From assembly GCA_035288465.1 (NCBI GenBank), contig DATEAH010000007.1:66090-130089 (forward strand): a DNA stretch of 64,000 nucleotides, written 5' to 3'. Both the position numbers and the translations under genes were made by a program. A model generated the notes under the pieces. The model was not told where the DNA came from and searched no databases. It was given only the letters and a program-made list of their open reading frames with translations. This document shows, one piece after another, positions 1 through 64,000 of the stretch (positions are counted from its first letter, which is position 1; each line of letters opens with the position of its first letter). This stretch comes from Patescibacteria group bacterium (lineage in GTDB: Bacteria; Patescibacteriota; UBA1384; DATEAH01).

Positions 1-104
1 TTGCCATCTCGTTTTAATCTGATTGATAACATGATTTTACTCCTAAATTTAATCCTGATTTCTTGATTATAATCTTAAAATTAGAAAAAGTCAAATGATT
101 ATTT

Positions 105-1064
105 TTAATTATTTTTTAGAATGCTGCCGATAAAATCTGGGTAACCATTCATAAATTCAGTGCCGGTTTGGGGTTTTTTGCCTTCGAGTTGAAGTTCTAA
201 AAGTAATAAACTGCCGGTGCCAGCCAAAACCGCTGGTAATTTGAGGTGTTGATCTAAAAATACCGTACCGGCTGAAGCGGGTGGTTCGGGAATGTTGGGA
301 ATTGCTTTGGCGTTTTTGATAATCAGTCTTTTTTTATCCCAAAAACTATAACTTTTTGGCCAATTCACGTATGAGCGAATTTCTCGTTCGAGAGTAATGG
401 CAGGTTTGGTAAAATCCAACAAGCCGGCTTCTTTTTTGATCATTTGGCAATAAGTGGCTAGTTTGTGATTTTGGGGAGTAGGTTTAATTTTTCCAGAGAG
501 ATACCCGAGCAGAGTTTTGGGCAAAATATTGGCGGAAATAGCAGTTAATTTTTGAGAAAGAGTTAAAAAATTATCATCAGATAGAACTGGGACCTTTTTT
601 TGTGCCAAAATTGGTCCAGTGTCCATTTTTTCGTCAATGAGCATCAGGCTCGTGCCTGTGGTTTTATCGCCTGCCAAAATCGTAGACTGGATAGGCGAAG
701 CGCCACGCCAGCTCGGCAACAAGGAAAAATGAACATTAATAATACCATGCTTAAAAATATCAATAATTTCTTTGGGAATTATTTGGCCATAGGCGGTGAC
801 AACCGCTAAATTTGGTTTAAGTTTAATTAATTTTGATTTGATCTGTACAATTTTTTCAGGTTGCAAAATATCAAGACGATGTTTTTGGGCATAGTCTTTA
901 ATAGCTGAAGGTATAAATTGATTTCCTCGCCCAGATGTTTTATCTGGTTCACAAATGACTAAAATTATTTCAAAATCCGGAGTTTCTAATAAGCTTTGTA
1001 AGATAGGAACGGCAATTTGCGGCGTGCCCATAAAAACAATTTTAGTTTTTGCAGCTCGATTCAT
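105..1064 (-). CDS. fmt: methionyl-tRNA formyltransferase
   Basis: 319 aa. N-terminal formyltransferase fold and the SLLPSWRGASPIQ motif, with a C-terminal Fmt domain. Adjacent to def. Confidence 0.9.
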   Translation of the reverse strand: MNRAAKTKIVFMGTPQIAVPILQSLLETPDFEIILVICEPDKTSGRGNQFIPSAIKDYAQKHRLDILQPEKIVQIKSKLIKLKPNLAVVTAYGQIIPKEIIDIFKHGIINVHFSLLPSWRGASPIQSTILAGDKTTGTSLMLIDEKMDTGPILAQKKVPVLSDDNFLTLSQKLTAISANILPKTLLGYLSGKIKPTPQNHKLATYCQMIKKEAGLLDFTKPAITLEREIRSYVNWPKSYSFWDKKRLIIKNAKAIPNIPEPPASAGTVFLDQHLKLPAVLAGTGSLLLLELQLEGKKPQTGTEFMNGYPDFIGSILKNN

Positions 1065-1065
1065 T

Positions 1066-1551
1066 TTAATCCTTTTTTAAATTTTCAAGATCTTTGGGCT
1101 CGATTTGGCGCAACGTTTCTGGTTTCACTTTATCGATAAATAAGACGCCATCCAAATGGTCGATCTCGTGTTGTAAGGAGACTGATGCCAGGTTTTCGGC
1201 AGTTAATTTCACTTTTCCACCATTTTCATTTTTGCCTTGAACTCGGACTTTTTTAGGCCGTTCAACTTCACCATAAAGTCCGGGGAAGGATAAACAGCCT
1301 TCTTCGATAGTGGCTTTTTCAGAAGAAGATTTGCATATCTTGGGATTAATTAAAATTCTGGAATGATCGCCATCTCGAAAAACTATCAAGCGAATCAATT
1401 TTCCGACTTGATTGGCAGCTAAACCGGCGCCATCATTTTCTTCCATTAACTTGATCATTTTTTTGCCCAATTTAACAATTTCCGGCGTGATGGCGGAAAT
1501 TGTTTTAGCTTTTTCTCTTAAAGTTGGGTTTGGGTATTTAATTATTCTCAT
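1066..1551 (-). CDS. def: peptide deformylase
   Basis: 161 aa. PDF motifs GAGLAANQVG, EGCLSFPG and HEIDHLDG are present. Forms a def-fmt operon. Confidence 0.9.
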   Translation of the reverse strand: MRIIKYPNPTLREKAKTISAITPEIVKLGKKMIKLMEENDGAGLAANQVGKLIRLIVFRDGDHSRILINPKICKSSSEKATIEEGCLSFPGLYGEVERPKKVRVQGKNENGGKVKLTAENLASVSLQHEIDHLDGVLFIDKVKPETLRQIEPKDLENLKKD

Positions 1552-2708
1552 TTACTTTTCGCAGTTATTAATTCTTGGTATAAAGTGGCTAATTTTTGGG
1601 CAGTTTTGGTAGCGCTAAAATCTTGAGCTCTAATGATGGCATTTTTAGACATTTGTTCTCGTAGCTGGTCGTCTTTGAGTAATTTTAAAGTTTTTTGAGC
1701 AAATTTATCAACATCACCAGGGGTAGTGAGATAGCCTGATTTTCCGTCTTGGACAATTTCCGAAGGACCAAATTTATTAACTGCCACGCAGGGGATACCA
1801 CCAGCAAATGCTTCAGCCACCACAATTCCTTGAGTTTCGGTCAGGGACGGCATGACAAAAATATCAGCTTCGGCAAAAATATGGTTAGTTTTTTCGTGTT
1901 CCAAATAGCCGGTCATGGTGACATTTTCTTTAAGCCCTAAATTTTCAACTTCGAGTTGATATCTTTTTTCTTCTTCGCCGCCACCCACTATTAACAAATG
2001 GCATTTTGGAAATTCTGAGTGAATTTTTTTAAAGGCTTGTAGCAAAAAACTTAAATTTTTTTCAGGAGCGAGGCGGCCAACATTTAGCAAAACTTTCTCA
2101 TCGGGATTGATTTTGAACTCTTTTTTAAGCTCGTCAGAAGAAAGTTTTTGATAATTTTCGAGGAAAATGCCAGTTGGGACAGGTTCAATCCTGGATTTAA
2201 CGCCATAAGAGCGGAGCAAGTCTCGAATTTGGGAGGTTGGAGTTATCACCAAATCTGCAGAATTAGCAAAATCGCGTGACAATTTGATTAAAACCTTTTT
2301 GGTAATTCCTTTAAAAAATGGCACATAATGAGCGTATTCGGTAAGCAGGGTGTGGTAAGTGTAGACTAAGGGCAGATTTAAATTTCTGGCAACTTTACGG
2401 CCGGCTCTGCCCATGCCAAAAAGATGTTGAACATGAATAATGTCAAGATTTAAAGGAGCTAGTTTTTTTGAAAGATGCGAAAAATAGGGGATACCGAGCG
2501 GGTAATAATTTTTGCCAGGTAAGGAGATTGAAGGTACGCGAATGATTTTTTCGTCGTCATTGTGGTAATTTTTATCTTTGGTGGCCGGGGCAATTACAAA
2601 AACTTCATGACCCATTTTGGTTAATTCTGACCGAAAAGTCTTAATAGAAATAACCACACCATTAATTGTTGGTTCAAAACATTCGCTAAAAATGCCAATT
2701 TTCATCAT
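1548..2708 (-). CDS. GT4-family (GT-B) glycosyltransferase
   Basis: 386 aa. C-terminal GT4 signature TETQGIVVAEAFAGGIPCV (the E-x7-E region). Overlaps the def start by 4 nt. Confidence 0.8.
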   Translation of the reverse strand: MMKIGIFSECFEPTINGVVISIKTFRSELTKMGHEVFVIAPATKDKNYHNDDEKIIRVPSISLPGKNYYPLGIPYFSHLSKKLAPLNLDIIHVQHLFGMGRAGRKVARNLNLPLVYTYHTLLTEYAHYVPFFKGITKKVLIKLSRDFANSADLVITPTSQIRDLLRSYGVKSRIEPVPTGIFLENYQKLSSDELKKEFKINPDEKVLLNVGRLAPEKNLSFLLQAFKKIHSEFPKCHLLIVGGGEEEKRYQLEVENLGLKENVTMTGYLEHEKTNHIFAEADIFVMPSLTETQGIVVAEAFAGGIPCVAVNKFGPSEIVQDGKSGYLTTPGDVDKFAQKTLKLLKDDQLREQMSKNAIIRAQDFSATKTAQKLATLYQELITAKSK

Positions 2709-2745
2709 TCCTCAAGCCTAATTATAACCCAAAATTAAAAAAAGG

Positions 2746-2813
2746 GCAAAAGGATTTGAGGTTGAAGAAGGGTTTTGTGGAAGAGAGGCGTAAAGCGGAA
2801 AAATCCTTTTGCC
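2746..2813 (-). terminator. 13-bp perfect inverted repeat (ggcaaaaggattt / aaatccttttgcc) with a long loop and a U-run on the minus strand
   Basis: Lies immediately downstream of the carrier-protein gene on the minus strand. The loop is ~42 nt, which is unusually long for an intrinsic terminator. Confidence 0.35.
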
Positions 2814-2843
2814 TAAAATGGTTGAAAATTGTTGAGATTGATT

Positions 2844-3140
2844 TTATTGAGGAGTGTTTTGAAGAATAACCTTATTGGTTATGTCGTGGATAGAGGTCTT
2901 GGAAATTTTTTTATCAACATTGTCAATGTTTAAATTCATGTCAAAAGCTTCCTCGAGGCTTAAGGTAAAAGTGACAATATCGAGACTGTCAAAGCCAAGA
3001 TCTCCATCAAGTGTAGCTGAGGGGGTAATTTTTGTGGCAGGGACATTGAATTCATTAGATAAAATATCTACAATTTGATTTAAAACGTCGCTATATTCCA
3101 TTTGGGGTTTGATGTCGACAATGTCCTGAGTAGGCGGCAT
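2844..3140 (-). CDS. acyl/peptidyl carrier protein-like small protein; the likely start is Met14, about 3101
   Basis: Carries the ACP-type phosphopantetheine-attachment motif LGFDSLDIVTFTLSLEEAF in a ~80-aa acidic helical protein. Confidence 0.55.
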   Translation of the reverse strand: MPPTQDIVDIKPQMEYSDVLNQIVDILSNEFNVPATKITPSATLDGDLGFDSLDIVTFTLSLEEAFDMNLNIDNVDKKISKTSIHDITNKVILQNTPQ

Positions 3141-3212
3141 GCTGATTCCCCCAAGTCCAAGCGTTGCCAGCTAACCTGATTTTATATTAAAAATGATTTT
3201 TTGTAAAGATAA

Positions 3213-5048
3213 TTATAATAGAGAAACCGGATCAACCTCAATTTTGATATCTTTAGGTAAAACCTCTGGGACTGGCATAATTTTAGTACCTTTGAGGATT
3301 ATTTGCCAACAGAATTTTTCAGCTTTTTTGAATTTGAAACAAGGTGATGATCCCAAAATTTTAAGCGAAGAATCAGAATTTTGGATTTTTTCCACCAAAG
3401 ACATGGCCTTTTCTTCTAAGTGTTTTAGATTTGAATCAGTAAGGATTAGTCTGATTAATTTGCCAAATGGCGGGTAGCCGGATTTTTTTCGAGCTAATAA
3501 TTCTTGATGATAAAAAAGCTGATCTGAGTCGCGCAAAATTGCCTGATAAATTAAATGTTGCGGATAATGTGTCTGGACTAAAAATTCGTTTTTGGCATAA
3601 AGTTTCGCAATTTTTAGAAGCTGATAGGTTTTTTCAGCGGATTTAAAATCCGGCAAGTTTAAAGTTAAGTCTGGCTCAACTGCGACCACTAAATTAGCAG
3701 GTTGAAATATTTTAGAAAAGATTTGTTGTGTACCAATAATTAAATCGTATGACAGATTTTGTAAATTTATTTTTTCAAAATGATCGCTTTCTAAACGTAA
3801 AATTTTGGCTTCAGGTATTATTTTTTGAACTTCAGTGGCAACTTTTTCCGTACCGCCACCCAAAAAGCGTAAATTTGATCCTAAACAATTTGGGCATTGA
3901 TTAGTAATTTGTTGAAAATATTGGCAGTGATGGCAAATTAAAGCTTGGCTAACTTGACCATATTGGATTCGAAAAGTGAGGACTTTTTGGCATTTGGGGC
4001 AGCGAAAAATATGCTGGCAGTCGCGGCATAGTACCACTGAGGCTGAGCCCTTTTTATTAATAAATAAGATTGAAGTTTGGTGATTTCGAAAATTTTCAAT
4101 TATTTTTTGTTGAACAAGATCTGAGAGTAAGTTAAGGTTTTTATTTAAATATTCCAGATTCATATCAATTAGTTTGGTTTTAGGGGAAAAGGGGAGTTGG
4201 GGCTTGAGCCAGCTGATTTTTCGTTTTTTAATTTCCAGAAAATAATCTAAATTTAAACTTGGGGAATAAAAAAATAAATTGGCTTTTTGCAGTTGGCATA
4301 ATTGTTCAGCCACTCGCCTGGTGTCATATCTGGGAGAGCGGTCTTGTTTATAGGTTTGATTTTCTGCCCCATCAATAATAATTTGGCCCAAATTAGCCAA
4401 GGGCGTAAAAACCGCAATTTGTGAGCCGACCACGACTTTTGCCTTTTGCGATAAGATTTTTAAATAATTTTGCCATTTTTCGGAATTTGGAAGCTGTGAA
4501 TGATATAAAATTGTTTCGTTTTGAAGACGCTTTGGTAAATATTGATAAAATAATTTCGCGTTTTCAACGTCGCCAAATAACACAATTGATTGTTTATTTT
4601 TGGTTTGTGTTTTTTCAATTAGTTCTATAAATTTAATTAATTTAGTTTTAAAAATTAAGTCTTTATCAGTCAGCTTTTGGGGCTTTCTGAGGGTGGAAAT
4701 TTTGGCGCGAGGCTTTAAAACTGGTTTTGGCAATAGGGCAAAAATGACTTGGGAAAGAGGAACGTGGTAGTAATTTGAAATCCAAAGTGATAATTTTTTT
4801 AATTGAGTTGGAAATTCAAAATCCGAAACCACAATTTTCACAATGCTTTTAAGTTTTAAATTTTGAATTTTGAAAGATCTTTTTCTTTTTATATCAAAAA
4901 CCAAACCTAAAATCTTACGATTGCCAAAAGGAATTTTTACCAACGAACCTATTTTAACTTCTGGCAATAATGAGGCTGGAATTTTATATGTGAACAAGGT
5001 TTGTTTAAAATCAGTTTTAATATTTGGAACGATTTGGGCATACTGCAT
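3213..5048 (-). CDS. priA: primosomal protein N' (PriA)-like, with degenerate ATPase motifs
   Basis: 611 aa. PriA Cys-rich zinc region CRDCQHIFRCPKCQ..CHHCQY..CPNC is intact. The region aligning to Walker A reads GDVENAKL (GVTGSGKT in E. coli PriA) and the region aligning to motif II reads DGAENQTYKQ (DEEHDSSYKQ). About 30 aa after Walker A are missing. Confidence 0.75.
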   Translation of the reverse strand: MQYAQIVPNIKTDFKQTLFTYKIPASLLPEVKIGSLVKIPFGNRKILGLVFDIKRKRSFKIQNLKLKSIVKIVVSDFEFPTQLKKLSLWISNYYHVPLSQVIFALLPKPVLKPRAKISTLRKPQKLTDKDLIFKTKLIKFIELIEKTQTKNKQSIVLFGDVENAKLFYQYLPKRLQNETILYHSQLPNSEKWQNYLKILSQKAKVVVGSQIAVFTPLANLGQIIIDGAENQTYKQDRSPRYDTRRVAEQLCQLQKANLFFYSPSLNLDYFLEIKKRKISWLKPQLPFSPKTKLIDMNLEYLNKNLNLLSDLVQQKIIENFRNHQTSILFINKKGSASVVLCRDCQHIFRCPKCQKVLTFRIQYGQVSQALICHHCQYFQQITNQCPNCLGSNLRFLGGGTEKVATEVQKIIPEAKILRLESDHFEKINLQNLSYDLIIGTQQIFSKIFQPANLVVAVEPDLTLNLPDFKSAEKTYQLLKIAKLYAKNEFLVQTHYPQHLIYQAILRDSDQLFYHQELLARKKSGYPPFGKLIRLILTDSNLKHLEEKAMSLVEKIQNSDSSLKILGSSPCFKFKKAEKFCWQIILKGTKIMPVPEVLPKDIKIEVDPVSLL

Positions 5049-5065
5049 AAAAAATCCTTCGGATT

Positions 5066-5166
5066 TTTTTAAATCCTAAATTCAAATATCGAAATCCTAA
5101 ACAATATCAAAATTCAAATTTTCAAAATTGGAACTTATTTGAGATTTGTAATTTTGAATTTATAAT
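5066..5166. repeat. AT-rich intergenic inverted-repeat element, copy A of a five-copy family
   Basis: Begins aaatcctaaattcaaatatcgaaatcctaaacaa and ends with an inverted tttgaatttataattt-type arm. Shares the aaatcctaaat..cgaaa..ctaaaca motif with copies at 19.2, 20.3, 32.7 and 47.3 kb. Confidence 0.5.
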
Positions 5167-5688
5167 TTATTCCTCATGTCTTTTGACAGTGAATTTATAC
5201 AAAAATACGGGTTCACCTTCAATAATACCGGCTTTTTGGCTGGCAATGGCGATTTGTTGATTGGCGGAATCTACCCCGTCTAAATCTGGTAATAATAAAC
5301 CAGAACGACCATCAGCAGTTTTGACAATCACGCCATATTTTTTAGGATTTAGCTCACGATCGGGATTTTGAACTGGTTTTGGTGAGGATAAGACATCAAC
5401 TGAAATTTCGATACTTTTTAGTTCAGACAAAGTTACCGGTTCAAATCTGGGGTCGCTGGTGGCCGCAGCCACCGCGTTTTTGATAATTTCTTCGGCTAAA
5501 TTTGGTTGGGTGGCTAAGAAAGTGCCGATGCAACCTCGCAAATCATCATTTGATAAATGCAAACTGATAAAAGTCCCGGCGCGTTTGGTTAAGTTTTTTG
5601 GTAATGATTTTGGGGAATTTAAAAATTTGCCAGTTTTCAAATAATTATAAATTGATTTTCGAGCCAAGTTTGTATAAATATTTTTCAT
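5167..5688 (-). CDS. AMMECR1 domain protein (AmmeMemoRadiSam system protein A)
   Basis: 173 aa. Contains the conserved AMMECR1 motif LRGCIGT. Confidence 0.85.
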   Translation of the reverse strand: MKNIYTNLARKSIYNYLKTGKFLNSPKSLPKNLTKRAGTFISLHLSNDDLRGCIGTFLATQPNLAEEIIKNAVAAATSDPRFEPVTLSELKSIEISVDVLSSPKPVQNPDRELNPKKYGVIVKTADGRSGLLLPDLDGVDSANQQIAIASQKAGIIEGEPVFLYKFTVKRHEE

Positions 5689-5693
5689 ATAAT

Positions 5694-6509
5694 TTATTTA
5701 ATTTTAAATTCAACAACGGCATAACCGACGCCAAAGGGACATTCGTAGGAGAGTTTTTTAACTTGATATTTTAAATGGCTAATGGCACCCAATAAGATGA
5801 GGATTGAGCGATATCCACATTCACCAGCTTCATCTATAAATTCTTCGTCAAAATTTAAAATCTTAGTGACTTCATTTTTTTCAAGCGCTTTAATGAGCTG
5901 CTGGTCAAATTTTTTACCGAGGGTTGAATAACCGGCTGGAGATTGGGGTAAAAGCCGGTGGGACAAATCACCAGAGGCGATAATGGCAACCCTTTTGTTT
6001 TTGAGCTTTTCTAAAACATCGGCTAAGGCTTCACCAAAAGCAAAATGTGAATTTACATTTAAGTAAGAATAAGCGATTGGGACAACTTTTACATTTGTGA
6101 GGTGTTTGCAGATAAAATACAAAGGCACTAAACTGCCGTGGTCTAATTCAAAAGTGTTGTCCGGATTATCATTGGTATATAGCAGGGTTTCAATTCCTTC
6201 GGCATCAGCTTTGGCGTTAATTTCTTTGACAAGTTGCAGATCGTTTTCAAATTTGAATTTAATTTCCGGGTGGCCAAATTGAGAAAAATCGCCTTTTAAT
6301 TTTGGCATGCCACAAATATTCATCCGGTCAGGATAAACTAAACCATGTGGGGAAATTAAAATAATCGTTTCCGGATCGGTTTTATCCAAGTCTTGGCTAA
6401 ATTTTTCCATGGCGGCAATGGATTTTTGAACTTTTGTTGAGTCTGTTCCGCCAATTTCAGGAACCATAATCGGTGGATGTGGCGTTATCGCTGCGAAAAT
6501 TATTGACAT
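5694..6509 (-). CDS. MEMO1-family protein (AmmeMemoRadiSam system protein B)
   Basis: 271 aa. Class III extradiol-dioxygenase-like / Memo fold with His-rich sites PHPP..SPHG. Adjacent to the AMMECR1 gene. Confidence 0.8.
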   Translation of the reverse strand: MSIIFAAITPHPPIMVPEIGGTDSTKVQKSIAAMEKFSQDLDKTDPETIILISPHGLVYPDRMNICGMPKLKGDFSQFGHPEIKFKFENDLQLVKEINAKADAEGIETLLYTNDNPDNTFELDHGSLVPLYFICKHLTNVKVVPIAYSYLNVNSHFAFGEALADVLEKLKNKRVAIIASGDLSHRLLPQSPAGYSTLGKKFDQQLIKALEKNEVTKILNFDEEFIDEAGECGYRSILILLGAISHLKYQVKKLSYECPFGVGYAVVEFKIK

Positions 6510-6719
6510 AATTTTCTCCGCTTAAATTTAAAATTAAAAAGTCAAAAATTAAAATTGATTATTCGAACCTATTATAGCACAATTTTGATTTTTAAGCTTG
6601 ACTTCCAGAGAGAGAGTTAAATGGAAAATAGAGAACAATAAACAACTAACAATAATCCGCCGACGAAGCGGAAATGACCCACCTTCGCTAAAGCTATGGT
6701 GGGCGGGGAGGAAAATTAT

Positions 6720-7488
6720 GACATCAGAAACTGAAGGTTATCAACCAGGTGAAGAAGAAGTTCAAGCAGCCGAAGAAATGATGGATGATAAACAAAAGAG
6801 AGAGAGTATGGGAAGAGAACGGGACATGTTAGACGAAAAAAGGCTTGAGGAAGGAGAAAAAATTGGCGATCCAACTGAAATGTTAGTTGACCATTTCCAA
6901 ACCACGGCAGACAAAATGAAAGTAGAAGGGTTAGATAGTGATGCAAGAAGTGTTGAAAAATTAATAAGTATTTTTCAAAATTTTTCCAACAACGCAAAAA
7001 AAGAATACGAAAAGAAAAAATCCTTAGGACTTAATCCTGTTTGGCTGCGGGAGGATAAACGTTTAGCTATATTCTATAGCGGAAGAGGAATAGAGTTAGT
7101 AAATGTGCACAGAGGTGTTGATGTTTATGATGAATTGACAACGAAACGACAAAGCCCCGAACCTAAAACAACCATAGCTGGACCACTTGGTCGCTTATCT
7201 GAAAAGGGTTGGAAAATTTTTTACGAATCAACAGGTATTGATGAGAATTTAATGGAAATAAATAAAGAAGCATTTGATAAAAATTACAAATCAGCTAAAG
7301 ATAAACACAATTTTAGTGTGGAAACAGAAGAATCTACAAATATTCCTGGTGTAAGATTAAGAGCTCGATCTAATGGTGCTAATTTTAACACAGAATACTA
7401 CATTTCTTATAGTGAAGATTCGGTTCGTATATTATTTGATAATACTTTTATGAACCGAATGCGAAATAGAAGCGAAAGAGAAAAATAA
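6720..7488 (+). CDS. hypothetical acidic protein, 256 aa from an RBS-supported ATG (the ORF track extends to 6598)
   Basis: RBS gggaggaaaa precedes the ATG at 6720. No recognisable domain. GC content is visibly higher than the flanks. Inserted inside the AmmeMemoRadiSam gene triad. Confidence 0.5.
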
Positions 7489-7550
7489 TTATTGTACGAG
7501 CTAGTTTATTAACTCTTGATAATTTACTAAATAAAATAATGAAGGTTTAT

Positions 7551-7603
7551 ACATTTCCCAAATGAACATATTTTAAGCCGGATTTTTTACCAATTTGGGC
7601 GGC
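7551..7603. repeat. direct repeat copy 1: a duplicated 3' end of the radical-SAM gene
   Basis: 53 nt, with ~46/53 identity to 8008..8060. On the minus strand it encodes ..AAQIGKKSGLKYVHLGNV plus a stop, so it matches the C-terminus of the radical-SAM protein through synonymous changes. Confidence 0.7.
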
Positions 7604-7671
7604 TTTTTGACAAAGGATTTTTGGATGATATAATGAAAATCAGAACATTGAAAAGTTTTAAAGGGAGTAAA

Positions 7672-8001
7672 ATGGCCTTAGAAAAAAAAGATTTTGAACA
7701 AATTGAAAAAATTGTCAATAAAACCGAATCTCGGTTAGAGAAGAAAATTGGTGCGACGGAAACCCATCTGGAAAAGAAAATTACTTCCACAGAAACTGGT
7801 CTGGAAGAAAAAATTGGTTCTATAAAAACTCATCTGGAAGAAAAAATTGAAGATTCTGAAAATAGAATTATTTCTGTTTTGAGCCGGGAAATCACTGATT
7901 TAGCGGAAATTAACCGAGCCGTAATTGAGAGAGTGGATCAAATTGCTGAATTAGAAAAACGTATTATCCACATTGAACATAAAATCGGAATCACCACTTG
8001 A
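7672..8001 (+). CDS. small coiled-coil protein with ~11-aa (33-nt) tandem repeats
   Basis: RBS aagggag precedes the ATG at 7672. Repeats ETHLEKKI / ETGLEEKI / KTHLEEKI. Bracketed by the 53-nt direct repeats. Confidence 0.45.
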   Translation: MALEKKDFEQIEKIVNKTESRLEKKIGATETHLEKKITSTETGLEEKIGSIKTHLEEKIEDSENRIISVLSREITDLAEINRAVIERVDQIAELEKRIIHIEHKIGITT

Positions 8002-8003
8002 GA

Positions 8004-8891
8004 TTAAACATTTCCCAAATGAACATATTTTAGACCAGATTTTTTGCCGATTTGGCTGGCGAGCTCTAAAGTTTTAATTGGTGTGATGGTGCTATCCATC
8101 ATTTTGAAAGCCGGGAAGAAGCGAGAGATGTGCCAGGGAATATTTTTATCAATTTTTGCTAAGAACTCGGCAATTTGGGTGAGTTCTTTTTTTGAATTAT
8201 TAACACCCGGAATTATTAATGTTGTCACCTCTAAATGAATTTTTTTGGTGTGAACTGTCTTAATATTTTCTAAAACTGGGGCGAGTTTTGCGCCGCAGTA
8301 TTTTTGATAGGTTTCGTCTTTGAAAGCCTTAAGGTCGATATTGATCGCGTCTAAGAATGGCGTGATGAGATTTAAAGTTTCTTTTGAAAAATAACCATTT
8401 GAGACCCAGGTATTTTTTAGACCTTTCTTGTGGGCGATTTTCATCGTATCTAAAGCAAGCTCTAAAAAGATAGTCGGTTCAGTATAAGTATAGGAAATAG
8501 ACGGACAATTATTTTTGATAGCTTCAGCGACAATTTCTGCTGGCGTCATTTTTTGAAAAGGAATTTCGTCGATTGGTAAATTATATCCTGAAGCTTTTGA
8601 AGCTTGGGAAATATCTGCATTTTGGCACCAAGCGCAACGGAAATTACATCCAACCGTAGCGATAGAATAAGTCAAAGTTTTCGGCATAAAATGAAAGAGT
8701 GGTTTTTTCTCAATCGGGTCAATGTGGGCAGCAATTATTTTTCCGTAGGCTAAAAAATATAATTTACCTTGCTGATTTTCGCGCACACCACAAATTCCCC
8801 GATTCCCGGGTAAAATTTGACATTGATGAGAACAAGTTAGGCATTGGACTTTTTGCCCGCCCAATTTTTGATATAAATAAGATTCTTTCAT
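8004..8891 (-). CDS. AmmeMemoRadiSam system radical SAM enzyme
   Basis: 295 aa. CNFRCAWCQN (CxxxCxxC) radical-SAM cluster motif. PFL-activase-like. Partner of the AMMECR1 and Memo genes. Confidence 0.85.
   Translation of the reverse strand: MKESYLYQKLGGQKVQCLTCSHQCQILPGNRGICGVRENQQGKLYFLAYGKIIAAHIDPIEKKPLFHFMPKTLTYSIATVGCNFRCAWCQNADISQASKASGYNLPIDEIPFQKMTPAEIVAEAIKNNCPSISYTYTEPTIFLELALDTMKIAHKKGLKNTWVSNGYFSKETLNLITPFLDAINIDLKAFKDETYQKYCGAKLAPVLENIKTVHTKKIHLEVTTLIIPGVNNSKKELTQIAEFLAKIDKNIPWHISRFFPAFKMMDSTITPIKTLELASQIGKKSGLKYVHLGNV
8008..8060. repeat. direct repeat copy 2: the authentic 3' end of the radical-SAM gene
   Basis: Encodes ASQIGKKSGLKYVHLGNV* on the minus strand. Pairs with copy 1 at 7551..7603. 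Confidence 0.7.
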
Positions 8892-8917
8892 TTTTAATTT
8901 TAATTAGAACCAAGAGA

Positions 8918-9529
8918 TTATTTGGAGGCCAAAAACTTCATTTTCGGCAACAAAACATTATATTTTGGTCGTAAAATTCGGTGAAAGTTACGAAAAGAAA
9001 TCATGGGTTTGCCAATAATTAATTTTTCATCAAGTGCTCCAAACGATCTGGAATCCAGGCTATTGGCACGATTGTCGCCCATCACAAAAACTTGATTTTG
9101 CCCTAAAGTAACTTTGAAATTAGTGGAGGTGGACGCAGAATAAATATCTGACGGTAAATAAGTTTCGCCTAAAATAATACCTTGCGGATGTTCATTATTA
9201 ACAATGGTGATTTTGCCATTTTCAATTTGGAGCGTTTCGCCGGGCATGCCAATAATTCTTTTTATAAAATCGAGTTGCTGATTTTGTGGATATTTAAAAA
9301 TAACTACATCACCGCGATGATATTTTTTTAGTTTAGGGGTAACCTTTTCAACTAATAAATATTCTTTATCATAATAATTTGGTTCCATACTTGGACCATC
9401 CACAATAAAGGGCTGAAAGACGAAAATTCTAAAAAGTAAAGCCAAAAGAAATAACAATATCACACCCTTGAAAAGGTCGAAAATAAAATAAGCGATTTTT
9501 TTCAGATTCGCAATTGAATCATTTGACAT
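8918..9529 (-). CDS. lepB: signal peptidase I
   Basis: S26 motifs GPSMEP (Ser), KRIIGMPGE (Lys) and GDNRANSLDSRSFG. N-terminal TM anchor. Confidence 0.85.
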   Translation of the reverse strand: MSNDSIANLKKIAYFIFDLFKGVILLFLLALLFRIFVFQPFIVDGPSMEPNYYDKEYLLVEKVTPKLKKYHRGDVVIFKYPQNQQLDFIKRIIGMPGETLQIENGKITIVNNEHPQGIILGETYLPSDIYSASTSTNFKVTLGQNQVFVMGDNRANSLDSRSFGALDEKLIIGKPMISFRNFHRILRPKYNVLLPKMKFLASK

Positions 9530-9562
9530 TTTTTCCCTAATTTTATTTTTATTTAAATCTCT

Positions 9563-9636
9563 TGGCCACTGACCGATTCGAACGGTCGACCTTCGCGATG
9601 TGAACGCGACGCTCTAACCAGCTGAGCTAAGTGACC
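9563..9636 (-). tRNA. tRNA-Val (anticodon CAC)
   Basis: Hand-folded cloverleaf. Acceptor GGTCACT/AGTGGCC, anticodon loop TTCACAT, T-loop TTCGAAT. CCA is not encoded. Confidence 0.85.
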
Positions 9637-9700
9637 ATAGATTAATTTTATCTAAAAATCACTAATTTTGCAATTGATTTAAGGCTAAAAAAGTTTTATC

Positions 9701-9730
9701 TTGATAATTTTTGGTTTAATATGGTATAAT
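9701..9730 (+). promoter_or_regulatory. sigma70-like promoter, ttgata-N18-tataat
   Basis: Sits ~85 nt upstream of the TraR/DksA-like gene. Confidence 0.4.
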
Positions 9731-9815
9731 AATAGCAAGGCACTACCCAACATTTTGGAAATTCAGGCTTTCAAAACAAGCTTTGAATTAGTAATTTAAG
9801 TAAGTAGGAGGTGAG

Positions 9816-10160
9816 ATGTTAGACGAGAAATTTATTCGTGACAGGAAAGCTGATCTTGAGAAAGCAAAATTTAGACTTGAAAATGAGCTGGGAAAAGTTT
9901 CCACGGGCAAAGGGAAAGACCGACAAGCTCTTTTTCCTGATATTGGCAGCAAAGAAGATGAATCCGCCCAAGAAGTAGAAATGTACGAAAGCAGTTTATC
10001 ACTTGAAAAGGGCATGGAACAAAAATTAAATGAAATAAATATCGCCTTAGATAAAATCGAAAAAGGTAAATACGGTTATTGTGAAAATTGCCGGAAAGAA
10101 ATTCCCAAAGATCGGTTGAAAGCATATCCTGAGGCGACGACATGTTTAAATTGCCATTAA
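9816..10160 (+). CDS. TraR/DksA-family C4 zinc-finger protein
   Basis: C-terminal CENCRKEIPKDRLKAYPEATTCLNCH four-Cys finger and an N-terminal coiled coil. Confidence 0.8.
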   Translation: MLDEKFIRDRKADLEKAKFRLENELGKVSTGKGKDRQALFPDIGSKEDESAQEVEMYESSLSLEKGMEQKLNEINIALDKIEKGKYGYCENCRKEIPKDRLKAYPEATTCLNCH

Positions 10161-10567
10161 AAAAATTTGCAAATTATAATTTTTGGATATCGTTCACCCT
10201 CATCGTAGTTTTGGATCAATTATTAAAATTGTTTGTTCTCAAAATATATCCCGGAATAGTTTATGTAAGCTCGGGCGTATTCAGCCATTTTAATTTTGCT
10301 TGGGCGGGAATTTTACCGGCCTTTTTGGTGGTAATCTTTATAATTTTTCAAGAAACATTTTTTAAAGAAACCATCACTGCGGTTACATTTGGCGCTTTGT
10401 TGGGTGCGGCAATTAGTAACTTAATTGATCGGATTTTTAGGCATAGCGTTTTAGATTGGATTCCGATTTTTGGTGTAAAATTTAATTTTGCCGATATGAT
10501 ATTAATTATCGGTAGCATGATTTTGATCATTAATTTGTGGCAAAAACCAGAAGACTCGAAAAAATAG
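10142..10567 (+). CDS. lspA: lipoprotein signal peptidase (signal peptidase II)
   Basis: 141 aa, 4 TM. LspA motifs DQLLK, FNFAWAG (N.GAAF-like), LIDRI and FNFADMILIIG. Confidence 0.7.
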   Translation: MFKLPLKKFANYNFWISFTLIVVLDQLLKLFVLKIYPGIVYVSSGVFSHFNFAWAGILPAFLVVIFIIFQETFFKETITAVTFGALLGAAISNLIDRIFRHSVLDWIPIFGVKFNFADMILIIGSMILIINLWQKPEDSKK

Positions 10568-10571
10568 AACT

Positions 10572-10883
10572 TTAACTTATTTCAAATAAATTGAAAAGTT
10601 TGTTTGAAATATTTGCCAATAACGTCGTTTTAGTGTCAAGAAAATATATTGAAGAAATAAATGCGGCAATAATTAAGATGACCCAAGCAACCTTAAACAA
10701 ATCAGATTTAACTTTGTGATCATCTATTGCCACGGTGGGCTTTTCAGTTTTATGGCTTTTTTTATCAAATTTAGAGAGAGCTTGAGTTAGATTTTTGTCT
10801 GGCGCAGATTCGGTTTGCGCCATTTTCAATCTTTGTTCAATGAGTTTTTTGAGTTGAAGTTTCGCTTTCTTATTTTTTGCCAT
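10572..10883 (-). CDS. hypothetical small membrane-anchored basic protein (start taken at MAKNKK; RBS aggagt)
   Basis: C-terminal TM helix VAWVILIIAAFISSIYFL. No recognisable domain. Confidence 0.4.
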   Translation of the reverse strand: MAKNKKAKLQLKKLIEQRLKMAQTESAPDKNLTQALSKFDKKSHKTEKPTVAIDDHKVKSDLFKVAWVILIIAAFISSIYFLDTKTTLLANISNKLFNLFEIS

Positions 10884-10996
10884 GTGACTCCTAAGGCTAA
10901 TTATAAGTGAATCGTTTTGGGATTGCAAGCAAGTGTTGATTCTTGATTTTATTGGTGGGATTTGATATTATTAAACTAAATTTCTGAATTCAAATT

Positions 10997-11068
10997 GCGG
11001 GTGTCGTATAGCGGCTATTATACGTCCTTGCCAAGGACGAGACGGCGGTTCGACTCCGCTCACCCGCT
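10997..11068 (+). tRNA. tRNA-Gly (anticodon GCC)
   Basis: Cloverleaf with acceptor GCGGGTG/CACCCGC, anticodon loop TTGCCAA and T-loop TTCGACT. Confidence 0.85.
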
Positions 11069-11133
11069 CATTTCGTCAATAGCAAAAAGAGCGAGGCTTA
11101 CCATTTAAGGCGACTCGCTCCACAACTCTTCTT

Positions 11134-11207
11134 GGCCTAGTGTCCGAGTAGTTAGGAAGCGGTCTGCAAAACCGCGTACCCCGGTGCAAATCCGGGCTAG
11201 GCCTCCA
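11134..11207 (+). tRNA. tRNA-Cys (anticodon GCA), with CCA encoded
   Basis: Acceptor GGCCTAG/CTAGGCC, anticodon loop CTGCAAA. Ends with the discriminator T plus CCA. Confidence 0.8.
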
Positions 11208-11241
11208 CCAATTTATCACTTCAATTTAAACAAAGGAAAAA

Positions 11242-11457
11242 ATGGACAAAGCGATTAATATCGTCCAGATTACATCAGCATTATTATTAATCCTGACAAT
11301 TTTACTTCAGCAACGCGGAGCAACTTTGGGGGGCGCTTTTGGCGGTGAAAGCGCAGTTTATAATACCAGAAGAGGACCCGAAAAATTGCTTTTTATTATT
11401 TCGATTATTTTTGCGATTATTTTTTTGGTTTCAGCCGTAATTAATGTTCTCAGGTAG
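11242..11457 (+). CDS. secG: preprotein translocase subunit SecG
   Basis: 71 aa, 2 TM. SecG signature LLQQRGATLGGAFGG. Confidence 0.75.
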   Translation: MDKAINIVQITSALLLILTILLQQRGATLGGAFGGESAVYNTRRGPEKLLFIISIIFAIIFLVSAVINVLR

Positions 11458-11466
11458 GGGGACAAT

Positions 11467-13221
11467 TTGAATATTAGGAAGGCAAAGCTATTTTTGTCTT
11501 TTAAATTGCGCCATTTTTTGAGACTAATCATCACTAAAATTAGTGGTTTTATTTCAATTTTTAAACGAATGAGACTCGCATTGGGTTTACTTTCGATTAT
11601 GGAAAAAAGAATCATCATTATCTGTACGATTGTTTTTTTGGTGGCATTAGGTTTTTTGGTGCGAAAAATATACCTAAAAAATTCATATTTAGTCCCAGCA
11701 GTTGGCGGTAAAATCTCCATTGCTGAGGTTGGGGAACCAAAATTATTGAATCCGCTTTTTGCTAAATCCTCTGAAGATAAGGACGTGGTGAATTTGGTTT
11801 ATTCGGGTTTATTTTACTGGGATAATAATTTAGTCTTAAAGCCTGATTTGGCAAAAAAATGGGTGATTTCTGAAGATCGAAAAACCTATACTTTTGCCCT
11901 AAACGAGGTAAATTGGCATGACAATATGCCAGTTACTTCTGAAGATATTGCTTTTACAGCAAGCGTGATTTCTGATCAACAATATGCCGGTCCTTTGAAG
12001 GGTTTGTTTGATAATGTCACAGTTGAACCGGTTGATGATAAAACAATTAAATTTACCTTAGCTGAACCTTACCAGCCATTTTTAAAAAGACTTACCTTTG
12101 GGATTTTGCCAGCACATGTTTTAGGTAATGTGCCAACTGATCAGCTCGAGGAAGATAATTTTAACCTTTCTCCAGTAGGCTCGGGACCTTATATGGTGCA
12201 AAAAACCAAACTTATCGGCAACACAAAACAAGTAATCTTAGAAAGAGTTGCCACGAGTAAAAATCGTGATTCCTTCATTTCTGAAATCACTATTAATTAT
12301 TTTAAAGATTTTGAAGGAGCTGCTAAGGCTTATCAAAAAGGCGAGGTTTCAGTTTTAACCAATATTCCAGTAGAGGAATTTAAAGAAATTAGCAAGAATC
12401 GGGATTTAAATTTGTATCATCTTAAAGCTGCCAGTTATATGGTGTTATTTTTTAACCTGACAAGTGACAATTTAAAGCAAAAAAGCATTCGTGTCGCAAT
12501 TGCGGAAAGCATTAATAAAAATGCGATCATTGACGAGGTTTTATCTGGCAACGCAGAACCGGTTGAGGGTCCGATTTTGCCAGGCTTTTTAGGCTATTCT
12601 GAACAAATGAAAGCGGTCAAATATGATTTTCAAAAAGCCGAAAAAGATTTAGCGCAAATAGGTTTTAAGAAAAACGATTTAGGAATTTTAACCAAAAATG
12701 GCAAAGTGCTGGAGTTTAATTTAGCCCTAACTGATGATGAAGTGAGTATGGCCACAGCGGAAAAAATCAAAGCGCAATTGGCCGAAGTTGGGATTAAGGC
12801 AAATGTGATACAAGCAGATTTGTTAACGCTCCAGACAGATTACATTTTTAACCGTAAATTTGATATGTTGCTTTTTGGTGAAAATTTAGGTCCAGACTCC
12901 GATCCTTACCCATTTTGGCATTCTTCTCAAATTGGCACGACTAAGCTAAACTTTTCTGGATTTTCCAATAAAGAAGTTGATAAGCTTTTGGAGCAAGCTC
13001 GAACCACCAGTGATAAAAAACTACGTCAGAAAAATTATCAACGCTTTCAACAAATTATTATTGATGATGTACCAGTAATCTTTATTTTTCGACCAGATAG
13101 TTTGTTGGCGGTGAACTCAAAAGTGAAAGGGGTTGAAGAAAATAACCTGATTTCAAGTTCTGATAAACTTTTTCAACTTAAAAACTGGTATTTAAAGATG
13201 GGTAGAAAAAAGAATAAATAA
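11467..13221 (+). CDS. ABC transporter substrate-binding protein, family 5 (oligopeptide/dipeptide/nickel type). The true start is probably internal, near the MEKRII TM anchor.
   Basis: SBP_bac_5 architecture about 540 aa long. An N-terminal hydrophobic anchor is followed by LFAKSSEDKDVVNLVYSGLF. Confidence 0.85.
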   Translation: MNIRKAKLFLSFKLRHFLRLIITKISGFISIFKRMRLALGLLSIMEKRIIIICTIVFLVALGFLVRKIYLKNSYLVPAVGGKISIAEVGEPKLLNPLFAKSSEDKDVVNLVYSGLFYWDNNLVLKPDLAKKWVISEDRKTYTFALNEVNWHDNMPVTSEDIAFTASVISDQQYAGPLKGLFDNVTVEPVDDKTIKFTLAEPYQPFLKRLTFGILPAHVLGNVPTDQLEEDNFNLSPVGSGPYMVQKTKLIGNTKQVILERVATSKNRDSFISEITINYFKDFEGAAKAYQKGEVSVLTNIPVEEFKEISKNRDLNLYHLKAASYMVLFFNLTSDNLKQKSIRVAIAESINKNAIIDEVLSGNAEPVEGPILPGFLGYSEQMKAVKYDFQKAEKDLAQIGFKKNDLGILTKNGKVLEFNLALTDDEVSMATAEKIKAQLAEVGIKANVIQADLLTLQTDYIFNRKFDMLLFGENLGPDSDPYPFWHSSQIGTTKLNFSGFSNKEVDKLLEQARTTSDKKLRQKNYQRFQQIIIDDVPVIFIFRPDSLLAVNSKVKGVEENNLISSSDKLFQLKNWYLKMGRKKNK

Positions 13222-13271
13222 AGTTAGAGATTGAAATTTGAACTCAAAAAGGTTAAAATAGAGCTTGAATG

Positions 13272-13355
13272 GGGCGAATGGCGGAATTGGTAGACGCGCA
13301 GCGTTCAGGTCGCTGTGGGAGCAATCCTGTGGAGGTTCGAGTCCTCTTTCGCCCA
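13272..13355 (+). tRNA. tRNA-Leu (anticodon CAG)
   Basis: 84 nt with a long variable arm. Anticodon loop TTCAGGT. Acceptor GGGCGAA/TTCGCCC. Confidence 0.85.
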
Positions 13356-13368
13356 GCGTGAAAATTGT

Positions 13369-13451
13369 GGGGACGTGGTGGAATTGGTATACACGACAGG
13401 TTGAGGGCCTGTGCTCGCAAGAGCGTGAGAGTTCAAGTCTCTCCGTCCCCA
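13369..13451 (+). tRNA. tRNA-Leu (anticodon GAG)
   Basis: 83 nt with a long variable arm. Anticodon loop TTGAGGG. Acceptor GGGGACG/CGTCCCC. Confidence 0.85.
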
Positions 13452-13563
13452 TTTATATAATTTGCAGCCTTTAAACTAAAGTTTGGCTGTTTTTTTATTA
13501 ATTATATGTTATACTTTCATCAAGTTGATACTCGAGTCCAATCCAGAACCGGAGGTCATAGGA

Positions 13564-14226
13564 ATGGAACTGACAGCTAGAAACACGATTGTTTTAGCTA
13601 TCAAGCGAACATATCCTCGAGGTTGTTGGGGTGAGAAAAATTACTGGTTTGATCAATTTCCGAAAGGTTCAGATTTACTCTCTGCTTCTCTTGCGCGTAA
13701 TGAATCCGATAATTGTTGTATTTCAGCTCTGCTTGCTAAAGGGGTCGGGCAAAATGAAGCCCCAACGATTGCCAATTGGATATCTTTTGTGCTGGCTGGT
13801 GCAATTATCGCCACCAAAACCAGGAAATACATTATTCCTCCTGAAAAGAAACCATACGATTGGGAATCTAATATTGAGCAATTTGTTTGGGAACAGCTCT
13901 GGATGAAGATCCAGTGGAAGCGCCATCCCCTTGATTCTGATTTTGTGGTCGTTATGCTGCGTGAATTTGTACCCAGGCATCATATGGGCGGTGAGCTTTA
14001 TCCTAGTTTTTGCCGAAGCACCTTTGCCGGTCTTTGGCCTCATGTGTATCAACCGGTGGGTGGATCTTCTATCCATTCATTACTACCAGAAACATTAGAG
14101 TTGGGTAACCGATCCTTTGATACTTCATCCGAAGAAATTCAAGATTCAATTCTTCAGGTGGCAGAACATGTTCCGACCATGCTTGAGATTGCCAATGCCC
14201 GAATTCGGAAAACTTATTCTTGGTGA
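13564..14226 (+). CDS. hypothetical protein (ORF track 13483..14226)
   Basis: GC is visibly higher than the genome background. Trp/Cys-containing, with no recognisable motif. Lies directly downstream of the tRNA-Leu pair. Confidence 0.4.
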   Translation: MELTARNTIVLAIKRTYPRGCWGEKNYWFDQFPKGSDLLSASLARNESDNCCISALLAKGVGQNEAPTIANWISFVLAGAIIATKTRKYIIPPEKKPYDWESNIEQFVWEQLWMKIQWKRHPLDSDFVVVMLREFVPRHHMGGELYPSFCRSTFAGLWPHVYQPVGGSSIHSLLPETLELGNRSFDTSSEEIQDSILQVAEHVPTMLEIANARIRKTYSW

Positions 14227-14248
14227 CCCCATTGATTCGGGAGGTGAG

Positions 14249-14830
14249 ATGGGTGAGAAAACCGAATATCGGATCGATTTTGACGGATTAATTCTAAATG
14301 TCGCTGAACTGAAAGCTCGGGAATTGGCACATTTTGGTTTAGAGGTGGAAATTGACGGGGTTAAACGTAAATTTATTGTTGAGGAAGGGCTACTCACAGA
14401 TCCAGAATATTCGGCTTTTCTTAAAGAAACTTATCGAAACCGAGACTTGATGAGAACCTATCAACCCGTACCAGATGCGATTGGATCAATTTGGCGTTTA
14501 CAAAATGAAGGTTACCAAATTGTTGTGATTACGGCTCGCGAAGGTGAGGCATTAAATATTGCCAGGGATTGGATGCGAAGAGTAGGATTAGAATTAGAGA
14601 TTTTAGGAGTCGGCTTAAGATAAGATAAGGTTGATGTTGCACGAGCATGCGAGTTGGCTATTTATATTGATGATGATATTGATAAACTCGCACCCTTGGT
14701 TGGTATTGTTCCATATCTTTTCTTGTTTTCCTGGCCATATAATCTTGCCGAAGATGAAAGAAATATTGCTAAGAGAATTTTTTCTTGGCAAGAGTTTTAT
14801 AGGGAAATTCAACAGCTTAGGAAGGTTTAA
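14249..14830 (+). pseudogene. HAD-superfamily 5'(3')-deoxyribonucleotidase-like gene interrupted by an in-frame TAA at 14621..14623
   Basis: RBS ggaggtga precedes the ATG at 14249. HAD motif I DFDGLI, motif II VVITAR; motif III/IV DDD (AIYIDDDIDKL) lies downstream of the stop in the same frame. The downstream part contains no Met or alternative start codon. Confidence 0.6.
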
Positions 14831-14989
14831 TTCCAGAGGGAGCCTTCCTTTTTTAATTTGCGGCAAAGCGAACAAAATGGTAAAATTTATTTAATAAAGA
14901 AATTAAATTCCTCGAGGATAACTGAGCTAAACCCCTAGAGCATACTCGGGGTAAATCCCGCCGAAAGTACAACGGGATAAAGGAGAAAA

Positions 14990-15265
14990 ATGCTTTCAAA
15001 AATACCCACTGATTTATCCAAGATTAAAAAAGAAGACAAAGACCGACAAATTTTAAGGTTGGGAATGATGGCGGAATTAGATGCGATCAGCGTTTATGAA
15101 CAATTAGCTGCAGAAACTAATAGTCGCAAAATCAAAAATGCCTTGTTGGATATTGCTCGAGAAGAAAAAACCCATGTTGGTGAATTTGAAACCCTGCTTT
15201 TACAAATCGACAAAGAACAAGTCGAAGAATCTGCAGCTGGTAAAAAAGAAGTTAATGAATTTTAA
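14990..15265 (+). CDS. ferritin-like / rubrerythrin-family small protein
   Basis: 91 aa. Paired E..(E/H) helices (AELDAISVYEQLA ... DIAREEKTHVGEFE) typical of ferritin-like diiron folds. Confidence 0.5.
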   Translation: MLSKIPTDLSKIKKEDKDRQILRLGMMAELDAISVYEQLAAETNSRKIKNALLDIAREEKTHVGEFETLLLQIDKEQVEESAAGKKEVNEF

Positions 15266-15279
15266 AGATATTATAAATT

Positions 15280-16044
15280 ATGAAAATTTATTCTTGGAAT
15301 GTGAACGGGATAAGATCAGCTTGGAATAAGGGTTTTTTAAGCTGGTTTGAGACGGAAAATCCAGACATTGTCGGTTTGCAGGAAATGAAAGCACAACCCG
15401 AAACGATTGAACATCTTGAAATTCCCAAAAATTACCATTTTTATTTTAATCCGGCTCAGAAAAAAGGCTATGCCGGGGTAGCGGTTTTTTCTAAAATTAA
15501 GCCTCAAAAAGTACTCTATAATATAGGAATAAAAAGATTTGACTCAGAGGGTCGTTTTTTACGTTTAGATTTTGAGGATTATATTTTAATTAGTGTTTAT
15601 ATGCCTCACGGAGGGCGCGCTAAAGAGAATTTGGATTATAAATTACAGGTCTATAAAAAATTATTGATTTTATTAAAAACATTGACTTCGCAAAAGGTAA
15701 TTTTGATTGGTGATTTTAATATCGCCCATGACGAAAGAGATTTGGCAAGACCCAAGGAAAATAAAAATAATATTATGTTTTTGCCCGAAGAAAGAGAAAA
15801 AATAGATCAATTGATAAAAATGGGTTTTATTGATAGTTTTCGAAAATTTCATCAGAATAATGGACATTATTCTTGGTGGCCATATTATCGCCAAGCTCGT
15901 CAAAGAAATTTGGGTTGGCGTTTAGATTATATTTTTGTTTCAGATAAATTAAAATCAAAATTAAAAAACGCCCAGATTCAAGTGCGGGTTTTAGGTTCTG
16001 ACCATTGTCCAGTTCAAGCGGAACTAATTAACTTCGCAAAATAA
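15280..16044 (+). CDS. xth: exodeoxyribonuclease III (AP endonuclease)
   Basis: 254 aa. MKIYSWNVNGIRSA, GLQEMK, GDFNIAHDERD and C-terminal SDHCPV motifs of the EEP/Xth family. Confidence 0.9.
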   Translation: MKIYSWNVNGIRSAWNKGFLSWFETENPDIVGLQEMKAQPETIEHLEIPKNYHFYFNPAQKKGYAGVAVFSKIKPQKVLYNIGIKRFDSEGRFLRLDFEDYILISVYMPHGGRAKENLDYKLQVYKKLLILLKTLTSQKVILIGDFNIAHDERDLARPKENKNNIMFLPEEREKIDQLIKMGFIDSFRKFHQNNGHYSWWPYYRQARQRNLGWRLDYIFVSDKLKSKLKNAQIQVRVLGSDHCPVQAELINFAK

Positions 16045-16624
16045 TTTTTGGTTGTTGTTGAGTAAAATCAACAATTTTTGAGAGAGGTTTTTGAGGTAAA
16101 ATACCAGCATCAATGATTAAATCTGGTTTAACTTTTTGTGATTTAAAAAATTTAATCGCCTTTTGAGCTGACCAAATTTCAGGGGATCCGGACAAATTGG
16201 CACTTGTTGCAGTATATGGGAGTTGAATCTGAGCCGAGAGAGCTTCGGTAAAAGGAAAATCAGGTATTCTTAAGCTAATTGAATTATTGGTGTTGGTATA
16301 AATTTTTTGATTTTTTTTCAAGGGTAAAATAATTGTATATGATCCTGGCAATATTTTTTTTAGCTCGATTTTGGTATATTGGTTAATTTTGGCAAATTTT
16401 TCCGCCATTTCTAAATTCGTCACGATTACTGAGATCGGTTTATCGGCCGGTCTGTTTTTAATCTGAAAAACTTTCCGAACCGCTTTCGGATTGGTGGCAT
16501 CGGCCGCTAAACCATAGCAAGTGTCTGATGGAAAAACTATTACTCCGCCTTTTTTAATGATTTGGCTGATTTTGATTAATTTATTTTTCGAAATATTTTT
16601 AAGATTTATTTTGATAATTTTCAT
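16028..16624 (-). CDS. tsaC: L-threonylcarbamoyladenylate synthase (TsaC/YrdC family)
   Basis: 198 aa. YrdC motifs GGVIVFPSDTCYGLAADA, KNRPADKPISVIV and TATSANLSG. Confidence 0.85.
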   Translation of the reverse strand: MKIIKINLKNISKNKLIKISQIIKKGGVIVFPSDTCYGLAADATNPKAVRKVFQIKNRPADKPISVIVTNLEMAEKFAKINQYTKIELKKILPGSYTIILPLKKNQKIYTNTNNSISLRIPDFPFTEALSAQIQLPYTATSANLSGSPEIWSAQKAIKFFKSQKVKPDLIIDAGILPQKPLSKIVDFTQQQPKIILRS

Positions 16625-16716
16625 AAATCTATTATAAACTTAAACTTGATTTTAGGCGAAGGTTTTGATAAAATTGTTATGAATTGATTGGGATAAAAGG
16701 ACGACCTTTGCGAAAC

Positions 16717-16792
16717 GCACCCGTAGCTCAGCGGTTAGAGCGCTTGGTTTACATCCAAGAAGTCGTCCGTTCGAATCGGACCGGGTGTACCA
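16717..16792 (+). tRNA. tRNA-Val (anticodon TAC), with CCA encoded
   Basis: 76 nt. Anticodon loop TTTACAT. T-loop TTCGAAT. Confidence 0.9.
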
Positions 16793-16814
16793 TTAGTGAA
16801 AGTTGCCGCGACGT

Positions 16815-16886
16815 GCCGAGGTAGCTCAGTGGCAGAGCACATGACTGAAAATCATGGTGTCGGCAGTTCGATCCTGCCCCTCGGCA
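16815..16886 (+). tRNA. tRNA-Phe (anticodon GAA)
   Basis: 72 nt. Acceptor GCCGAGG/CCTCGGC. Anticodon loop CTGAAAA. T-loop TTCGATC. Confidence 0.9.
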
Positions 16887-16919
16887 TAGCTTTTCATCTT
16901 TTTTGGATGTAAATATTTT

Positions 16920-17387
16920 ATGAAGAATTTATTATTCGAGTTTTTTAAAAAATATTTTTCCCGCCAATTTTTATTGACTAATCAAATTGTCCCGCAAATT
17001 CAGGACACAGTTTTAATCATTTTGTTAGCAATTCTAATTTTAGCAACGATTATTAAGGTGGCGGAATATATTTGGTTTAGGACAAAAACTCCCTGGCAGC
17101 ACTTTTTAAATCAAATTTTTAGTTGGTTGCTGACGGTGGCGTTGATTGGATTGGGATTTTGGCTTTTTGCTAAGGCTGATTTGCCTTTTTTCTCAGATTT
17201 TTTTTGGTGGTTATTGCTATCATTGACATTTATAGTTTGGGGGTTTATAATTTTAAATTATGGGATAAGAAAATTCCCGCAAGAATTATTTAGGCATCAA
17301 AATCAAGTTAGAAAAGAAAAATATCTGCCTCATCGGCAGACAAGCCTGCTTCGAAAACGGGTTAAGATGGCTAAATCTAAAAGGTAA
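16920..17387 (+). CDS. hypothetical integral membrane protein
   Basis: 155 aa with 3-4 predicted TM helices and a basic C-terminal tail. Confidence 0.4.
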   Translation: MKNLLFEFFKKYFSRQFLLTNQIVPQIQDTVLIILLAILILATIIKVAEYIWFRTKTPWQHFLNQIFSWLLTVALIGLGFWLFAKADLPFFSDFFWWLLLSLTFIVWGFIILNYGIRKFPQELFRHQNQVRKEKYLPHRQTSLLRKRVKMAKSKR

Positions 17388-17393
17388 AAAAGC

Positions 17394-18491
17394 ATGATTA
17401 AAACTGAAGCGAAAATGGAAAAAATTCTTAAAAACCAGGTTTTGTATTTGCCCTTGAAAGAAGGTGATACTGCCGAAGGGTCAATTTTAAGTAAGACTCG
17501 AAATCGAATTTGGGTTGATGTCGAAGGTCGCGGTATTGGTATGATTCCGCCTCGTGAAATTCCTTTTGAGGCAGAAGATTTAAAAATTGGCGAAAAAATC
17601 ATCGCCTTTGTCTTAAAACCCGAAGACGAAAAAGGCCATATCATCCTTTCTTTGAAAAAAGCGGATCGGGAAAAAATTTGGTTGAACCTAAAGCGCAAAT
17701 TTGAAGATCAAGAAAATATTTTCGTGAAAGTCGTGGAAGCAAATCGGGGCGGTTTGATGGTGGAAACTTCTGGGGCAAAAGGATTTTTGCCTTTATCACA
17801 ATTATCATCTAAGCATTATCCGCATGTTGGTGGGGACAAAGAAAAGATTTTAGAAAAATTAGCCAAGCTCGTTGGCTTGAAATTAGACGTTAAAATTATC
17901 AGTTTTGACCAACAAGCCTTAAAATTAATTTTTTCCGAGAAAAAAGCTTCTTCAAAGGTTGAGAAAGAAAAAATTGCGAGTTTGAAAGTTGGCACTAAAA
18001 TTAGCGGAACAGTTTCAGGAGTAGTTGATTTTGGAATTTTTGTCCGCTTTAATTTGGGCGAAGAAGGCTCAGAAGAATATGAAGGTTTGGTCCACATTTC
18101 TGAAGTTTCCTGGAGTAAAGTCGAAGATATCAAAAAAGAGTTTAAAATTGGCCAAAAAATCGACGCCGAAATTATTTCCACCGAAGAAGGCCGGATTTCG
18201 TTAAGTATTAAAAGACTTTTGCCTGATCCTTGGGTGAAAAAAGTTAAAAAATATAAAACTGACCAAAAAATCTTCGGCAAAATTACTCGTGTGACGCCGT
18301 TTGGAGCTTTTGTACAATTAGAAAAAGATATTGAAGGTTTAGTTCATATTTCTGAAATTGGTGATGAACACATCACTGATCCGAGAAGTTTACTCGAAGA
18401 AGGTCAAGAAAAAGAATTTCGCATCATTTCGATTGAGCCAGGCGCACATAAAATTGGTCTCAGTTTAAATATTCCAAAAAGCAAAAAATAA
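17394..18491 (+). CDS. rpsA: ribosomal protein S1-like (four S1 RNA-binding domains; short form)
   Basis: 365 aa. Repeated S1 domain signatures GxV..I..fGaFV and VHISEVSW. Confidence 0.8.
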   Translation: MIKTEAKMEKILKNQVLYLPLKEGDTAEGSILSKTRNRIWVDVEGRGIGMIPPREIPFEAEDLKIGEKIIAFVLKPEDEKGHIILSLKKADREKIWLNLKRKFEDQENIFVKVVEANRGGLMVETSGAKGFLPLSQLSSKHYPHVGGDKEKILEKLAKLVGLKLDVKIISFDQQALKLIFSEKKASSKVEKEKIASLKVGTKISGTVSGVVDFGIFVRFNLGEEGSEEYEGLVHISEVSWSKVEDIKKEFKIGQKIDAEIISTEEGRISLSIKRLLPDPWVKKVKKYKTDQKIFGKITRVTPFGAFVQLEKDIEGLVHISEIGDEHITDPRSLLEEGQEKEFRIISIEPGAHKIGLSLNIPKSKK

Positions 18492-18521
18492 ATTAGCGAT
18501 CATTAATTTATTGAGGGTAAA

Positions 18522-19181
18522 ATGGAAATTAAATGGTATGGGCAATCATGTTTTGCCCTGCAAACCAAAAAAGTAAAAATTATTATTGATCCATATTCGG
18601 ACAGCATTGGTTTGAAATTACCCTTACAATTAACGGCAAATATTGTTTTAGTCACCCATAATCATCAAGATCATAATAATGTTGAGGCAATTTCAGGAAA
18701 CAATGGCGAAAAACCTTTTAGGATTACCGGTCCGGGCGAGTATGAAGTTTCGGGGATTTATTTTCATGGTATCGGAAGTTTTCATGATAAGTTAGAAGGA
18801 AAAGAGCGTGGTTTAAATACAATTTATACTATCGATGATGGCAATATTCGACTTTGTCATTTAGGAGATTTAGGCACGGGTTTAAGTGACGAGCAATTGG
18901 AACAAATTGGCGAAGTTGATATTTTATTTGTGCCAGTGGGTGGTACGTATACGATTGACGTGGCGAAAGCCGTCGCGGTAATTGGCCAAATTGATCCTAA
19001 AATTGTCATTCCAATGCACTATCAATTGCCGGGCTTGCAAGTTGATTTAGCTGAAGTCGGAGAATTTTTGGAAGCTGAGGGAATTTCTAACAAGGAAGCA
19101 TGTGAAGTGTATCGAGTGGCAAAATCTGATTTACCAGCCGAAGAAAGAGATGTAGTGATTTTTAAGGCACAGAATAAGTAA
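18522..19181 (+). CDS. MBL-fold metallo-hydrolase
   Basis: 219 aa. VTHNHQDH metal-binding motif. Confidence 0.75.
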   Translation: MEIKWYGQSCFALQTKKVKIIIDPYSDSIGLKLPLQLTANIVLVTHNHQDHNNVEAISGNNGEKPFRITGPGEYEVSGIYFHGIGSFHDKLEGKERGLNTIYTIDDGNIRLCHLGDLGTGLSDEQLEQIGEVDILFVPVGGTYTIDVAKAVAVIGQIDPKIVIPMHYQLPGLQVDLAEVGEFLEAEGISNKEACEVYRVAKSDLPAEERDVVIFKAQNK

Positions 19182-19320
19182 ATTTCTAATATCTAAGTCC
19201 TAATTTCTAAATAATTACCAAATCCCAAACATCAATAACCAATCAAATTCTAAACCTCAAATCTCAAAAAATTTGGAAATTGAAAACTAATATTAAGTTA
19301 ATTAGAATAATTAGAAATTT
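19182..19320. repeat. AT-rich intergenic inverted-repeat element, copy E
   Basis: aaatttctaatatctaagtcctaatttctaa ... aattagaataattagaaattt. The ends are inverted copies of each other, with the same ctaa/tcctaa flavour as the other copies. Confidence 0.45.
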
Positions 19321-19329
19321 TAATACTAT

Positions 19330-19417
19330 GCCCGAGTGGTGAAATTGGTATACACGCGACACTTAAAATGTCGTGGCCTAAACAGCCGTGCCGGTTCGAG
19401 TCCGGCCTCGGGCACCA
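19330..19417 (+). tRNA. tRNA-Leu (anticodon TAA), with CCA encoded
   Basis: 88 nt with a long variable arm. Anticodon loop CTTAAAA. Acceptor GCCCGAG/CTCGGGC. Confidence 0.85.
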
Positions 19418-19571
19418 GATCAATCTTGCAGAAACAAAAGGAGTTTCTGTTTTTTATATTGATAATCACTTGCTATTTGGGAATTCTTGTTGTAAAATAG
19501 ACAAAATAAGGGCTGAGCCTTGAGCTTGGTCTTGGTGACTTTAACAATTCAACCTAAGGGGGGTCGAGGAT

Positions 19572-20117
19572 ATGGAAAGTCCAGTCGTTCAGATTAGCGA
19601 TGAGTTGTTTGAAGAATTGCGCCAGCTTTGGCGCGAATCAGGACTTTCCAGATTAGGATATTCATTCCATGCTTTTCCTCGGCATCTTCAACAAAAATTC
19701 GGTATCAAGAAAATGCCATTGCAGGACAAACTCTTGCTTTATGGCAGGGCGCGCAATGATACACATTTGTCAGAGCAGTTGGTTGGAAACCTAATCGCCA
19801 TTTTTCCTGGCGTAGTAATATTTAAAGACACATCATTTGAACATCAACTCGATGGGCTTATGGTTCGCGTTGGTCCGACTCACCCATCAGCATTTATACT
19901 CCGGTCATTTCGAGCTCCGCATAGTAGCGTTTCGCTCGTAATTAATGTTTTTATTAAACCGGAAAACTATTTCGTTGACGGTCAGATTTGTCCAGCCTGT
20001 ATTAGTTGGGGAATTGGTGGCGGCGGAGGATCCGGAAATACTTTGGCCATTGATCAGAACCGATGGGAAGCAATGATTGCCTGGCTTGACAAATGGTTGC
20101 CACCAACAGAAACTTAG
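19572..20117 (+). CDS. hypothetical protein with a Gly-rich loop (GGGGGSGNT)
   Basis: 181 aa. GC-richer than its surroundings. Sits directly after tRNA-Leu(TAA) and is followed by a terminator. Confidence 0.4.
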   Translation: MESPVVQISDELFEELRQLWRESGLSRLGYSFHAFPRHLQQKFGIKKMPLQDKLLLYGRARNDTHLSEQLVGNLIAIFPGVVIFKDTSFEHQLDGLMVRVGPTHPSAFILRSFRAPHSSVSLVINVFIKPENYFVDGQICPACISWGIGGGGGSGNTLAIDQNRWEAMIAWLDKWLPPTET

Positions 20118-20138
20118 ACTTAATAGTATTTTTTCTTG

Positions 20139-20183
20139 ACGGGGATGGCCCGATTCAAGACCCAGACCAACCCCGTTTTTTTA
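20139..20183 (+). terminator. intrinsic terminator (acgggg ... ccccgt stem plus a T7 run)
   Basis: GC stem followed by ttttttt. Confidence 0.5.
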
Positions 20184-20240
20184 TTTGTACTAAAAATTTG
20201 TCAAATTGTGAAAAATTAGTTATATTAATATTAGGATATT

Positions 20241-20381
20241 AAAAACTCTAAGCACGAAATCCTAAATTCGAAACAAATTTTAATAACCAAAATTAAAATA
20301 TTCCAAACAGGTTTTGAACATTTGAACATTTGGATTTTGATATTGTTTGTTTAGAATTTAGATATTAGAGTTTAGAATTTG
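20241..20381. repeat. AT-rich intergenic inverted-repeat element, copy B
   Basis: 5' arm aaaaactctaagcacgaaatcctaaattcgaaacaaat; 3' arm tttgtttagaatttagatattagagtttagaattt, an imperfect reverse complement. Central caaacaggtttt is shared with copy D. Confidence 0.55.
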
Positions 20382-20399
20382 CGACCAGAGGGAGTATTT

Positions 20400-20912
20400 A
20401 TGCCCATAGAGCCTGTAATAAAAAGTTACCTGCCTTTGGATGATGATTCAGAAACGCCAGATTCGAAAGAAGAAAGAATTGTTGAAAAGGAGGGAGATTC
20501 CAAGGAACCATTTTCCCTGGAAGACGAAAGAGCTTTTGCCGTAGGCCTTACCACCATCATTGTGGTAGTGGGTTTATTGGTAATTTTTGGTGTTTGGTAT
20601 TTCGTGACGCATAACCAAGCCGCAGAAGTATCAACAAATGAATCTATGTCTGATCAACCGGGCGAAAAGGTTTTGGGCGAAAGCATCGAACCGGACCAAA
20701 ATACTATTCCCACTGATTCCGAACAAACGGTCGGGACTGAAACTGAAACAACTTCAACATTTCCCGGCGGTGTTTATACAGTTGAATCAGGTGATACTTT
20801 ATATTCAATTGGTTTGAAACTGAAAGTCGATTGGAAAGAAATTGCGCAATTAAACAATTTAGAGAGTCCATATAATTTAAAGAAGGGTCAGGAATTACAA
20901 ATTCCCCAATAA
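20400..20912 (+). CDS. membrane-anchored LysM-domain protein
   Basis: RBS agggag precedes the ATG at 20400. TM helix, acidic/Thr-rich linker and a C-terminal LysM (YTVESGDTLYSIGLKLKVDWKEIAQLNNL). Confidence 0.65.
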   Translation: MPIEPVIKSYLPLDDDSETPDSKEERIVEKEGDSKEPFSLEDERAFAVGLTTIIVVVGLLVIFGVWYFVTHNQAAEVSTNESMSDQPGEKVLGESIEPDQNTIPTDSEQTVGTETETTSTFPGGVYTVESGDTLYSIGLKLKVDWKEIAQLNNLESPYNLKKGQELQIPQ

Positions 20913-20934
20913 TAAATTCCTGATTAAGGATTAA

Positions 20935-21546
20935 ATGAAACGTAAAATTAAAATTCTATCAGTAACGTTCATTGTTATTTTGGTCGGAATTTTCGTTTAT
21001 TTCTATCTTCCAAAAATTTTAAGCGACACGGTTTATCCTTTGGAATATAAAGATTTAATTAAAAAATACGCGACAGAATATCAACTTGATCCAAATTTCG
21101 TTGCCGGGGTAATTTTTTCCGAAAGCCATTTTAACGCTCACGCGACTTCACCGGTGGGAGCACGAGGCTTGATGCAAATTATGCCCCAAACTGGCAGAGG
21201 AATCGCCCGCAGTTTGGGAGAAGAAGCAAGTTATAGCCCCGATAAATTATATAATCCCGAGACAAATATTAAGTATGGTTGCTGGTATTTGCGGAATTTA
21301 ACCAACAAATATCCTTGGGATGTGAGTTATGTTTTAATCGCTTATAATGGCGGGGTAGCTTTGGCTGACAGATTTGCCACCTATGGCGGTTCGCTCAATG
21401 CGGAAACTTCATATTATTATGTGAAAGTGCAAAAGAATAAACAAATTTATGATCAATTATATGGTAAGTGGTGGGAAAGCGAAAAGAAAGTTAAAATGAA
21501 GCCAACCCTTAAAGATATAATTTTGTCTTGGATGTTAGGTCGGTAA
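20935..21546 (+). CDS. lytic transglycosylase (SLT/GH23 domain)
   Basis: Catalytic-region motifs ESHFNAHATSPVGARGLMQIMPQTG and AYNGG. Confidence 0.8.
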   Translation: MKRKIKILSVTFIVILVGIFVYFYLPKILSDTVYPLEYKDLIKKYATEYQLDPNFVAGVIFSESHFNAHATSPVGARGLMQIMPQTGRGIARSLGEEASYSPDKLYNPETNIKYGCWYLRNLTNKYPWDVSYVLIAYNGGVALADRFATYGGSLNAETSYYYVKVQKNKQIYDQLYGKWWESEKKVKMKPTLKDIILSWMLGR

Positions 21547-21575
21547 TAAAATAAGAGAATAAAGATTGTGATAAA

Positions 21576-23312
21576 ATGAATTCGAATACAATCCGTGAAA
21601 AATTTGTCAGTTTTTTTAACAATAATAAGCATCAATTGGCCGCGCCATCTTCTCTAATACCCCACGAAACCGATGCCTCGGTTTTATTTACAACCGCCGG
21701 GATGCAGCAGTTTAAAAATTATTACGCTTATCCGGATCGTGCCTCAACTGCCAGGATGGTGACTATTCAACCGTGTGTGCGGACTTCTGATATTGAAGAA
21801 GTCGGTGATAAAACCCACCTCACTTTTTTCGAAATGCTGGGCAATTTTTCTTTTGGTTATCCTGGTAAAAAGGGATCATATTTTAAAAAAGAGGCGATTG
21901 ATTTCGCGTGGGAATTTTTGACTGATAAAAAATGGTTAGGAATTGATCCTGGGAGAATTTCGGCGACTTATTTTGGCGGTGACGAGGAAAAAAAGTTAAT
22001 GATTGATGAGGGTTCAAGAAGAAACCTTGAATCTGTCAAGGGTTTGGATAAAATTGAACCTCACGGTTTTGAAGATAATTTTTGGACTTTGGGGACAGAG
22101 TTAAGTCCGGCTGGTCCGACTATTGAATTTTATGTGGACCCCTCGACTTCGCTCGGGGCAGGTGGCATTGAAGTTTGGAATTTAGTTTTTAACGAATATG
22201 TTTTTCATGACAATGAATACGGACCTTCAAGATATCAAGGTGTTGATACGGGGATGGGTTTGGAACGGTTAGCAGCAATAATGCAAGAAAAAGATGATGT
22301 TTATGAAACTGATTTGTTTTGGCCAATAATTAAGTATTTAGGTGATGGTGAGGTGTTACCACTTAATTATAATCGCGATAAAGAATCTTTAAAAATTATT
22401 GTAGATCATCTTAAAGCCGCAACTTTTTTGGTAAACGATGGAGTTTTTCCCTCAAATAAAGATCAAGGTTATATAGTTCGAAGATTGATTAGAAGAGCAT
22501 TATTACATAGTCAGTGGAGTGAATATAAAAATGATTGGGTTCCTGAAATTATCGAAGAAATCATTAATATTTATCCTTCACTTCAGAATTCAAAAGATAA
22601 AATTAATAAAGTGATTAGTCTGGAAATTGAAAAATTTCAAACAACAGTTGAGCGAGGGAAGAAAATTATTACAAAACTTGAAATCCTTGATGCCAAAGCA
22701 GTTTTTGATTTATATCAAACTTATGGATTTCCTTTGGAATTATCTCGCGAATATGCCGCGATGAAAAAAATTAAGATTAATAATGAGGATTTAAACGCGG
22801 AAATTAAAAAGCATCAGGAATTATCTAGAACCGCATCTGCTGGGAAGTTTAAAGGTGGTTTGGAAGATACCAGCGAACAGACAATTAAACTTCACACAGC
22901 AGCACATTTATTATTAGCAGCTTTGCGACAAATTTTAGGCGATCGGGTAATTCAAAAAGGTTCGAATATTAACGCTGAACGATTAAGATTTGATTTTTCA
23001 CATCCGGAAAAATTAACACCTGAGCAGGTTAAAAAAGTTGAAAATCTAGTGAATGAAAAAATTAAAAGCAATCTGCTCGTAAAAATGAAACAGATGAGTT
23101 TAGAGGAAGCGAAAAAATCAGGTGCTCACGGCACTTTTGATGCCAGATATGGCGATAAAGTTAAAGTATATTCGATCGGCACATTTTCTAAAGAAATTTG
23201 CGGCGGCCCGCATGTTAAAAAAACCAGTCTACTCGGTAAATTTAAAATTATTAAAGAGGAATCTTCTTCTGCAGGAGTTCGCCGAATCAAAGCGGTTTTA
23301 AATAAAACATAA
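21576..23312 (+). CDS. alaS: alanine--tRNA ligase, short form lacking the C-Ala domain
   Basis: 578 aa. Class II AlaRS N-terminus (FFNNNKHQLAAPSSLIPHETDASVLFTTAGMQQFK) and the editing-domain HxxxH...CGGPH zinc motif. Confidence 0.85.
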   Translation: MNSNTIREKFVSFFNNNKHQLAAPSSLIPHETDASVLFTTAGMQQFKNYYAYPDRASTARMVTIQPCVRTSDIEEVGDKTHLTFFEMLGNFSFGYPGKKGSYFKKEAIDFAWEFLTDKKWLGIDPGRISATYFGGDEEKKLMIDEGSRRNLESVKGLDKIEPHGFEDNFWTLGTELSPAGPTIEFYVDPSTSLGAGGIEVWNLVFNEYVFHDNEYGPSRYQGVDTGMGLERLAAIMQEKDDVYETDLFWPIIKYLGDGEVLPLNYNRDKESLKIIVDHLKAATFLVNDGVFPSNKDQGYIVRRLIRRALLHSQWSEYKNDWVPEIIEEIINIYPSLQNSKDKINKVISLEIEKFQTTVERGKKIITKLEILDAKAVFDLYQTYGFPLELSREYAAMKKIKINNEDLNAEIKKHQELSRTASAGKFKGGLEDTSEQTIKLHTAAHLLLAALRQILGDRVIQKGSNINAERLRFDFSHPEKLTPEQVKKVENLVNEKIKSNLLVKMKQMSLEEAKKSGAHGTFDARYGDKVKVYSIGTFSKEICGGPHVKKTSLLGKFKIIKEESSSAGVRRIKAVLNKT

Positions 23313-23339
23313 AGTATAAAGAGGGGCTGAAGGGAAAAA

Positions 23340-26300
23340 ATGAATAAAGTAATTATTAAGATTTTTCAGATTTTTCTTATTTTTGTATTAATTTTTTCGT
23401 TTTCGTTTAAAGTTGGTTTGGCTAAAAATCAGAACTCGGACTCTAAAAAAGAACCAAGTAAAACCGATCAAAAAAAGCCGACTTTTGTTCCAGGCGAAAT
23501 CATCGTCAAATTTAAAGAAAGCATTAATCCTAATAAAGATAAATCGCTCAAAGATTTGGAACAAAATTTAGGCGGTGAATCATGGCAATCGATTTTTAAG
23601 GGCAAAGCGAGCCAAAAATTAAATGTTTATAAAAAGAAAGTCATGGCTGGGTCAGAAGCCAAGGCAATCGAGAAATTATCTAAACATCCGGGGGTTGAAT
23701 ATGTCGAACTCAACCAAATAATCTACACGGAAATGATACCGAATGATCCTTTTTATTCTTCATCAGGTTCTTGGGGCCAGGGCTTTGACGACCTCTGGGG
23801 AATTAAGAAAATTCAACCAGAGTCAGCTTGGGATTTGGCGTTGGGAGAAGGAATAACTGTGGCAGTAGTTGACACTGGCGCAGATTATAATCATGAAGAT
23901 TTGGCTCAAAATATTTGGAACAATCCCGGCGAAGTAGGCATAGATGCTAATGGTAATAATAAAAACAGCAATGGTCTTGATGACGACGGCAATGGCTATA
24001 TTGACGATTGGCAGGGCTGGGATGCAAGTACTATCGTTACTCAACCTCGAGGATGGTCGTCTATGATCAGTGGCAGTAAAGAGCAGGATAATGATCCAAT
24101 AGATGATAATGGTCACGGAACTCATGTTTCGGGCACGATCGCCGCGGTCGGCAATAATGGCGTGGGTGTAATTGGGGTAGCTCCAAAAGCCAAGATTATG
24201 CCGGTAAAATTTTTAACTAAAGATGGCGTAGGCACACATACGGATGCGGCTAATGCGCTAATTTACGCTGCCGAAAATGGTGCTGAGATTATTAATAATA
24301 GCTGGGGAGGGTCTTACAGCCGACTTGTTCATGACGCGATTAAATATGTTTATAGTGTGGGGCCAGTGATTGTTGCCGCTGCCGGTAACAGTAGCGAAGA
24401 TAATCTTTATGACATTCCTTCTGGATTTCCTGAAGTAATTTCAGTTTCAGCGACTGATAATACTGATTCTTTAGCAGGGTTTTCTAGTTTTGGCAAGGTT
24501 GATGTTTCAGCGCCGGGTGTAGGCATTCTCTCATCTAAATCCTCCCTTGACGACTCAACTTATTTAAATGTGGGCGAAAAATATCGGGTTGCTTCCGGCA
24601 CCTCAATGGCATCACCACATGTCGCGGGTTTAATTGCTTTAATCCTTGCCCAAAACTCAAATTTAACCAGTGAGGAAGTCAGGCAAGTTTTGGTAAAATC
24701 AGCCGACGACTTAGGAGCAACGGGTTTTGATCCTAATTTCGGTTTTGGTCGGATCAATGCTCAAAAAGCCTTAAATGAAACCTTGATGGGGCAGGCGGTA
24801 ATTTTGGCACCAGTCGGTCATTTTGATGGGAATAGTGTCAATGTTTTTGGCACGGTCCAAGCCGCGAATTTTCAAGAATATTTGCTTGAGTATGGGGCAG
24901 GCGATTTGCCTCAAACTTGGATGGAAATTGTAACTTCCACAACTCCAAAAACTAATAATTTATTAGGCGCTTGGAATACCAGCGGTTTGGCTTTTGGCCG
25001 TTATACCATCAGACTAAAGGTAATTGATACCAGTGGCAATATTTATGAAAGTATGAACAGGGTTGATTATGGCGTCCCGCTTGAAATTTTTAACCTGGAG
25101 GCAGCTGTTTTTTCACCTACGGAGACAATAATTAACTGGAATACCAATCGTCAATCTTATAGTTGGGTAGAATATGGCAAAGACACAAACTATGGCAAGA
25201 CGGCTTACCCTGATAGTGAGATTGCGGACTTTGCGGTTCAGCTTCTGGATTTAGAACCCAGCACTACTTATCATTATCGAATTATTGCTGATGAATTTGC
25301 CAAAGAAATATCCTCGCCAGATTATACTTTCACTACTCAAACGCCGTTTTTTTCAATTCAAAATGTTAATATTGCGCTAGAACCGCATCAGACCACAATT
25401 ACTTGGGAGACTGACATCCCAACTACCGGTTTGGTTCAATATAACCGGACCTATTGGACAAAAAACTTGTATTATCAATATCGAAATGAAGCGGCAGACG
25501 CTAATCTATCCACCACTCATAGCGTGGTTTTATCTCAACTAGATGATAATCAGGAATATATTTTTATCATTAAATCTCAAGACCAAAATGGCAATGGCGC
25601 CACAACTTCGCCCACTTATTTTACCACCACCCAAGGTCAATATCCTCAAGTGATAAATTTTGTCAGTCAAAATCTAACCGAAAATAGCCTTGATCTTGTC
25701 TGGAATACTGATATTCCCTCTACGGCTGAAATTAGATTTCATGGCGCCAATGAAGTCGCGTACTACGATACAGTACAGCAAAATGATAATAATTTGGCCC
25801 AACATCATGAGAAAAATTTGACAGGATTAAAACCCTCAACCGTTTATTGGCTGACAATTGTCTCAATTTCTACTGACGGCAGTCGTTCTTATTACAACCC
25901 AGAAAATTTTAGAACTCCTGAGTCATCCCATATTAGCAACTTAGTGGTGCAGCCTCTTGACAGATCCGCGACTGTTAGTTGGACAACCGATATTCCAACT
26001 TACAGTCGAGTGTGGTACCAAGCTGGGGCGTTAGAGCTTTATAATTATCCGACTTCATATACAAGTTGGAGTTTAACGACAAATCATTCAATTACCTTGA
26101 CCGGCTTATTGCCAGAAACTTTATACGGCTTTAAGGTTGAAAGTTTCGATGACAATAACAATGATTTTTTTCTAAATATTGGAGAATTTACTACTCTTCT
26201 ATTAGATGATCAAGTTCCAACCGGTTTAATCAAAATTAACAATGATGCTTTATATGTAAACCAAACGGGAGTGACTCTTAATCTTACTGCCACAGATAAT

Positions 26301-27038
26301 GTTAGTGTGACCGAAATGCAATTTTCCAACAATGGAACGATATTTAATTCTTGGGAGCCTTATTCTGCGAGTAAAAATTGGATTTTAAGTTCCGGAGATG
26401 GCTTAAAAACGGTTTATGTGCGATTTCGTGATGCTTCAGGTAATATCTCAACTACTTATTCTGACAGCATTTGGCTAGATACCACACAGCCCTCTAATGG
26501 TTTGGTTATAATCAACAATAACGCGGTCTATGCTACTTCAAGCGTTGTTGCTTTAACCCTTTCGGCTCAAGATAATGTTGGTGTAACCGAGATGCAGTTT
26601 TGCACTGATGAGGGTTATGTTTGCCGTTCTGACGCATGGGAGCCATATTCAACTACCAAATTTTGGACTTTCTATAATGGCGATGGGATAAAAACAATTT
26701 TTGTTCGTTTTCGCGATGCCGCTGGCAATATCTCACAAACTTACAATGATACGATTTCAATTGACACCACGGCGCCCACAGGTTCGATTTTAATCAATAA
26801 TGGTGCTGTCTCCACCAAAACTCGTTATGTCACTTTAAATCTTTCTGCTTCTGATAACCTAGGCGGAACAGTGCAGATGAGATTTTCAAATGACAACATC
26901 ACCTGGACTTCTTGGGAAAACTTTGCCTCGACAAAGAAATGGACTTTAACTACTGGCAAAGGTAGTAAAACAGTTTACGTTCAGTATCGTGACGCCGCCG
27001 GCAACATTACCATTTTTTCGGATTCAATAAAGTATTAA
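23340..27038 (+). CDS. secreted S8-family subtilisin-like serine peptidase with FN3-like and tandem C-terminal repeat domains
   Basis: 1232 aa. Signal/TM anchor. Catalytic triad motifs VAVVDTGAD, HGTHVSGTIAA and GTSMASPHVAG, plus NNSWGG. Four W-T-D-I-P-T FN3-like modules are followed by three ~90-aa tandem repeats. Confidence 0.9.
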   Translation: MNKVIIKIFQIFLIFVLIFSFSFKVGLAKNQNSDSKKEPSKTDQKKPTFVPGEIIVKFKESINPNKDKSLKDLEQNLGGESWQSIFKGKASQKLNVYKKKVMAGSEAKAIEKLSKHPGVEYVELNQIIYTEMIPNDPFYSSSGSWGQGFDDLWGIKKIQPESAWDLALGEGITVAVVDTGADYNHEDLAQNIWNNPGEVGIDANGNNKNSNGLDDDGNGYIDDWQGWDASTIVTQPRGWSSMISGSKEQDNDPIDDNGHGTHVSGTIAAVGNNGVGVIGVAPKAKIMPVKFLTKDGVGTHTDAANALIYAAENGAEIINNSWGGSYSRLVHDAIKYVYSVGPVIVAAAGNSSEDNLYDIPSGFPEVISVSATDNTDSLAGFSSFGKVDVSAPGVGILSSKSSLDDSTYLNVGEKYRVASGTSMASPHVAGLIALILAQNSNLTSEEVRQVLVKSADDLGATGFDPNFGFGRINAQKALNETLMGQAVILAPVGHFDGNSVNVFGTVQAANFQEYLLEYGAGDLPQTWMEIVTSTTPKTNNLLGAWNTSGLAFGRYTIRLKVIDTSGNIYESMNRVDYGVPLEIFNLEAAVFSPTETIINWNTNRQSYSWVEYGKDTNYGKTAYPDSEIADFAVQLLDLEPSTTYHYRIIADEFAKEISSPDYTFTTQTPFFSIQNVNIALEPHQTTITWETDIPTTGLVQYNRTYWTKNLYYQYRNEAADANLSTTHSVVLSQLDDNQEYIFIIKSQDQNGNGATTSPTYFTTTQGQYPQVINFVSQNLTENSLDLVWNTDIPSTAEIRFHGANEVAYYDTVQQNDNNLAQHHEKNLTGLKPSTVYWLTIVSISTDGSRSYYNPENFRTPESSHISNLVVQPLDRSATVSWTTDIPTYSRVWYQAGALELYNYPTSYTSWSLTTNHSITLTGLLPETLYGFKVESFDDNNNDFFLNIGEFTTLLLDDQVPTGLIKINNDALYVNQTGVTLNLTATDNVSVTEMQFSNNGTIFNSWEPYSASKNWILSSGDGLKTVYVRFRDASGNISTTYSDSIWLDTTQPSNGLVIINNNAVYATSSVVALTLSAQDNVGVTEMQFCTDEGYVCRSDAWEPYSTTKFWTFYNGDGIKTIFVRFRDAAGNISQTYNDTISIDTTAPTGSILINNGAVSTKTRYVTLNLSASDNLGGTVQMRFSNDNITWTSWENFASTKKWTLTTGKGSKTVYVQYRDAAGNITIFSDSIKY
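26208..27035 (+). repeat. three tandem ~270-nt diverged domain repeats inside the S8 peptidase gene
   Basis: Each repeat encodes T.P.G.I.INN.A.Y...V.L.L.A.DN..VTEMQF....WEPYS..K.W...GDG.KT..VRFRDA.GNIS. Confidence 0.7.
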
Positions 27039-27070
27039 GATAAAATTATTGTATTAAAACAGGAGGAAAA

Positions 27071-28033
27071 ATGTTTAAAAAAATAATTATTGGAATTTTG
27101 GTTTTGGGGTTGAGTTTTCCTCAAATTATTTTTGCAACTTCAAGCCAAAAAAATATCTATGATTCGCAGGGAACTTATGTAGGATATAGCAAAATATGGT
27201 CGGATAAAGACTCAGCCTTGGCTAATGGTTCTGAAATTATTAAGATAAACGGTGGTGTTTGGATTGTGAGCACAGAATGTCCAAGTGCGCCTTGCTATTG
27301 GCCTCCGGGCGGAGGTCATAAGTATAGAATTTTAGTTTCTGGTTCAGGAAATTCGATTTCTCCTTCAGAAATAACGAGCGGTGATGTAATTTTTCAACTT
27401 TCATCTACGGTGGCTGACACTAAAACCATAACTCTCCAAAATTGGCAAATGACAGACTGGGCTACAGATGCTTCAATTCAAATAACTTTTACTTCTGCTA
27501 CTCAACCCAAATCCACCACCACGACCACCTCTGCCCCTGCCACTGTTCAAAAACCATCAGCACCTGCCATTTCTGCTATTAATGGCAATGCCCTGTCAGA
27601 AAACAAGACATATAATAAAACTTTAAGGCAAGGCCAAAAAATCACTTTTTCTGGCAAAACATCAGTCAATTCAACTGTTAAATTATATATCTACTCCGAT
27701 CCGATTACCGCAGAGGTCAAATCAGATAAAGACGGTAATTGGTTGTACACTTTAACCCAAGATCTAGCAATTGGCGAGCATCGTGTCGAAGCTGAAGTCA
27801 CTGACGCCAATAGTCAAAAATCTGATAAGGTAGAAATTGCTAAGTTTACCATTAAACCCAAAATTGAAACACCGGCATCAACTTCAACCAATATCCCCAC
27901 TTTTATTTTCAGCACTTTAACCTATGGTTTATTTGGTTTAGTTTTAGTTTTGATGGGAATTTTGATTTATTTAATTATTAAAAGAAAAAAGAAAGTTGGA
28001 AATTCAAATATTCCATCGAATCCTGTAGTTTAA
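27071..28033 (+). CDS. hypothetical cell-surface protein (signal peptide, Thr-rich linker, C-terminal TM anchor)
   Basis: 320 aa. N-terminal signal, a TTTTTSAPATVQKP linker, and a C-terminal hydrophobic helix followed by KRKKK. Confidence 0.45.
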   Translation: MFKKIIIGILVLGLSFPQIIFATSSQKNIYDSQGTYVGYSKIWSDKDSALANGSEIIKINGGVWIVSTECPSAPCYWPPGGGHKYRILVSGSGNSISPSEITSGDVIFQLSSTVADTKTITLQNWQMTDWATDASIQITFTSATQPKSTTTTTSAPATVQKPSAPAISAINGNALSENKTYNKTLRQGQKITFSGKTSVNSTVKLYIYSDPITAEVKSDKDGNWLYTLTQDLAIGEHRVEAEVTDANSQKSDKVEIAKFTIKPKIETPASTSTNIPTFIFSTLTYGLFGLVLVLMGILIYLIIKRKKKVGNSNIPSNPVV

Positions 28034-28075
28034 AATAATTAAAGGAATATTAAAGCTGTTTTAGCATAAATTTTA

Positions 28076-29335
28076 TTGAGGGGCAAATTGGCACTATTCG
28101 ATTTTCTAAAACCTAACAAGGGAAATTTTGGCTTAGTTTTAGATATTGGCACCGAATTTATTAAAGCTCTAATTTTTGAAATTAAAGGCGATGAAGCGGA
28201 AATTTTGGGTGTCGCCCGGGTGAGGCAGAAATTAACGGAAATGCGCGGCGGCGTAGTTTTGGATATTGAGGGAGTGATAAAAAATTCTCAAGAAGCGATT
28301 GCCAGAGCCGAAGAAATGGCAAAAGCAACTGCCACTCAAGTGATTGTCGGCATTGCTGGAGAATTGGTTAAAGGCACGACCACCACGGTTCATTATTCTC
28401 GCGCCAAAGCTAAAGAAAAAATTACCTATGCGGAGTTGAGAAATATCGTTGATAAGGTGCAGCGGCGTGCTTTTGATAAAGTTCGCGAATCGCTTTCTTT
28501 TGAAACTGGGCATGCAGAAATTGATGTCAAATTAGTTAATGCTGCAATCGTGGATGTTAAAATTGATGGGTACCGCGTCACTAACCCTTTGGGTTTCCAA
28601 GGAAAAGATGTCTCGGTCTCGGTTTTTAACGCTTTTGCGCCGATTGTGCATTTAGGGGCATTGCAAACAATCACTGAAGAATTGGGTTTAGATTTAATTG
28701 CGATTGCGGCCGAGCCATATGCAGTCGCCAAAGCAGTCGGTTTGGATGATTCCTTGGATTTTTCCGCGATCTTTATGGATTTAGGCGGGGGAACCACCGA
28801 TATTGCGGTGGTGAGAAATGGCGGCTTGGAAGGGACAAAAATGATTGCCATTGGTGGCCGTTCATTTACTAAACGATTATCACAAAATTTGAGCATTTCT
28901 TTTGAGATGGCTGAAGAGATGAAAATTAGTTATTCAAATGGTTTTTTGGAAGGAAAATCTGCTGGCAGGGTCAAGAAAGCATTTTTGCCTGATTGCAAGG
29001 TTTGGCTTTCTGGAGTAGAATTAACATTAGAGGAGTTTTCTGATGATTTATTACCTTCTCGTATTTTGTTATGCGGTGGTGCTTCGGCTTTGCCAGAAAT
29101 TAAATATATCTTAGAAACTGACGATTGGTATAAAAGGTTGGCTTTTGCGAAAAAACCAACCATAGAATTTATTCATACCGAGGACGTGGCAAGAATTAAG
29201 GATTTGACTCGTCGTTTACAAAATCCACAAGACATTACGCCCATGGCATTAGCCAATACCGCTTTAGATTTTACCGGACCAGAAAATATTGTGGACGGGA
29301 TATTAAACAAGGTGGTGAAATCATTAAGAGAATAA
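28076..29335 (+). CDS. ftsA: actin-fold ATPase of the FtsA/PilM family (FtsA-like)
   Basis: 419 aa. LDIGTEFIKALIFE N-terminal phosphate-1 motif and MDLGGGTTDIAVV phosphate-2 motif. TTG start. Confidence 0.6.
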   Translation: MRGKLALFDFLKPNKGNFGLVLDIGTEFIKALIFEIKGDEAEILGVARVRQKLTEMRGGVVLDIEGVIKNSQEAIARAEEMAKATATQVIVGIAGELVKGTTTTVHYSRAKAKEKITYAELRNIVDKVQRRAFDKVRESLSFETGHAEIDVKLVNAAIVDVKIDGYRVTNPLGFQGKDVSVSVFNAFAPIVHLGALQTITEELGLDLIAIAAEPYAVAKAVGLDDSLDFSAIFMDLGGGTTDIAVVRNGGLEGTKMIAIGGRSFTKRLSQNLSISFEMAEEMKISYSNGFLEGKSAGRVKKAFLPDCKVWLSGVELTLEEFSDDLLPSRILLCGGASALPEIKYILETDDWYKRLAFAKKPTIEFIHTEDVARIKDLTRRLQNPQDITPMALANTALDFTGPENIVDGILNKVVKSLRE

Positions 29336-29345
29336 AGGAGGAGGT

Positions 29346-31043
29346 TTGGAAAAAGTCCTATATTTAGAACCTGACGAAGAGATAACTTCGGTAATTGACC
29401 GGATGGAAAAAATTTCCTCAAACACCGTGGCTTTGGTTCTTCCTCGTAATGCGGTCGTGGCGCAAAGCCTGGTTAATTTGAAATTACTTAAAAAAGAAGC
29501 GGCCAGACTTAATAAAAAAATTGCCCTAATTACGACTGATAGGGTTGGCATAAATTTAGCTGAGCAATTGGGCATAAGGGTTTCCGATAAGTTGGATCGA
29601 GAATTTTTAGAACCAGAAGAAACCGGCTTAGATGATGAGGAAGAGAAAACTGAGAAGGCTGAAGAAAAAACCGAGGAAGCTGAAAAAAATGTTGCTTTTG
29701 AGCCTTCAGAGGAATTATTGGTAGATACCACCAAGTCTAAAGCTTTCCCAGAGCCAGCCAAGTCCGACTTAAAAACTAAACCTCTTGATCATAAACCTGA
29801 GGTTCATCCGCAATTTGCCAAAGCCGGCACGAAAGTGGCTGATTTTTCTGGGAAGCGTAAATTTAAATTTAATAAAAAATTATTGATTTTTGGATTAATT
29901 TTCAGCGTTTTTGTGTTAGCATTTGTCGCCTTTTTATTCTTGCCTCGCGCAAAAGTTAGTTTGATTGTAAAAACTGAAGCTTTTAATCATAGCTTTGATT
30001 TTACTGCTGATAAAGCTTTAGTAGATGTGGATTTGCCAAAAAGCTCTATTCCGGCAAAATTAACCGAAACAAGTCTGGAAAAAGAATCAAAAGCGACTGC
30101 GACTGGTACCAAAGAAATTGGAGCAAAAGCCTCAGGAACAGTGCGTATTTATAATAGTTATGATTCTGATGCCCAAGTTTTAAATGCCGGCGCCAGCTTG
30201 ACAAAAAACGGCAAGGTTTTTAGAACCACCGCACGAGTGACAGTGCCCGGTTTTACACTTGAAGCTGGAGTCCCGGTTCCTGGAGTAGCGAATGCCTCAA
30301 TTCAAGCAGACAAAGAAGGCGATAGCTATAATGTGGCGGCAGGGAAATTTTCTGTGTCAGGTTTCCCCTCTGATAAATTTTATGGACAATCGAGTGCGGC
30401 GATGGCGGGTGGCTATTCAAAAATTGTGACCGTGGTCAGTCAGTCTGACATTGATAAAATAAAAAAATCAGTTGGTGATGCCGCTTTGGTTGATGCTAAA
30501 AATGCTTTAAAAGAAAAAATTGATCCAGAATATGATTTTATTGAATCAGGGATTGAGACTTCAGAAACCCAATTTACAAGCTCGGCTAAAGTTTCAGATC
30601 AGGTTTCAGAATTTACGGTGAAGATAAAATATAAAGCGCAGGCTTTGATTTTTAAGAAAACTGATTTTGAAAAAGTCGCTCAAGATAATTTTAAGACCAA
30701 GGTGACTTCGCAACAAAAAGAATTGGTGGAAATGGATTATACAAAATTGTCGAAAGCAGTAAAAAGCCAAGATTTAAATAAAGGCGAAATGGTGGTTACG
30801 GTTTCAGGTGTCGGATATATCGGACCAAAACTAGACGAAAAAACCTTAAAATTAAATTTAATCGGCAAAGATCGCATTAAATCAGAACAATATTTAACGA
30901 GTTTTGTGGAAGTTGAATCAGCTCAGGTTGAATTATGGCCATTTTGGGTGAAAAAAGTACCATCATTAGATGATAATATAAAGATTAATGTTGAATATCA
31001 GAATCCGGCACCGACCGAATCTACTTCCACTAAAAACAAATAG
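29346..31043 (+). CDS. hypothetical bitopic membrane protein (TTG start)
   Basis: 565 aa. Conserved ~80-aa cytoplasmic N-domain, acidic linker, one TM and a ~350-aa beta-rich extracytoplasmic domain. Confidence 0.45.
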   Translation: MEKVLYLEPDEEITSVIDRMEKISSNTVALVLPRNAVVAQSLVNLKLLKKEAARLNKKIALITTDRVGINLAEQLGIRVSDKLDREFLEPEETGLDDEEEKTEKAEEKTEEAEKNVAFEPSEELLVDTTKSKAFPEPAKSDLKTKPLDHKPEVHPQFAKAGTKVADFSGKRKFKFNKKLLIFGLIFSVFVLAFVAFLFLPRAKVSLIVKTEAFNHSFDFTADKALVDVDLPKSSIPAKLTETSLEKESKATATGTKEIGAKASGTVRIYNSYDSDAQVLNAGASLTKNGKVFRTTARVTVPGFTLEAGVPVPGVANASIQADKEGDSYNVAAGKFSVSGFPSDKFYGQSSAAMAGGYSKIVTVVSQSDIDKIKKSVGDAALVDAKNALKEKIDPEYDFIESGIETSETQFTSSAKVSDQVSEFTVKIKYKAQALIFKKTDFEKVAQDNFKTKVTSQQKELVEMDYTKLSKAVKSQDLNKGEMVVTVSGVGYIGPKLDEKTLKLNLIGKDRIKSEQYLTSFVEVESAQVELWPFWVKKVPSLDDNIKINVEYQNPAPTESTSTKNK

Positions 31044-31070
31044 CGAGATTTGTAGTTTGGACTGGGAATA

Positions 31071-31496
31071 ATGGAAAAACTTGAATCTATATTAGGGATT
31101 GATCTGGGCGAAAAAAGGGTTGGTTTGGCAATGGCAAAATCTGGAATTGCTTTTGAGTATAAAACAATTAATTTTAATAATCTGTCTGAGCTGATAGAAC
31201 AAATTGTGAAAATTTGCCAAGACGAGAAAATTGAAAAAATCATTTTAGGGGTCGCAAAAAATCGAGAAGGAGAGATTGGTTTTCAGGCGAATTTACAACT
31301 TGATTTTAAAAACCAACTCGAGAAAGCCGTAAAGTTGTCGGTTTTGATAATTTCAGAACTTTACACCACCAAAGAGGCCCGTCGGATTTTGACGGAGATG
31401 GGTTTGGGTGAAGACAAAATTAAAGCCAGGCTTGATGCGAAAGCCGCCCAATTGATATTAGAATCATATTTAGAAAAAAATAATGCCACAAATTGA
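31071..31496 (+). CDS. ruvX: Holliday-junction resolvase-like protein YqgF/RuvX
   Basis: 141 aa. ILGIDLGEKRVGLAMA N-terminal RNase H-like motif. Confidence 0.85.
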   Translation: MEKLESILGIDLGEKRVGLAMAKSGIAFEYKTINFNNLSELIEQIVKICQDEKIEKIILGVAKNREGEIGFQANLQLDFKNQLEKAVKLSVLIISELYTTKEARRILTEMGLGEDKIKARLDAKAAQLILESYLEKNNATN

Positions 31497-32595
31497 CACT
31501 TTAAGACCCAAAAAACAAACTTTTCCTCCTCGTCTTCTTCCCCCTCATCCTCCCAAAAAACGCACTGGTTGTTTAAAAGGAGGGATTTTTATTTTATTGG
31601 CCGTATTGTTGATTGGTGGAAGTGCCGGATGGCTGGGACACCAAATTAAAATTCCTAAAACATTAGCCGAGCCAGTTGATTTTACAGTTCAAAAAGGTGA
31701 TTCCGTGGATGTGATTTCTCGTAATTTAGAAAAATCAGGCTTAATCGACTACCCGTTCGTTTTTAAAATATATTTAGTTTTAAGCAACCAGTCTTCGAAT
31801 TTGAAAGCGGGCAGTTTTCATTTTGCCGATTCGGTAGATATTCCGCAAATTGTAAGAATAATTTCAGCTGGTGAAATCGCGAAAAATCAAGTCACTATTG
31901 TTGAGGGCATGAGAAGAGAAGAAATTGCGAAGTTTTTAGAAAGTCGTGGTTTAATTAAAGCTAAAGATTTTATTTTGGCGACAGATAGTCCGGCAGATAA
32001 ATCGAAATATCCCTTTTTGGCCAGCCTAGATTCTAGCGATTCTCTGGAGGGATTTCTTTTTCCAGATACTTATCAATTGGGAGAAAAACCAACAGCTCAG
32101 CTTTTGGTAGAAAAAATGTTGACTAATTTTGAAGATAAATACAATTTGGAATTTGCCAATTTGCTAAAAAATCAAGATTTAAGTTTGCCAGAAGTAGTAA
32201 ATTTGGCCTCAATAATCGAAAGAGAAGTTTCAAAGCCGAGCGAAAGAGCGACCGTGGCGGGAATTTATTTTAATCGATTAAATATCGAGATGAAATTGCA
32301 AGCTGATCCCACAATTCAATATGCTAAAGATACTCAAACACCACCGGCGAAATACTTAGATTATTGGGCAGAAATTACTATGGCTGATTATCGACAGGTT
32401 ATTTCAAAATATAACACGTATTTACATTTAGGTTTGCCGCCAGGACCGATTTGTAATCCAAGTTTATCCTCAATTGAAGCAGTTTTGAAGCCAAAAAAAT
32501 CAGATTATTATTACTTTTTTACGACTAACGGAGATATATATTATAGTAAAACTCTTGAAGAACACGAGCAGAAGCAAACTCAATATTTGAAATAA
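31483..32595 (+). CDS. mltG: endolytic murein transglycosylase MltG (YceG-like)
   Basis: 370 aa. N-terminal TM and YceG-like domain, with the conserved region LQADPTIQYA ... YNTYLHLGLPPGPICNPS. Confidence 0.8.
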   Translation: MPQIDTLRPKKQTFPPRLLPPHPPKKRTGCLKGGIFILLAVLLIGGSAGWLGHQIKIPKTLAEPVDFTVQKGDSVDVISRNLEKSGLIDYPFVFKIYLVLSNQSSNLKAGSFHFADSVDIPQIVRIISAGEIAKNQVTIVEGMRREEIAKFLESRGLIKAKDFILATDSPADKSKYPFLASLDSSDSLEGFLFPDTYQLGEKPTAQLLVEKMLTNFEDKYNLEFANLLKNQDLSLPEVVNLASIIEREVSKPSERATVAGIYFNRLNIEMKLQADPTIQYAKDTQTPPAKYLDYWAEITMADYRQVISKYNTYLHLGLPPGPICNPSLSSIEAVLKPKKSDYYYFFTTNGDIYYSKTLEEHEQKQTQYLK

Positions 32596-32635
32596 ATTTT
32601 AACATACTTTACAATTTAGAAAATAATTAGATATG

Positions 32636-32654
32636 TGGGGGCTAACCCCCTTTT
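32636..32654 (+). terminator. intrinsic terminator ggggg-ctaa-ccccc plus tttt
   Basis: Immediately downstream of mltG. Confidence 0.45.
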
Positions 32655-32689
32655 AATTTAATGAATTTTTTGAGATAATAATAAAGAAT

Positions 32690-32790
32690 AAAATCCTAAA
32701 TCCGAAATTCTAAACAAATCCAAAATTCAATTATTAAATTTCACAACCGTAAAGATTCAAAATTTTGGAAATTAGAATTTATTTGGAGTT
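32690..32790. repeat. AT-rich intergenic inverted-repeat element, copy C
   Basis: Contains aaatcctaaatccgaaattctaaacaaat, a 29-nt exact match to copy D. Confidence 0.55.
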
Positions 32791-32841
32791 TGTCTGCTAA
32801 ACGGCGGATTAGAAATTAAAATTTGACGCTGGAGGCGTTTA

Positions 32842-33897
32842 ATGATATTTGATCGTTTTTTAGGTTCTTTTTCGCACGATATTGGCATTGATTTGGGTAC
32901 CTGCAATACCTTAGTTTATGTTAAAGGAAAAGGAATTGTAGTCAAGGAATCGTCAGTGGTGGCGATCAATACTAAAACCAAACTAATTTTGGCGATTGGT
33001 GATGAGGCCCAAAAGATGGTAGGTCGTACCCCAGCCCACATTGTGGCGATTAAGCCTTTGATTGATGGCGTGGTTTCAGATTTTGAAGTGACTGAAGAAA
33101 TGTTAAAATATTTTATTGAAAAAGTGCACCGGCGTACCTTTGCTTTTTTACCTCGTCCTCGAGTGGTGATAGGAATTCCTTATGGTGTCACCGAAGTTGA
33201 AAGGCGGGCAGTTGAGGAGGCGGCGATGAATGCGGGCGCGAGACAAGTATTTTTGATTGAAGAACCGATGGCAGCCGCAATTGGGGCAAGGTTGCCGGTT
33301 CAGGAAGCGGCCGGGAATATGGTGATTGATATTGGTGGTGGCACCACGGAAGTGGCAGTCATTAGTTTGGGTGGGATTGTGGCTTCGAGATCTTTGCGAA
33401 TTGCCGGCAACGAACTTAATGATGATATTATTCAATATGCCCGTGAACATTTTAACCTTTTATTAGGCGAAAGAACCTCGGAAGCGATTAAAATAAATAT
33501 CGGTTCCGCTTATCCTCAAACTGAAAAAAAGACGGTGAAATTAAAAGGCCGAGATTTAATCACGGGTTTGCCAAAAGAAATTGTCGCCACTGATGAGCAG
33601 ATTAGAACCGCAATTTCAGGATCAGTTCGAAAAATTGTTGACGCGGCAAAAACCACCCTCGAAGAAACCCCTCCAGAATTACTGGCTGATATTATGGATC
33701 GGGGAATTGTTTTAACTGGTGGCGGCGCTTTATTAAAGGGTTTGGATACTTTTATTTCGAAATCAACACAAACTAAAGTCTATATTGCTGATGATCCCTT
33801 AACTTCAGTGGTGCGGGGTGCCGGTTTGGTACTTGAAGATATTGATACTCTAAAAGACGTGCTCTTGCCTTCAGAACATCAAAGAATGCCAATGTAA
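32842..33897 (+). CDS. mreB: rod-shape determining protein MreB
   Basis: 351 aa. IGIDLGTCNTLVYV, DIGGGTTEVAVIS and VLTGGGALL actin-fold motifs. Confidence 0.9.
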   Translation: MIFDRFLGSFSHDIGIDLGTCNTLVYVKGKGIVVKESSVVAINTKTKLILAIGDEAQKMVGRTPAHIVAIKPLIDGVVSDFEVTEEMLKYFIEKVHRRTFAFLPRPRVVIGIPYGVTEVERRAVEEAAMNAGARQVFLIEEPMAAAIGARLPVQEAAGNMVIDIGGGTTEVAVISLGGIVASRSLRIAGNELNDDIIQYAREHFNLLLGERTSEAIKINIGSAYPQTEKKTVKLKGRDLITGLPKEIVATDEQIRTAISGSVRKIVDAAKTTLEETPPELLADIMDRGIVLTGGGALLKGLDTFISKSTQTKVYIADDPLTSVVRGAGLVLEDIDTLKDVLLPSEHQRMPM

Positions 33898-33931
33898 TTA
33901 GCATTTATTATTTTGAAACCTTGGGATAATT

Positions 33932-34735
33932 ATGAAATTAACTTTAGATAAAATTTTAATTTCAATTTTAGCGTTGGTGATAATTGCGTCTTTAATTATT
34001 CCCAAAAAATATTTTCTAACACCTGTCAAAGGTGCGGCAATGACGGTTTTGGCACCGATTCAAAAAATAGTTTCAGGCTCTGGTAAATCGATTTATGATT
34101 TTTTCTCAACAATCTCTAAAATCTCGCGATTAGCGAAAGAAAATGATCAACTTCGATTAGAAAAAGACCGCTTGGTTGAAAAAAACACCGCTTTAGTTGA
34201 AGCTCAAAAAGAAAATGAAATTTTACGTTCAGAGTTGAATTTTCGAAATTCTAATCCATATAAATTATTACCCGTCAATGTGATTGGAAAAGATCCAACA
34301 AATGTCCAGGAATCTTTAACAATTGATGCCGGCACGAAGGATGGCTTGAAAGAAGGCATGCCAGTGGTAAGCGCCGGAATATTAGTGGGAAAAATTTCTG
34401 AGGTTCATTATACTTCTTCGAACGTTCTTTTGGTAACTAATCCAAATAGCGTAGTAAATGCAATGTTGCAAGAAAGTCGGGCATATGGTTTGGTGCGAGG
34501 TGAGTTGGGCTTTGGTTTAGTAATGGAATCAATTCCGCAAGAAACTAAAATTAATGTTGGTGACCGCGTCATTACTTCTGGGCTGGGAGGGATTTTTCCA
34601 AAAGGATTAATTATTGGTCAAGTTTTAGAAATTATTTCTAAACAAGGTGATATTTTTAAATCCGCCAGCCTTAAGCCAGACCTTGATTTGTCCAAACTCG
34701 AAATTGCCTTTGTCATATTAGGAGTTCAAGAATAG
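33932..34735 (+). CDS. mreC: rod-shape determining protein MreC
   Basis: 267 aa. N-terminal TM, coiled coil and C-terminal beta-domain. Lies between mreB and mreD. Confidence 0.7.
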   Translation: MKLTLDKILISILALVIIASLIIPKKYFLTPVKGAAMTVLAPIQKIVSGSGKSIYDFFSTISKISRLAKENDQLRLEKDRLVEKNTALVEAQKENEILRSELNFRNSNPYKLLPVNVIGKDPTNVQESLTIDAGTKDGLKEGMPVVSAGILVGKISEVHYTSSNVLLVTNPNSVVNAMLQESRAYGLVRGELGFGLVMESIPQETKINVGDRVITSGLGGIFPKGLIIGQVLEIISKQGDIFKSASLKPDLDLSKLEIAFVILGVQE

Positions 34736-34742
34736 GAGGCAT

Positions 34743-35267
34743 TTGAAAGATTGGCCATTAAATTTAATCCTGATTATATTTGCGGCTATTTTGCAAACAA
34801 CTATTATGCATTATTTCTCGATTAAATTTGGTATTGCCAATATTATTTTGTGTGTATTCGTAATATTGCTGTTTTTTAAATATCGGAAAATTGCGTTATT
34901 ATGGGTAGTGGTCGGAGGAATAATTTTAGATTTATTGTCTTCGAGTCCGGCCGGTCTTTATTTTTTTGGATTTTTGATAATTTATTTAGCCATTGCCCAG
35001 TTTTTAAAGAATACTGATTTAGAAGAAATTTTAGCCTTGTTGGTTTTGGAAGTTTTAGCCTCTTTAGTATTTGATATATTCTTCTTAATATATTTGAGAA
35101 TTTGGGGTCAAATAATTCCCATAAATATATTTTTGAATCTGGCAATTTTTGATGGCATATTAAATATTATTTTAACCATCTTTATCTATTTACTAGTGAT
35201 ATTTTTCCAAAAACGTTTTTCGCGTCGCCGTAAAAATCAGATTTTTCTTGCCAGCTATATTAAATAA
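34743..35267 (+). CDS. mreD: rod-shape determining protein MreD (polytopic)
   Basis: 174 aa, 4-5 TM. Position follows mreC. Confidence 0.6.
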   Translation: MKDWPLNLILIIFAAILQTTIMHYFSIKFGIANIILCVFVILLFFKYRKIALLWVVVGGIILDLLSSSPAGLYFFGFLIIYLAIAQFLKNTDLEEILALLVLEVLASLVFDIFFLIYLRIWGQIIPINIFLNLAIFDGILNIILTIFIYLLVIFFQKRFSRRRKNQIFLASYIK

Positions 35268-35279
35268 TAAAATAAAATT

Positions 35280-37208
35280 ATGGATATATTTGATTATTTT
35301 GATCGAAAAATTTTAGGTGATCATAAAACTCGAACCATCAAAAGAGATTTTGACGAGATTGGTGATTTAGCAGGTGATGACAGCGCTTTATCAGATGTCA
35401 AAAAGTCTCAACATTTTTATTTATTTTATTTAATCATCATCGCGGTTTTTGTGGTTTTGGTGTATCGGCTTTGGAATTTGCAACTTACACAAGGAGCCCA
35501 TTTTCGGTACTTATCTGAGGGTAACCGTATTCGAACCACGGTCACAACCTCAACTCGAGGAGTAATTTATGATCAGGGTGGCAATATTTTAGTTTCAAAT
35601 GTGCCTTCATTTGTACTTCAGGTGACACCCCAAGATTTGCCTAAAAAACAAGCCGATAAAAATGCTTTAATTCAAAAAGTCGCCAAAGCAACCGGCATTA
35701 CTGCTTTGGAAATCTCAAATAAAATTAAACCAGAATTAGCTGAGCCGCAAGTTTTAGTGGAAAATATTGAACGAGAGAAAGCTTTGGCTTGGAAGGAGCA
35801 ATTAGCAAATTTAGCCGCTTTCAGCGTTGAAGAAAGAGCTACCAGGCAATACAAATCTGAAGCAGCCTTAGCACATATATTGGGATATGTGGGTAAAATT
35901 AATCAAAAAGAATATGATGAACTTGGATCGCAGGGTTACACGATGTTGGATTTAATCGGTAAAACTGGTTTAGAAAATTTTTATGAAAAAGAACTCAAAG
36001 GGAAAAATGGTAAAAAACAGGTTGAAGTTGATGCCATGGGTAAAATTTCAAGAATTTTAGCACAATCAAATCCCGAGGCTGGCAATAGTTTAGTTTTGAA
36101 TTTGGATTTAGGATTACAGAAAAAAATGACAAGCGTTCTCGAAAAAGCCGTCACCAATTCCAAAAGTACCGGTGCGGCCGCGGTCGCGATTAATCCACAA
36201 AATGGGGCAGTTTTAGGAATGGTATCTGTGCCAAGTTTTGATAATAATATTTTTACTACCCAAAGCTCTCAACAATTTGCACCACAATATCAGCAATTAA
36301 TCACTGATCCCAAAAAACCTTTATATAATCGGGCAATTTCAGGAGTTTATCCACCCGGTTCAACCATCAAAATGCTAGTCGGATCCGCCGGTTTGCAAGA
36401 AGGGGTGATTAATGTAAATACGCATTTATTCGCCCAAGAAGCAATTTTGGTGCCGAATAAATATGATCCCTCGATTGTGTATCGATTTCCAGATTGGAAA
36501 CCTGGCGGCCATGGTTATGTCAATGTGATTTCGTCAATTGCCAAAAGTTGTGACGTTTTTTTCTATGCTGTTGGAGGCGGTTATGAACAAATTTCAGGAT
36601 TGGGAATTGATAAACTTTACCAATATTTTAAAAAGTATGGTCTAGGTGATAAGACTGGTATCGATTTGGCAGGTGAGAATTCTGGGTTAGCGCCAAATCC
36701 TGATTGGAAGAAAAAAGCCAAAAAAGAAGATTGGTATTTTGGCGATACCTACCATGTTTCAATTGGACAAGGCGATTTATTGGTAACGCCAATCCAATTG
36801 GCCGATTATGTGGCGGCAGTGGCAAATGGTGGGAGTTTACTTAAACCACATTTAATTTGGAAAATCCAAGATTCTGAAGGCAATGTCATCAAAGAATATA
36901 CGAAAGATGTTAAAACTGCCAACATTGTCTCTCCAGAAAATATGGAAATTATTCGTCGTGGGATGAGAGAAGCCGTCACCTCAGGAACTGCAAAAATATT
37001 AAGTGCTTTGCCGGTTTCATCGGCTGGAAAAACTGGGACAGCTCAATTTGATAATAATGCCAAAACTCACTCGTGGTTTGCTTCTTTCGCCCCATACGAT
37101 AATCCGACAATCGCTTTAGTGGTTTTAGCTGAAGGTGGCGGTGAAGGTCATGAAGTGGCGGCACCAGCTGCCAAAGAAATTTTACAGTATTATTTCAGCA
37201 GAAAATAA
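35280..37208 (+). CDS. mrdA: penicillin-binding protein 2 (class B transpeptidase)
   Basis: 642 aa. N-terminal TM and a PBP dimerisation domain. Transpeptidase motifs STIK (GSTIKML), SxN and KTGTAQ. Confidence 0.85.
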   Translation: MDIFDYFDRKILGDHKTRTIKRDFDEIGDLAGDDSALSDVKKSQHFYLFYLIIIAVFVVLVYRLWNLQLTQGAHFRYLSEGNRIRTTVTTSTRGVIYDQGGNILVSNVPSFVLQVTPQDLPKKQADKNALIQKVAKATGITALEISNKIKPELAEPQVLVENIEREKALAWKEQLANLAAFSVEERATRQYKSEAALAHILGYVGKINQKEYDELGSQGYTMLDLIGKTGLENFYEKELKGKNGKKQVEVDAMGKISRILAQSNPEAGNSLVLNLDLGLQKKMTSVLEKAVTNSKSTGAAAVAINPQNGAVLGMVSVPSFDNNIFTTQSSQQFAPQYQQLITDPKKPLYNRAISGVYPPGSTIKMLVGSAGLQEGVINVNTHLFAQEAILVPNKYDPSIVYRFPDWKPGGHGYVNVISSIAKSCDVFFYAVGGGYEQISGLGIDKLYQYFKKYGLGDKTGIDLAGENSGLAPNPDWKKKAKKEDWYFGDTYHVSIGQGDLLVTPIQLADYVAAVANGGSLLKPHLIWKIQDSEGNVIKEYTKDVKTANIVSPENMEIIRRGMREAVTSGTAKILSALPVSSAGKTGTAQFDNNAKTHSWFASFAPYDNPTIALVVLAEGGGEGHEVAAPAAKEILQYYFSRK

Positions 37209-37359
37209 GTTAAAATTTAGGTTTGGGCTACTTGACAAATATTATTCAGTTTTTTACAATTTGTTCATATAGGAGAAAAAGGGGGGTATTTTTATCCTAA
37301 AATTAATATCAAACCCTTCTAAATCAGCTCGTCTCGGGGCTCTTTTTAAAAGGAAAACA

Positions 37360-37812
37360 ATGAAAAACGTGATTACAAAACAAGGCTTAGATCGGCTTAA
37401 AAAGGAATTAGATTATTTAAAAAAAATTAGAAGAAGGGAAGTTGCCAATCAGATTCGTGAAGCTCAAGAATGGGGCGATTATTCTGAAAATGGCGAACTT
37501 GACGAGGCTCGGCAAGAACAGGCAATTGTGGAAGCTAAAATTCAAGAATTGAGTTTTTTGGTTAAAAATTCCCAAATTATCAATGAATCATCAAAGGAGA
37601 TTGTCGAACCTGGTTGCCAAGTGGTTTTATTGTCTGGTGAAGAAAAATTTGAATACACAATTGTGGGATCGGCTGAGACTGATCCGGCAAATGGTAAAAT
37701 TTCAACCGATTCTCCGTTAGGCATGGCCTTGGCTGGCAGGACACGCGGCGAAAAGATTTCCTTAGACACGATTTCTGGTCCAGCTGAATATATTATTCAA
37801 GAAATTAGATAA
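37360..37812 (+). CDS. greA: transcription elongation factor GreA
   Basis: 150 aa. N-terminal coiled coil with acidic tip (EAQEWGDYSENGELDEA) and a C-terminal FKBP-like domain. Confidence 0.9.
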   Translation: MKNVITKQGLDRLKKELDYLKKIRRREVANQIREAQEWGDYSENGELDEARQEQAIVEAKIQELSFLVKNSQIINESSKEIVEPGCQVVLLSGEEKFEYTIVGSAETDPANGKISTDSPLGMALAGRTRGEKISLDTISGPAEYIIQEIR

Positions 37813-37901
37813 ATATAACATATTTTCAAAATTTGGGCTTAATTCTAGCCCATTTTTTGAATTTTGTGGTATAATAAGATTAATTTTAACACTAAAGGAG
37901 T

Positions 37902-39464
37902 TTGATGTTTTGGGTTGATGAAATTATTGAAGACATTATCAAAAAAATTCCCAAAAATGACTATTTGATTACTGATTGGACAACTCCATCCGGACACGCA
38001 CATATTGGGTCATTGCGAGGGGTGGTAATTCATGATTTGGTGCGCCAAGGATTAACTGAAAGGCAGAAAACAGTGGTTTTCCAATATGGTTTTGATGATT
38101 TTGACCCGATGGACGGCCTGCCAATATACATTGATTCATCTTGGAAAAAATATATGGGTATGCCGTTATCGAAGGTGCCGGCACCTGATGGAAAATCGGA
38201 AAGTTTTGCCGAGCAATATTTGCAGGAATTTTATTCAGCGATAAAGACCTTGGGAATTAATCCTAAAATTGTTAAAACCTCAAAGTTATATGCTGAGGGT
38301 AAATTTGATCCGGCAATAAAATTGGTTTTAGATAATGCGGACAAAATTCGCCAAATGTACAAAAAAATTTCAGGTTCTGACAAGGGTGAAAATTGGCAGC
38401 CTTTGCAAGTGGTTTGCCCAAAATGCGGCAAAATTGGAACTACCAAAGTGACGGGTTGGGATGGAAAATTAGTTAAATTTGAATGTGTTGAAAATTTAGT
38501 GGATTGGGCTGAAGGCTGTGGTTTTGAGGGTGAAATTTCACCATTTGGTGGCAAGGCGAAAATGCCTTGGAAAGTGGAATGGCCGGCGAAGTGGGCTTTA
38601 TTTGGTTCAGATATTGAAGGTGAAGGGAAAGATCATTTTGCGGCAGGCGGTTCGAGAGATATTGCCGATGAAATTTATCGAGAAGTTTTTAAAAAAACTT
38701 CGCCCTATGATATTAGGTATGAACATTTTTTGATTGGTGGGGCAAAAATGTCTTCTTCAAAAGGATTAGGAACGACCGCTAAGGAAATGGCTGATTTTTT
38801 GCCAGCGAATATTCTAAAATTTTTATTAGTTCGAACAAAATATAAAAGAACTATTGATTTTCATCCGGCGGGAGTGACAATTCCGGTTTTATTTGACGAA
38901 TATGATCGATTGGCAGCTTTACATTATCAAGATTCAAAAGCGCCCCTGGCTCGAGCTTTTTATTTTGCGCAACTTGATCCGGCGGCTCCACATGCGCAAT
39001 ATTTATTGCGTTTTTCCAAAATTGCTTATATGCTCCAAATTCCGCATTTGAATATTTTTGAATATGCGGAAAATGAAAAAGGCGCAAAATTGACTGAAAT
39101 TGAAAAGCTCGAGATTGAAAATCGGGTTCAGGTGGCGAAAAATTGGTTAGAAAAATTTGCACCCGAAGAATTTAAATTTACGATTTTAGAAAAATTACCG
39201 GAGCAGGCTCGAAATTTGAGCCAGAAACAGAGAGAATTTTTAGCCGGGGTCTTAAAATTATTAAAAGAGAAAAAAATATCAGCTGAAAAATTACATGAGC
39301 AGATTCACGAGCTTAAAAAAACTATGTCTATTGACCCCAGAGAAGCCTTCTCCGCGATTTATTTGATCTTTATCGGTAAAGATTCCGGTCCCCAAGCAGG
39401 TTGGTTTTTAACCAGCCTGGATCACGATTTCGTTATAAAAAGATTCGAAGAAGCGATAAAATAA
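37902..39464 (+). CDS. lysK: lysine--tRNA ligase, class I type
   Basis: 520 aa. HAHIGS (HIGH-like) and the KMSSSKG motif characteristic of class I LysRS. Confidence 0.85.
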   Translation: MMFWVDEIIEDIIKKIPKNDYLITDWTTPSGHAHIGSLRGVVIHDLVRQGLTERQKTVVFQYGFDDFDPMDGLPIYIDSSWKKYMGMPLSKVPAPDGKSESFAEQYLQEFYSAIKTLGINPKIVKTSKLYAEGKFDPAIKLVLDNADKIRQMYKKISGSDKGENWQPLQVVCPKCGKIGTTKVTGWDGKLVKFECVENLVDWAEGCGFEGEISPFGGKAKMPWKVEWPAKWALFGSDIEGEGKDHFAAGGSRDIADEIYREVFKKTSPYDIRYEHFLIGGAKMSSSKGLGTTAKEMADFLPANILKFLLVRTKYKRTIDFHPAGVTIPVLFDEYDRLAALHYQDSKAPLARAFYFAQLDPAAPHAQYLLRFSKIAYMLQIPHLNIFEYAENEKGAKLTEIEKLEIENRVQVAKNWLEKFAPEEFKFTILEKLPEQARNLSQKQREFLAGVLKLLKEKKISAEKLHEQIHELKKTMSIDPREAFSAIYLIFIGKDSGPQAGWFLTSLDHDFVIKRFEEAIK

Positions 39465-39474
39465 AGGGAGTAAA

Positions 39475-40704
39475 ATGTTGGACATAAAATTTATTAGAGA
39501 CAATTTAGAAACAGTCAAAAAAGCTACCACGGATAAAGGTTATGAGGTGGATTTTGAGAAATTATTAAAAATTGATGATGAGCGGAAAAGATTATTGGTG
39601 GAAACCGAAGAATCGCGAGCGCAGAAAAATCAGCTCAAAAAAGAAGATGCTGAGAAGGGTCGGGAAATTAAGGAAACTCTAAAAAAATTAGATCCAAAAC
39701 TGGCGGAAATTGAAAAAGAATTTATGGAATTAATGTATAAAGTTCCAAATCCGGCCTTAAAAGACGTCAAAGTTGGCAAAGATGAAAAAGATAATGAAAT
39801 TATTAAAAAAGAAGGTAAAATTGAATTGAAAAAAGGCCGAGACCATTTAGAAATTGGCAAAGCTTTAGATTTAATTGATGTTGAAGCTGGCGCAAAAGCT
39901 TCGGGTTCGCGATTTGCATATTTAAAAAATCAAGCCGCGCAATTAGAATTAGCCTTAATTAATTTTGCGATGGAGATTTTGGTCAAAGAAGGATTTGCGC
40001 CAATAATCCCGCCGCAGATGTTAAAAACTCCAGTGGCAAGAGCGACTGGTTATTATGAAAGTGGCGAAGATGATTCTTTCCATTTGAAAGATGAAGATTT
40101 GGTGATGATTGGCACGTCAGAGCATTCAATTTTGGCATATCATAAAGAGACGATTTTTCGCGAAAAAGATTTGCCAAAACGATATGCCGGTTTTTCGACT
40201 TGTTTTCGTCGGGAAGCTGGTTCTTACGGTAAAGATGTCAAAGGGATTTTACGCGTACATCAATTTGATAAAGTGGAGATGGTCTCATTTGTAAAACCGG
40301 AAGAGTCGGAAAAAGAACTTCAATATTTATTATCTTTGGAAAAAGAAATTGTTCAGGCTCTAAAATTACCATATCAGGTGGTCAAAATGTGCACGGGTGA
40401 TTTAGGACGACCCGCCGCTACCAAATATGATTTGGAAACTTGGATGCCTGGTCAGGAAAAATATCGGGAAACTCATTCAGTTTCAAACTGCACTGATTTT
40501 CAGGCTCGCCGTTTAAATATCAAATATGCCACTGCCGAAGGTGTGAAAAAATATCCACATATTTTGAATGGGACCGCGGTGGCAATTGGCAGAATGATTA
40601 TTGCGATTTTGGAAAATTACCAACAAAAAGACGGCACTGTTTTGGTGCCGGCAGTGCTCCAAAAATATTGCGGTTTTAAAAAAATTGAAAAGCCCAAATC
40701 TTAA
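39475..40704 (+). CDS. serS: serine--tRNA ligase
   Basis: 409 aa. N-terminal coiled-coil arm. Class II motifs FRREAGSYGKDVKGILRVHQFDKVE and GTAVAIGRMIIAILE. Confidence 0.9.
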   Translation: MLDIKFIRDNLETVKKATTDKGYEVDFEKLLKIDDERKRLLVETEESRAQKNQLKKEDAEKGREIKETLKKLDPKLAEIEKEFMELMYKVPNPALKDVKVGKDEKDNEIIKKEGKIELKKGRDHLEIGKALDLIDVEAGAKASGSRFAYLKNQAAQLELALINFAMEILVKEGFAPIIPPQMLKTPVARATGYYESGEDDSFHLKDEDLVMIGTSEHSILAYHKETIFREKDLPKRYAGFSTCFRREAGSYGKDVKGILRVHQFDKVEMVSFVKPEESEKELQYLLSLEKEIVQALKLPYQVVKMCTGDLGRPAATKYDLETWMPGQEKYRETHSVSNCTDFQARRLNIKYATAEGVKKYPHILNGTAVAIGRMIIAILENYQQKDGTVLVPAVLQKYCGFKKIEKPKS

Positions 40705-40989
40705 TTAGGCAGCTCTTTTTTCCTCTTCTTCAACATCTTTTGCGGTTTTAGTAAAGTCTTCATTGGCGGTTCTCAGGAAAGGGCGATCATTTTTCAAATC
40801 AGATTCAGTGTCGGGTTTTGGTTGTTGAATTCTGGCATCTTTAGCTTTTCTGGCTTTTTCAAAAGCTGCTTTAGCTGATTGTCTAATTTCTTCTGGGCTT
40901 TTTGCCTCAGGATCTAATCCAGTTTTAGCTTCATCGATTGATTCTTGTCTAGATCCTACTTCTTCAGGTCCAGCTTCAATATTTTGCAT
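40705..40989 (-). CDS. hypothetical small acidic protein
   Basis: 94 aa, low complexity, K/E-rich. Convergent with serS. Confidence 0.35.
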   Translation of the reverse strand: MQNIEAGPEEVGSRQESIDEAKTGLDPEAKSPEEIRQSAKAAFEKARKAKDARIQQPKPDTESDLKNDRPFLRTANEDFTKTAKDVEEEEKRAA

Positions 40990-41097
40990 TTTTTCCTCCT
41001 TATTTAAATATACTTTTTGAAGATAGGTTTGTCAAAACAATCTTGAATGGTGGTGGTATTTTTGGTATAATAAAAAACACTAGCAAAAGGAGCAAAA

Positions 41098-41411
41098 TGA
41101 GATTAATAATTAGAGGCAAGGGACAATTTAAAGTTCCGGCAGATTTGGCAGAATATGCCAAAGAGAAAATTTTAAAATACGAAAAAAGACTGCCTAAAAG
41201 TTCGATATTGGAATTAGAATTAGAAGACAATAATGGCCAAAAAGGGGGTTTAGACAAAATTTGCCAATTAATAATGGTGATTCCTCATGAAAAAAATCCC
41301 ATTCATTATTGTGAACGGTCAGAAAGCTTCCGAAAATCCATAGATTTAGTCTTGGAAAAATTAGAACGAGAAGTCGAAGAATACAAAGAAAAAAGAAAGC
41401 CATACTTCTAG
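41098..41411 (+). CDS. hpf: ribosome hibernation promoting factor (HPF/RaiA family); the start is taken at the RBS-supported MRLIIRG
   Basis: RBS aaaggagc precedes the ATG at 41098. Beta-alpha-beta-beta-beta-alpha pattern with the C-terminal KSIDLVLEKLEREVEEYKEK typical of HPF. Confidence 0.75.
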
Positions 41412-41414
41412 ATT

Positions 41415-41482
41415 CTTTGTGGGGGTGATGGTGGCACGATAGAGCCTAAGTCTATCGAGCTGACTAATTCCCACAAGGAGTG
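41415..41482 (+). promoter_or_regulatory. structured 5' leader: nested hairpins (ttgtggg/cccacaa outer, cgataga-gcctaag-tctatcg inner) that abut the RBS
   Basis: The 3' arm of the outer stem overlaps the first 2 nt of the SD aaggagtg of the downstream small gene. Confidence 0.35.
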
Positions 41483-41490
41483 AATCGTGG

Positions 41491-41844
41491 ATGAGGCGAA
41501 CTGCTAGGACAAAGAGAAAGTTTGGTGATCCGAATTACCGTTTTTTATACTTTGACAAAAGTCGGGAATGTCGAGAAGCGAAAAGATTTATCGAAGCATT
41601 GGGCGTCGCTTATCATCTGCTTAATATCGCTGGCTATAAATCAGATCAGAAAGTACCATTTGTAATGGATTCGCGAGGCAACTCATGGCAAGGCTTAGAA
41701 GCGATAAAGACATATTGGGTTGCTTGGGCGTTGTCCGGCGATATTTCTACTGATGAAGAACAAATTATTCGGCAAAGAGCTAATGAACTTTTGCGGATTG
41801 ATCGAATCGCTGAAAACTATTTTAGCACCATCCTGGAAATTTAA
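41491..41844 (+). CDS. small hypothetical protein, paralog 1 of a tandem pair
   Basis: 117 aa. Shares GDPNYRFLYFD / GNPNYRTLHRD and (A/M)LGVAY / LGIAYE blocks with the next gene. Possible thioredoxin-like fold without CxxC (KVPFV cis-Pro-like segment). Confidence 0.45.
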   Translation: MRRTARTKRKFGDPNYRFLYFDKSRECREAKRFIEALGVAYHLLNIAGYKSDQKVPFVMDSRGNSWQGLEAIKTYWVAWALSGDISTDEEQIIRQRANELLRIDRIAENYFSTILEI

Positions 41845-41873
41845 GTTAAAACCCAAAAGGGGTTGCATCGAGA

Positions 41874-42215
41874 ATGACAACAGCGGCAAAAAGGGCAGTA
41901 AGGATTGGAAACCCTAATTATCGTACTTTGCATAGAGACGGCAGTGAGGAAAGCCGCAAAACAGAAGAATTTATGGACGATTTGGGAATAGCCTATGAAA
42001 TTTGCGAATGCACTGGCAATTGTCCTTATGAAACACTGCCGTGTATTAGTTCAAAATTTGCATCCGGCGTCTATTGCGGTTTTCATACTATTATCACCAA
42101 TTGGCAGTCTTGGACTGAAGGCGATGATATTTCTGACGAAGATAAACAAATCTTGGCAGAAAATGCCCGTTTCTTAATGGCTACCTGCCAGTTCTTAGCA
42201 ACCATAACATCTTGA
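41874..42215 (+). CDS. small hypothetical protein, paralog 2 of a tandem pair
   Basis: 113 aa. Homologous to the upstream ORF. Both have a C-terminal acidic block (GDISTDEEQI / DDISDEDKQI). Confidence 0.45.
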   Translation: MTTAAKRAVRIGNPNYRTLHRDGSEESRKTEEFMDDLGIAYEICECTGNCPYETLPCISSKFASGVYCGFHTIITNWQSWTEGDDISDEDKQILAENARFLMATCQFLATITS

Positions 42216-42270
42216 ACCTACTTTTAAAAAACATCATTCGGCACTTGTGAAAACAAAGGAGTGAAGCCAT

Positions 42271-42510
42271 ATGGATGCAAGCCTGATTCCAATCATGCGG
42301 ACCGCAATTATTCACCGAAGAGGACGATTAATTCAAAAGCTAAGGGAGCTTCGTCAGCGATTAGACCAATTAAATTTGAAGTTTCCTTCTACTCGAGATT
42401 ATCGACACGATAATAATGAGGAGCCAGATTTATATCAGGGTTTTCTTCTGAGGGCATTTAATAAGGGTTGTCGAGATCGCCAACAATTTCTTTTTCGATT
42501 CTATTATTAG
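42271..42510 (+). CDS. small basic hypothetical protein
   Basis: 79 aa. RBS aaggagtg. Arg-rich helix. Ends just before a strong terminator. Confidence 0.3.
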   Translation: MDASLIPIMRTAIIHRRGRLIQKLRELRQRLDQLNLKFPSTRDYRHDNNEEPDLYQGFLLRAFNKGCRDRQQFLFRFYY

Positions 42511-42511
42511 T

Positions 42512-42567
42512 CCGAAGGGACAAACCTATTCTATTTTCCTACCAACCTTTTCCCTTCGGCTTTTTTT
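42512..42567 (+). terminator. intrinsic terminator: 9-bp stem ccgaaggga/tcccttcgg plus a T7 run
   Basis: Perfect 9-bp stem with a 30-nt loop, followed by ctttttttat. Confidence 0.6.
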
Positions 42568-42773
42568 ATGGCATCGCTTGCAAGGCGAAGCCGCAGCCCC
42601 GAAGGGGTAGTACAAGCACGCAACAAGTTTAGGTATTAATATGAAAAATCTGTGAGATAAAATTAACAGAAAGTGAACAAATTATATTATAGCGAAAACT
42701 TATGGTAAAATAGAAGTATCAAGTCAAGATATATTTGACTAAATTTAATAATATATATAATAGGAAATATAAA

Positions 42774-45512
42774 ATGGCATTTCTACAGTTTTTAGTCGGA
42801 GACCAAAACAAAAAAGAAATTAATCGCTTAGAAAAAATCGTGGTTGAAATTAATGCTTTGGAATCTGAAACTGAAAAATGCTCCAACCCTGAGCTTAAAA
42901 AAGAAACTCAAAAATTAAAAGATGAAATTGCCGAATTTCAAAAAACTCACCAATTACCCTTGGGAAGTTTGGCTGAACTAGATAAAACCGAAGTTAAAAG
43001 AATTCAAAAAAAAGAACAAGAAATATTAAACCAAATTTTACCAAAAGCGGCCGCCTTGGTTCGAGAAGCGGCCAAAAGAACTATCAAACAACGGCATTTT
43101 GATGTTCAGTTAATAGGTGGGATAGTTTTGCATACTGGGAAAGTCGCAGAAATGAAAACTGGTGAAGGAAAAACTTTGGCGGCGACTATGCCTCTCTTTT
43201 TGAATGCCTTAGCGGGACATGGGGCGCATTTGGTGACCGTGAATGATTTTTTGGCCAAAAGAGACGCCCAATGGATGGGCCCAATTTATCATTTATTGGG
43301 ATTATCAGTGGCCTGTATCCAACACGAAAAATCATATTTATTCGAACTGACTTCTGACAAAGTGGAATTTGGGGAAGAATTTAACCTTAAAGCCTGCACC
43401 CGTCGGGAAGCCTACGCGGCAGATATTACCTATGGCACTAATAATGAATTTGGCTTTGATTATTTAAGAGATAATATGGTTTCTAATATGTCTCAATGCG
43501 TGCAACGGGAACTTTATTTTGGAATTGTGGATGAGGTAGACTCAATTTTAATCGATGAAGCCCGCACACCTTTAATTATTTCTGCACCAGCAGAAGAATC
43601 AACGGAATTATATCAGCGTTTTGCTCGTTTTGTGCCAAGCCTTAATAAAGAAACGGATTATAGCGTTGATGAAAAAATGCAATCAGTGATGTTAACTGAT
43701 GAAGGCATGAAAAAAACCGAGCGTTTTTTGGGCGTGAAAAACCTTTACCAAGAAGGTGGAGTAATGTTGGTTCACCATCTGGAAGAAGCCTTAAAAGCTC
43801 ACGTTTTATTTAAAAAAGACAAAGATTATGTGGTTAAAGAAGGCGAAATTGTGATTGTTGATCAATTTACGGGCCGTTTGATGCCGGGTCGTCGCTATTC
43901 TGAAGGTTTACACCAGGCGATTGAGGCTAAAGAAAATGTGGAAATTAAGAGAGAGTCTGTGACCTTGGCGACAATTTCGTTTCAAAATTATTTTAGAATG
44001 TATGGCAAGTTGGCAGGAATGACTGGTACCGCCAAAACCGAAGAAGAGGAATTTTTCAAAATTTATGGTTTAGAGGTGATCGTGGTGCCAGCGAATAAAC
44101 CGATGGTTCGTGCTGACTTAGCAGATCGAATATATCGGACCGAAGAAGGTAAATTTCAAGCGGTGGTTGAGGAAATTCGTCAACGCCATGAAAAAGGTCA
44201 GCCAGTTTTGGTGGGAACAATTGCGATTGAAAAATCAGAAGTCTTATCGCAAATGTTACGGCGCGAAGGAGTTAAGCATAATGTTTTAAATGCCAAATTT
44301 CACGAAAAAGAAGCTAAAATTATTGCCCAGGCGGGTCGGGTTGGAGCGGTGACAGTGGCAACTAATATGGCGGGTCGTGGTGTGGATATTATTTTAGGCG
44401 GAAGTCCTGCCGAACCTGCAGAACAAAAGAAAGTGTGCAAGGCAGGCGGTTTGCATGTTTTGGGAACTGAACGTCACGAGGCGCGCCGAATCGATAATCA
44501 GTTGAGAGGTCGATCTGGTCGGCAGGGCGATCCGGGATCATCGCAATTTTATGTTTCTATGGAAGATGATTTGATGAGAATTTTTGGCGGGGATCGCATT
44601 AAAAGAATTATGGAAGTCTTAAAAGTACCCGAAGACCAACCCGTGGAAAATAAATTAATTTCCAGATCATTAGAATCATCTCAAAAACGAGTCGAAGGCT
44701 ATAACTTTGATTTGCGCAAACATTTGGTTGAATATGATGATGTGATGAATAAGCATCGGGAAACGATATATCGCCTTCGCAAAAAAATCTTAACTCATCA
44801 GGATTTGCGATCGGAAATTTTAGAAATCGTGGTCGAATATTTTCGACGCTTAGCCCAAATGCATGGGGCTGGCAATAAGGAAGTTTGGAATTTAGAGGAA
44901 ATTGTTAAAAACTTAAAAGCGGTATTAGGTGTAAATTATTCAGATGATGTTGAAAAGCATCTTTTAAAACTTGAGACCGAAGCACAAATTGAAGATTATT
45001 TGGTTAAATTAGCGGGAATTATTTTTGAGGAAAAAGAAAAATCTCTAACTCCAGAAGTGATGCGTCAAGTCGAAAAAGCAATCTATTTGCGAACTATTGA
45101 TGCCCTGTGGATAGAACATTTAACCAATATGGAGGAGTTGCGTGAAGGAATTGGCTTGCGCGGAATTGGACAACGCGATCCTCTTGTCGAATACAAGCGA
45201 GAAGCTTATAATATGTTTGAGGGTTTATTAGCAGATATTGAAACAAATGCGATAAATATGATTTTTAGGACCGAGGTGGAAGCAGCTCCGCAAAATTTAA
45301 GCGAAAGACCGGCTCGTCAAATGACAATGAGCGGCGCGAGCGAAACGGCGGCAGCGGGAACTTTTTCAGGATATAACCAAGAAAGCATGATGGAAAAAGA
45401 AGCGGCAACTCGATCTGAAACTGTTGTCAAATCTGAAAAAGTTGGTCGCAATGATCCTTGTCCGTGTAATTCTGGCAAAAAATACAAAAAATGTCATGGC
45501 CGCTTTGCTTAA
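42774..45512 (+). CDS. secA: preprotein translocase ATPase SecA
   Basis: About 912 aa from MAFLQF. DEAD-like motor (GEGKTL, VDEVDSILIDEARTPLIIS, ATNMAGRGVDI). C-terminal zinc motif CPCNSGKKYKKCHG. Confidence 0.95.
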   Translation: MAFLQFLVGDQNKKEINRLEKIVVEINALESETEKCSNPELKKETQKLKDEIAEFQKTHQLPLGSLAELDKTEVKRIQKKEQEILNQILPKAAALVREAAKRTIKQRHFDVQLIGGIVLHTGKVAEMKTGEGKTLAATMPLFLNALAGHGAHLVTVNDFLAKRDAQWMGPIYHLLGLSVACIQHEKSYLFELTSDKVEFGEEFNLKACTRREAYAADITYGTNNEFGFDYLRDNMVSNMSQCVQRELYFGIVDEVDSILIDEARTPLIISAPAEESTELYQRFARFVPSLNKETDYSVDEKMQSVMLTDEGMKKTERFLGVKNLYQEGGVMLVHHLEEALKAHVLFKKDKDYVVKEGEIVIVDQFTGRLMPGRRYSEGLHQAIEAKENVEIKRESVTLATISFQNYFRMYGKLAGMTGTAKTEEEEFFKIYGLEVIVVPANKPMVRADLADRIYRTEEGKFQAVVEEIRQRHEKGQPVLVGTIAIEKSEVLSQMLRREGVKHNVLNAKFHEKEAKIIAQAGRVGAVTVATNMAGRGVDIILGGSPAEPAEQKKVCKAGGLHVLGTERHEARRIDNQLRGRSGRQGDPGSSQFYVSMEDDLMRIFGGDRIKRIMEVLKVPEDQPVENKLISRSLESSQKRVEGYNFDLRKHLVEYDDVMNKHRETIYRLRKKILTHQDLRSEILEIVVEYFRRLAQMHGAGNKEVWNLEEIVKNLKAVLGVNYSDDVEKHLLKLETEAQIEDYLVKLAGIIFEEKEKSLTPEVMRQVEKAIYLRTIDALWIEHLTNMEELREGIGLRGIGQRDPLVEYKREAYNMFEGLLADIETNAINMIFRTEVEAAPQNLSERPARQMTMSGASETAAAGTFSGYNQESMMEKEAATRSETVVKSEKVGRNDPCPCNSGKKYKKCHGRFA

Positions 45513-45540
45513 TTTGCATAAAATGAAATTATAAGGAGGT

Positions 45541-46227
45541 TTGTTGATCGAATTTAGACACGTCTCAAAAATATACAAAAGTGATAAAAAGGCTTTGGAT
45601 GACGTGTCTTTTAAGATTCCCAAAAAAGAATTTGTATGTTTGGTGGGACCGTCTGGAGCAGGCAAGTCAACCTTAATCAAAATGCTAATTTGTGACGAGA
45701 AACCAAGTTCGGGAAAAATTTTAATCGGCGGATTTAATATCACGAATTTGAAACCGGCGGAAATCCCCTATTTTCGTCGTAAAATTGGCGTTGTTTTTCA
45801 AGACTATAAATTACTTTCCGATAAAAATGTTTTTGAAAATATCGCTTTTGCGCTTGAAGTTTGCGGCGCATCCGACGCGGAAATTCGTAAAAAAGTTCCC
45901 CGAGCCTTAAAATTGGTAGGGTTAGAAAAATGTCTTCAAAATTTTCCTGATGAATTATCTGGTGGCGAAAAGCAACGCGTTTCAATCGCAAGAGCTTTAA
46001 TCCACAGCCCAAAATTACTCATTGCTGATGAGCCGACCGGAAATTTAGACCCCAAAACTGCCTGGGAAATTATTAAATTGCTTTTAAGAATTAATGAATT
46101 TCAAGGGACAATAATTCTATTAGCTACCCATCATAAAGAAATCGTGGATCGTTTAAAAAAACGGGTGATCACTGTCAAAAATGGTAAATTAGTTTCTGAT
46201 CAACAAGAAGGTAAATACATAATATAG
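45541..46227 (+). CDS. ftsE: cell division ATP-binding protein FtsE
   Basis: 228 aa. Walker A GPSGAGKST, ABC signature LSGGEKQRVSIARAL, Walker B LLIADEPTGNLD. TTG start. Confidence 0.9.
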   Translation: MLIEFRHVSKIYKSDKKALDDVSFKIPKKEFVCLVGPSGAGKSTLIKMLICDEKPSSGKILIGGFNITNLKPAEIPYFRRKIGVVFQDYKLLSDKNVFENIAFALEVCGASDAEIRKKVPRALKLVGLEKCLQNFPDELSGGEKQRVSIARALIHSPKLLIADEPTGNLDPKTAWEIIKLLLRINEFQGTIILLATHHKEIVDRLKKRVITVKNGKLVSDQQEGKYII

Positions 46228-46273
46228 CGACTAAATTTTTTAATTTTAATAAATTTGAATTAGAGGATAAAAA

Positions 46274-47209
46274 ATGCAACAAGTGACTGGAACTACGGCT
46301 CTTTCGAGAGTTTTCAAGTGGAGTATTTTGAGTTTTTGGCGAAACCGCTTATTGTCAATTGCGGCCACCCTAGTAATGACTCTAACGCTTTTGACGATTT
46401 CATTATTTGTAATTTTGAATTTAATTATTGGTACGACTGTTGACGTGGTACAACATAAAATTGACCTGGTGGTGTATTTAACTGAATCTGCGACCGAGGC
46501 AGATATTACAAATCTTAAAACTCAAGTAGAACAAATGCCTGAAGTTGCCTCAGTAAATTATATTGATAAAGCTCAAGCTTTGGCAAAGTGGCAATCAAAA
46601 GAAATAAAAGATGAGCTAAAAAATATTGCTACCACCGCTGACAACCCTTTGCCTCGCAGTTTGGAAATTAAAGTCAAAGATTTAACCAAACTTGAACAAA
46701 CCGCCACCTTTTTTGAATCCGCAGAAGTTAAACCTTTGGTGGATAAAACCACCATGCACGAGAATCGGGCGACGATTAATCGATTATTAAAAACTACCCG
46801 TTTCTTTCGCATTAGCGGGATAATTTTTTCAGCATTTTTCGTTTTAATTTCTTTATTGGTTATTTTTAACACGATTCGTTTAGCAATATATAGCCGTCGC
46901 GACGAGATTGACATTATGAAATTAGTGGGCGCCACCAGCTCGGCGATTCGTTGGCCTTTTATAGTTGAAGGGATGTTTTATGGATTATTGGCAACAGTAA
47001 TATCGGTGATTTTGCTCTTTGTGGGTTTTAGATTTTTATCACCAGTAGTAAATAAATATTTAGGCGAGTTAATGACTGAATGGGGTGGCAGTTTGATGAA
47101 TTATTTTATTGCTAATTTGTGGCAAATTATTTTATGGCAATTATTGGTGGGATTCGCGATTGGCGCCGCTTGCAGTTTCTTGGCAATCAGAAAACACCTT
47201 AAAGTGTAG
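46274..47209 (+). CDS. ftsX: cell division permease FtsX
   Basis: 311 aa. N-terminal TM, periplasmic domain and a C-terminal 3-TM FtsX domain. Follows ftsE. Confidence 0.8.
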   Translation: MQQVTGTTALSRVFKWSILSFWRNRLLSIAATLVMTLTLLTISLFVILNLIIGTTVDVVQHKIDLVVYLTESATEADITNLKTQVEQMPEVASVNYIDKAQALAKWQSKEIKDELKNIATTADNPLPRSLEIKVKDLTKLEQTATFFESAEVKPLVDKTTMHENRATINRLLKTTRFFRISGIIFSAFFVLISLLVIFNTIRLAIYSRRDEIDIMKLVGATSSAIRWPFIVEGMFYGLLATVISVILLFVGFRFLSPVVNKYLGELMTEWGGSLMNYFIANLWQIILWQLLVGFAIGAACSFLAIRKHLKV

Positions 47210-47295
47210 AGAGGTGAGACAGAGATTTGAGACAAAGACTTGGGGAAGGAGGGCTTGAAATATTTTTATAAATTTGGTATAATAGATATTAAAGA

Positions 47296-47405
47296 AAATC
47301 ATAAATCCTAAATCCGAAATTCTAAACAAATTACAATTCCAAAATTATAAATCACAAACAGGTATTGTTTAGAGTTTAGTGCTTAGAAATTAGAATTTAT
47401 AAATA
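47296..47405. repeat. AT-rich intergenic inverted-repeat element, copy D
   Basis: aaatcataaatcctaaatccgaaattctaaacaaat ... caaacaggtattgtttagagtttagtgcttagaaattagaattt. The 29-mer is identical to copy C. The arms are imperfect reverse complements. Confidence 0.55.
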
Positions 47406-47416
47406 TTGAGGGGCAA

Positions 47417-48628
47417 ATGCTCTTGAAGAATTTTTTGACAAAAACTATGCAAACTATGAGCAAAATTGTGCTTTATGTTTTTCTCATAGTTTTTTTATTT
47501 CCGCAATATACTGCTGCAGATTCAATTCAGGATAAACAAAGAGAACTGCAGAATATTCAATCTCAAATTGATCAGCAGCAAAAGCTCTTAAATCAAAAAT
47601 CCGGCGAAAGAAGAACCTTGGCAGGTCAAGTTTCATCAATGGATGCGCAAATCAGACAGACTCAACTCTCAATTAATAAAACGCAGACTGAAATTGATTT
47701 AGCGCAGGTTGAAATTACTAAACTTAATACACAAATTGCTCAAAAGGAAAAAGAATTAAAACGTCAAAAACAAATTCTCAACGAAGCCTTGAGAGTAATT
47801 TATCAAGAAACTGACACCAGTTTTATTGAAATGCTATTTTCTTCTAATAATATTTCGCAGGTTTTGGACCAAACTGAATATTTGGGGGCAGTTGAAGGCA
47901 AAATCGAAAATACAATGGCAGAAATCAAACAAGTAAAGTCTGCCCTTGCAACTGATAAAAAAGAGCAGGAAACTAAAAAAACCCAATTGGCTGAGAAAAA
48001 AGATGAATTAAAAATAAAAGAGTCAGGTCTAAGCGGGCAAAGAAATACGCGGAATGGTTTACTGGTTGAGACAAGAGGTCAAGAGTTTGCATACCAACAA
48101 TTATTGTCACAGAGACAAATAGAATGGGAGAGATCCAACGCCGAACTGAAACGTATGGAAGCTGCTTTGTATTCGGGTGGTCCTGATAGTGGACCTGGTT
48201 ATAGTGTCCCAAATTGGCCGATGTATGGAAGAATAAGTGTCCCATATGGGGCTTGTGGGTGTGATGCATATTTTTGTGGTAAATGCCATACGGGCATAGA
48301 TATTGTTGCCAGCCCCTATACTTCAGTTAGAGCAGCAAAAGACGGGGTTGTTAAAGATACAGTTAACTCTTGCCGTGATTCTGTTGGAGATTATGGTTGT
48401 GGTGGAGGATATGGTAATCGGGTTATAATTGAACATAATGATGGTCATGTTTCAATATATGGACATTTAAGTCAGGGTTCTGTGAGGGTAAGAGTGGGGA
48501 CTAGAGTTTCTGGAGGAAAAACGGTGATTGGCTCAGAGGGTAATAGTGGTTTCTCAACCGATTTTCATCTCCATTTTGAAATTAGGAATAGGATGTGGGG
48601 ATCATCTGTAAGACCATTACTACCATAA
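47417..48628 (+). CDS. M23-family peptidase with an N-terminal coiled coil (EnvC-like, FtsEX partner)
   Basis: 403 aa. Signal/TM, a long Q-rich coiled coil and a LytM domain with HTGIDI and HLHFEI motifs plus a Cys-rich insert. Confidence 0.8.
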   Translation: MLLKNFLTKTMQTMSKIVLYVFLIVFLFPQYTAADSIQDKQRELQNIQSQIDQQQKLLNQKSGERRTLAGQVSSMDAQIRQTQLSINKTQTEIDLAQVEITKLNTQIAQKEKELKRQKQILNEALRVIYQETDTSFIEMLFSSNNISQVLDQTEYLGAVEGKIENTMAEIKQVKSALATDKKEQETKKTQLAEKKDELKIKESGLSGQRNTRNGLLVETRGQEFAYQQLLSQRQIEWERSNAELKRMEAALYSGGPDSGPGYSVPNWPMYGRISVPYGACGCDAYFCGKCHTGIDIVASPYTSVRAAKDGVVKDTVNSCRDSVGDYGCGGGYGNRVIIEHNDGHVSIYGHLSQGSVRVRVGTRVSGGKTVIGSEGNSGFSTDFHLHFEIRNRMWGSSVRPLLP

Positions 48629-48696
48629 ATTTAAATATTAATTAAAAATGAATTTAAAAAAGAGGGGCAAAAACCTTTGGTTTGTGTTTTAAGTTA

Positions 48697-48725
48697 TTGA
48701 CAAAATTTGATTTTTATCATAAAAT
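48697..48725 (+). promoter_or_regulatory. near-consensus sigma70 promoter TTGACA-N17-TAAAAT
   Basis: ttgaca (48697-48702), an exactly 17-nt spacer, then taaaat (48720-48725). Predicted TSS ~48732, at the start of the hairpin-rich leader of the RT cassette. Confidence 0.55.
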
Positions 48726-48730
48726 AAAAT

Positions 48731-48975
48731 TACTCGAATTATATTTGAGTAGTGCGCAACGCACTAAAGTTGGTGTTTTTTCGCCTCCAAAATTTCTTGC
48801 CGTTTGTTACTACTACTCAACTGCGAAAATGGAGTTATGGATTATGTGATTTAAGATAATAATATTCAAAATTATTTTAATGATCAACTCACGAATTTGA
48901 AGTATGCATGGAACTGCTTTTGCCATAATCAGCCTTTAACTGCACCTCCTTTTATTAAGGCAAGAAAGGAGGTTT
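48731..48975 (+). ncRNA. candidate structured non-coding RNA / leader upstream of the reverse transcriptase (possible retron msr-msd-like region)
   Basis: No ORF. Perfect hairpins tactcga..ttgagta, gtgcg-caa-cgcac and aactc..gagtt. A long-range complement cctcc..ttcttgcc (48784-48801) pairs with ggcaagaa.ggagg (48958-48974). A 9-bp hairpin acctccttt/aaaggaggt lies at 48944-48972. Confidence 0.4.
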
Positions 48976-49098
48976 ATGAAAATTAAACTAAAAGGCTGGT
49001 TGAAAAGGTCTGGAATGATTCTCGATTTAGTTGCTAAATTATTAGCAGTGATCAAAGTCATAAAGGACCTTTTAGGGTACCGATTAATGCCCTCATGA
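48976..49098 (+). CDS. 40-aa small ORF (amphipathic helix peptide) between the leader and the RT
   Basis: RBS aaaggagg precedes the ATG. Encodes MKIKLKGWLKRSGMILDLVAKLLAVIKVIKDLLGYRLMPS. Its stop codon sits in the hairpin ccctc-atgaa-gaggg that also carries the RT RBS. Confidence 0.3.
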   Translation: MKIKLKGWLKRSGMILDLVAKLLAVIKVIKDLLGYRLMPS

Positions 49099-49111
49099 AG
49101 AGGGATTAAAT

Positions 49112-50014
49112 ATGAAATTGCAACCCATACGTTCTCAAAAAGATTTAAATGATATTTTTGATATTAACGATCAAAAAATTATTAGTCTTATTAAGCTAAA
49201 AAATAAATATAAAAAGCGATCTATCCCGAAAAAATCTGGTGGAATAAGGGTAATAACGGAGCCCGCACCCGAATTGAAATCTTTCCAAAAAAAGCTGGGT
49301 AGCTATATTTTTCGTATGAAAAAATTAAAATTCGCTTATGGTGGCGTGAAGAATAAATGCCGAGAAGATGTCGCTAAACTTCACAGATGTAATTATTTTA
49401 TTCTTAAATGTGATATTAAAAATTGTTTCCCTTCGATTAGAAAAAAAGTAGTGGTTAAAGAATTGTTGAACTTTGGTTTTACATATAAATACGCTAAATT
49501 GTTCACAGAAATAATAACTTTTGAAGGATCTCTTCCTCAGGGTGCACCTTCAAGTCCGGGCATGGCGAATTTAATATTAGATAAGATTGATAATCAAATT
49601 ATAACTGTACTACCGTTTGGCTGTAAATATTCCCGATGGATTGATGACATTATGATTTCATTTCCGAAAAAAAATCAACTAAAAATAATTAAAGACATAT
49701 CGAAAAAAATTGAGAATATAATTCATTCTAATGGTTTAAATCTGAAAGATGGGGTTTCTATTATCCTCAAGGAGCATTGCAGCGATTTACTTGGGCAATC
49801 AATATCTAAGAAGATTAATATTCCTAAAAAATGGTATAAAATTTTACGGAGTCAAGTTTATAGACTTAAAAGGGGATTTTATAAAGGTAAAGAACAAGAA
49901 AAAATAATAGCTTTAATCAAAGGTAAAATGGTATTATTAAAAAGTGTTACCGTCCATCACAAAAAACAAACTAGATATTATACGCTTAAGAAAATACTTG
50001 ATAAAATTATGTGA
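49112..50014 (+). CDS. reverse transcriptase, compact retron-type (no maturase or endonuclease domains)
   Basis: 300 aa. RT motif 1-2 KKSGGIRVITEP, motif A LKCDIKNCFPSI (D101), motif B' LPQGAPSSPGMANLIL, motif C RWIDDIMIS (W-x-DD variant). Retron-like thumb segment LLGQSISKKINIPKKWYKILRSQVY. Ends with TGA. Confidence 0.8.
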   Translation: MKLQPIRSQKDLNDIFDINDQKIISLIKLKNKYKKRSIPKKSGGIRVITEPAPELKSFQKKLGSYIFRMKKLKFAYGGVKNKCREDVAKLHRCNYFILKCDIKNCFPSIRKKVVVKELLNFGFTYKYAKLFTEIITFEGSLPQGAPSSPGMANLILDKIDNQIITVLPFGCKYSRWIDDIMISFPKKNQLKIIKDISKKIENIIHSNGLNLKDGVSIILKEHCSDLLGQSISKKINIPKKWYKILRSQVYRLKRGFYKGKEQEKIIALIKGKMVLLKSVTVHHKKQTRYYTLKKILDKIM

Positions 50015-50069
50015 CAAGCATTTTTTTAAAATTTGCCTAAAAATTAGTTTTGAGTTATAATAATAGGCA

Positions 50070-51272
50070 TTGGAGGAGAAATTGAAGTTTAGAAAAATAC
50101 TCTTGCCTATTATTTTTGTTTTGAGCCTAGGAATTTTTTATTTTCTGGGCTATTTACATGGTCACGCGAATTTAGTTTTTTCGAAAAAATTTGTCCCGCA
50201 AATTACTAATACGGAATTGGGCAAACCCAAAGATATCGATTTTTCGCTTTTTTGGGAGGTTTGGAATAAGGTTGAAGATCAATATCCGGGCAAGGTGGAT
50301 CGCAAGAAAATATTTTATGGCGCAATTTCTGGAATTTTGACAGGTTTAGATGACCCATACTCAGTTTTTATGGAGCCTGGCCAATCAAAAACATTTTTAA
50401 ATGATTTAGAGGGTATTTTTGATGGCATTGGTGTCGAAATTACGATGAAAAATAACCAAATTACGATAGTTTCCGCCCTAAAAGATACTCCCGCTTCAAA
50501 AGCTGGTTTGATGGCAAATGATATAATTTTAAAAATAGATGGCAAAGAAACGACAAACATGACGTTGGATGAAGTGGTAAATAAAATTAGAGGTGTGAAA
50601 GGAACCAAGGTAACCTTAACAATTTATCGGAATGGCAAACAAAAAGATTATACTGTGACTAGAGATAAAATTAAGGTTGAAAGTGTTAAATATGAATTTA
50701 AGGATAGTAATATCGCCTATATCAAAATTGACCAATTTGGTGATGACACCGAAGATTTATTCAACAAAGCCATCTCTGAAATCCAGCTGAAAAAACCCAA
50801 AGGAATAATTTTAGATTTAAGGGATAATCCGGGTGGATATTTAGAAACTTCAGTTAATATCGCCAGCGCCTTTATTAAAAACGGCGTGATTGTTTCTGAA
50901 CAATACAAAGGTGACAAAAAAGATGAATATAAATCAACCGGCGACGGCAGATTAGAAGGTTATAAATTAGTAGTTTTGGTTAACGGCGGTTCGGCCTCAG
51001 CTTCGGAAATTGTCGCTGGCGCGATACAAGATTTAGGCAAAGGCAAATTAATTGGCGAAAAAACCTTTGGCAAGGGTTCTGTTCAAGAACTGGAAGCTTT
51101 AAAAGATGAGGCATATTTGAGATTAACGGTGGCGAAGTGGTTGACGCCAAAAGGTAGATACATTAATTCATCGGGTATTGAACCCGATATTGTGGTTGAA
51201 ATGACCCAAAAAGATATTGACGCTGATCGAGATCCGCAATTAGATCGCGCATTATCAGAAATTAAAAAATAG
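50070..51272 (+). CDS. ctpA: carboxyl-terminal processing protease (S41, CtpA)
   Basis: 400 aa. PDZ domain and the S41 catalytic region GGSASASEIVAGAIQD ... K. TTG start. Confidence 0.9.
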   Translation: MEEKLKFRKILLPIIFVLSLGIFYFLGYLHGHANLVFSKKFVPQITNTELGKPKDIDFSLFWEVWNKVEDQYPGKVDRKKIFYGAISGILTGLDDPYSVFMEPGQSKTFLNDLEGIFDGIGVEITMKNNQITIVSALKDTPASKAGLMANDIILKIDGKETTNMTLDEVVNKIRGVKGTKVTLTIYRNGKQKDYTVTRDKIKVESVKYEFKDSNIAYIKIDQFGDDTEDLFNKAISEIQLKKPKGIILDLRDNPGGYLETSVNIASAFIKNGVIVSEQYKGDKKDEYKSTGDGRLEGYKLVVLVNGGSASASEIVAGAIQDLGKGKLIGEKTFGKGSVQELEALKDEAYLRLTVAKWLTPKGRYINSSGIEPDIVVEMTQKDIDADRDPQLDRALSEIKK

Positions 51273-51322
51273 ATTTTATAAAATCAGAAAGGATATAGTT
51301 ATTTTTAGCTATTTTTAAAAAC

Positions 51323-51880
51323 ATGAAAAAAGCACATAAAAAAATTGAAGTGGTTTTAATTTCAGAAGTGGAAAAACTTGGCCAAAAAGGTGAGAAAATT
51401 TTAGCTGCCAAAGGGTATGTTCAAAATTATTTGATTCCTCAGCAAAAAGCAATTTTAAGCACTGATCCCAGAGCGGTTAAATTGCTAGAAGAGGCGGCGA
51501 AAAAACAAAAATTGCGGGAAGCTGAAATTGCCAAAGCCCGCGAAATTGTTGAAAAAATTTCCAATTTTCGCCTTAAAATGATGGCAAAAGCAACAAAAGA
51601 CAGCAAAAAAATATTTGGATCAATCACCGCAGACCAAATCTTGAAAGAGATTTCAAAAAACGTTAAAATTGAATTGAAAAAAGCGAAATTAATTGGCAAG
51701 CTACCGATTAGAAATATTGGAAATTTTGCACTAACTCTTCAACTCACACCTGACGTTGAAACAAAAGTGAACATTAGCGTGGAAGCGGAAAAAGCGGCAA
51801 AATCAGCCAAAACCAAAACTGCCGGGAGTTTAAAAAAGGTCAAAAAAGCCACAAAAAAATCAAAAAGTAAGAAAAAATAA
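51323..51880 (+). CDS. rplI: 50S ribosomal protein L9 with a Lys-rich C-terminal extension
   Basis: 185 aa. N-domain VVLISEVEKLGQKGEKILAAKGYVQNYLIPQQKAI matches the L9 consensus. Confidence 0.8.
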   Translation: MKKAHKKIEVVLISEVEKLGQKGEKILAAKGYVQNYLIPQQKAILSTDPRAVKLLEEAAKKQKLREAEIAKAREIVEKISNFRLKMMAKATKDSKKIFGSITADQILKEISKNVKIELKKAKLIGKLPIRNIGNFALTLQLTPDVETKVNISVEAEKAAKSAKTKTAGSLKKVKKATKKSKSKKK

Positions 51881-51907
51881 AATATTTTATAAAATTTAAG
51901 GAGGGGC

Positions 51908-53404
51908 ATGGAAAACTCTCAGGACAATAATCCGAACAATATTATTATTAATCCTGGTAATAATCCTCCCAACCAAGCGCCAGCTCCGACGCCCATGTCG
52001 GTTCCAGCGGCCCCAAATCAGCCTCCAACCTATATTAATCAAGGTCCGGAAAATGCACCTGAAACAATGACGCTGGCTCCAGAAAAAAAGAAAAAAAGTT
52101 GCTTAGGTCGGATTTTATTAATTATTTTATTATTAATTATTTTAGTTCCGACAGGTTTAGTATATGCGACTGAAATTGGGAAACTTAATATTGGTTTAGA
52201 TAAATATTACAATCGATATGGTTTGGAAAAATTATGGAAAGGGATGCCGATTTATCCGCCCCTTGCCTTAGCCGAAGTCATCAAAAAAGAACAAATAGTC
52301 AGCGGTGTTCATTTTTCAGGTCAACTAAAGATTTCCGGAAGTATCCTGAACCAAATTTCAACAGCGAAGAAAAAGACTCAGCCTAAAAACACCAAAGGCC
52401 AAGTTTTGGGAGAATTAACTTCTCAATCAATTATTGAAATGTCTTTGTCTGGAGATATAATACCACCGGATAAAAGCAAAGCCGAATTATCGACAAATTT
52501 TGGACAAAAATTATCCAAAATATATTTTAATGATAAGACCAAAATTACTGCACAAACAATTACGAGCAATAATAAATTATATATCAAATTTTCTGATAGT
52601 TTTTTAACCCCAGGATTGGCGCAAAATAAATGGCAGGAAATTGATTATAATCAATATATGATTTATCTAAAATCAGTTTCATCAGATGACGCCAATAAAG
52701 AATTTTTACAAGATGTTAAAAAATCAATAAAATCATACCAACGAACAATCACAGTTGTGAATCAAGTGCCAGTCTACCAATATCGGGTAGTCCTTGATAA
52801 AAATATTCTAAAAAGTCAACTTGGAATAGATTTTACTTCCGATCCAATTATTGAAATAAGTATCGGCAAAAATGATCATTTAATCTATCAACTGAAATTT
52901 TCTGGCGAGGGGGGGAATGCCCAAGCGATGACCAAAGAAGAACTGATGATTAATTTTTCCGATTATAATAAACCGGTTGTAATTTCAACCCCTAATGAAA
53001 AAGATGTTGAAAAACATAGTTTTGAGAGTTTAGTAATTAATTTTATCACGAACGGAGCTATTAATACTCAAACCAAAAACCAAAATTCGTCGGCATCGAG
53101 GGATGCTACTAGAAAAACTGACTTAGCCTCAATTTCCGCAGCTTTAAAATTATATCATCAGGATAATGGTCAGTATCCGATTGCTGCGACCAATGAGCGA
53201 ACAGATAGCGCCAACAGTGTTTTGGCTTCGGCTTTGGTTGATAAATACTTAAGCTCGATACCGAAAGATCCACAAACGCCCGACCATTATTATGGATATA
53301 AATCTGATGGGGAGAGTTTCCAATTAAGCTGTATTTTGGAAAATACTTCAGATTCTGCCGGTAAAAAAGTTGGGAATTTATTCTTATATATAATGACCAA
53401 ATAA
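51908..53404 (+). CDS. hypothetical membrane protein with a C-terminal pilin-like globular domain
   Basis: 498 aa. Pro/Asn-rich N-terminus, one TM. The C-terminal SRDATRKTDLASISAALKLYHQDNGQYP ... IPKDPQ matches the conserved post-helix region of the type IV pilin at 54925 (RDAVRLTDMRTIQTALELYFETFGQYP). Confidence 0.5.
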   Translation: MENSQDNNPNNIIINPGNNPPNQAPAPTPMSVPAAPNQPPTYINQGPENAPETMTLAPEKKKKSCLGRILLIILLLIILVPTGLVYATEIGKLNIGLDKYYNRYGLEKLWKGMPIYPPLALAEVIKKEQIVSGVHFSGQLKISGSILNQISTAKKKTQPKNTKGQVLGELTSQSIIEMSLSGDIIPPDKSKAELSTNFGQKLSKIYFNDKTKITAQTITSNNKLYIKFSDSFLTPGLAQNKWQEIDYNQYMIYLKSVSSDDANKEFLQDVKKSIKSYQRTITVVNQVPVYQYRVVLDKNILKSQLGIDFTSDPIIEISIGKNDHLIYQLKFSGEGGNAQAMTKEELMINFSDYNKPVVISTPNEKDVEKHSFESLVINFITNGAINTQTKNQNSSASRDATRKTDLASISAALKLYHQDNGQYPIAATNERTDSANSVLASALVDKYLSSIPKDPQTPDHYYGYKSDGESFQLSCILENTSDSAGKKVGNLFLYIMTK

Positions 53405-53439
53405 TATTGAAATAATTTTATGAATTAGCAGGAGGAAAA

Positions 53440-53994
53440 ATGATTGCTTTATGGGTGATTTTGGGGGTAGTTTTAGTTTTGGTCGTTTGGGTAATTGCAA
53501 TTTTTAATGGTTTAGTAGTTTTGAAAAACAGGACAAAAGAAGCTTGGTCTGATATTGATGTGCAGCTCAAAAGACGCTATGACCTAATTCCAAATTTGGT
53601 TGAATCAGTCAAAGGCTATGCAAAACATGAAAAAGAGCTATTTGAAAAAGTTACCAAAGCTCGCGCTGAGGCAATGTCAGCTGAGGGACCAGCCGAACAA
53701 GCGCAAGCTGAAAACGCTCTTTCAAAAACCTTAAAGAGTATTTTTGCCGTAGCTGAAAATTATCCGCAACTTCGAGCCTCAGAAAATTTCCAAAAATTGC
53801 AAGATGAGCTAACTGATACTGAGAATAAGATAGAAGCGGCTCGCAGATTTTACAACGCGAATGTTAGAGATCTGAACATCAAAATCGAAAAATTTCCAGA
53901 CAATGCGGTGGCTGGTATGTTTGGCTACAAGCAAATGGAGCTTTTTGAATTAGAAGAACCAGCCGCGCGAGAATCAGTTAAAGTCAAATTTTAA
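53440..53994 (+). CDS. lemA: LemA family protein
   Basis: 184 aa. N-terminal TM and the LemA consensus ([31 protein letters not shown]). Confidence 0.85.
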
Positions 53995-53999
53995 TTACT

Positions 54000-54884
54000 A
54001 TGTATCAACAAATCGATTCTAATAAACGAAGAACTGTCTTATTGATGGGACTATTCCTAATTTTTATAATTGGGATTGGTTTTGTATTTGCTCAGATATA
54101 TAATAATTATTTTATTTTAGTGGCAGCAGTTTTATTCTCGTTATTTCAGACTTTAATTTCTTATTATTATTCCGACCGAATCACTTTAGCCATTTCTCGA
54201 GCAAAACCAGTTTCCAGAACAGAGCCATTTTTAGAATTGCATCGTTTAGTAGAAAATTTAGCGATTACTGCCGGTTTGCCAAAGCCCAAAATTTATCTAA
54301 TTTCCGATTCGGCGCCAAATGCCTTTGCCACCGGTCGCGATCCCAAACGCGCGGCGATAGCAGTCACGACTGGGTTATTAGGCAAGTTAAATAAAAATGA
54401 ACTTGAAGGTGTGATTGCACATGAATTATCGCATGTGGGAAATTATGATATTCGGCTGATGACAATCGTGGTGGTTTTGGTGGGCGTGGTGGCTTTATTG
54501 TCGGATTGGTTTTTGAGGTGGAGTTGGTGGGGAGGTGGACGCCGCAATAATAATGAGGGAGGGCAAATTGGGGCAATTTTACTTTTAATTGGAATTATTT
54601 TAGCCATTGTGGCGCCAATTGCCGCCACTTTGATTCAATTGGCAATTTCCAGGAAAAGGGAATTTTTAGCTGATGCCTCGGGCGTATTATTAACGCGATA
54701 TCCGGAAGGATTAGCCGAGGCTTTGGAAAAAATATCAAAAGATCCCGAGCCATTAGAAGTGGCAAACCGCGCCACAGCGCATTTATATTTTGCCAATCCC
54801 CTTAAAAATAAAAAGGTATCGAGCCTATTTTCGACGCATCCACCCGTGGAGGAACGGATTAGGGCTTTGCGAAAAATGCTTTAA
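54000..54884 (+). CDS. htpX: zinc metalloprotease HtpX (M48)
   Basis: 294 aa. HELSHV zinc motif, 4 TM and a C-terminal THPPVEERI. Confidence 0.85.
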   Translation: MYQQIDSNKRRTVLLMGLFLIFIIGIGFVFAQIYNNYFILVAAVLFSLFQTLISYYYSDRITLAISRAKPVSRTEPFLELHRLVENLAITAGLPKPKIYLISDSAPNAFATGRDPKRAAIAVTTGLLGKLNKNELEGVIAHELSHVGNYDIRLMTIVVVLVGVVALLSDWFLRWSWWGGGRRNNNEGGQIGAILLLIGIILAIVAPIAATLIQLAISRKREFLADASGVLLTRYPEGLAEALEKISKDPEPLEVANRATAHLYFANPLKNKKVSSLFSTHPPVEERIRALRKML

Positions 54885-54924
54885 TCTTTTATAATATAAT
54901 TAGATTAATCTTTATCGAGGAAGA

Positions 54925-55446
54925 ATGAAAAAGAGGGGTTTTACTTTAATTGAACTTTTGGTGGTAATCGCCGTAATTGGGATCATTGCAATAATAGTTT
55001 TGGCGAGTCTGGGGAGTGCGCGAAAAAAAGCTCGTGATGCCGTTAGATTAACTGATATGCGCACAATTCAGACCGCATTAGAATTATATTTTGAAACATT
55101 TGGGCAATATCCGATCTATGACAATACGGGATGTGCTGGTTGGGATACTGGAAACCAGCTTTACCCCTTATTGCAAGATAAATTAACCCAAATCGATTCT
55201 CACCCTCTGCCAGTAGATCCGACGGGAAAAGTGGCTTGTTCTGGTTATTATTATTACCGATATCCAGCTGGTCAGATGAGCTGTCCGGCTAACAAAGGTG
55301 CTTTTTATGTTTTAGGCATTAAAGACATGGAATCATCTGGCAATCCGCACCCCTCGAATCCTGGTTTTAAATGCGGAATCCGTAATTGGCAAAATGAAAT
55401 GGAGTATTTTGAATGGGTGACTGGTAAATTTTCCGCAGATCATTAA
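54925..55446 (+). CDS. type IV pilin (prepilin-type N-terminal cleavage/methylation domain)
   Basis: MKKRGFTLIELLVVIAVIGIIA: a class III signal with the G/FTLIE cleavage site. The globular domain has two Cys pairs. Confidence 0.8.
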   Translation: MKKRGFTLIELLVVIAVIGIIAIIVLASLGSARKKARDAVRLTDMRTIQTALELYFETFGQYPIYDNTGCAGWDTGNQLYPLLQDKLTQIDSHPLPVDPTGKVACSGYYYYRYPAGQMSCPANKGAFYVLGIKDMESSGNPHPSNPGFKCGIRNWQNEMEYFEWVTGKFSADH

Positions 55447-55453
55447 TTTATTT

Positions 55454-55703
55454 CGTAGAGGCTATTAAATCTGTTTAGTTTTAGGCAGATTTTTTTATTT
55501 GAAAGACTTGATTTTTATTATCAAATGCACTATTATTATATTAATTCAAGTTGAGATCCAAATCGTGTCCAGGTAATCTTGTTTCGGAAAGAAAACGCTA
55601 AATATTACATCTCTGATTTAAATGAGTTATTCTTGCGTGCGGCTTATGTTTCAGTTTTATGCTAAATCTTGTTGTTTTTTCACGTTTGTTAATAGCCTCG
55701 ACG
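55454..55703. repeat. 15-nt inverted repeat (cgtagaggctattaa / ttaatagcctcgacg, 14/15) enclosing a ~220-nt AT-rich spacer
   Basis: Arms at 55454-55468 and 55689-55703. A pilin terminator (atctg..cagat plus T7) lies just inside the left arm. Confidence 0.4.
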
Positions 55704-55745
55704 GATAAAATCAATCAAGCATCGTACTGAAGGAGGCACGAGGAG

Positions 55746-56048
55746 ATGTATCCAATCCCCAACGAAGACCAGAAATGGTTGATGAAACACGGTAGGCAAG
55801 ACGAGCAAGGCAATTGGTGGTGCAAGCAAACAGGCGCCCTCATACAAATGGTTATAATTAATCGCTCAATTTGGATTCAGCCCTTTATGGGCGGAGGCGG
55901 TGACGTTAGACGCGTTGGGCATCTTTGTTGCGAGAGATGCAATCCCAATCGTATTTTTCCACAAAATGGAACCCCGATTTATGAAGACGATCTTTATGAC
56001 CCCGAACAACAGATTCTTGAGACGCCACCCACTGTAGTAGTATCCTAA
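55746..56048 (+). CDS. hypothetical small Cys/Trp-containing protein
   Basis: 100 aa. Strong RBS gaaggagg. Markedly GC-richer than the neighbouring DNA. WWCKQTG ... HLCCERCNP putative metal-binding cysteines. Confidence 0.4.
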   Translation: MYPIPNEDQKWLMKHGRQDEQGNWWCKQTGALIQMVIINRSIWIQPFMGGGGDVRRVGHLCCERCNPNRIFPQNGTPIYEDDLYDPEQQILETPPTVVVS

Positions 56049-56177
56049 TTCATAGATTTTAAACTTTCCAAATTTGGGCAACTTTTCAATAAATTAAGAA
56101 AGGTTGCCTTTTTTTCTTGTTTTTTGAGTCAAAAATCAATATAATGAAAGAAATAAATAGTAAACAGTTAGCAGTAA

Positions 56178-58220
<2,043 letters not shown>

Positions 58221-58260
58221 AAAAAGAGAGGCGGTCCTCGGAAAATTAATTTGATAACTT

Positions 58261-58281
58261 GGTGAGGATTCACCTCTTTTT
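58261..58281 (+). terminator. intrinsic terminator ggtga-ggat-tcacc plus tcttttt
   Basis: Downstream of ligA. Confidence 0.4.
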
Positions 58282-58290
58282 GAATTTTTA

Positions 58291-59418
58291 TTAAGAAATA
58301 GAATATCGTTTCAACCAATTTCTGGCTCGAATGGCAGCTTCGGGAATTGCGCCCTCGCTTATTACTAAAACTTCAATTTTGGCATGGACTCTGGCGAGCA
58401 TATTATACATTTTTTTAGGTTGATTAGCCTTAGCGAATTTTAGGGCTTGAGTTAGTCTTTTAACTTGAGGAGATCGGGCGCGAGCGTAATAAGGTTCAAC
58501 AGTAAAGACCTTTTGAATTCTTGGGTACAAGTTTTCAATATCACGGGCAATAGCGAGTAGAACTTTGGGTTCTACAGGTTTTCCTTGAATGGCATATGGT
58601 TCTAATCTTGTAAGCAAATTTGGAATACTATTAAAGTAAATAAGATTTGCACCCTGATTAATTTTGCGTGCCATATGATAAATTGCCAAGCCGATATTGG
58701 TAATACCCCTCATTTGCTGTAACTTTTCCTGCCGAAACATCCCTAAAACACCAATCGCTTGCCCAATAGCAATAATTCTATCTTTGCCGTTAGCGGCACG
58801 CTCAACTTTTCTTAAAGCATCTATTAAAGTTGGTTGGCGGGTTTGACTTAAGGCGGTTAGAGTTTGAAACAAAAGCTGATTTGCCGCAATGGTTTTTGGT
58901 GAATCTGGTTTTAAGGTTTGCGAGAGATTTGAAAGTGCTCTGATTAAATCTTCGATCCAAACTTTCGCTCGAGTATATTCTCCTAGACCTGCCGGATAAT
59001 TTTCGCGACCGACTTTTCCTACCAACGAGTGGCTAATATGATATAGGTATTGACGAGCCGCCGAGACAATATCTGAATTTCGCCGAATAGTTATAACATA
59101 CAATCCGCCGCTTCTGGAAGGGATTGAAATTTCTCGTTCTTCTGGCGGTTTGGCAATTTCTTTTAATTCCCAAGCAGATAAGCGTCGCGATTGGGCGATT
59201 AGCAACATACCAGGTTTGGCAATCCAAATTCCAGACTTAATTAAACCATTTCGGCCTCGCCATCTGACTTTAATCCGACATGGGTGTCTGACTTCGAGAA
59301 GATGGTTAAAGCTGGTTTGTCTAAATAAAAATGGTAGTTCAATCGGATAATCGCCATGCCAAATAAAAGGTTCAATTTCTTCAAGGTATGGAGCTCTCAC
59401 ATATGGCAACTTAGCCAC
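58291..59418 (-). CDS. hypothetical protein (~372 aa), first gene of the minus-strand island; the likely start is TTG at 59409
   Basis: No recognisable catalytic motif, Arg/Ala-rich, GC-richer than the genome background. Has its own promoter (59440..59468) and a terminator-like neighbour. Confidence 0.5.
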   Translation of the reverse strand: MAKLPYVRAPYLEEIEPFIWHGDYPIELPFLFRQTSFNHLLEVRHPCRIKVRWRGRNGLIKSGIWIAKPGMLLIAQSRRLSAWELKEIAKPPEEREISIPSRSGGLYVITIRRNSDIVSAARQYLYHISHSLVGKVGRENYPAGLGEYTRAKVWIEDLIRALSNLSQTLKPDSPKTIAANQLLFQTLTALSQTRQPTLIDALRKVERAANGKDRIIAIGQAIGVLGMFRQEKLQQMRGITNIGLAIYHMARKINQGANLIYFNSIPNLLTRLEPYAIQGKPVEPKVLLAIARDIENLYPRIQKVFTVEPYYARARSPQVKRLTQALKFAKANQPKKMYNMLARVHAKIEVLVISEGAIPEAAIRARNWLKRYSIS

Positions 59419-59439
59419 CTCCGTTTCGGAATCTTTAAT

Positions 59440-59468
59440 ATTTTATCATTTCGTATGTTTTTGTCAAT
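59440..59468 (-). promoter_or_regulatory. promoter TTGACA-N17-TAAAAT (minus strand) for the 58291..59418 gene
   Basis: Reverse complement reads ttgacaaaaacatacgaaatgataaaat, followed by the SD ggaggtgg. Confidence 0.5.
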
Positions 59469-59475
59469 CTTTATA

Positions 59476-59522
59476 ATAAAAAAACGCCTAAACGTTATAA
59501 ATTTTGAAAAACGCTGAGGCGT
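59476..59522 (-). terminator. intrinsic terminator (acgcct..aggcgt stem plus U-run on the minus strand) after paralog 1
   Basis: Paralogous to the terminator at 60383..60427. Shared core aaaaaacgcct ... aacgctgaggcgtaaaa. Confidence 0.55.
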
Positions 59523-59541
59523 AAAAATTGTGGAAATAAAT

Positions 59542-60279
59542 TTAACTATAATCTTTGGTATATAAAAGTGGTTGTGGCTTGCACATCGGACATTCGGATT
59601 TATGAAATGTGATGTTAGGAAGCGAAAGAAGAGCCCGGAAACAAAAATCTTTATTAATTTTTTGCGGGGATAACCCACTATCAGCAGTTTGGTTTTCGAC
59701 ATATTCTGGCGTGGTAACAAATGTGGCAATTCCGACTAAATTCTCGTGACGGAGACCATTATTAAGTATTCCCTTGATGGTACCATGTGCATAGGCAGAG
59801 TCTAAAATAACATTAGTGGCTACCAATGCTTTTTCATTGCCCGAAATAAGGTCTCCAGCTCTCATTTCCTTAAAAAATCCGTTATTGTCTATATCGGTTA
59901 ACACTAAACGTGCGCCAAGTTCCATTGCCAGAGAAGTCCCAAAGAAGACATCAAACGCATAATTAGCAGCTACTACTACATTGACTTTTTGATTAGCAAA
60001 AGCATCAGCTAAAACCTTGACAATTCTATTACCTGGTTTGGGATCCAAAAGTACGCGACTCATTTGAGGCCAAACCAATGAATGGGCAAAAGTGTGGAGA
60101 ACTTCCCAGTGCCCGGCCAACAGAACTCGATATCTAGCAAGGATATCAATGAGCGAATCGGGAGTTAATTCCGGAGAGGAAAAATGAAAATTCGCCTCAC
60201 CCAAAAGCTGTTCGATTTCTTCTTTTGTCAGTGGTCGAGGTTCAATGACTTTGCCGTCCGTGCTTGCCATCAGTTGCAT
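59542..60279 (-). CDS. hypothetical protein, paralog 1 (alpha/beta Rossmann-like; start at the RBS-supported MQLMASTDG)
   Basis: About 245 aa. Shares GHWE(V/I), LDP(K/E)P(G/T)N, NG(F/L)FK(E/A)MR, NEK(A/I)L(V/I)..NV(I/L)(L/F)D and N(L/I)(V/K)GIA(T/L)F(V/I)TT blocks with paralog 2. C-terminal Cys pair CPMC. Confidence 0.5.
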   Translation of the reverse strand: MQLMASTDGKVIEPRPLTKEEIEQLLGEANFHFSSPELTPDSLIDILARYRVLLAGHWEVLHTFAHSLVWPQMSRVLLDPKPGNRIVKVLADAFANQKVNVVVAANYAFDVFFGTSLAMELGARLVLTDIDNNGFFKEMRAGDLISGNEKALVATNVILDSAYAHGTIKGILNNGLRHENLVGIATFVTTPEYVENQTADSGLSPQKINKDFCFRALLSLPNITFHKSECPMCKPQPLLYTKDYS

Positions 60280-60313
60280 CTGGTCATTCCTCCTCGTTGG
60301 TGGACTTAAAATT

Positions 60314-60341
60314 ATTATATCAAAAAATTTATTTTTGTCAA
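60314..60341 (-). promoter_or_regulatory. promoter TTGACA-N16-TATAAT (minus strand) for paralog 1
   Basis: Reverse complement reads ttgacaaaaataaattttttgatataat, followed by the conserved leader aagtccaccaacgaggagg. Confidence 0.55.
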
Positions 60342-60382
60342 TCAAATTTGAACTTAAAGGAGTTTTTTGCTATTTCGGCAAT

Positions 60383-60427
60383 AAAAAAACGCCTGAGCGT
60401 GATAAGTTTGTTAAAACGCTGAGGCGT
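60383..60427 (-). terminator. intrinsic terminator (11/12-bp stem acgcctgagcgt / acgctgaggcgt plus U-run) after paralog 2
   Basis: Strong GC stem with an A-run on the plus strand (a U-run on the minus strand). Confidence 0.6.
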
Positions 60428-60452
60428 AAAATAATATTAAGCAAGATGAAAA

Positions 60453-61208
60453 TTAATGATAGTCTGATGCATTCAATAATGATTTGGGGCGGCGGCGTAT
60501 CAATTTGTCGAAAAATGATCGAGATTGGCATCGTTGGCAATATCTAACTGGACGAACATGGCTATTTTTAATAATCACCAGAGAGTAAGGGAATAAATCA
60601 TCAAGGGTTGCAGCTTCAATCGCTTCGATTGTCTCACGGGTTGTTATAAATAATGCAATACCCTTAATATTTTTTCTGTTGGCGCCGTTTTCGACAATTC
60701 CTTGAATGATACTTATCATTGTCGTAGGGTCAAAAAGGACATTTTGGAAAATTAGAATTTTTTCATTTTCTTCAAAAGTATTAGGCCCTCTCATGGCTTT
60801 AAATAATCCATTTTCTTGATTCATTTCCACAATCACCAGCCGGGAATTGGAATTGGTAAAATTCATTACTAGCGGTACTCCAAATAAGACACTGGTGTTA
60901 TTTGGAACTACAATCGTATTAATGTCAAGAGGTTCCAGGGCTTTTGAATAATTTCGAGCCGTAATATTAGTTGGTTCGGGATCGCAAAGCATATTTGCCA
61001 TGGCAAACCAAACATCGGAATGTATCCTGCCTCCGGGAATCTCCCAGTGTCCGCCTAACGCAACTTGATATTCTGAAAAAACATTGTCCAAATAGTACGG
61101 CATTTCGAAATTTTTAGAAAAAGGATTAGGAAAGTTATTGTCAACCAATAACTTAATTTCGGGGACGCTTAATGTCTTAGGTTCGGGACGCACCGTGGTA
61201 TTGCCCAT
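60453..61208 (-). CDS. hypothetical protein, paralog 2
   Basis: 251 aa. Homologous to 59542..60279 over ~190 aa. C-terminal Cys pair CQRC. Confidence 0.5.
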   Translation of the reverse strand: MGNTTVRPEPKTLSVPEIKLLVDNNFPNPFSKNFEMPYYLDNVFSEYQVALGGHWEIPGGRIHSDVWFAMANMLCDPEPTNITARNYSKALEPLDINTIVVPNNTSVLFGVPLVMNFTNSNSRLVIVEMNQENGLFKAMRGPNTFEENEKILIFQNVLFDPTTMISIIQGIVENGANRKNIKGIALFITTRETIEAIEAATLDDLFPYSLVIIKNSHVRPVRYCQRCQSRSFFDKLIRRRPKSLLNASDYH

Positions 61209-61240
61209 TCATCATTCCTCCTTGTGGTGGACTTGAAATC

Positions 61241-61268
61241 ATTATAACTTATAATTATTTTTTGTCAA
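61241..61268 (-). promoter_or_regulatory. promoter TTGACA-N16-TATAAT (minus strand) for paralog 2
   Basis: Reverse complement reads ttgacaaaaaataattataagttataat, followed by the leader aagtccaccacaaggagg. Confidence 0.55.
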
Positions 61269-61328
61269 TCAGATTTGAACTTAGAGGAAATTTTTGCTAA
61301 ACTTTAAAATAGAAGTAAATAAAGGAGT

Positions 61329-61640
61329 TTGATGGTAAGAATTTCAAAAAAGGAAATTGAACATATTGCCGAATTAGCACGGTTGGGGATCACAGAGAAA
61401 GAAAAATCTGAATTTTCAGAACAATTGTCTGAAGTTTTGTCGTATGTAGAATTGTTAAATCAAATTGACACTAAGGATGTTGAACCAACTGCGCAGGTGA
61501 CAGGGTTGAAAAATGTTTTTCGAGACGACAATCCAGAAGCTCAAACACAACATCGGGCGAGCAAAAAAGAATTATTACAAAATGCACCACAAATTAAAGA
61601 CGATTATTTTAAGGTGCCAATAGTTTTAGATCAGCAATAA
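61329..61640 (+). CDS. gatC: Asp/Glu-tRNA amidotransferase subunit C
   Basis: 103 aa. ISKKEIEHIAELARLGITEKE ... VEPT pattern of GatC. Upstream of gatA. Confidence 0.85.
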   Translation: MMVRISKKEIEHIAELARLGITEKEKSEFSEQLSEVLSYVELLNQIDTKDVEPTAQVTGLKNVFRDDNPEAQTQHRASKKELLQNAPQIKDDYFKVPIVLDQQ

Positions 61641-61703
61641 ATTTCAGCTAATATTCAGGATTAAAAAATAAAATAGTTTTGGATTTACTTTTTTTGAGGA
61701 AAA

Positions 61704-63143
61704 ATGGATTTAAATAAATTAACAGTTGTTGAAGCTGCCGAAAAATTAAAGAAAAAAGAAATCACTTCTTTGGAATTAACTCATGATTGTTTTTCAGAAA
61801 TCAAAAAACAAAATCCAAAAATTAACGCCTTTATTACTTTGAATGAGCAGACTGCAATTAAGCTTGCTGAAAAATCAGACGTCAGGCGAGCTAAAAATAA
61901 AACCTTAAGCCAAATTGACGGGATTCCAATTGCGATTAAAGATAATTTTTCAACCAAGGGTTTAAAAACGACCGCCGGTTCAAAGATTTTAGAAAATTAT
62001 ATACCAGCTTTTGAATCAATGGTGACTCAAAAATTGCTAAATGCCGGGGCGGTAATTTTGGGCAAAACTAATTTGGATGAATTTGGAATGGGTTCTTCGA
62101 CGGAAAATTCAGCCTTTGGAGTAACCAAAAATCCCCATAACCCAGAAAGAGTTGCAGGTGGTTCTTCGGGCGGATCAGCAGCGGCTGTAGCTGCAAATAT
62201 GTCGATCGCGGCCATTGGTACCGATACTGGTGGATCAATTAGGCAGCCAGCTTCGTTTTGTGGGGTATTTGGGATTAAACCGACTTATGGTCGAGTTTCT
62301 CGATATGGCATTTTAGCTTATGCTTCAAGTTTGGATCAAGCTGGTCCAATTACCAAAACCCCTCAAGATGCTAAAATTATTTTAGAGATTATTGCCGGTC
62401 TCGATCCGCATGATTCGACAACCATAAAAACCAATACGAATTCGTCAGCTGACGGACAATCTCAAATCTCAAGTCTCAAATCTCATGACTTAACAATTGG
62501 TGTTCCGGATGAATTTTTCAGTGAAGGTTTGGACGTCAAAGTCAAAGAAATAATTGAAAAGGCAATTAATCATTTATTAAAACAGGGTGCGAAAATTTCG
62601 AAAATTAGTTTGCCAACATTAAAATACGCACTACCTTCATATTATATTATTGCTTTAGCTGAGGCTTCTTCGGATTTGGCCAGATATGATGGCATAAAAT
62701 ATGGAAGCTCAAAATCCTCTGCCAAAGATTTGATTAGCGGATATTTAGAAACGAGACAGGAGGGATTTGGTACAGAAGTAAAAAGGCGAATAATGCTAGG
62801 TACTTATACTTTATCGGCGGGTTATTATGATGCATATTATAAAAAGGCTCAGCAGGTAAGAACCTTAATTTCAAAAGATTTTGCAAAAGTATTTCAAAAA
62901 GTTGATTTAATAGTTGGGCCAGTTTCCCCTACCCCAGCCTTTAAAATTGGTGAAAAAATTTCAGATCCTTTGAAAATGTATTTATCGGATATTTATACGA
63001 TTTCGGCAAATTTAGCCGGCTTGCCAGCCGCTTCAATCCCAGCCGGTTTTATTGGTAAATTACCGGTCGGTTTGCAAGTGATTGCGCCACGACTTGAAGA
63101 AGAGAGGATTTTCCAAATAGCTAAGGAGCAAAATGGAATTTAA
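61704..63143 (+). CDS. gatA: Asp/Glu-tRNA amidotransferase subunit A (amidase signature)
   Basis: 479 aa. Amidase signature [12 protein letters not shown] with the Ser-cisSer-Lys triad context. IAIKDNF. Confidence 0.95.
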
Positions 63144-64000
63144 ACCGACAATTGGTTTAGAAATTCATGTTGAACTAAAAACTCGATCTAAGATGTTTTG
63201 TGATTGTAAAAATGAACCAGAAATTATCGAGCCGAATATTAATATTTGTCCGGTTTGTTTGGGTATGCCAGGTACCTTGCCCACGGCAAATAAAACCGCC
63301 ATTGATTGGACTTTAAAAACTGGTTTAGCTTTAAATTGCGAAATTCAAAAAAACAGCAAATTTGATCGTAAGAATTATTTTTATCCAGATTTACCAAAAG
63401 GATACCAGATTTCTCAATATGATATGCCTTTTTGTAAAAATGGATATTTAAAAATTTCAGGACGCAAAATTAGAACCAGGCGGGTCCACTTGGAAGAAGA
63501 TACCGCGAAGTTATTTCATATTGATACAGGTCCACTCGGTGTAAGTTCGCTTGGAAGTACGCCATTGGGAGTTGGAGAAGTTTATTCCTTAATTGACTAT
63601 AATCGCGCGGGCGTGCCTTTAATGGAAATTGTGACTGAACCCGATCTTCTATCGGCCAAAGAAGCTCGCGAGTTTGCACAAAAACTGCGTTTAGTTTTAA
63701 GATATCTTTCAGTTTCAAATGCGAATATGGAAAAAGGCCAAATGCGAGTAGAAGCTAATATTTCCCTTTCAAATCAAAATAAATTGGGTACCAAAGTTGA
63801 AATTAAGAATTTGAATTCATTTAAATCTGTCGAAAAAGCGGTCAATTTTGAAATTCAAAGGCAGACAGAATTATTAGAAAGTGGTGAAAAAATTATTCAC
63901 GAAACGCGCGGTTGGCATGATCAAAAACAAATAACATTTTCTCAGCGAAGCAAAGAAACCGCGCCAGATTATCGATATTTTCCCGAACCGGATTTGCCAA
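63133..64000 (+). CDS. gatB: Asp/Glu-tRNA amidotransferase subunit B, 5' partial (runs off the window)
   Basis: Own translation: [25 protein letters not shown]...[13 protein letters not shown]...[18 protein letters not shown]. Overlaps the gatA stop by 11 nt. No stop before the window end. Confidence 0.9.

Follow-up and report, generated by a model that had tools for sequence, protein, structure and literature searches.

How could a bacterial gene come to have two diverged copies of its own 3' end, one working and one dead, with another gene enclosed between them? This question is raised by a locus in the genome of a CPR bacterium (Patescibacteria). The CPR bacteria are not culturable, and to our knowledge their recombination mechanisms are known by inference only. 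The window, which is the whole 64-kb stretch of DNA that was analysed, contains a radical-SAM gene whose final codons occur a second time beyond a small coiled-coil gene. The observation is real and was confirmed: the region 5001-9600 is 100% identical in about 20 independently assembled contigs (ENA, JGI and Logan), so the structure of the locus is not an assembly artefact.

The repeat pair and the genes around it

The direct repeat is 57 nt long and comprises copy 1 (7547-7603) and copy 2 (8004-8060), both read on the minus strand, with a start-to-start spacing of 457 nt and an identity of 49/57 (86%). The original prediction, which had described direct repeats of about 46/53 identity, was essentially right on this point. 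It had also taken copy 2 for the real 3' end of the radical-SAM gene, and copy 2 indeed holds the working final 18 codons and the stop of this gene, reading ASQIGKKSGLKYVHLGNV before the stop. Copy 1 reads AAQIGKKSGLKYVHLGNV before its stop; it is an untranslated relic of the radical-SAM 3' end, because the frame upstream of it is rich in stops and has no start codon. The stop codon is included in both copies, which makes the repeat 57 nt long instead of 53. The similarity had been said to cease upstream, and its limits are indeed abrupt: one is the junction 7603/7604, the other the stop codon.

When the window was searched by tblastn for the radical-SAM C-terminus, copy 1 (E = 3e-8) was the only strong relic of this kind; no third relic was found adjoining the Memo gene (6505-6725), where the alignment score lay inside the shuffle range. 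Exactly two copies of the repeat were counted in the 64 kb, even with three mismatches allowed, and there are two copies at every locus of this organism and none at other loci. A dispersed intergenic repeat (REP or MITE-like), the generic repeat against which the original prediction had been set, was rejected on this count. An RNA reading was also rejected: no Rfam family and no tRNA were found in 6400-8100, and folding either copy on either strand gave z-scores between -0.3 and +1.0.

The radical-SAM gene (8004-8891, minus strand) is intact and encodes the 295-aa radical-SAM enzyme of the AmmeMemoRadiSam system, matching Pfam Radical_SAM and TIGR04337 (279.3 bits against a cutoff of 220). The alignment spans model positions 4-286 of 349; the protein is without about the last 60 positions of TIGR04337, like the roughly 120 CPR homologues of about 294 aa each, nearly all of which have the C-terminus GLKY[IV]HLGN[VI] before the stop. 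The partner genes are a Memo/LigB-type gene (5694-6509, minus strand; TIGR04336, 41 bits, cutoff 26) and AMMECR1 (5167-5688, minus strand; TIGR04335, 132 bits, cutoff 99), which here stand 1.5 kb apart from the radical-SAM gene. In the relative L035/L036 the radical-SAM gene is followed directly by Memo and then by PriA, with no insert, which marks the 1.5 kb here as an insertion. Such an event would have broken up what is normally a tight operon of three genes (radical-SAM, Memo and AMMECR1).

Two genes together part the radical-SAM gene from Memo and AMMECR1. One is an ORFan (6718-7488, plus strand; 256 aa) with the Shine-Dalgarno sequence GGGGAGG. It matched only itself among 5.8 billion proteins, and gave weak partial matches and no informative homologues among 1.84 billion representatives. 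With 0.230 it has the lowest GC3 among the 58 non-overlapping window ORFs of at least 100 aa; the ORFan and the small gene account for two of the three lowest GC3 values in this set.

The other gene belongs to the inserted unit proper, a self-contained 400 nt between the copies (7604-8003, plus strand), which begins at the sharp junction 7603/7604, is absent from L035/L036, and consists of a promoter, a 5' leader, the small gene and a 2-nt spacer. The promoter is a predicted one of the sigma-70 type, called purely from its consensus match (7607-7634, plus strand; TTGACA-N16-TATAAT with a TG extension). It agrees with the consensus at 12/12 positions, is the best promoter-like site in 6400-9000, and starts 4 nt past the end of the relic. 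The small gene (7672-8001, plus strand), with the Shine-Dalgarno sequence AAAGGGAG at 7660-7667 on the same strand, encodes a 109-aa single-helix protein of hendecad (11-residue) repeats; the original prediction had correctly placed a hendecad coiled-coil gene inside the bracket. The repeats are encoded by at least three 33-nt tandem units (7723-7848, plus strand), and the assembly L029 has one unit fewer, giving a 98-aa protein. AlphaFold2 predicted one helix over residues 5-105 (mean pLDDT 94.6). The 45 homologues make up a family conserved in CPR bacteria, whose members differ in repeat number, and a metagenome scan with the family profile found at least five loci. No curated family was matched; Pfam, PHROGs and PDB gave just sub-threshold coiled-coil matches.

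Divergence between the two copies

Copy 1 had been predicted to encode the same C-terminal peptide as copy 2, with all differences synonymous or conservative, and this is essentially right: the two peptides are almost the same. Six of the eight nucleotide differences are synonymous; five concern third codon positions, and the sixth is the first-base change between the Leu codons TTA and CTA. The remaining two share one codon (GCC Ala versus AGC Ser). There is neither a frameshift nor a stop inside the relic.

The simplest mechanical source of a direct repeat flanking an insertion would be a duplication in situ, either a long target-site duplication or a segmental one, arising at the insertion of the small gene and followed by neutral drift of the dead copy. 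The unusual Ser of KKSGL, present in both copies where most relatives have KKAGL, is also in keeping with such a duplication. In simulations of this history, however, at most one amino-acid difference was obtained with P = 0.002-0.008, a statistic that is based on only eight nucleotide differences. The outgroup comparison points the same way: it suggests that the copy 1 branch acquired one or more synonymous changes (GGT to GGC) but none that alters an amino acid, and the relic has kept its frame. Duplication in situ is therefore very improbable. The segmental duplication that the original prediction had offered as an alternative is thus disfavoured; whereas its remark that synonymous-only divergence is odd for an untranslated copy was to the point, the pattern being real and unlikely for a decaying duplicate.

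Given these simulations, the two copies most likely diverged as the ends of two functional alleles until recently. The distance between them (eight differences) is about that of either copy to the orthologues of L033 and L034 (8-11 differences). A pattern dominated by synonymous changes would be expected of one resident and one imported allele; gene conversion, at which the original prediction had hinted, would not be needed, since the ends of two functional alleles give the same pattern. As to which copy was there before, copy 1 has AAQ, ATT and GTA-TAA in common with the closest relative L033, which hints that it may be the resident end; at several of the differing positions it is nearer to L033 than copy 2 is.

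Two selected ends could also have stood side by side in one genome, as an old tandem pair of radical-SAM genes, most of the downstream one having been recently deleted or overwritten by the small gene, so that its final 57 nt were left. Both the mostly synonymous divergence and the direct orientation would be accounted for in this way. Tandem radical-SAM genes, however, were found in no relative (the gene adjoins Memo in L035/L036, and L033 and L034 have a single copy), and one radical-SAM gene per system was seen across the CPR homologues. A separate insertion of the small gene with an exact junction at the promoter would still be required. A tandem paralogue is accordingly held to be improbable.

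Proposed origin of the relic

The locus is read here as the scar of a 3'-end displacement, produced by recombination with DNA of a related lineage, and the probability of this reading is put at roughly 0.55. The donor would be a related Patescibacteria lineage, contributing a radical-SAM gene end and, convergent with it, a promoter-driven small coiled-coil gene. Its DNA would have recombined with the resident chromosome through one homologous join within the radical-SAM gene and one illegitimate join at 7603/7604, 57 nt short of the resident gene's end. Copy 2, as the imported end, would thereby complete the present working gene; the final 18 codons and stop of the resident gene (copy 1) would have been shifted 457 nt downstream and lost their translation. 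We infer the direction, that is, which copy is the resident one, as well as a mechanism of the type of homology-facilitated illegitimate recombination (HFIR) and the uptake of foreign DNA as the source. What is directly observed, and speaks for this reading, is the repeat with a divergence as under coding constraint, the sharp junction, the promoter-plus-gene cargo, the insert-free order in L035/L036, the low GC3 of the small gene and the ORFan, and the lack of any integrase or transposase family among the 58 window ORFs searched. As a displacement scar, the locus is of an ordinary kind, unusually clean, and an instance of a known process: the HFIR mechanism and the orphaned 3' regions left behind have been described in Vibrio type VI secretion (T6SS) and in Rhs toxin loci (PMC5361080). 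The model requires that chance placed the illegitimate joint no more than 57 nt from the gene end.

No genome was found in which a radical-SAM gene faces the small gene convergently, as it would in the donor, nor was a near-identical strain free of the insert; every assembly of this organism shows 100% identity over 5001-9600. A sliding-window comparison with L033, L034 and L035 gave no clear mosaic breakpoint inside the radical-SAM gene, at a protein identity of just 83% to the nearest relative. The contig of this relative (L033) stops 25 nt past the stop codon. A scan of the GTDB species representatives with the radical-SAM protein gave relatives of at most 58% identity and no insert-free sister genome.

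The main rival is a decayed mini-element flanked by att sites, i.e. a CIME-like remnant, or a miniature, of a site-specific integrative element whose integrase was lost or never present. Its att site would have carried about 57 nt of the radical-SAM end, a tyrosine or serine recombinase would have integrated it, and attL (copy 1), the small gene and attR (copy 2) would be what remains. The direct repeats lie exactly at the 3' end of a gene that is kept intact by a replacement end borne on the element, and elements with attL and attR but without integration genes are a recognised class (PMC5704250). The small gene, which could be cargo, also stands in displaced-end brackets at recX, in L030 and L037. 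The copies further share an identical 25-nt core (7551-7575 and 8008-8032; codons K Y V H L G N), with two matches in the window against none expected in 100 shuffles. This core could be a crossover region; conservation of amino acids and codons explains it equally well, the codons being near-invariant in L033 and L034.

Against this element stands the search for integrase and transposase families in Pfam, which found none among the 58 window ORFs of 100 aa or more, none in the 400-nt bracket or about 6 kb to either side, and no integrase in the L030 bracket. The radical-SAM loci of 15 other genomes have neither relic nor insert. The small gene is present at 10 of the 10 places listed from 22 contigs encoding the identical radical-SAM protein, and no empty-site variant occurs among these places. 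Elsewhere, homology between copies of the small gene begins at the ATG and ceases 10 nt beyond the stop; no element ends are shared among other genomes, and no short flanking repeats were found in other loci. The family is absent from a viral scan of IMG/VR. The att-flanked element is thus considered unlikely. Of the site-specific integration that the original prediction had called typical, the footprint of integration or recombination at a gene 3' end stands; the strict site-specific sense is not supported, as no integrase family was detected in the bracket or among the 58 ORFs, and no empty site or recurrent element was seen at this site in other genomes.

An independent parallel, which favours the displacement reading, is the bracket in L030 (GCA_964433905.1), whose repeat pair emerged only from a scan of the whole locus: there a diversity-generating retroelement (DGR) and a homologue of the small gene lie between the real end of recX and a relic that has diverged from it. 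The relic (70 nt, 73% identical) has seven consecutive synonymous codon changes and resembles native RecX ends from other lineages. The same process as in the displacement scar may move DGR cassettes in CPR genomes. The occurrence of one small-gene family in displaced-end brackets of two genomes hints at more than random uptake.

In other CPR genomes homologues of the small gene lie beside or within DGRs, and in L043/L044 the gene lies between the variable repeat (VR) and the template repeat (TR). These placements bear on two further readings. In one, the repeat pair here would itself be the VR and TR of a DGR that diversifies the radical-SAM C-terminus, and the window does carry a reverse transcriptase gene (49112-50014). 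That gene, however, is 41 kb off and has neither an Avd gene nor a repeat pair in its vicinity, and the peptide that the repeat encodes is conserved, not diversified. The mismatch spectrum decides the matter: coding-strand adenines are involved in 1/8 mismatches here versus 23/26 in the genuine DGR of L030, which served as control, and the VR/TR reading was ruled out on this basis.

In the other, the small hendecad gene might be a promoter-plus-gene mini-cassette that relocates recurrently in Patescibacteria without a recombinase of its own. It would come to lie between the 3' end of a gene and a second, diverged version of this end, moving perhaps via small circular intermediates or by host recombination at short direct repeats. 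This would fit the position of the gene between the radical-SAM ends, between the recX ends of L030 and between VR and TR in L043/L044, and also its order relative to the DGR core, which is circularly permuted between L030 and L043/L037. Such a cassette is doubtful; if it were true, the scar would be the signature of a new mobile unit lacking an integrase, not a one-off accident.

Under the favoured reading of 3'-end displacement, the locus would record, in compact and datable form, a horizontal exchange between related CPR bacteria. It would indicate that gene gain in reduced CPR genomes can replace a gene end and leave a relic, here in a 64-kb window with no integrase detected.

Comparison with known systems

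The locus resembles the VR/TR pairs of DGRs in that a gene 3' end is accompanied by a nearby non-coding direct copy, and small-gene homologues lie between VR and TR in L043/L044; whereas the mismatches here are not adenine-specific, the peptide is conserved, and no reverse transcriptase or Avd gene is adjacent. For annotation, such relics might be useful markers of insertion boundaries, which should not be confused with att sites or DGR template repeats.

Genomic islands, ICEs and prophages at gene 3' ends are also flanked by direct repeats of the target end and leave the target gene intact through an element-borne replacement end; CIMEs share the bracket without an integrase (PMC5704250). Unlike these, the bracket here is just 400 nt, with no integrase family in the 64 kb, no signs of excision in the assemblies and no recurrence at the radical-SAM site elsewhere. 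Its repeats are diverged throughout, save for the 25-nt stretch that is explained by codon conservation.

The arrays of Rhs orphans and of T6SS effector-immunity genes in V. cholerae (PMC5361080) are similar in several respects. An intact gene is followed by an orphaned 3' fragment in the same orientation, new DNA lies between the two with no dedicated recombinase, and a homologous anchor on one side with an illegitimate joint on the other has been proposed. The displaced end differs: in those arrays it is a variable toxin domain, whereas here an enzyme of housekeeping type is concerned and the displaced part is its highly conserved tail of 18 residues, so that nothing would be gained at the protein level. 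The cargo here is a single antisense small coiled-coil gene, and the host is a CPR bacterium.

Divergence of the direct repeat at the radical-SAM 3' end

A direct repeat of 57 nt (49/57 identical, 457 nt from start to start) was found at 7547-7603 (copy 1) and 8004-8060 (copy 2). Read on the minus strand, the radical-SAM ORF 8004-8891 ends with copy 2 (...ELASQIGKKSGLKYVHLGNV), and copy 1 reads ...KAAQIGKKSGLKYVHLGNV. The frame upstream of copy 1 contains stops and has no start codon, and therefore copy 1, the relic, lies outside any ORF. The similarity has sharp limits, one at 7603/7604 and the other at the stop codon. The direct repeat of the original prediction is thus confirmed, and is slightly longer since the stop codon is included. 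The copies share an identical core of 25 nt, ACATTTCCCAAATGAACATATTTTA, which has exactly two matches in the 64-kb window with 3 mismatches allowed (0 in shuffled sequence) and two in every locus of the source organism, and was not found in the fetched loci of other organisms; a generic dispersed repeat, the opposing case named in the prediction, was ruled out by these counts. In a tblastn search of the window with the last 35 residues of each ORF that encodes 80 aa or more, the radical-SAM relic was the sole strong match (E = 3e-8).

More than 20 independently assembled contigs (ENA, JGI, Logan) encode the same radical-SAM protein, and more than 20 the same small protein from between the copies; their gene order is constant, and the DNA of 5001-9600 is 100% identical between assemblies, which rules out an assembly artefact. 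A structured RNA was also rejected: no tRNA or Rfam feature was found in 6400-8100, and the folding of both copies on both strands was no better than shuffled controls. A reading of the repeat pair as part of a diversity-generating retroelement (DGR) was rejected as well.

The 8 differences between the copies comprise 6 synonymous changes and 2 changes within a single codon (GCC Ala vs AGC Ser), so the synonymous divergence earlier described as odd is borne out. After duplication in place and drift of the untranslated copy, most differences are expected to change the peptide. Evolution was simulated conditional on 8 differences under several transition and AT-bias settings; the functional copy took synonymous changes, with nonsynonymous ones at rate 0.1, whereas the dead copy took all changes. 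At most one amino-acid difference was obtained in only 0.2-0.8% of these in-place-duplication runs. The distance between the copies is similar to that of each from the orthologs of other species: copy 1 and copy 2 show 8 and 10 differences from the nearest radical-SAM relative (L033), and 11 and 8 from another ortholog (L034). The simplest reading of these sequences is that the copies would have evolved as functional radical-SAM gene ends in separate lineages and been joined recently. This history could explain the synonymous-only divergence, and the gene conversion hinted at previously is not needed. Copy 1 has AAQ, ATT and the terminal GTA-TAA in common with L033, the closest relative, a weak hint that copy 2 may have been imported, the relic being the resident end.

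An insertion in the AmmeMemoRadiSam operon

The radical-SAM gene (8004-8891, minus strand) encodes an AmmeMemoRadiSam enzyme (279 bits with TIGR04337, cutoff 220), and profile searches identified its partner genes for a Memo/LigB-type protein (5694-6509) and AMMECR1 (5167-5688), with priA next. The protein ends at TIGR04337 model position 286 of 349. A stop at this point is usual in the lineage: the ~120 homologs from Patescibacteria have ~294 aa, and almost all of them terminate in ...IGKKAGLKY[IV]HLGN[VI]*. Roughly the last 60 model positions are missing from the window's enzyme and these homologs (P0046-P0165); longer family members, such as P0160, retain them and end with ...GKCGKCGEDLNIRC.

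In a relative (L035/L036, 71% protein identity), Memo comes directly after the radical-SAM gene, and then CTP synthase, a fragment of AMMECR1 and PriA. The 1.5 kb of 6510-8003 have thus been inserted into an operon that is normally tight. This insert contains two plus-strand genes, which have the lowest (0.230, ORFan) and third-lowest (0.264, small gene) GC3 of the 58 window ORFs (mean 0.317, standard deviation 0.038). The ORFan (6718-7488, 256 aa) is located between the relic and Memo and has a good Shine-Dalgarno sequence. Among 5.8 billion proteins no homolog but itself was found, and a search of 1.84 billion representatives gave weak partial matches only. Its leader (6640-6700) has two GC-rich hairpins, TCCGCCGACGAAGCGGA and CCCACC...GGTGGG, in an AT-rich spacer. 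The first scored as terminator-like on the minus strand; it could stop read-through from the radical-SAM gene or the antisense side of the small gene before Memo.

As judged from sequence, the copies enclose a complete expression unit of 400 nt (7604-8003). A putative plus-strand promoter (7607-7634; 12/12 consensus with a TG extension) begins 4 nt past the relic end and is the top promoter-like site within 6400-9000. The Shine-Dalgarno sequence AAAGGGAG (7660-7667, plus strand) precedes the small gene (7672-8001, plus strand, 109 aa); 2 nt separate its stop codon from that of the radical-SAM gene on the opposite strand.

The small-gene family and a parallel at recX

A total of 45 members of the small-protein family were retrieved; all come from metagenomes or MAGs, and one carries the label Berkelbacteria. 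The N-terminus (MALEKKDLxQIEKIV) and the C-terminal half (ENRIISVLSREITDLAEINRAVIxRVDKIxELEKRIIRIEHKIGI) are conserved, and the middle consists of 11-residue repeats in variable number. AlphaFold2 predicted one helix for residues 5-105 (mean pLDDT 94.6); searches of Pfam, NCBIfam, PHROGs and PDB gave sub-threshold coiled-coil matches only. One assembly (ERZ27254791; L029, 5001-5297) encodes a 98-aa version with exactly one 33-nt hendecad unit fewer (window repeats 7723-7848); this reflects either collapse during assembly or a polymorphic repeat number in a population that is clonal in other respects.

An independent parallel comes from another CPR genome: the locus L030 (GCA_964433905.1, CAYSSM010000002.1) encodes a small protein 64% identical to that of the window. 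Its real recX end (844-929, DFQKQAAFLQRRGFPTSIIYRILNHNRD) and a recX relic (5325-5403, NFQKQTAFLQRRGFSMSVIYHILKSK) form a 70-nt repeat of 73% identity, in which seven codons in a row differ synonymously. The pair encloses a complete DGR, with its PcfJ-like target, template repeat (TR), bAvd and reverse transcriptase, and, after the reverse transcriptase, the small gene; adenines account for 23/26 mismatches between TR and variable repeat (VR), and no integrase was found within the bracket. The relic resembles native RecX ends of other lineages (e.g. GFSMNVIFKVL in L039), and by this resemblance it was apparently the working recX end that was imported, as may also hold for copy 2 at the radical-SAM locus. 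The DGR core of L030 (3136-5316) is collinear with L043 (104-1901) and L037 (1-2121) at ~75% nucleotide identity. The L037/L043/L044 lineage has the same relic boundary after the reverse transcriptase; its small gene lies between VR and spacer-TR, an order circularly permuted relative to L030. In L037 (2066-2160) the relic has gained an ATG just downstream of an extended -10 box (TGTGCTATAAT), and a mini-ORF of 30 aa (MKDFQKQAAFLQRRGFSMGVIYKILKNYSN*) could thus be expressed from it. L038 and L039 have the order RecA, RecX, small gene (PPDK next in L038), with no recX relic.

The same C-terminal scan of ~198 kb of other fetched loci revealed only the L030 recX relic and the DGR VR/TR pair. Both non-DGR relics found (2/2) enclose a member of the small-gene family, which is suggestive, although the sample was picked by looking for that gene. 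That the small gene itself is a recurrently relocating integrase-less cassette seems improbable. The homology between the L030 and L043 small genes extends from the ATG to 10 nt beyond the stop only, and no conserved ends shared by the copies of other genomes were found.

Origin of the scar

No integrase or transposase family was detected in the bracket, in its ~6-kb flanks or, across the window, in the 58 non-overlapping ORFs that encode 100 aa or more. Core genes make up the remaining window (fmt, def, priA, lepB, lspA, secG, alaS, mreBCD, a penicillin-binding protein, greA, lysS, serS, secA, ftsEX, ligA and gatCA), with the sole exception of a stand-alone reverse transcriptase. This plus-strand gene (49112-50014, 300 aa; Pfam RVT_1 2.5e-19, phrog_2825 2e-45) has the second-lowest GC3 in the window, and no Avd gene or VR/TR-like repeat was found near it (44-54 kb). 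Two adjacent plus-strand ORFs (41491-41844 and 41874-42215; 117 and 113 aa) are mutual paralogs with 37-42% identical N-termini (E about 2e-5) and no Pfam match.

Of the competing explanations the strongest, though less likely than recombination, is an att-flanked element whose integrase has been lost (CIME class, PMC5704250). Recombination with DNA of a related lineage is favoured, because integrase or transposase, RNA feature and conserved small-gene ends were all absent from these searches. Such recombination would use a homologous anchor within the radical-SAM gene on one side and an illegitimate joint at 7603/7604 on the other. A recent scar of 3'-end displacement is the best reading of the locus, and it would mark the horizontal gain of a small coiled-coil gene with a putative strong promoter; the recX scar of L030 suggests that DGR cassettes of CPR bacteria may spread through the same end-replacement process. 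A homologous anchor combined with an illegitimate joint is the mechanism proposed for the orphaned 3' regions of Rhs and Vibrio T6SS loci (PMC5361080). The locus is a fresh instance of this already known type of event, in the unusual setting of a CPR bacterium and an AmmeMemoRadiSam operon, and with an unusually clean signature of synonymous divergence.

Follow-up and report, generated by a model that had tools for sequence, protein, structure and literature searches.

Type VI retrons, a monophyletic lineage (reverse transcriptase (RT) clade 3), are known from Retron-Vpa2 (10.1101/2025.10.22.683967), Retron-Sen3 (10.64898/2026.04.27.721009) and Mestre et al. 2020 (PMC7736814). In Vpa2 and Sen3, one hybrid RNA (hyRNA) joins the RT template to the message of a small-protein toxin that is translationally repressed (10.1101/2025.10.22.683967; 10.64898/2026.04.27.721009). 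A Cro/C1-type HTH protein is present in ~78% of Type VI entries and missing from ~22% (10.64898/2026.04.27.721009); in both studied systems it is a repressor or antitoxin (10.1101/2025.10.22.683967; 10.64898/2026.04.27.721009), and it binds the RT as well as the hyRNA (10.1101/2025.10.22.683967). Types IV, V and VI constitute one RT clade (10.64898/2026.04.27.721009), and in Type IV (Ec48-type) the effector gene lies downstream of the RT or overlaps it and encodes two transmembrane helices (PMC7736814). Six census-tested Type VI retrons, including one from Candidatus Levybacteria, gave no detectable RT-DNA in E. coli (10.64898/2026.04.27.721009).

We analyzed an RT cassette in the window, the whole 64,000-nucleotide stretch of Patescibacteria DNA presented above. 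The cassette spans ~48697-50014 on the forward strand and consists of a promoter, a structured leader, a 40-aa ORF and the RT gene. Together with L001, L008, L010 and L011/L012 it forms a family of five loci, of which four (all but L012) have a full leader. Its housekeeping flanks were correctly named in a preliminary description of this DNA, with the M23 peptidase and ftsE/ftsX on one side and CtpA and L9 on the other. The features are as follows:

Upstream flank: M23 peptidase, with ftsE, ftsX and secA
48697..48725, + strand: sigma-70-like promoter TTGACA-17-TAAAAT, an 11/12 match to consensus
48732..48750, + strand: hairpin HP1, ACUCGAAU-UAU-AUUUGAGU, structure kept and sequence variable
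48751..48765, + strand: stem-loop HP2, whose stem is the same in the window, L001, L008 and L010 and whose 3-nt loop varies
48766..48775, + strand: a1-like 5' inverted repeat AAAGUUGGUG, pairing with a2 in four loci
48783..48801, + strand: anti-Shine-Dalgarno (anti-SD) strand GCCUCC-AAAA-UUUCUUGCC, in predicted long-range pairing with the small-ORF SD block
48846..48886, + strand: central AT-rich hairpin within a1..a2, candidate msd (template) stem
48943..48953, + strand: a2-like 3' inverted repeat, CACCUCCUUUU here and CACCAACUUU in the other members, also in predicted local pairing with the SD
48959..48972, + strand: conserved block GGCAnGAAAGGAGG with the small-ORF Shine-Dalgarno (SD), in 5/5 loci
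48976..49098, + strand: small protein (SP) gene, 40 aa, MKIKLKGWLKRSGMILDLVAKLLAVIKVIKDLLGYRLMPS, NCBI hypothetical protein HLC39046.1
49090..49104, + strand: GC hairpin CCCUC-AUGAA-GAGGG at the SP/RT junction, conserved in 5/5 loci
49112..50014, + strand: retron-type RT, 300 aa, RT domain only, NCBI HLC39047.1
Downstream flank: S41/PDZ CtpA, then L9

The RT carries every motif that had been reported for the 300-aa ORF (KKSGGIRVITEP, LKCDIKNCFPSI, LPQGAPSSPG, RWIDD and LLGQSISKKINIPKKWYKILRSQVY), and Pfam detects RVT_1 alone (2.5e-19, residues 38-213), with no maturase, endonuclease or RNase H domain, in line with the preliminary description. Profile placement agrees with the retron type proposed there. 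All top-25 PADLOC matches of the RT are retron RT models (1.7e-46 to 4e-27), the top matches of the other four family RTs are likewise retron RT models, the PDB sequence matches are the retron RTs Ec67, Ec86, Kva2, Ec78 and Ec83, and the retron models outscore DRT and group II models by a wide margin. These matches place the RT in the retron or retron-like class, within which its scores and motifs mark a highly divergent lineage. The best PADLOC retron model reaches no more than 163 bits for the family, and the NCBIfam matches of the RT all fall under their cut-offs. The canonical retron motifs YADD, the VTG thumb triplet and NAxxH are absent from the family RTs, which instead carry RW(I/V)DD, LG(L/Q)(S/T)I and a DVAKLH-like motif, the window copy having LLG at the VTG position. 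YADD is present in 193 and VTG in 194 of 274 other retron RT matches, and the combination of RW(V/I)DD with no VTG occurs outside the family only in ~22 short RTs. We rejected a retron type taken from PADLOC because its models cross-match widely and each of them has the family as an outlier. RT_VI gives 105-156 bits for the family, II-A, III-A, XI and XII score as well, and the RT_IV model is not among the top matches; the RTs of canonical small protein-HTH-RT operons reach ~200 bits and are sorted to type no better by these models.

The family is small. An exhaustive search of 1.84 billion representatives with HMMER recovered P0002, P0059, P0060 and P0061 alone at E <=1e-60, with the next match at 1e-32, and among ~15 billion proteins the RT family amounts to five 50%-identity clusters. 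Genome-contig scans with the single RT and a two-sequence alignment yielded no relatives bar a 27% Lysinibacillus match; the metagenome-contig scan returned just one chimeric contig and an Ec67-like RT-Toprim, the viral-contig scan distant RTs only (25-29% identity), and tblastn against plasmids no match above 31% identity. An apparently truncated 194-aa RT in L002/L003 was considered as a sign of decay and dismissed, since both contig ends are unrelated sequence and the contig is probably a chimeric assembly. The member loci have a common architecture, with the AGUGCGnnnCGCACU stem-loop followed by AAAGUUGGUG ... CACCAACUUU, GGCAnGAAAGGAGG, a 40-50-aa ORF, the GC hairpin and the RT.

By profile score, the nearest RTs outside the family are P0207 (L027), P0224 (L028) and P0254 (L029), and all three, which are the ones examined among the ~22 short RTs, lie in small protein-HTH-RT operons in defence-island contexts. 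These operons share with the family RW(V/I)DD in place of YADD, the lack of a VTG thumb motif and a similar RT length (291-306 aa). Additionally, the leaders of L027 and L028 follow the family design, in that a stem-loop and a 5' repeat, A(A/C)GUUG(G/A), precede a 3' repeat that adjoins the SP SD, and the leader of L029 has a related arrangement by eye. Unlike the family, the three operons separate SP from RT by an HTH_3 gene of 97-124 aa and encode an SP of 75-80 aa rather than 40-50 aa, and L027 and L028 also have a DNA_pol_B_exo2-like gene downstream. RT identity between the two groups is ~25%, the family SP has no detectable homology to the neighbouring-clade SPs (hhalign probability 0.07), and a simple NJ tree without reference Type IV/V/VI sequences sets the family beside the small protein-HTH-RT clade with bootstrap <40%. 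None of the five loci (the window, L001, L008, L010 and L011/L012) carries a Cro/C1-type HTH gene (91-124 aa), whether between SP and RT or in the genes next to the cassette. The cassette had been put forward as a minimal or novel RT-based system. With two genes and no HTH in five loci it is indeed minimal, whereas "novel" was an overstatement, given a known retron-type design and small protein-HTH-RT operons as nearest RT neighbours; the cassette is a minimal variant of a retron design already known.

The cassette is a true, horizontally acquired insertion between housekeeping genes, as had been suspected. At the envC-ctpA junction, related genomes have a gap of 61-73 nt, compared with 1,441 nt where the cassette is present. 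Empty sites were found in L022, L025 and L026, which are more distant relatives; among contigs with an identical M23 protein no empty site was found, the cassette being present in all. The AT-richness noted earlier was confirmed, with 29.4% GC in the cassette against a window mean of 36.9%, and the cassette is the lowest-GC 1.44-kb segment anywhere in the window. The five family cassettes sit in five unrelated contexts, two of which adjoin restriction systems, and no third gene is conserved across the five loci, each having different neighbours.

The consensus promoter in the preliminary description stands, and a promoter is observed at all four full-leader loci; in L001, L008 and L010 the equivalent precedes the conserved hairpins by an equal distance, with diverged spacers, and homology to L001 starts at the promoter or just upstream of it. 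Transcription is predicted to start at ~48732. The ~350-nt hairpin-rich leader described earlier corresponds to the 348 nt from the M23 stop to the small ORF and does hold conserved structure, but the leader measured from the predicted start is ~245 nt long, and its fold stability is only moderately above that of shuffles (z-scores of -1.8 for the window and -3.1 for L001). The leader also holds four further short ORFs (55, 35, 37 and 41 aa), which were dismissed as genes because the loci resemble each other there only in the HP2/a1 nucleotide block and share no conserved reading frame. Comparison of the member sequences identifies the leader as a conserved structured non-coding RNA. Individual folds place a hairpin at the HP1 position in 4/4 full leaders (ACUCAAAGUUGAGU in L001, ACUUGCUAAGCAAGU in L008, weaker in L010), and HP2 directly adjoins a1 in 4/4 loci. 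The a1/a2 duplex (-9.4 to -12.8 kcal/mol in four loci) includes a single compensatory pair change, G-C to A-U, with mismatches in 4/40 cells, leader covariation being drawn from 4-5 sequences only, and the a1..a2 segment folded alone closes with the a1/a2 stem in 4/4 loci. The conserved terminal G of a1 is a candidate priming guanosine. The central hairpin, which may be the msd template stem, has UGAU(A)UUAAGAU as its first nucleotides in three loci (the window, L001 and L010), whose 3' arms cannot be aligned. A search for a Vpa2-style 7-nt direct repeat (msd region/riboregulator) gave locus-specific 7-10-mers only, none of them conserved across loci.

A second set of pairings involves the SD of the small ORF. 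The anti-SD/SD duplex (-15.6 to -27.1 kcal/mol in four loci) is the basal stem of the MFE structure in the window, L001 and L008, and a variable position of the SD block covaries with the anti-SD through three Watson-Crick states (U-A, C-G and G-C). Predicted SD pairing probability is 0.93-1.0 in these three loci; of the seven SD nucleotides of L010, the two at the centre are unpaired and the other five paired (0.93-1.0). Locally, the SD may also pair with a2 (-10.8 to -15 kcal/mol in 5/5 loci), and in the window two substitutions in a2 weaken a1/a2 (8/10 pairs) and give a perfect 9-10-bp a2/SD hairpin. Because the a1/a2 and anti-SD/SD pairings cross, they must be alternatives or form a pseudoknot. 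Further downstream, the junction hairpin has two compensatory pairs (CCCUC/GAGGG vs GCCCC/GGGGC), holds the SP stop codon in its loop and overlaps the RT ribosome-binding site with its 3' arm; it passes terminator criteria in L008 and L010 and fails them in the window, L001 and L012.

Rfam at permissive thresholds over 48400-50300 matched no family, retron msr and group II intron included, the hits being chance CRISPR-DR-like matches at E >0.03, and no DGR-type template/variable repeat pair was found. The lack of an Rfam match and the weakened a1/a2 of the window, along with an RT so divergent that it reaches at most 163 bits to retron models and stays below NCBIfam cut-offs, could point to a remnant, decaying or domesticated, whose RT is no longer active in defence, or to a non-retron RT (a degraded group II intron, DGR or Abi/UG-type). 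We consider this very improbable. The ORFs and the catalytic DD are intact in 5/5 members, which are under purifying selection, the cassette is free of polymorphism across 9 population contigs, and the top profile matches are all retron RTs, with DRT and group II models far lower. No group II intron RNA, whose domain V/VI structure the preliminary description had named as the mark of a degraded intron, was found, nor were a maturase domain or DGR template/variable repeats.

The preliminary description had noted the 40-aa ORF upstream of the RT, and a homologous 45-50-aa ORF occupies the same place in L001, L008, L010 and L012. The dN/dS of SP is 0.31 (core 0.14), whereas the other frames give at least 1.2, and SP and the RT have equal dN; by these measures SP is a real gene under purifying selection, upstream of the RT in 5/5 loci. 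The members are 26-50% identical, with N- and C-terminal ends that vary, and keep a cationic amphipathic-helix pattern (net charge +5 to +7, muH 0.45-0.70), and AlphaFold predicts a single helix over residues 4-37 (pLDDT 78). Conserved and selected in 5/5 loci and placed where Type VI retrons encode their toxin, this ORF contradicts the earlier statement that no recognisable effector is adjacent, and by analogy SP is probably an effector or toxin. Type I toxin-antitoxin systems such as hok/sok and tisB/istR also encode a tiny cationic or hydrophobic helical peptide, and hold the SD of its mRNA in long-range 5'-3' structure until processing or unfolding. SP resembles these toxins as a small cationic helical peptide with a predicted masked SD; unlike them, the cassette has no evident antisense RNA gene, its repressing RNA would be the cis retron ncRNA, and an RT is included.

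The position of the SP stop codon, in or beside the hairpin masking the RT ribosome-binding site or overlapping the RT start in all loci, is also consistent with a genuine retron that has no dedicated effector, where the small ORF would be a leader or coupling ORF that opens the junction hairpin and its peptide, very short and unconserved at both ends, would be functionless. This seems unlikely to us, given that dN/dS in the peptide is 0.14-0.31 against at least 1.2 in other frames and that the cationic amphipathic helix is kept at 26-50% identity, which a pure coupling ORF would not need. Moreover, the elaborate and conserved SD masking suggests that the SP product must stay off. Another reading has SP acting in the HTH's stead as an RT partner, antitoxin or regulator, the effector being encoded elsewhere, a host factor, or the msDNA/RT complex. 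In its favour, the HTH is missing from five loci, the Type VI HTH binds RT and hyRNA (10.1101/2025.10.22.683967), and SP does not resemble the SP toxins known from Type VI (hhalign 0.07, neighbouring-clade SPs). We hold this reading distinctly unlikely, as the five loci share no conserved third gene, a 40-aa single helix is no DNA-binding fold, and the position of SP and the sequestration of its RBS match the SP toxin and not the HTH (10.64898/2026.04.27.721009).

With SP as the probable toxin, the cassette resembles a Type VI retron in several respects. A structured ncRNA, a small protein and an RT would follow one another on one transcript, a hybrid RNA, with the ncRNA within ~280 nt of the SP start and the SP ORF between ncRNA and RT in 5/5 loci. 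SP is a small helical protein that includes a hydrophobic or amphipathic stretch, its SD is predicted to be masked in 4/4 full leaders by a covarying anti-SD/SD pairing, and the RT is short (~290-310 aa). The preliminary description had considered such a module unexpected in Patescibacteria, but the Candidatus Levybacteria Type VI retron in the published census shows that this type is recorded, and retrons already catalogued, in these bacteria (10.64898/2026.04.27.721009). Compared by eye, the ncRNA of that retron does not resemble the family motifs. Unlike Type VI, the family has an SP of 40-50 aa with one predicted helix rather than 55-80 aa with two or three, and a shorter leader (~370 nt from start to junction hairpin vs ~470 nt for the Vpa2 hyRNA). 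With no HTH in five loci, the published Type VI control logic, that of a reverse-transcription repressor/antitoxin, is inapplicable as such. The RT itself is a candidate member of the Type VI clade, for which PADLOC RT_VI scores no better than II-A, III-A, XI or XII. Similarly to Type IV, the cassette would be a two-protein retron with a small effector predicted to act at the membrane, whereas the family peptide is upstream of the RT, has one helix and has its RBS embedded in the ncRNA.

With moderate confidence, we interpret the cassette as a self-contained, horizontally acquired retron of Type VI design cut down to two genes. A single promoter would give one RNA holding a ~245-nt retron ncRNA, the SP mRNA and the RT in that order, the ncRNA being composed of two 5' hairpins, an a1/a2-like inverted repeat and an internal template hairpin. 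The SP SD, predicted to be held by the long-range anti-SD just 3' of a1 or alternatively by a2, would be duplexed, so SP translation should be repressed at rest. By analogy with Retron-Vpa2, reverse transcription or msDNA build-up, for example during phage infection, would let a1 engage a2, the anti-SD would be consumed as template or titrated, and the freed SD would allow synthesis of SP, which would arrest or kill the cell in abortive infection. Since the SP stop and the RT ribosome-binding site share one hairpin, SP translation should also raise RT translation, and this coupling might act as positive feedback that replaces the missing HTH control. The inferred parts of this scheme are msDNA production, its priming by the G of a1, the trigger, a toxic action of SP and the feedback.

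Collectively, these features raise the possibility, which we advance tentatively and with more doubt than conviction, that the cassette is the smallest complete retron defence module known, at ~1.35 kb. It would comprise one RNA and two proteins, with a 40-aa peptide toxin encoded on the RT-template RNA, and the HTH would be replaced by RNA-only control through mutually exclusive a1/a2, a2/SD and anti-SD/SD pairings and SP-to-RT coupling feedback. If this were true, the hybrid-RNA principle would work without a protein antitoxin or repressor, and this control, taken with the isolated RW(I/V)DD RT lineage, would justify a separate retron subtype or type. If functional, the cassette would represent the Type VI hybrid-RNA retron at its core, namely template RNA, masked toxin mRNA and RT, and would offer both a tractable minimal system for the coupling of reverse transcription to toxin derepression and a test of whether the HTH is dispensable. 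Its small size could interest retron-based genome editing, only if RT-DNA is actually made. As a rare RT lineage carried as mobile cargo in a reduced Patescibacteria genome, the cassette would bear on the defence of ultra-small episymbionts.

The 300-aa ORF in the window (HLC39047.1) contains every reverse transcriptase (RT) motif quoted in the preliminary description, and RVT_1 is its sole Pfam match (2.5e-19, residues 38-213), in line with the claimed lack of maturase, endonuclease and RNase H domains, none of which Pfam gives in this protein. The profile comparison proposed there, with retron, DRT and group II models, places retron models at the top: all 25 best PADLOC matches are retron RT models (RT_II-A 1.7e-46, RT_VI 2.9e-46, the rest lower), and in the NCBIfam search DRT and group II models score well under the retron models, which themselves match far under cut-off (135 bits vs 235). 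The nearest solved structures by sequence are the retron RTs Ec67, Ec86, Kva2, Ec78 and Ec83. Set beside both the sub-cut-off NCBIfam scores and the top rank of the retron models, the explanation that the cassette is an inactive relic or holds a non-retron RT is less well supported.

A word-indexed search of 5.8 billion proteins returned P0002, a close relative over the full length (60% identity), and a fragment, 99% identical. Three more members, P0059, P0060 and P0061 (E 1e-74 to 1e-60), came from searching 1.84 billion cluster representatives exhaustively with HMMER; after them significance drops sharply to 1e-32, the start of thousands of generic retron RTs. YADD is replaced by RW(I/V)DD in all five family members, which also have LG(L/Q)(S/T)I at the usual VTG position of retron RTs. 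PADLOC retron models give at most 163 bits to any member, with II-A, III-A, VI, XI and XII tied, and neighbouring RTs reach 190-446 bits on the same models. Judged from sequence, the family is a divergent outlier within the retron RT class.

The elements that accompany the RT recur in a common layout across the family loci, listed here in 5' to 3' order with window coordinates for the promoter and RT:

48697-48725, forward strand: sigma-70-like promoter TTGACA-17-TAAAAT, present in all four loci with a full leader, the window included
After the promoter, forward strand: HP1, a variable hairpin common to the leaders
After HP1, forward strand: HP2, an invariant, conserved stem-loop AGUGCG-nnn-CGCACU
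After HP2, forward strand: conserved inverted repeat a1, AAAGUUGGUG
Between a1 and a2, forward strand: variable interior (150-175 nt) around a central hairpin
After the interior, forward strand: conserved inverted repeat a2, CACCAACUUU
After a2, forward strand: conserved Shine-Dalgarno (SD) block GGCAnGAAAGGAGG
After the GGCAnGAAAGGAGG block, forward strand: conserved ATG and 40-50-aa ORF, encoding the small protein (SP)
Directly before the RT start, forward strand: conserved GC-rich junction hairpin
49112..50014, forward strand: 300-aa RT ORF, from ORF call and motifs

An ORF-free stretch upstream, previously put at ~350 nt, is present at a shorter length, with no conserved ORF over about 245 nt. 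The window and L001, another family locus, are homologous at the DNA level from just upstream of the promoter to the RT stop and no further. The genomic contexts comprise a DnaG-like gene and a secreted protein (L001), a restriction-modification / PD-(D/E)XK / PLD island (L008), unannotated genes (L010) and a type II restriction-enzyme homologue (L011 and L012); the flanking genes compared have none in common, and an HTH protein is absent from the immediate neighbours in the window, L001, L008, L010 and L011/L012.

Several further features were seen at these loci. About 1.4 kb upstream of the L001 cassette, a 43-aa ORF (MRYILYARKSTESEERQILSIESQ...; L001 712-843), which we take to resemble a serine recombinase N-terminus, could be a mobile-element remnant. 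Divergent from the L010 promoter is a 74-aa ORF (7277-7501, reverse strand) that has no conserved counterpart at the other loci and no Pfam match, and that PADLOC matches weakly to mad1 of the MADS system (5.6e-5). The L010 RT probably starts 36 nt upstream of the called position (8001): from an in-frame ATG at 7965 its N-terminus (MKIFPVKSQKQL...) would match that of other family members, and the small ORF would then overlap the RT start.

In all four full leaders the SD of the small ORF is predicted to be paired: at a probability of 0.93-1.0 in L001, L008 and the window, and at five of its seven nucleotides in L010, where the two central ones are predicted unpaired. Its first partner is a long-range anti-SD strand 5-15 nt downstream of a1 (duplex -15.6 to -27.1 kcal/mol), a pairing that is the basal stem in the MFE folds of three loci out of four, and its alternative partner is a2, in a local hairpin (-10.8 to -15 kcal/mol; five of five loci). 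Because the order in the RNA is a1, anti-SD, a2, SD, the a1/a2 and anti-SD/SD pairings cross and must be alternative states or a pseudoknot. Covariation, calculated on only four or five sequences, includes three Watson-Crick states (U-A, C-G, G-C) between the variable nucleotide of GGCAnGAAAGGAGG and its anti-SD partner and, for a1/a2, a single compensatory change from G-C to A-U, two wobble changes and mismatches in 4 of 40 cells. The excess of fold stability over shuffles is modest (z = -1.8 and -3.1). In the window, a2 (48943-48953) reads CACCUCCUUU rather than the CACCAACUUU of other members, two substitutions that bring two mismatches into a1/a2 and also create a perfect 9-10-bp a2/SD hairpin; this copy may have shifted to tighter translational repression or to priming loss.

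The 40-aa ORF noted earlier is present at 48976..49098 (forward strand; HLC39046.1, a hypothetical protein by annotation). Compared between L001 and the window, it shows nine synonymous codon changes, an excess of third-position differences and a Nei-Gojobori dN/dS of 0.31 over codons 1-37 (0.14 in the core), compared with at least 1.2 in the other two frames, both of which are interrupted by stops; its dN (0.29) equals that of the RT (0.30). On these comparisons the small ORF is a gene. The junction hairpin that follows has two compensatory pairs (CCCUC/GAGGG vs GCCCC/GGGGC) and a 3' arm that overlaps with the ribosome-binding site of the RT. The SP stop codon is within, adjoining or past this hairpin, which qualifies as a terminator in L008 and L010 only. 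A purely coupling or leader function of the small ORF, for which this hairpin and the dN/dS values are both relevant, is less well supported than a protein product with an activity of its own. The five peptides (26-50% identity) have a basic N-terminus, an I/L/V-rich amphipathic segment ending LL(N/G)(Y/W), a net charge of +5 to +7, a maximal helical hydrophobic moment of 0.45-0.70 and a maximal 19-residue Kyte-Doolittle hydropathy of 1.2-1.9, and AlphaFold predicts a single helix for the window SP (residues 4-37, mean pLDDT 78). That such a peptide is an RT partner or antitoxin is less well supported than that it is a toxin.

Of 274 non-family retron RT hits collected, YADD occurs in 193 and VTG in 194; just 22 carry W(V/I)DD, all of them without VTG and 290-331 aa long, including P0207, the best non-family match to the family profile (1.1e-37). 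The three W(V/I)DD RTs inspected (P0207, P0224 and P0254, at L027, L028 and L029) all lie in operons of a 75-80-aa small protein, a 97-124-aa HTH_3 protein and the RT, with the HTH_3 gene abutting or overlapping the RT start. The L027 and L028 leaders run from a stem-loop through A(A/C)GUUG(G/A) to a complementary repeat, which precedes the SP Shine-Dalgarno by 2-3 nt, with an anti-SD after the 5' repeat in L027; the L029 arrangement appears related by eye and gave no match in the pattern search. In a simple NJ tree the family is monophyletic in all 100 bootstraps and its long branch lies beside the small protein-HTH-RT clade, a placement with <40% bootstrap support. The PADLOC tie says little, because bona fide RTs of these operons are also not resolved by RT_VI (about 200 bits, tied with other types). 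The family SP profile has no similarity to the 75-80-aa proteins (hhalign probability 0.07).

In L027 (2270-2908) and L028 (3888-4547), two of the three operons, a DNA_pol_B_exo2-like gene (212-219 aa) overlaps the RT stop codon and may be a fourth component, one that the Type VI descriptions consulted do not mention; L029 is without it and adjoins Thoeris ThsB/ThsA genes.

In Type VI retrons the SP is a toxin, according to preprints on Retron-Vpa2 and Retron-Sen3 (10.1101/2025.10.22.683967; 10.64898/2026.04.27.721009). In Retron-Vpa2 a "hybrid RNA" of roughly 470 nt spans msr-msd together with the coding sequence of SP; the RBS of SP is sequestered there, and derepression of SP translation requires msDNA accumulation (10.1101/2025.10.22.683967). 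In Retron-Sen3 the SP start is no more than about 280 nt away from the ncRNA, with the SP RBS in the basal stem, and a census of 158 Type VI entries found an HTH in about 78% and one entry from Candidatus Levybacteria (10.64898/2026.04.27.721009). The RNA and SP features of the cassette match these systems point by point, whereas all five family loci lack an HTH and the peptide is about half the usual size, with no detectable homology. In the best-supported interpretation the cassette is related to Type VI retrons but compact and without an HTH: one RNA would be both RT template and masked message for a small, cationic, helical toxin encoded ahead of the RT. Going by its anatomy and by analogy, reverse transcription would engage a2 with a1 and consume or titrate the anti-SD, which would free the SD, so that SP is made and the cell harmed; the junction hairpin would couple RT translation to SP translation, a possible feedback in place of HTH control.

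The cassette had been described as AT-rich and inserted, and both observations stand. Its 1.44 kb have 29.4% GC vs a window mean of 36.9%, with no segment of that size lower in the window. Three relatives with CtpA 61-71% identical to that of the window (L022, L025 and L026) share the order secA-ftsE-ftsX-hydrolase-ctpA-rplI-...-lemA-htpX and have empty sites, the hydrolase-to-ctpA gap being 61-73 nt vs 1,441 nt for the window, which identifies the cassette as an insertion. More distant CtpA homologues bear Berkelbacteria names. The M23 peptidase is identical in 24 contigs from several samples; among the matches listed, every long-enough contig with it has the cassette at the same place, and nine copies compared show no polymorphism in the cassette.

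In the window (47417-48628) and in the relative L024, the hydrolase gene that follows ftsEX encodes an M23 peptidase; its counterpart in L022 (2435-3613), L025 (3767-4939) and L026 encodes a CHAP-domain protein of similar length. In L024 (72% identical CtpA) two unrelated ORFs of 104 and 184 aa replace the retron (1230-2363), the latter with a weak HEPN/Csx1-like PADLOC match (6e-5), and this M23-to-ctpA site may act as a small hotspot at which defence or toxin-antitoxin cargo is taken up. The contig L002/L003 (JGI Ga0209002_10014713) is 100% identical to window 45331-49687, begins with 201 nt of unrelated GC-rich DNA (1-201) and, past a breakpoint inside the RT (window 49687), continues over 4559-5808 with an unrelated AT-rich 374-aa ORF without a Pfam match; with unrelated sequence at both ends it is probably a chimeric assembly, which would account for its apparently truncated 194-aa RT (P0001).

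Of the earlier proposal of a novel RT-based system, the variant is new (HTH-less, with a short SP and an isolated RT), whereas the design is that of a Type VI retron and not categorically new. Nor is such a module unexpected in Patescibacteria, where the Candidatus Levybacteria retron is already catalogued. What is new in the cassette is the isolated RT lineage, with five clusters known, and the total size of about 1.35 kb. With its function assigned by analogy, the cassette could offer a useful minimal system for studying the hybrid-RNA mechanism and, in a putative defence role, would exemplify defence cargo carried by a reduced genome.

Follow-up and report, generated by a model that had tools for sequence, protein, structure and literature searches.

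Organisation of the locus

The window analysed here is the whole 64,000-nucleotide stretch of a Patescibacteria metagenome-assembled genome (MAG). Between positions 48697 and 50014 it contains, all on the forward strand, a promoter, a series of RNA helices, a gene for a small protein (SP) and a gene for a reverse transcriptase (RT). The features are as follows, where SD is the Shine-Dalgarno sequence.

48697..48725, + strand: sigma-70-type promoter TTGACA-N17-TAAAAT, with TTGACA (48697-48702) and TAAAAT (48720-48725) read directly; 11/12 by consensus scan
48731..48751, + strand: P1, 5'-terminal hairpin UACUCGAA / UUUGAGUA (tactcgaa...tttgagta), from the sequence and the fold
48750..48766, + strand: P2, 7-bp hairpin UAGUGCG-CAA-CGCACUA, with an invariant stem and a variable loop in the four lineages with a complete leader
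48783..48801, + strand: 5' arm of helix A, made up of the anti-SD GCCUCC (48783-88) and the a1-like UUUCUUGCC (48793-801); forms a duplex with 48959-73
48802..48958, + strand: variable interior of about 157 nt, candidate msr/msd template, enclosed by helix A, with a central AU-rich hairpin at about 48839-48887
48926..48937, + strand: 5' arm of helix B, UAAUCAGCCUUU, partner of SP codons 6-9
48944..48952, + strand: 5' arm of helix D, ACCUCCUUU, a local anti-SD hairpin pairing with 48965-48973
48959..48973, + strand: a2-like arm GGCAAGAAA and SP SD, GGAGG(U); GGCA-N-GAAAGGAGGT is kept in five lineages
48976..49098, + strand: SP, a 40-aa cationic (+7) amphipathic single-helix peptide, candidate toxic effector
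48991..49002, + strand: 3' arm of helix B, AAAGGCUGGUUG, within the SP coding sequence
49003..49073, + strand: helix C, long hairpin of the SP coding sequence (49003-11 / 49065-73 and inner helices)
49084..49109, + strand: hairpin T, CCCUC (49090-94) / GAGGG (49100-04), contains the SP stop codon and the RT SD
49112..50014, + strand: RT, 300 aa, retron-like, catalytic motif RWIDD (Pfam RVT_1, 2.5e-19), member of a discrete five-member clade

The interval 48697-48975 is probably the promoter and 5' leader of a self-contained cassette of about 1.3 kb, which comprises a structured RNA, the SP gene and the RT. An earlier note on this DNA had described the interval as a promoter-driven, structured non-coding RNA that belongs with a retron-type RT. 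This description holds, and the RNA is conserved in the operon of such an RT. The note had placed it immediately upstream of the RT, which is incorrect; the conserved SP gene intervenes, and the structured RNA extends across the SP coding sequence as far as the start of the RT. The statement that the region has no ORF is true inside 48726-48975, but a conserved 40-codon ORF begins at 48976, directly after the interval.

A small family of related cassettes

Five lineages were compared, the window, L001, L024, L026 and L028, and the leader is complete in the first four of these. The comparative data rest on four to five distinct sequences; contigs from the window's own strain (L002, L008 and L012-L018) have a leader 100% identical to that of the window, and hence add no covariation. 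The order of parts is common to the five lineages: promoter, P1, P2, anti-SD/a1 arm, about 150 nt of variable hairpins, a2 arm with SD, SP, terminator-like hairpin and RT. The RTs are 38-58% identical. The family loci have no other gene in common, and they lie between differing flanks in unrelated genomic contexts. At one family locus a PDDEXK nuclease gene is found on one side and ResIII/RE_endonuc genes on the other.

The RT clade is discrete. A profile search of 1.84 billion representatives returned only P0002, P0040, P0041 and P0042 (222-616 bits), the next match scoring 128 bits. Scanning genome contigs with a profile of the RT alignment found one distant Lysinibacillus RT only, which means that the GTDB representatives do not include the host. 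A DNA-pattern scan of metagenomes with the P2 motif gave matches from the window's own strain only. Viral contigs were scanned with the RT alignment, the SP motif, two P2 motifs and the a2-SD motif, this yielded distant RTs or chance matches only, and the family RT motif is absent from the viral-contig matches that were checked (L023 and L029-L036).

The reverse transcriptase

The RT carries an RVT_1 domain only, according to Pfam. Its ORF is intact and under purifying selection. In PADLOC every top match is a retron RT model (E 1e-46 to 1e-27), with similar scores of about 157 bits across several types: II-A 157, VI 156 and III-A 152 bits, where RT_VI is aligned at positions 2-275 of 279. These scores are far below those of true members of every retron type (198-470 bits). 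With the NCBIfam model retron_St85_RT the RT reaches 135 bits, where the cutoff is 235. The other family members P0040-P0042 score highest on the II-A or III-A model, not on VI, and reach 137 bits at most. Neither PADLOC nor NCBIfam, nor a neighbour-joining tree, assigns the RT to a retron type.

The earlier note had also considered DRT-type RTs, and the models argue against this. NCBIfam Drt2, Drt3a and group II match with E values of 1e-6 to 7e-14, and Drt4 with 3e-3, compared with about 1e-46 for the retron RT models. All of these fall short of the NCBIfam cutoffs: Drt3a 52 bits (cutoff 200), group II 52 (300), Drt2 28 (390) and Drt4 16.5 (450).

The retron signatures are altered in the window RT, which has VAKLH for NAxxH, RWIDD for YxDD (WIDD versus YADD) and LLG(Q) for VTG. 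RW[IV]DD and [LIM]LG are found throughout the five family members, and a conserved NAxxH is found in none. Nine comparison retron RTs, typed and untyped, were placed in the same alignment; all nine have NAxxH and YxDD, and eight have [VI]TG.

Promoter and 5' hairpins

The promoter is present where the earlier note had seen it. Promoter-like sites lie 20-25 nt upstream of P2 in all four complete leaders (the window, L001 1800-1827, L024 2570-2599 and L026 2569-2597); in AT-rich DNA such matches are plentiful, the consensus scan finding 27 where 17 were expected. Comparison of the lineages indicates that the cassette's own promoter drives transcription of a single structured RNA, which appears to run from P1 (48731) to the terminator-like hairpin before the RT start codon (about 49109). 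This RNA would therefore carry the SP coding sequence as well as the non-coding part, a feature that it has in common with the hybrid RNA (hyRNA) of Type VI retrons.

The hairpins that the earlier note named are present in the sequence. One of them, gtgcg-caa-cgcac, is the core of P2, and its stem is identical in the four complete leaders. The motif AGTGCG-N3-CGCACT is confined to family loci among 28 loci. P2 is a candidate protein-recognition element. At the position of P1 the other lineages have a hairpin of other sequence, identified by eye (L001 ACUCAA/UUGAGU, L024 CUUGC/GCAAG, L026 AACA/UGUU). The aactc/gagtt hairpin (48816-48836) exists in the window but has only a loose equivalent, in L001. 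The direct-repeat-like pair at 48733 and 48886 can be read in the window, but no counterpart was seen by eye in L001, L024 or L026, and it is treated as chance. The minimum-energy fold also pairs the 5' end with 48893-48903; this pairing is not conserved in L001 and was rejected.

Helix A and the variable interior

The long-range complement reported earlier is real, and slightly longer than claimed (48783-48801 / 48959-48973). The duplex of GCCUCC and UUUCUUGCC with GGCAAGAAAGGAGGU (48959-73) has a predicted energy of -22.6 kcal/mol (z = -4.3), and none of 500 dinucleotide shuffles is as good. Helix A beats shuffles in each lineage (z = -2.1 to -4.3), and it is the closing stem of the unconstrained minimum-energy fold in 4/4 lineages. 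It shows a compensatory change, a U-A pair in the window is C-G in L001, and C-G is also found at that place in L024. The length of the enclosed interior is kept at roughly 146-159 nt across lineages; in sequence, the window and L001 share only 55% identity there.

The complement had been proposed to act like the a1/a2 repeats of retrons. It is indeed conserved with compensatory changes, and closes a hairpin-bearing interior of about 150 nt in every lineage with a complete leader, but its 3' arm doubles as the SP Shine-Dalgarno. Because of this second role the pairing would be at least a translational lock. There is no conserved branching G after the a1 arm, the residue being G48802 in the window and A in L001, L024 and L026, so a canonical branch point cannot be placed. 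A search for the retron msr/msd models of Rfam, suggested in the earlier note, gave no match. Rfam 15 has nothing at the gathering threshold for the window, and allowing E values up to 10 on 48550-49250 returned spurious CRISPR-DR, miRNA, sRNA and snoRNA matches only.

The small protein and its putative RNA locks

SP is a genuine gene: each of the five lineages has a homologous ORF of 40-50 aa, and a strong SD precedes the SP start. The differences at the three codon positions (11/7/18) parallel those of the RT (92/61/163), with the same bias to the third position. AlphaFold predicts an amphipathic helix over residues 4-37 (pLDDT 78). A search for small proteins found the identical SP only.

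From comparison of the lineages, the SP ribosome-binding site (RBS) appears to be base-paired always, either with the distal pyrimidine arm (helix A) or with the local anti-SD (helix D). In the place of helix D the other four lineages have AUCACC..CUUUU / GAAAG..GGUGAU, with 98% of cells paired. The same comparison suggests that the first SP codons pair with the leader just upstream (helix B), and that the remaining coding sequence folds on itself (helix C). Counterparts of helix B occur at the same position, with unrelated sequence, in L024 (GAACUUCUUGG / CUCAAGAAGUUC), L026 and L028; individually these helices are weak (z = -0.8 to -2.1). The outer helix of C has changes on both sides in four of its eight pairs in the five-sequence alignment.

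Hairpin T is terminator-like in sister lineages, where a terminator scan flags L024 (GCCCCG-TCT-CGGGGC followed by TTTTATATTA) and L026. The SD of the RT is also sequestered. The RNAalifold consensus pairs it with a tract just 3' of P2, and single-sequence folds place it in hairpin T. As this hairpin includes the last SP codons, translation of the RT may depend on translation of SP, which is awkward for a repressed toxin.

The structure as a whole was compared with shuffled sequences. Folding 48730-48980, as the earlier note had advised, gives an energy only modestly better than shuffles (z = -1.88). The whole unit from the transcription start to the RT start is clearly non-random (z = -3.87 in the window and -4.48 in L001), with none of 100 shuffles as good. 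Three 9-bp helices are common to the window and L001; 0.04 are expected from column shuffles, and 0/500 shuffles reach three. Helices D, C and T are 85.8% paired over the five sequences, compared with 43-55% when the partners are slid. Covariation in homologous loci, on which the earlier note had made the structure depend, is present: in the 3' half of a MAFFT alignment of the five sequences 12 pairs are changed on both sides, and no shuffle of 500 reaches 12.

These results bear on another explanation of the region, that the hairpins arose by chance in an AT-rich intergenic spacer and that a group II intron, DGR or DRT element left the RT behind as a degenerate remnant. The modest z-score of the interval alone would fit this explanation, as would the abundance of promoter-like matches. 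The promoter, P1, P2 and helices A, B, C, D and T are, however, conserved in position, with covariation, among loci whose RTs are just 38-58% identical. Purifying selection acts on the RT ORF, which is intact, and the group II and DRT models score far below the retron models. The comparative data already contradict a chance or remnant origin, and we consider it hardly credible.

Comparison with Type VI retrons

The closest experimental analogue is Retron-Vpa2, in which the hyRNA consists of msr-msd and a translationally repressed toxic SP whose RBS and AUG lie in stems; experiments showed that msDNA is required for SP translation (Zhang et al. bioRxiv 10.1101/2025.10.22.683967). The cassette shares with Vpa2 and with Retron-Sen3 (Garcia-Rodriguez et al. 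bioRxiv 10.64898/2026.04.27.721009) the order promoter, structured ncRNA, small helical SP and RT. As in the Type VI hyRNA, one structured transcript is predicted to extend over the ncRNA and the SP coding sequence, here from computed helices A, D, B, C and P2. The SP RBS is inside the basal inverted-repeat stem, and RBS and AUG are also in local stems. The RBS of the next gene is likewise sequestered by pairing, in the RNAalifold consensus for the window with the tract just 3' of P2, as in Sen3.

There are also clear differences. Type VI retrons encode a Cro/C1 HTH protein, which is a repressor of reverse transcription in Vpa2 and an antitoxin in Sen3. The family has none, there is no HTH gene between the SP stop (49098) and the RT start (49112), and no gene separates SP and RT in any of the five lineages. 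In the genuine Type VI matches P0038 and P0029 a 96-aa HTH_3 gene lies between SP and RT. The SP is shorter here, 40-50 aa compared with 55 aa in Vpa2, 79 aa in Sen3, and 74 and 105 aa in two Type VI loci that were examined; Type VI SPs are reported to be unalignable even to one another. The conserved stem-loop is 17-26 nt upstream of the inverted repeat, and immediately upstream of it in Type VI. Neither HMM score nor the neighbour-joining tree groups the RT with Type VI (clade 3), and it has RW[IV]DD, no NAxxH, and LLG for VTG. A further difference is the host, a Patescibacteria MAG. One Type VI locus, L021, comes from an organism without an SD-type RBS, so that a detailed structural comparison with it is uninformative.

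The cassette could be an ordinary Type VI retron that works like Vpa2 or Sen3 and has its HTH gene elsewhere or has lost it. The order ncRNA-SP-RT and the hyRNA features agree with this, the PADLOC RT_VI model aligns from end to end, about 22% of Type VI entries are without HTH, and a Type VI retron from CPR (Levybacteria) is on record. We nevertheless think it distinctly improbable. The window RT scores no better on RT_VI than on II-A or III-A, whereas the real Type VI RTs among the matches reach 198-243 bits with a margin and carry SP-HTH-RT. P0040-P0042 are best on II-A or III-A, and the family is sister to Type VI in only 4 of 200 bootstrap replicates of the neighbour-joining tree, a distance method applied to few references. 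HTH is found in none of the five lineages, and W replaces the Y of YxDD family-wide.

Comparison with canonical retrons and type I toxin mRNAs

Canonical retrons such as Retron-Eco1 (Ec86) consist of an msr-msd RNA with a1/a2 repeats, which gives rise to 2'-5' branched msDNA, and an RT with NAxxH, YADD and VTG motifs. The cassette resembles them in that its RT is most similar to retron RTs, the ncRNA precedes the RT on the same strand and has a promoter of its own, and inverted repeats enclose a hairpin-bearing interior of about 150 nt. It differs in that its 3' repeat serves an effector gene as SD, and in that the effector mRNA is inside the same structured RNA. The conserved branching G, an Rfam msr match and the unaltered RT signature motifs of canonical retrons are all missing.

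In type I toxin-antitoxin mRNAs (tisB, zorO, dinQ, hok) the ribosome-binding site is hidden by the 5' UTR and becomes accessible on processing of the mRNA. The likeness to the cassette is a functional analogy only: a small hydrophobic or amphipathic peptide, an SD sequestered by long-range pairing with the leader and, as modelling here suggests, release of the SD by removal of the leader. Unlike type I systems, the cassette has no evident antisense sRNA gene, it is linked to an RT, and its leader contains a retron-like template domain.

The leader may be no template but purely cis-regulatory, a structured 5' UTR that governs translation or termination of the SP-RT operon in the manner of a type I toxin mRNA or an attenuator, with the RT acting on another substrate. 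Every well-supported helix (A, D, B and T) involves the SD, the start region or the terminator-like hairpin. No priming G can be placed, the RT is missing NAxxH and VTG, and there is no Rfam match. We regard this explanation as unlikely for several reasons. An interior of about 150 nt whose length is kept while its sequence drifts exceeds the needs of an SD lock, and the invariant P2 contributes nothing to masking of the SD. Retron RTs work on the RNA just upstream of them, this RT is retron-like, and the cassette has no other conserved part that could serve as template. In Vpa2 the same kind of leader is the template. On balance, the cassette is more plausibly read as a retron-type template RNA joined to a translationally locked toxin mRNA, in which the leader would be reverse transcribed and SP would be toxic.

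Proposed mechanism and significance

We tentatively propose that the cassette represents a previously unclassified retron lineage with a WxDD RT. Its toxin mRNA would be fused to the template, and with no protein regulator or antitoxin the RNA fold alone would silence the toxin; it is possible that reverse transcription and RNase H cleavage of the leader then license translation. The RT may bind the invariant P2 hairpin and helix A and copy the interior into single-stranded DNA. SP would be a membrane-active toxin, kept off by the RNA locks, which would be the sole brake in a system that has no HTH protein. On phage attack cDNA would accumulate and RNase H would cut the copied leader, detaching the anti-SD arms from the SP message. 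SP would then be translated and the infected cell stopped, as in abortive infection. Thermodynamic modelling was used to examine the release step. Masking of the template, as if it were bound by cDNA, had been considered as a way to expose the SD. This was rejected, the modelling gave the opposite result, with the SD more paired when the template was blocked, and the SD was freed only by cutting the RNA at a2.

Hybrid-RNA retron defence, where the toxin is encoded on the template RNA and its translation is triggered by cDNA, is known only from Type VI preprints of 2025-2026, and there the HTH protein complicates the mechanism. A natural version without HTH, encoding a 40-aa effector and an RT of 300 aa, would reduce this logic to its minimum, and would reveal whether RNA alone suffices as the brake. 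Retron-based tools would also gain a very compact RT/ncRNA pair. With its invariant W, the YxDD box is an unusual variant of the catalytic site and of biochemical interest.

The WxDD-RT family so far consists of one Patescibacteria MAG and four uncultured relatives. If the proposal is true, retron-type immunity would extend to the ultra-small CPR bacteria, and the hyRNA principle would predate Type VI or occur more widely than it, operating as a two-gene system of about 1.3 kb.

A promoter-driven leader and a small protein gene

The region is part of the chromosome of an uncultured bacterium of the Patescibacteria (CPR). Cell-division and envelope genes (FtsE, FtsX and an M23 peptidase) flank it to one side, and genes for a CtpA-type S41 protease and ribosomal protein L9 flank it to the other. 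A cluster of eight tRNA genes (Val x2, Gly, Cys, Leu x3, Phe) at 9562-19417, within the window's first third, is unrelated to it. The earlier note described a TTGACA-N17-TAAAAT promoter, several stems (P1 and P2 among them) and a long-range complement (helix A, with arms a1 and a2). All are present in the sequence, the promoter matching 11 of 12 positions in a consensus scan and helix A being slightly longer than stated.

Features of the region in the window
48697-48725: promoter (TTGACA 48697-48702, 17-nt spacer, TAAAAT 48720-48725)
48731-48751: hairpin P1, UACUCGAA / UUUGAGUA
48750-48766: hairpin P2, core GUGCG-CAA-CGCAC, extending to 7-bp UAGUGCG / CGCACUA
48783-88 and 48793-801, with 48959-73: helix A, GCCUCC and UUUCUUGCC pairing with GGCAAGAAAGGAGGU
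48976-49098: small protein gene SP, 40 codons
49112-50014: reverse transcriptase (RT) gene

The RNA had been placed immediately upstream of the RT. SP intervenes, beginning exactly at the end of the flagged interval, and the RT starts 13 nt after it. AAAGGAGG precedes SP, therefore the 3' arm of the pair likened to retron a1/a2 repeats is a Shine-Dalgarno (SD) site. Folded alone, as had been proposed, 48730-48980 shows only a modest gain over shuffled sequences (z = -1.88), and the suggested search for retron msr/msd models in Rfam returned no match to the leader.

Upstream of the promoter, GAGGGGCAAAAAC (48662-48674) is 85% complementary to the pyrimidine/anti-SD tract at 48775-48787. This would be of consequence only where transcription reads through from the M23 peptidase gene, and no such complement was seen in the related locus L001.

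The cassette in other lineages

Other copies from the window's strain have an identical leader. Comparison was made with independent sequences from four other lineages: L001, L024/L025, L026 and L027/L028, the last truncated just 5' of a2. Their flanks are unrelated, with a DnaG fragment in L001, a PDDEXK nuclease and a ResIII/RE_endonuc gene in L024, and other genes in L026. At the nucleotide level L001 and the window are homologous over exactly leader, SP and RT (48745-49977, 67% identity), therefore the conserved unit is the ~1.3-kb cassette alone. No HTH gene or other effector gene was found in any family lineage. The order of parts is identical in every lineage.

Parts of the cassette, in order (each in every lineage)
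Promoter: 20-25 nt 5' of P2
P1: hairpin, sequence covaries
P2: stem invariant, 3-nt loop variable
a1 arm: pyrimidine tract / anti-SD
Interior, the candidate template: ~146-159 nt, central AU-rich hairpin
a2 and SD: GGCA-N-GAAAGGAGGU
SP: 40-50 aa
Hairpin T: GC hairpin and U-run, just 5' of the RT start or overlapping it; terminator call in L024 and L026
RT: last part of the cassette

The L024 cassette, between the PDDEXK_1 nuclease gene (776-2541) and the ResIII/RE_endonuc restriction-like genes (3901-6885), sits in a neighbourhood resembling a defence island.

The SP reading frame is conserved in 5/5 lineages, with 11/7/18 substitutions at codon positions 1/2/3; the RT behaves alike (92/61/163). 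SP has a net charge of +7 and a hydrophobic-amphipathic core (~residues 13-33), is predicted to be a single long helix (pLDDT 78), and matches no family in Pfam, NCBIfam or PADLOC. The SP stop and the RT start overlap by ~20 nt at one extreme and lie 13 nt apart at the other (window 49084-49114; sites in L001, L024, L026 and L028), and hairpin T takes in both the RT SD and the final SP codons, which suggests that RT translation is coupled to that of SP.

At another locus, L004 650-715 (also L003, L005 and L006), a 21-aa strongly hydrophobic reading frame (MELIISLLLILLILKDKSNRY) stops 7 nt 5' of a 294-aa untyped retron-like RT, P0005; the ~500 nt upstream hold no called gene. Peptide and RT may form a further minimal module here.

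Conservation of RNA structure

The earlier note would have been contradicted by a lack of conserved, covarying structure. Between the window and L001 three 9-bp helices are kept, against 0.04 expected from column shuffles (0/500 shuffles reach three).

Helices of the leader and SP
A, 48793-801 / 48959-67: one compensatory pair, window vs L001
B, 48926-34 / 48994-49002: two one-sided changes with pairing kept, window vs L001
C, 49003-11 / 49065-73: one compensatory pair and two one-sided changes, window vs L001; made by SP coding sequence, also found by RNAalifold in five 3' halves
D, AUCACC..CUUUU / GAAAG..GGUGAU: local hairpin, sequesters the SD; window version ACCUCCUUU / AAAGGAGGU

Helix A reads UUCCUUUCGUGC / GCACGAAAGGAG in L024 and CUCCUUUCG / CGAAAGGAG in L026, its variable a2 position forming an A-U, G-C or C-G pair across lineages. 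It is better than dinucleotide shuffles in every lineage (z = -2.1 to -4.3) and in 4/4 is the stem that closes the a1-to-SD segment when this is folded without constraints. Helix B joins the leader ~25 nt 5' of a2 to the first SP codons in 5/5 lineages with unrelated sequences, and is weak in single-lineage statistics (z = -0.8 to -2.1).

With the five 3' halves aligned by plain MAFFT, RNAalifold recovered hairpins D, C and T. In this alignment pairing holds in 85.8% of cells, compared with 43-55% once partners are slid, and 12 pairs have both sides changed (1-6 in slid controls; 0/500 shuffles reach 12); conserved helices thus covary across lineages. For the whole RNA, which runs from the transcription start up to the RT start, the fold z-score is -3.87 in the window and -4.48 in L001. 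Helices B and D are each crossed by helix A; the arrangement is either a pseudoknot or a pair of alternative states, and the SD is paired in both states.

The reverse transcriptase

The RT (NCBI HLC39047.1, 'reverse transcriptase domain-containing protein') contains Pfam RVT_1. Its PADLOC matches are retron RT models only, with near-equal scores (II-A 157 bits, VI 156, III-A 152, then XII and XI). NCBIfam retron_St85 reaches 135 bits where its cutoff is 235; the DRT and group II models give far lower scores. True members of a retron type reach 198-470 bits on their own model; the RT is therefore retron-like but unassigned to a type.

An exhaustive profile search (1.84 billion representatives) placed it in a discrete clade with P0002 (58% identity) and P0040, P0041 and P0042 (38-43%), scores falling from 222 to 128 bits at the clade edge. 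P0040-42 likewise could not be typed. All five RTs carry the catalytic box RW[IV]DD, with Trp for the Tyr of YxDD (alignment A6; window 49636-49650, residues 175-179), and [LIM]LG in place of VTG; the conserved NAxxH was found in none of the five. In a neighbour-joining tree with typed references the family is monophyletic on a long branch to which the tree gives no fixed position; Type VI is its sister group in just 4/200 bootstrap replicates.

The JGI sequence Ga0209002_10014713 (L002 / L013; window 45331-49687) is identical to the window until 49687, within the RT gene. Its RT ends at ~residue 192, followed by an unrelated 374-aa reading frame with no Pfam match. Either this strain differs and its RT is disrupted, or the sequence is an assembly chimera.

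Comparison with Type VI retrons

Type VI retrons comprise an ncRNA, SP, HTH and RT (preprints 10.1101/2025.10.22.683967; 10.64898/2026.04.27.721009). In Retron-Vpa2 a ~470-nt 'hybrid RNA' (hyRNA) holds msr-msd and the SP coding sequence, with stems that contain the RBS and AUG; SP is toxic and repressed at translation, its translation needs msDNA, which may be supplied in trans, and the HTH protein represses reverse transcription (10.1101/2025.10.22.683967). In Retron-Sen3 there is covariation within the SP coding sequence, the RBS of the next gene pairs just 3' of a conserved stem-loop, and the antitoxin is the HTH protein (10.64898/2026.04.27.721009).

The window cassette shares each of these RNA features, computationally in its case. 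As in Sen3, the RBS of the next gene, here the RT, is sequestered: it pairs with a tract just 3' of P2 in RNAalifold and lies in hairpin T in single-sequence folds. Unlike Type VI, the cassette lacks an HTH gene in every lineage, whereas the true Type VI matches of this analysis have SP-HTH-RT, and membership of its RT in the Type VI clade is unsupported. On these protein grounds it is not to be filed as a plain Type VI member, yet by analogy it would work like a Type VI hyRNA.

Proposed mechanism

Comparison across lineages shows that one promoter-driven structured RNA spans leader and SP, that its SD is locked in either of two ways, that early SP coding sequence pairs with the leader, and that a terminator-like hairpin contains the RT SD. 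The retron reading of the earlier note thus holds in part: the RNA appears to be of retron type, but it does not stand alone, being fused to, and probably locking, the small candidate effector gene SP. The RT would recognise P2 and helix A and then copy the interior, SP would be a toxic effector, and cDNA production would relieve the lock. No branching G is conserved across the family.

In a partition-function model, making the template unavailable, as if hybridised to cDNA, increased the pairing of the SD further, with a1 taking over as its partner. P(unpaired SD) rose, to 0.53-0.75, only when the RNA was cut at a2. The model thus favours loss of the a1 arm, through RNase H cleavage of the copied leader or in some other way, as the licensing step, which would resemble the activation of type I toxin mRNAs by 5' processing. 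What is new here is the combination, in a CPR bacterium, of a hyRNA-style architecture, the absence of an HTH gene and an unclassified clade of WxDD retron-like RTs.
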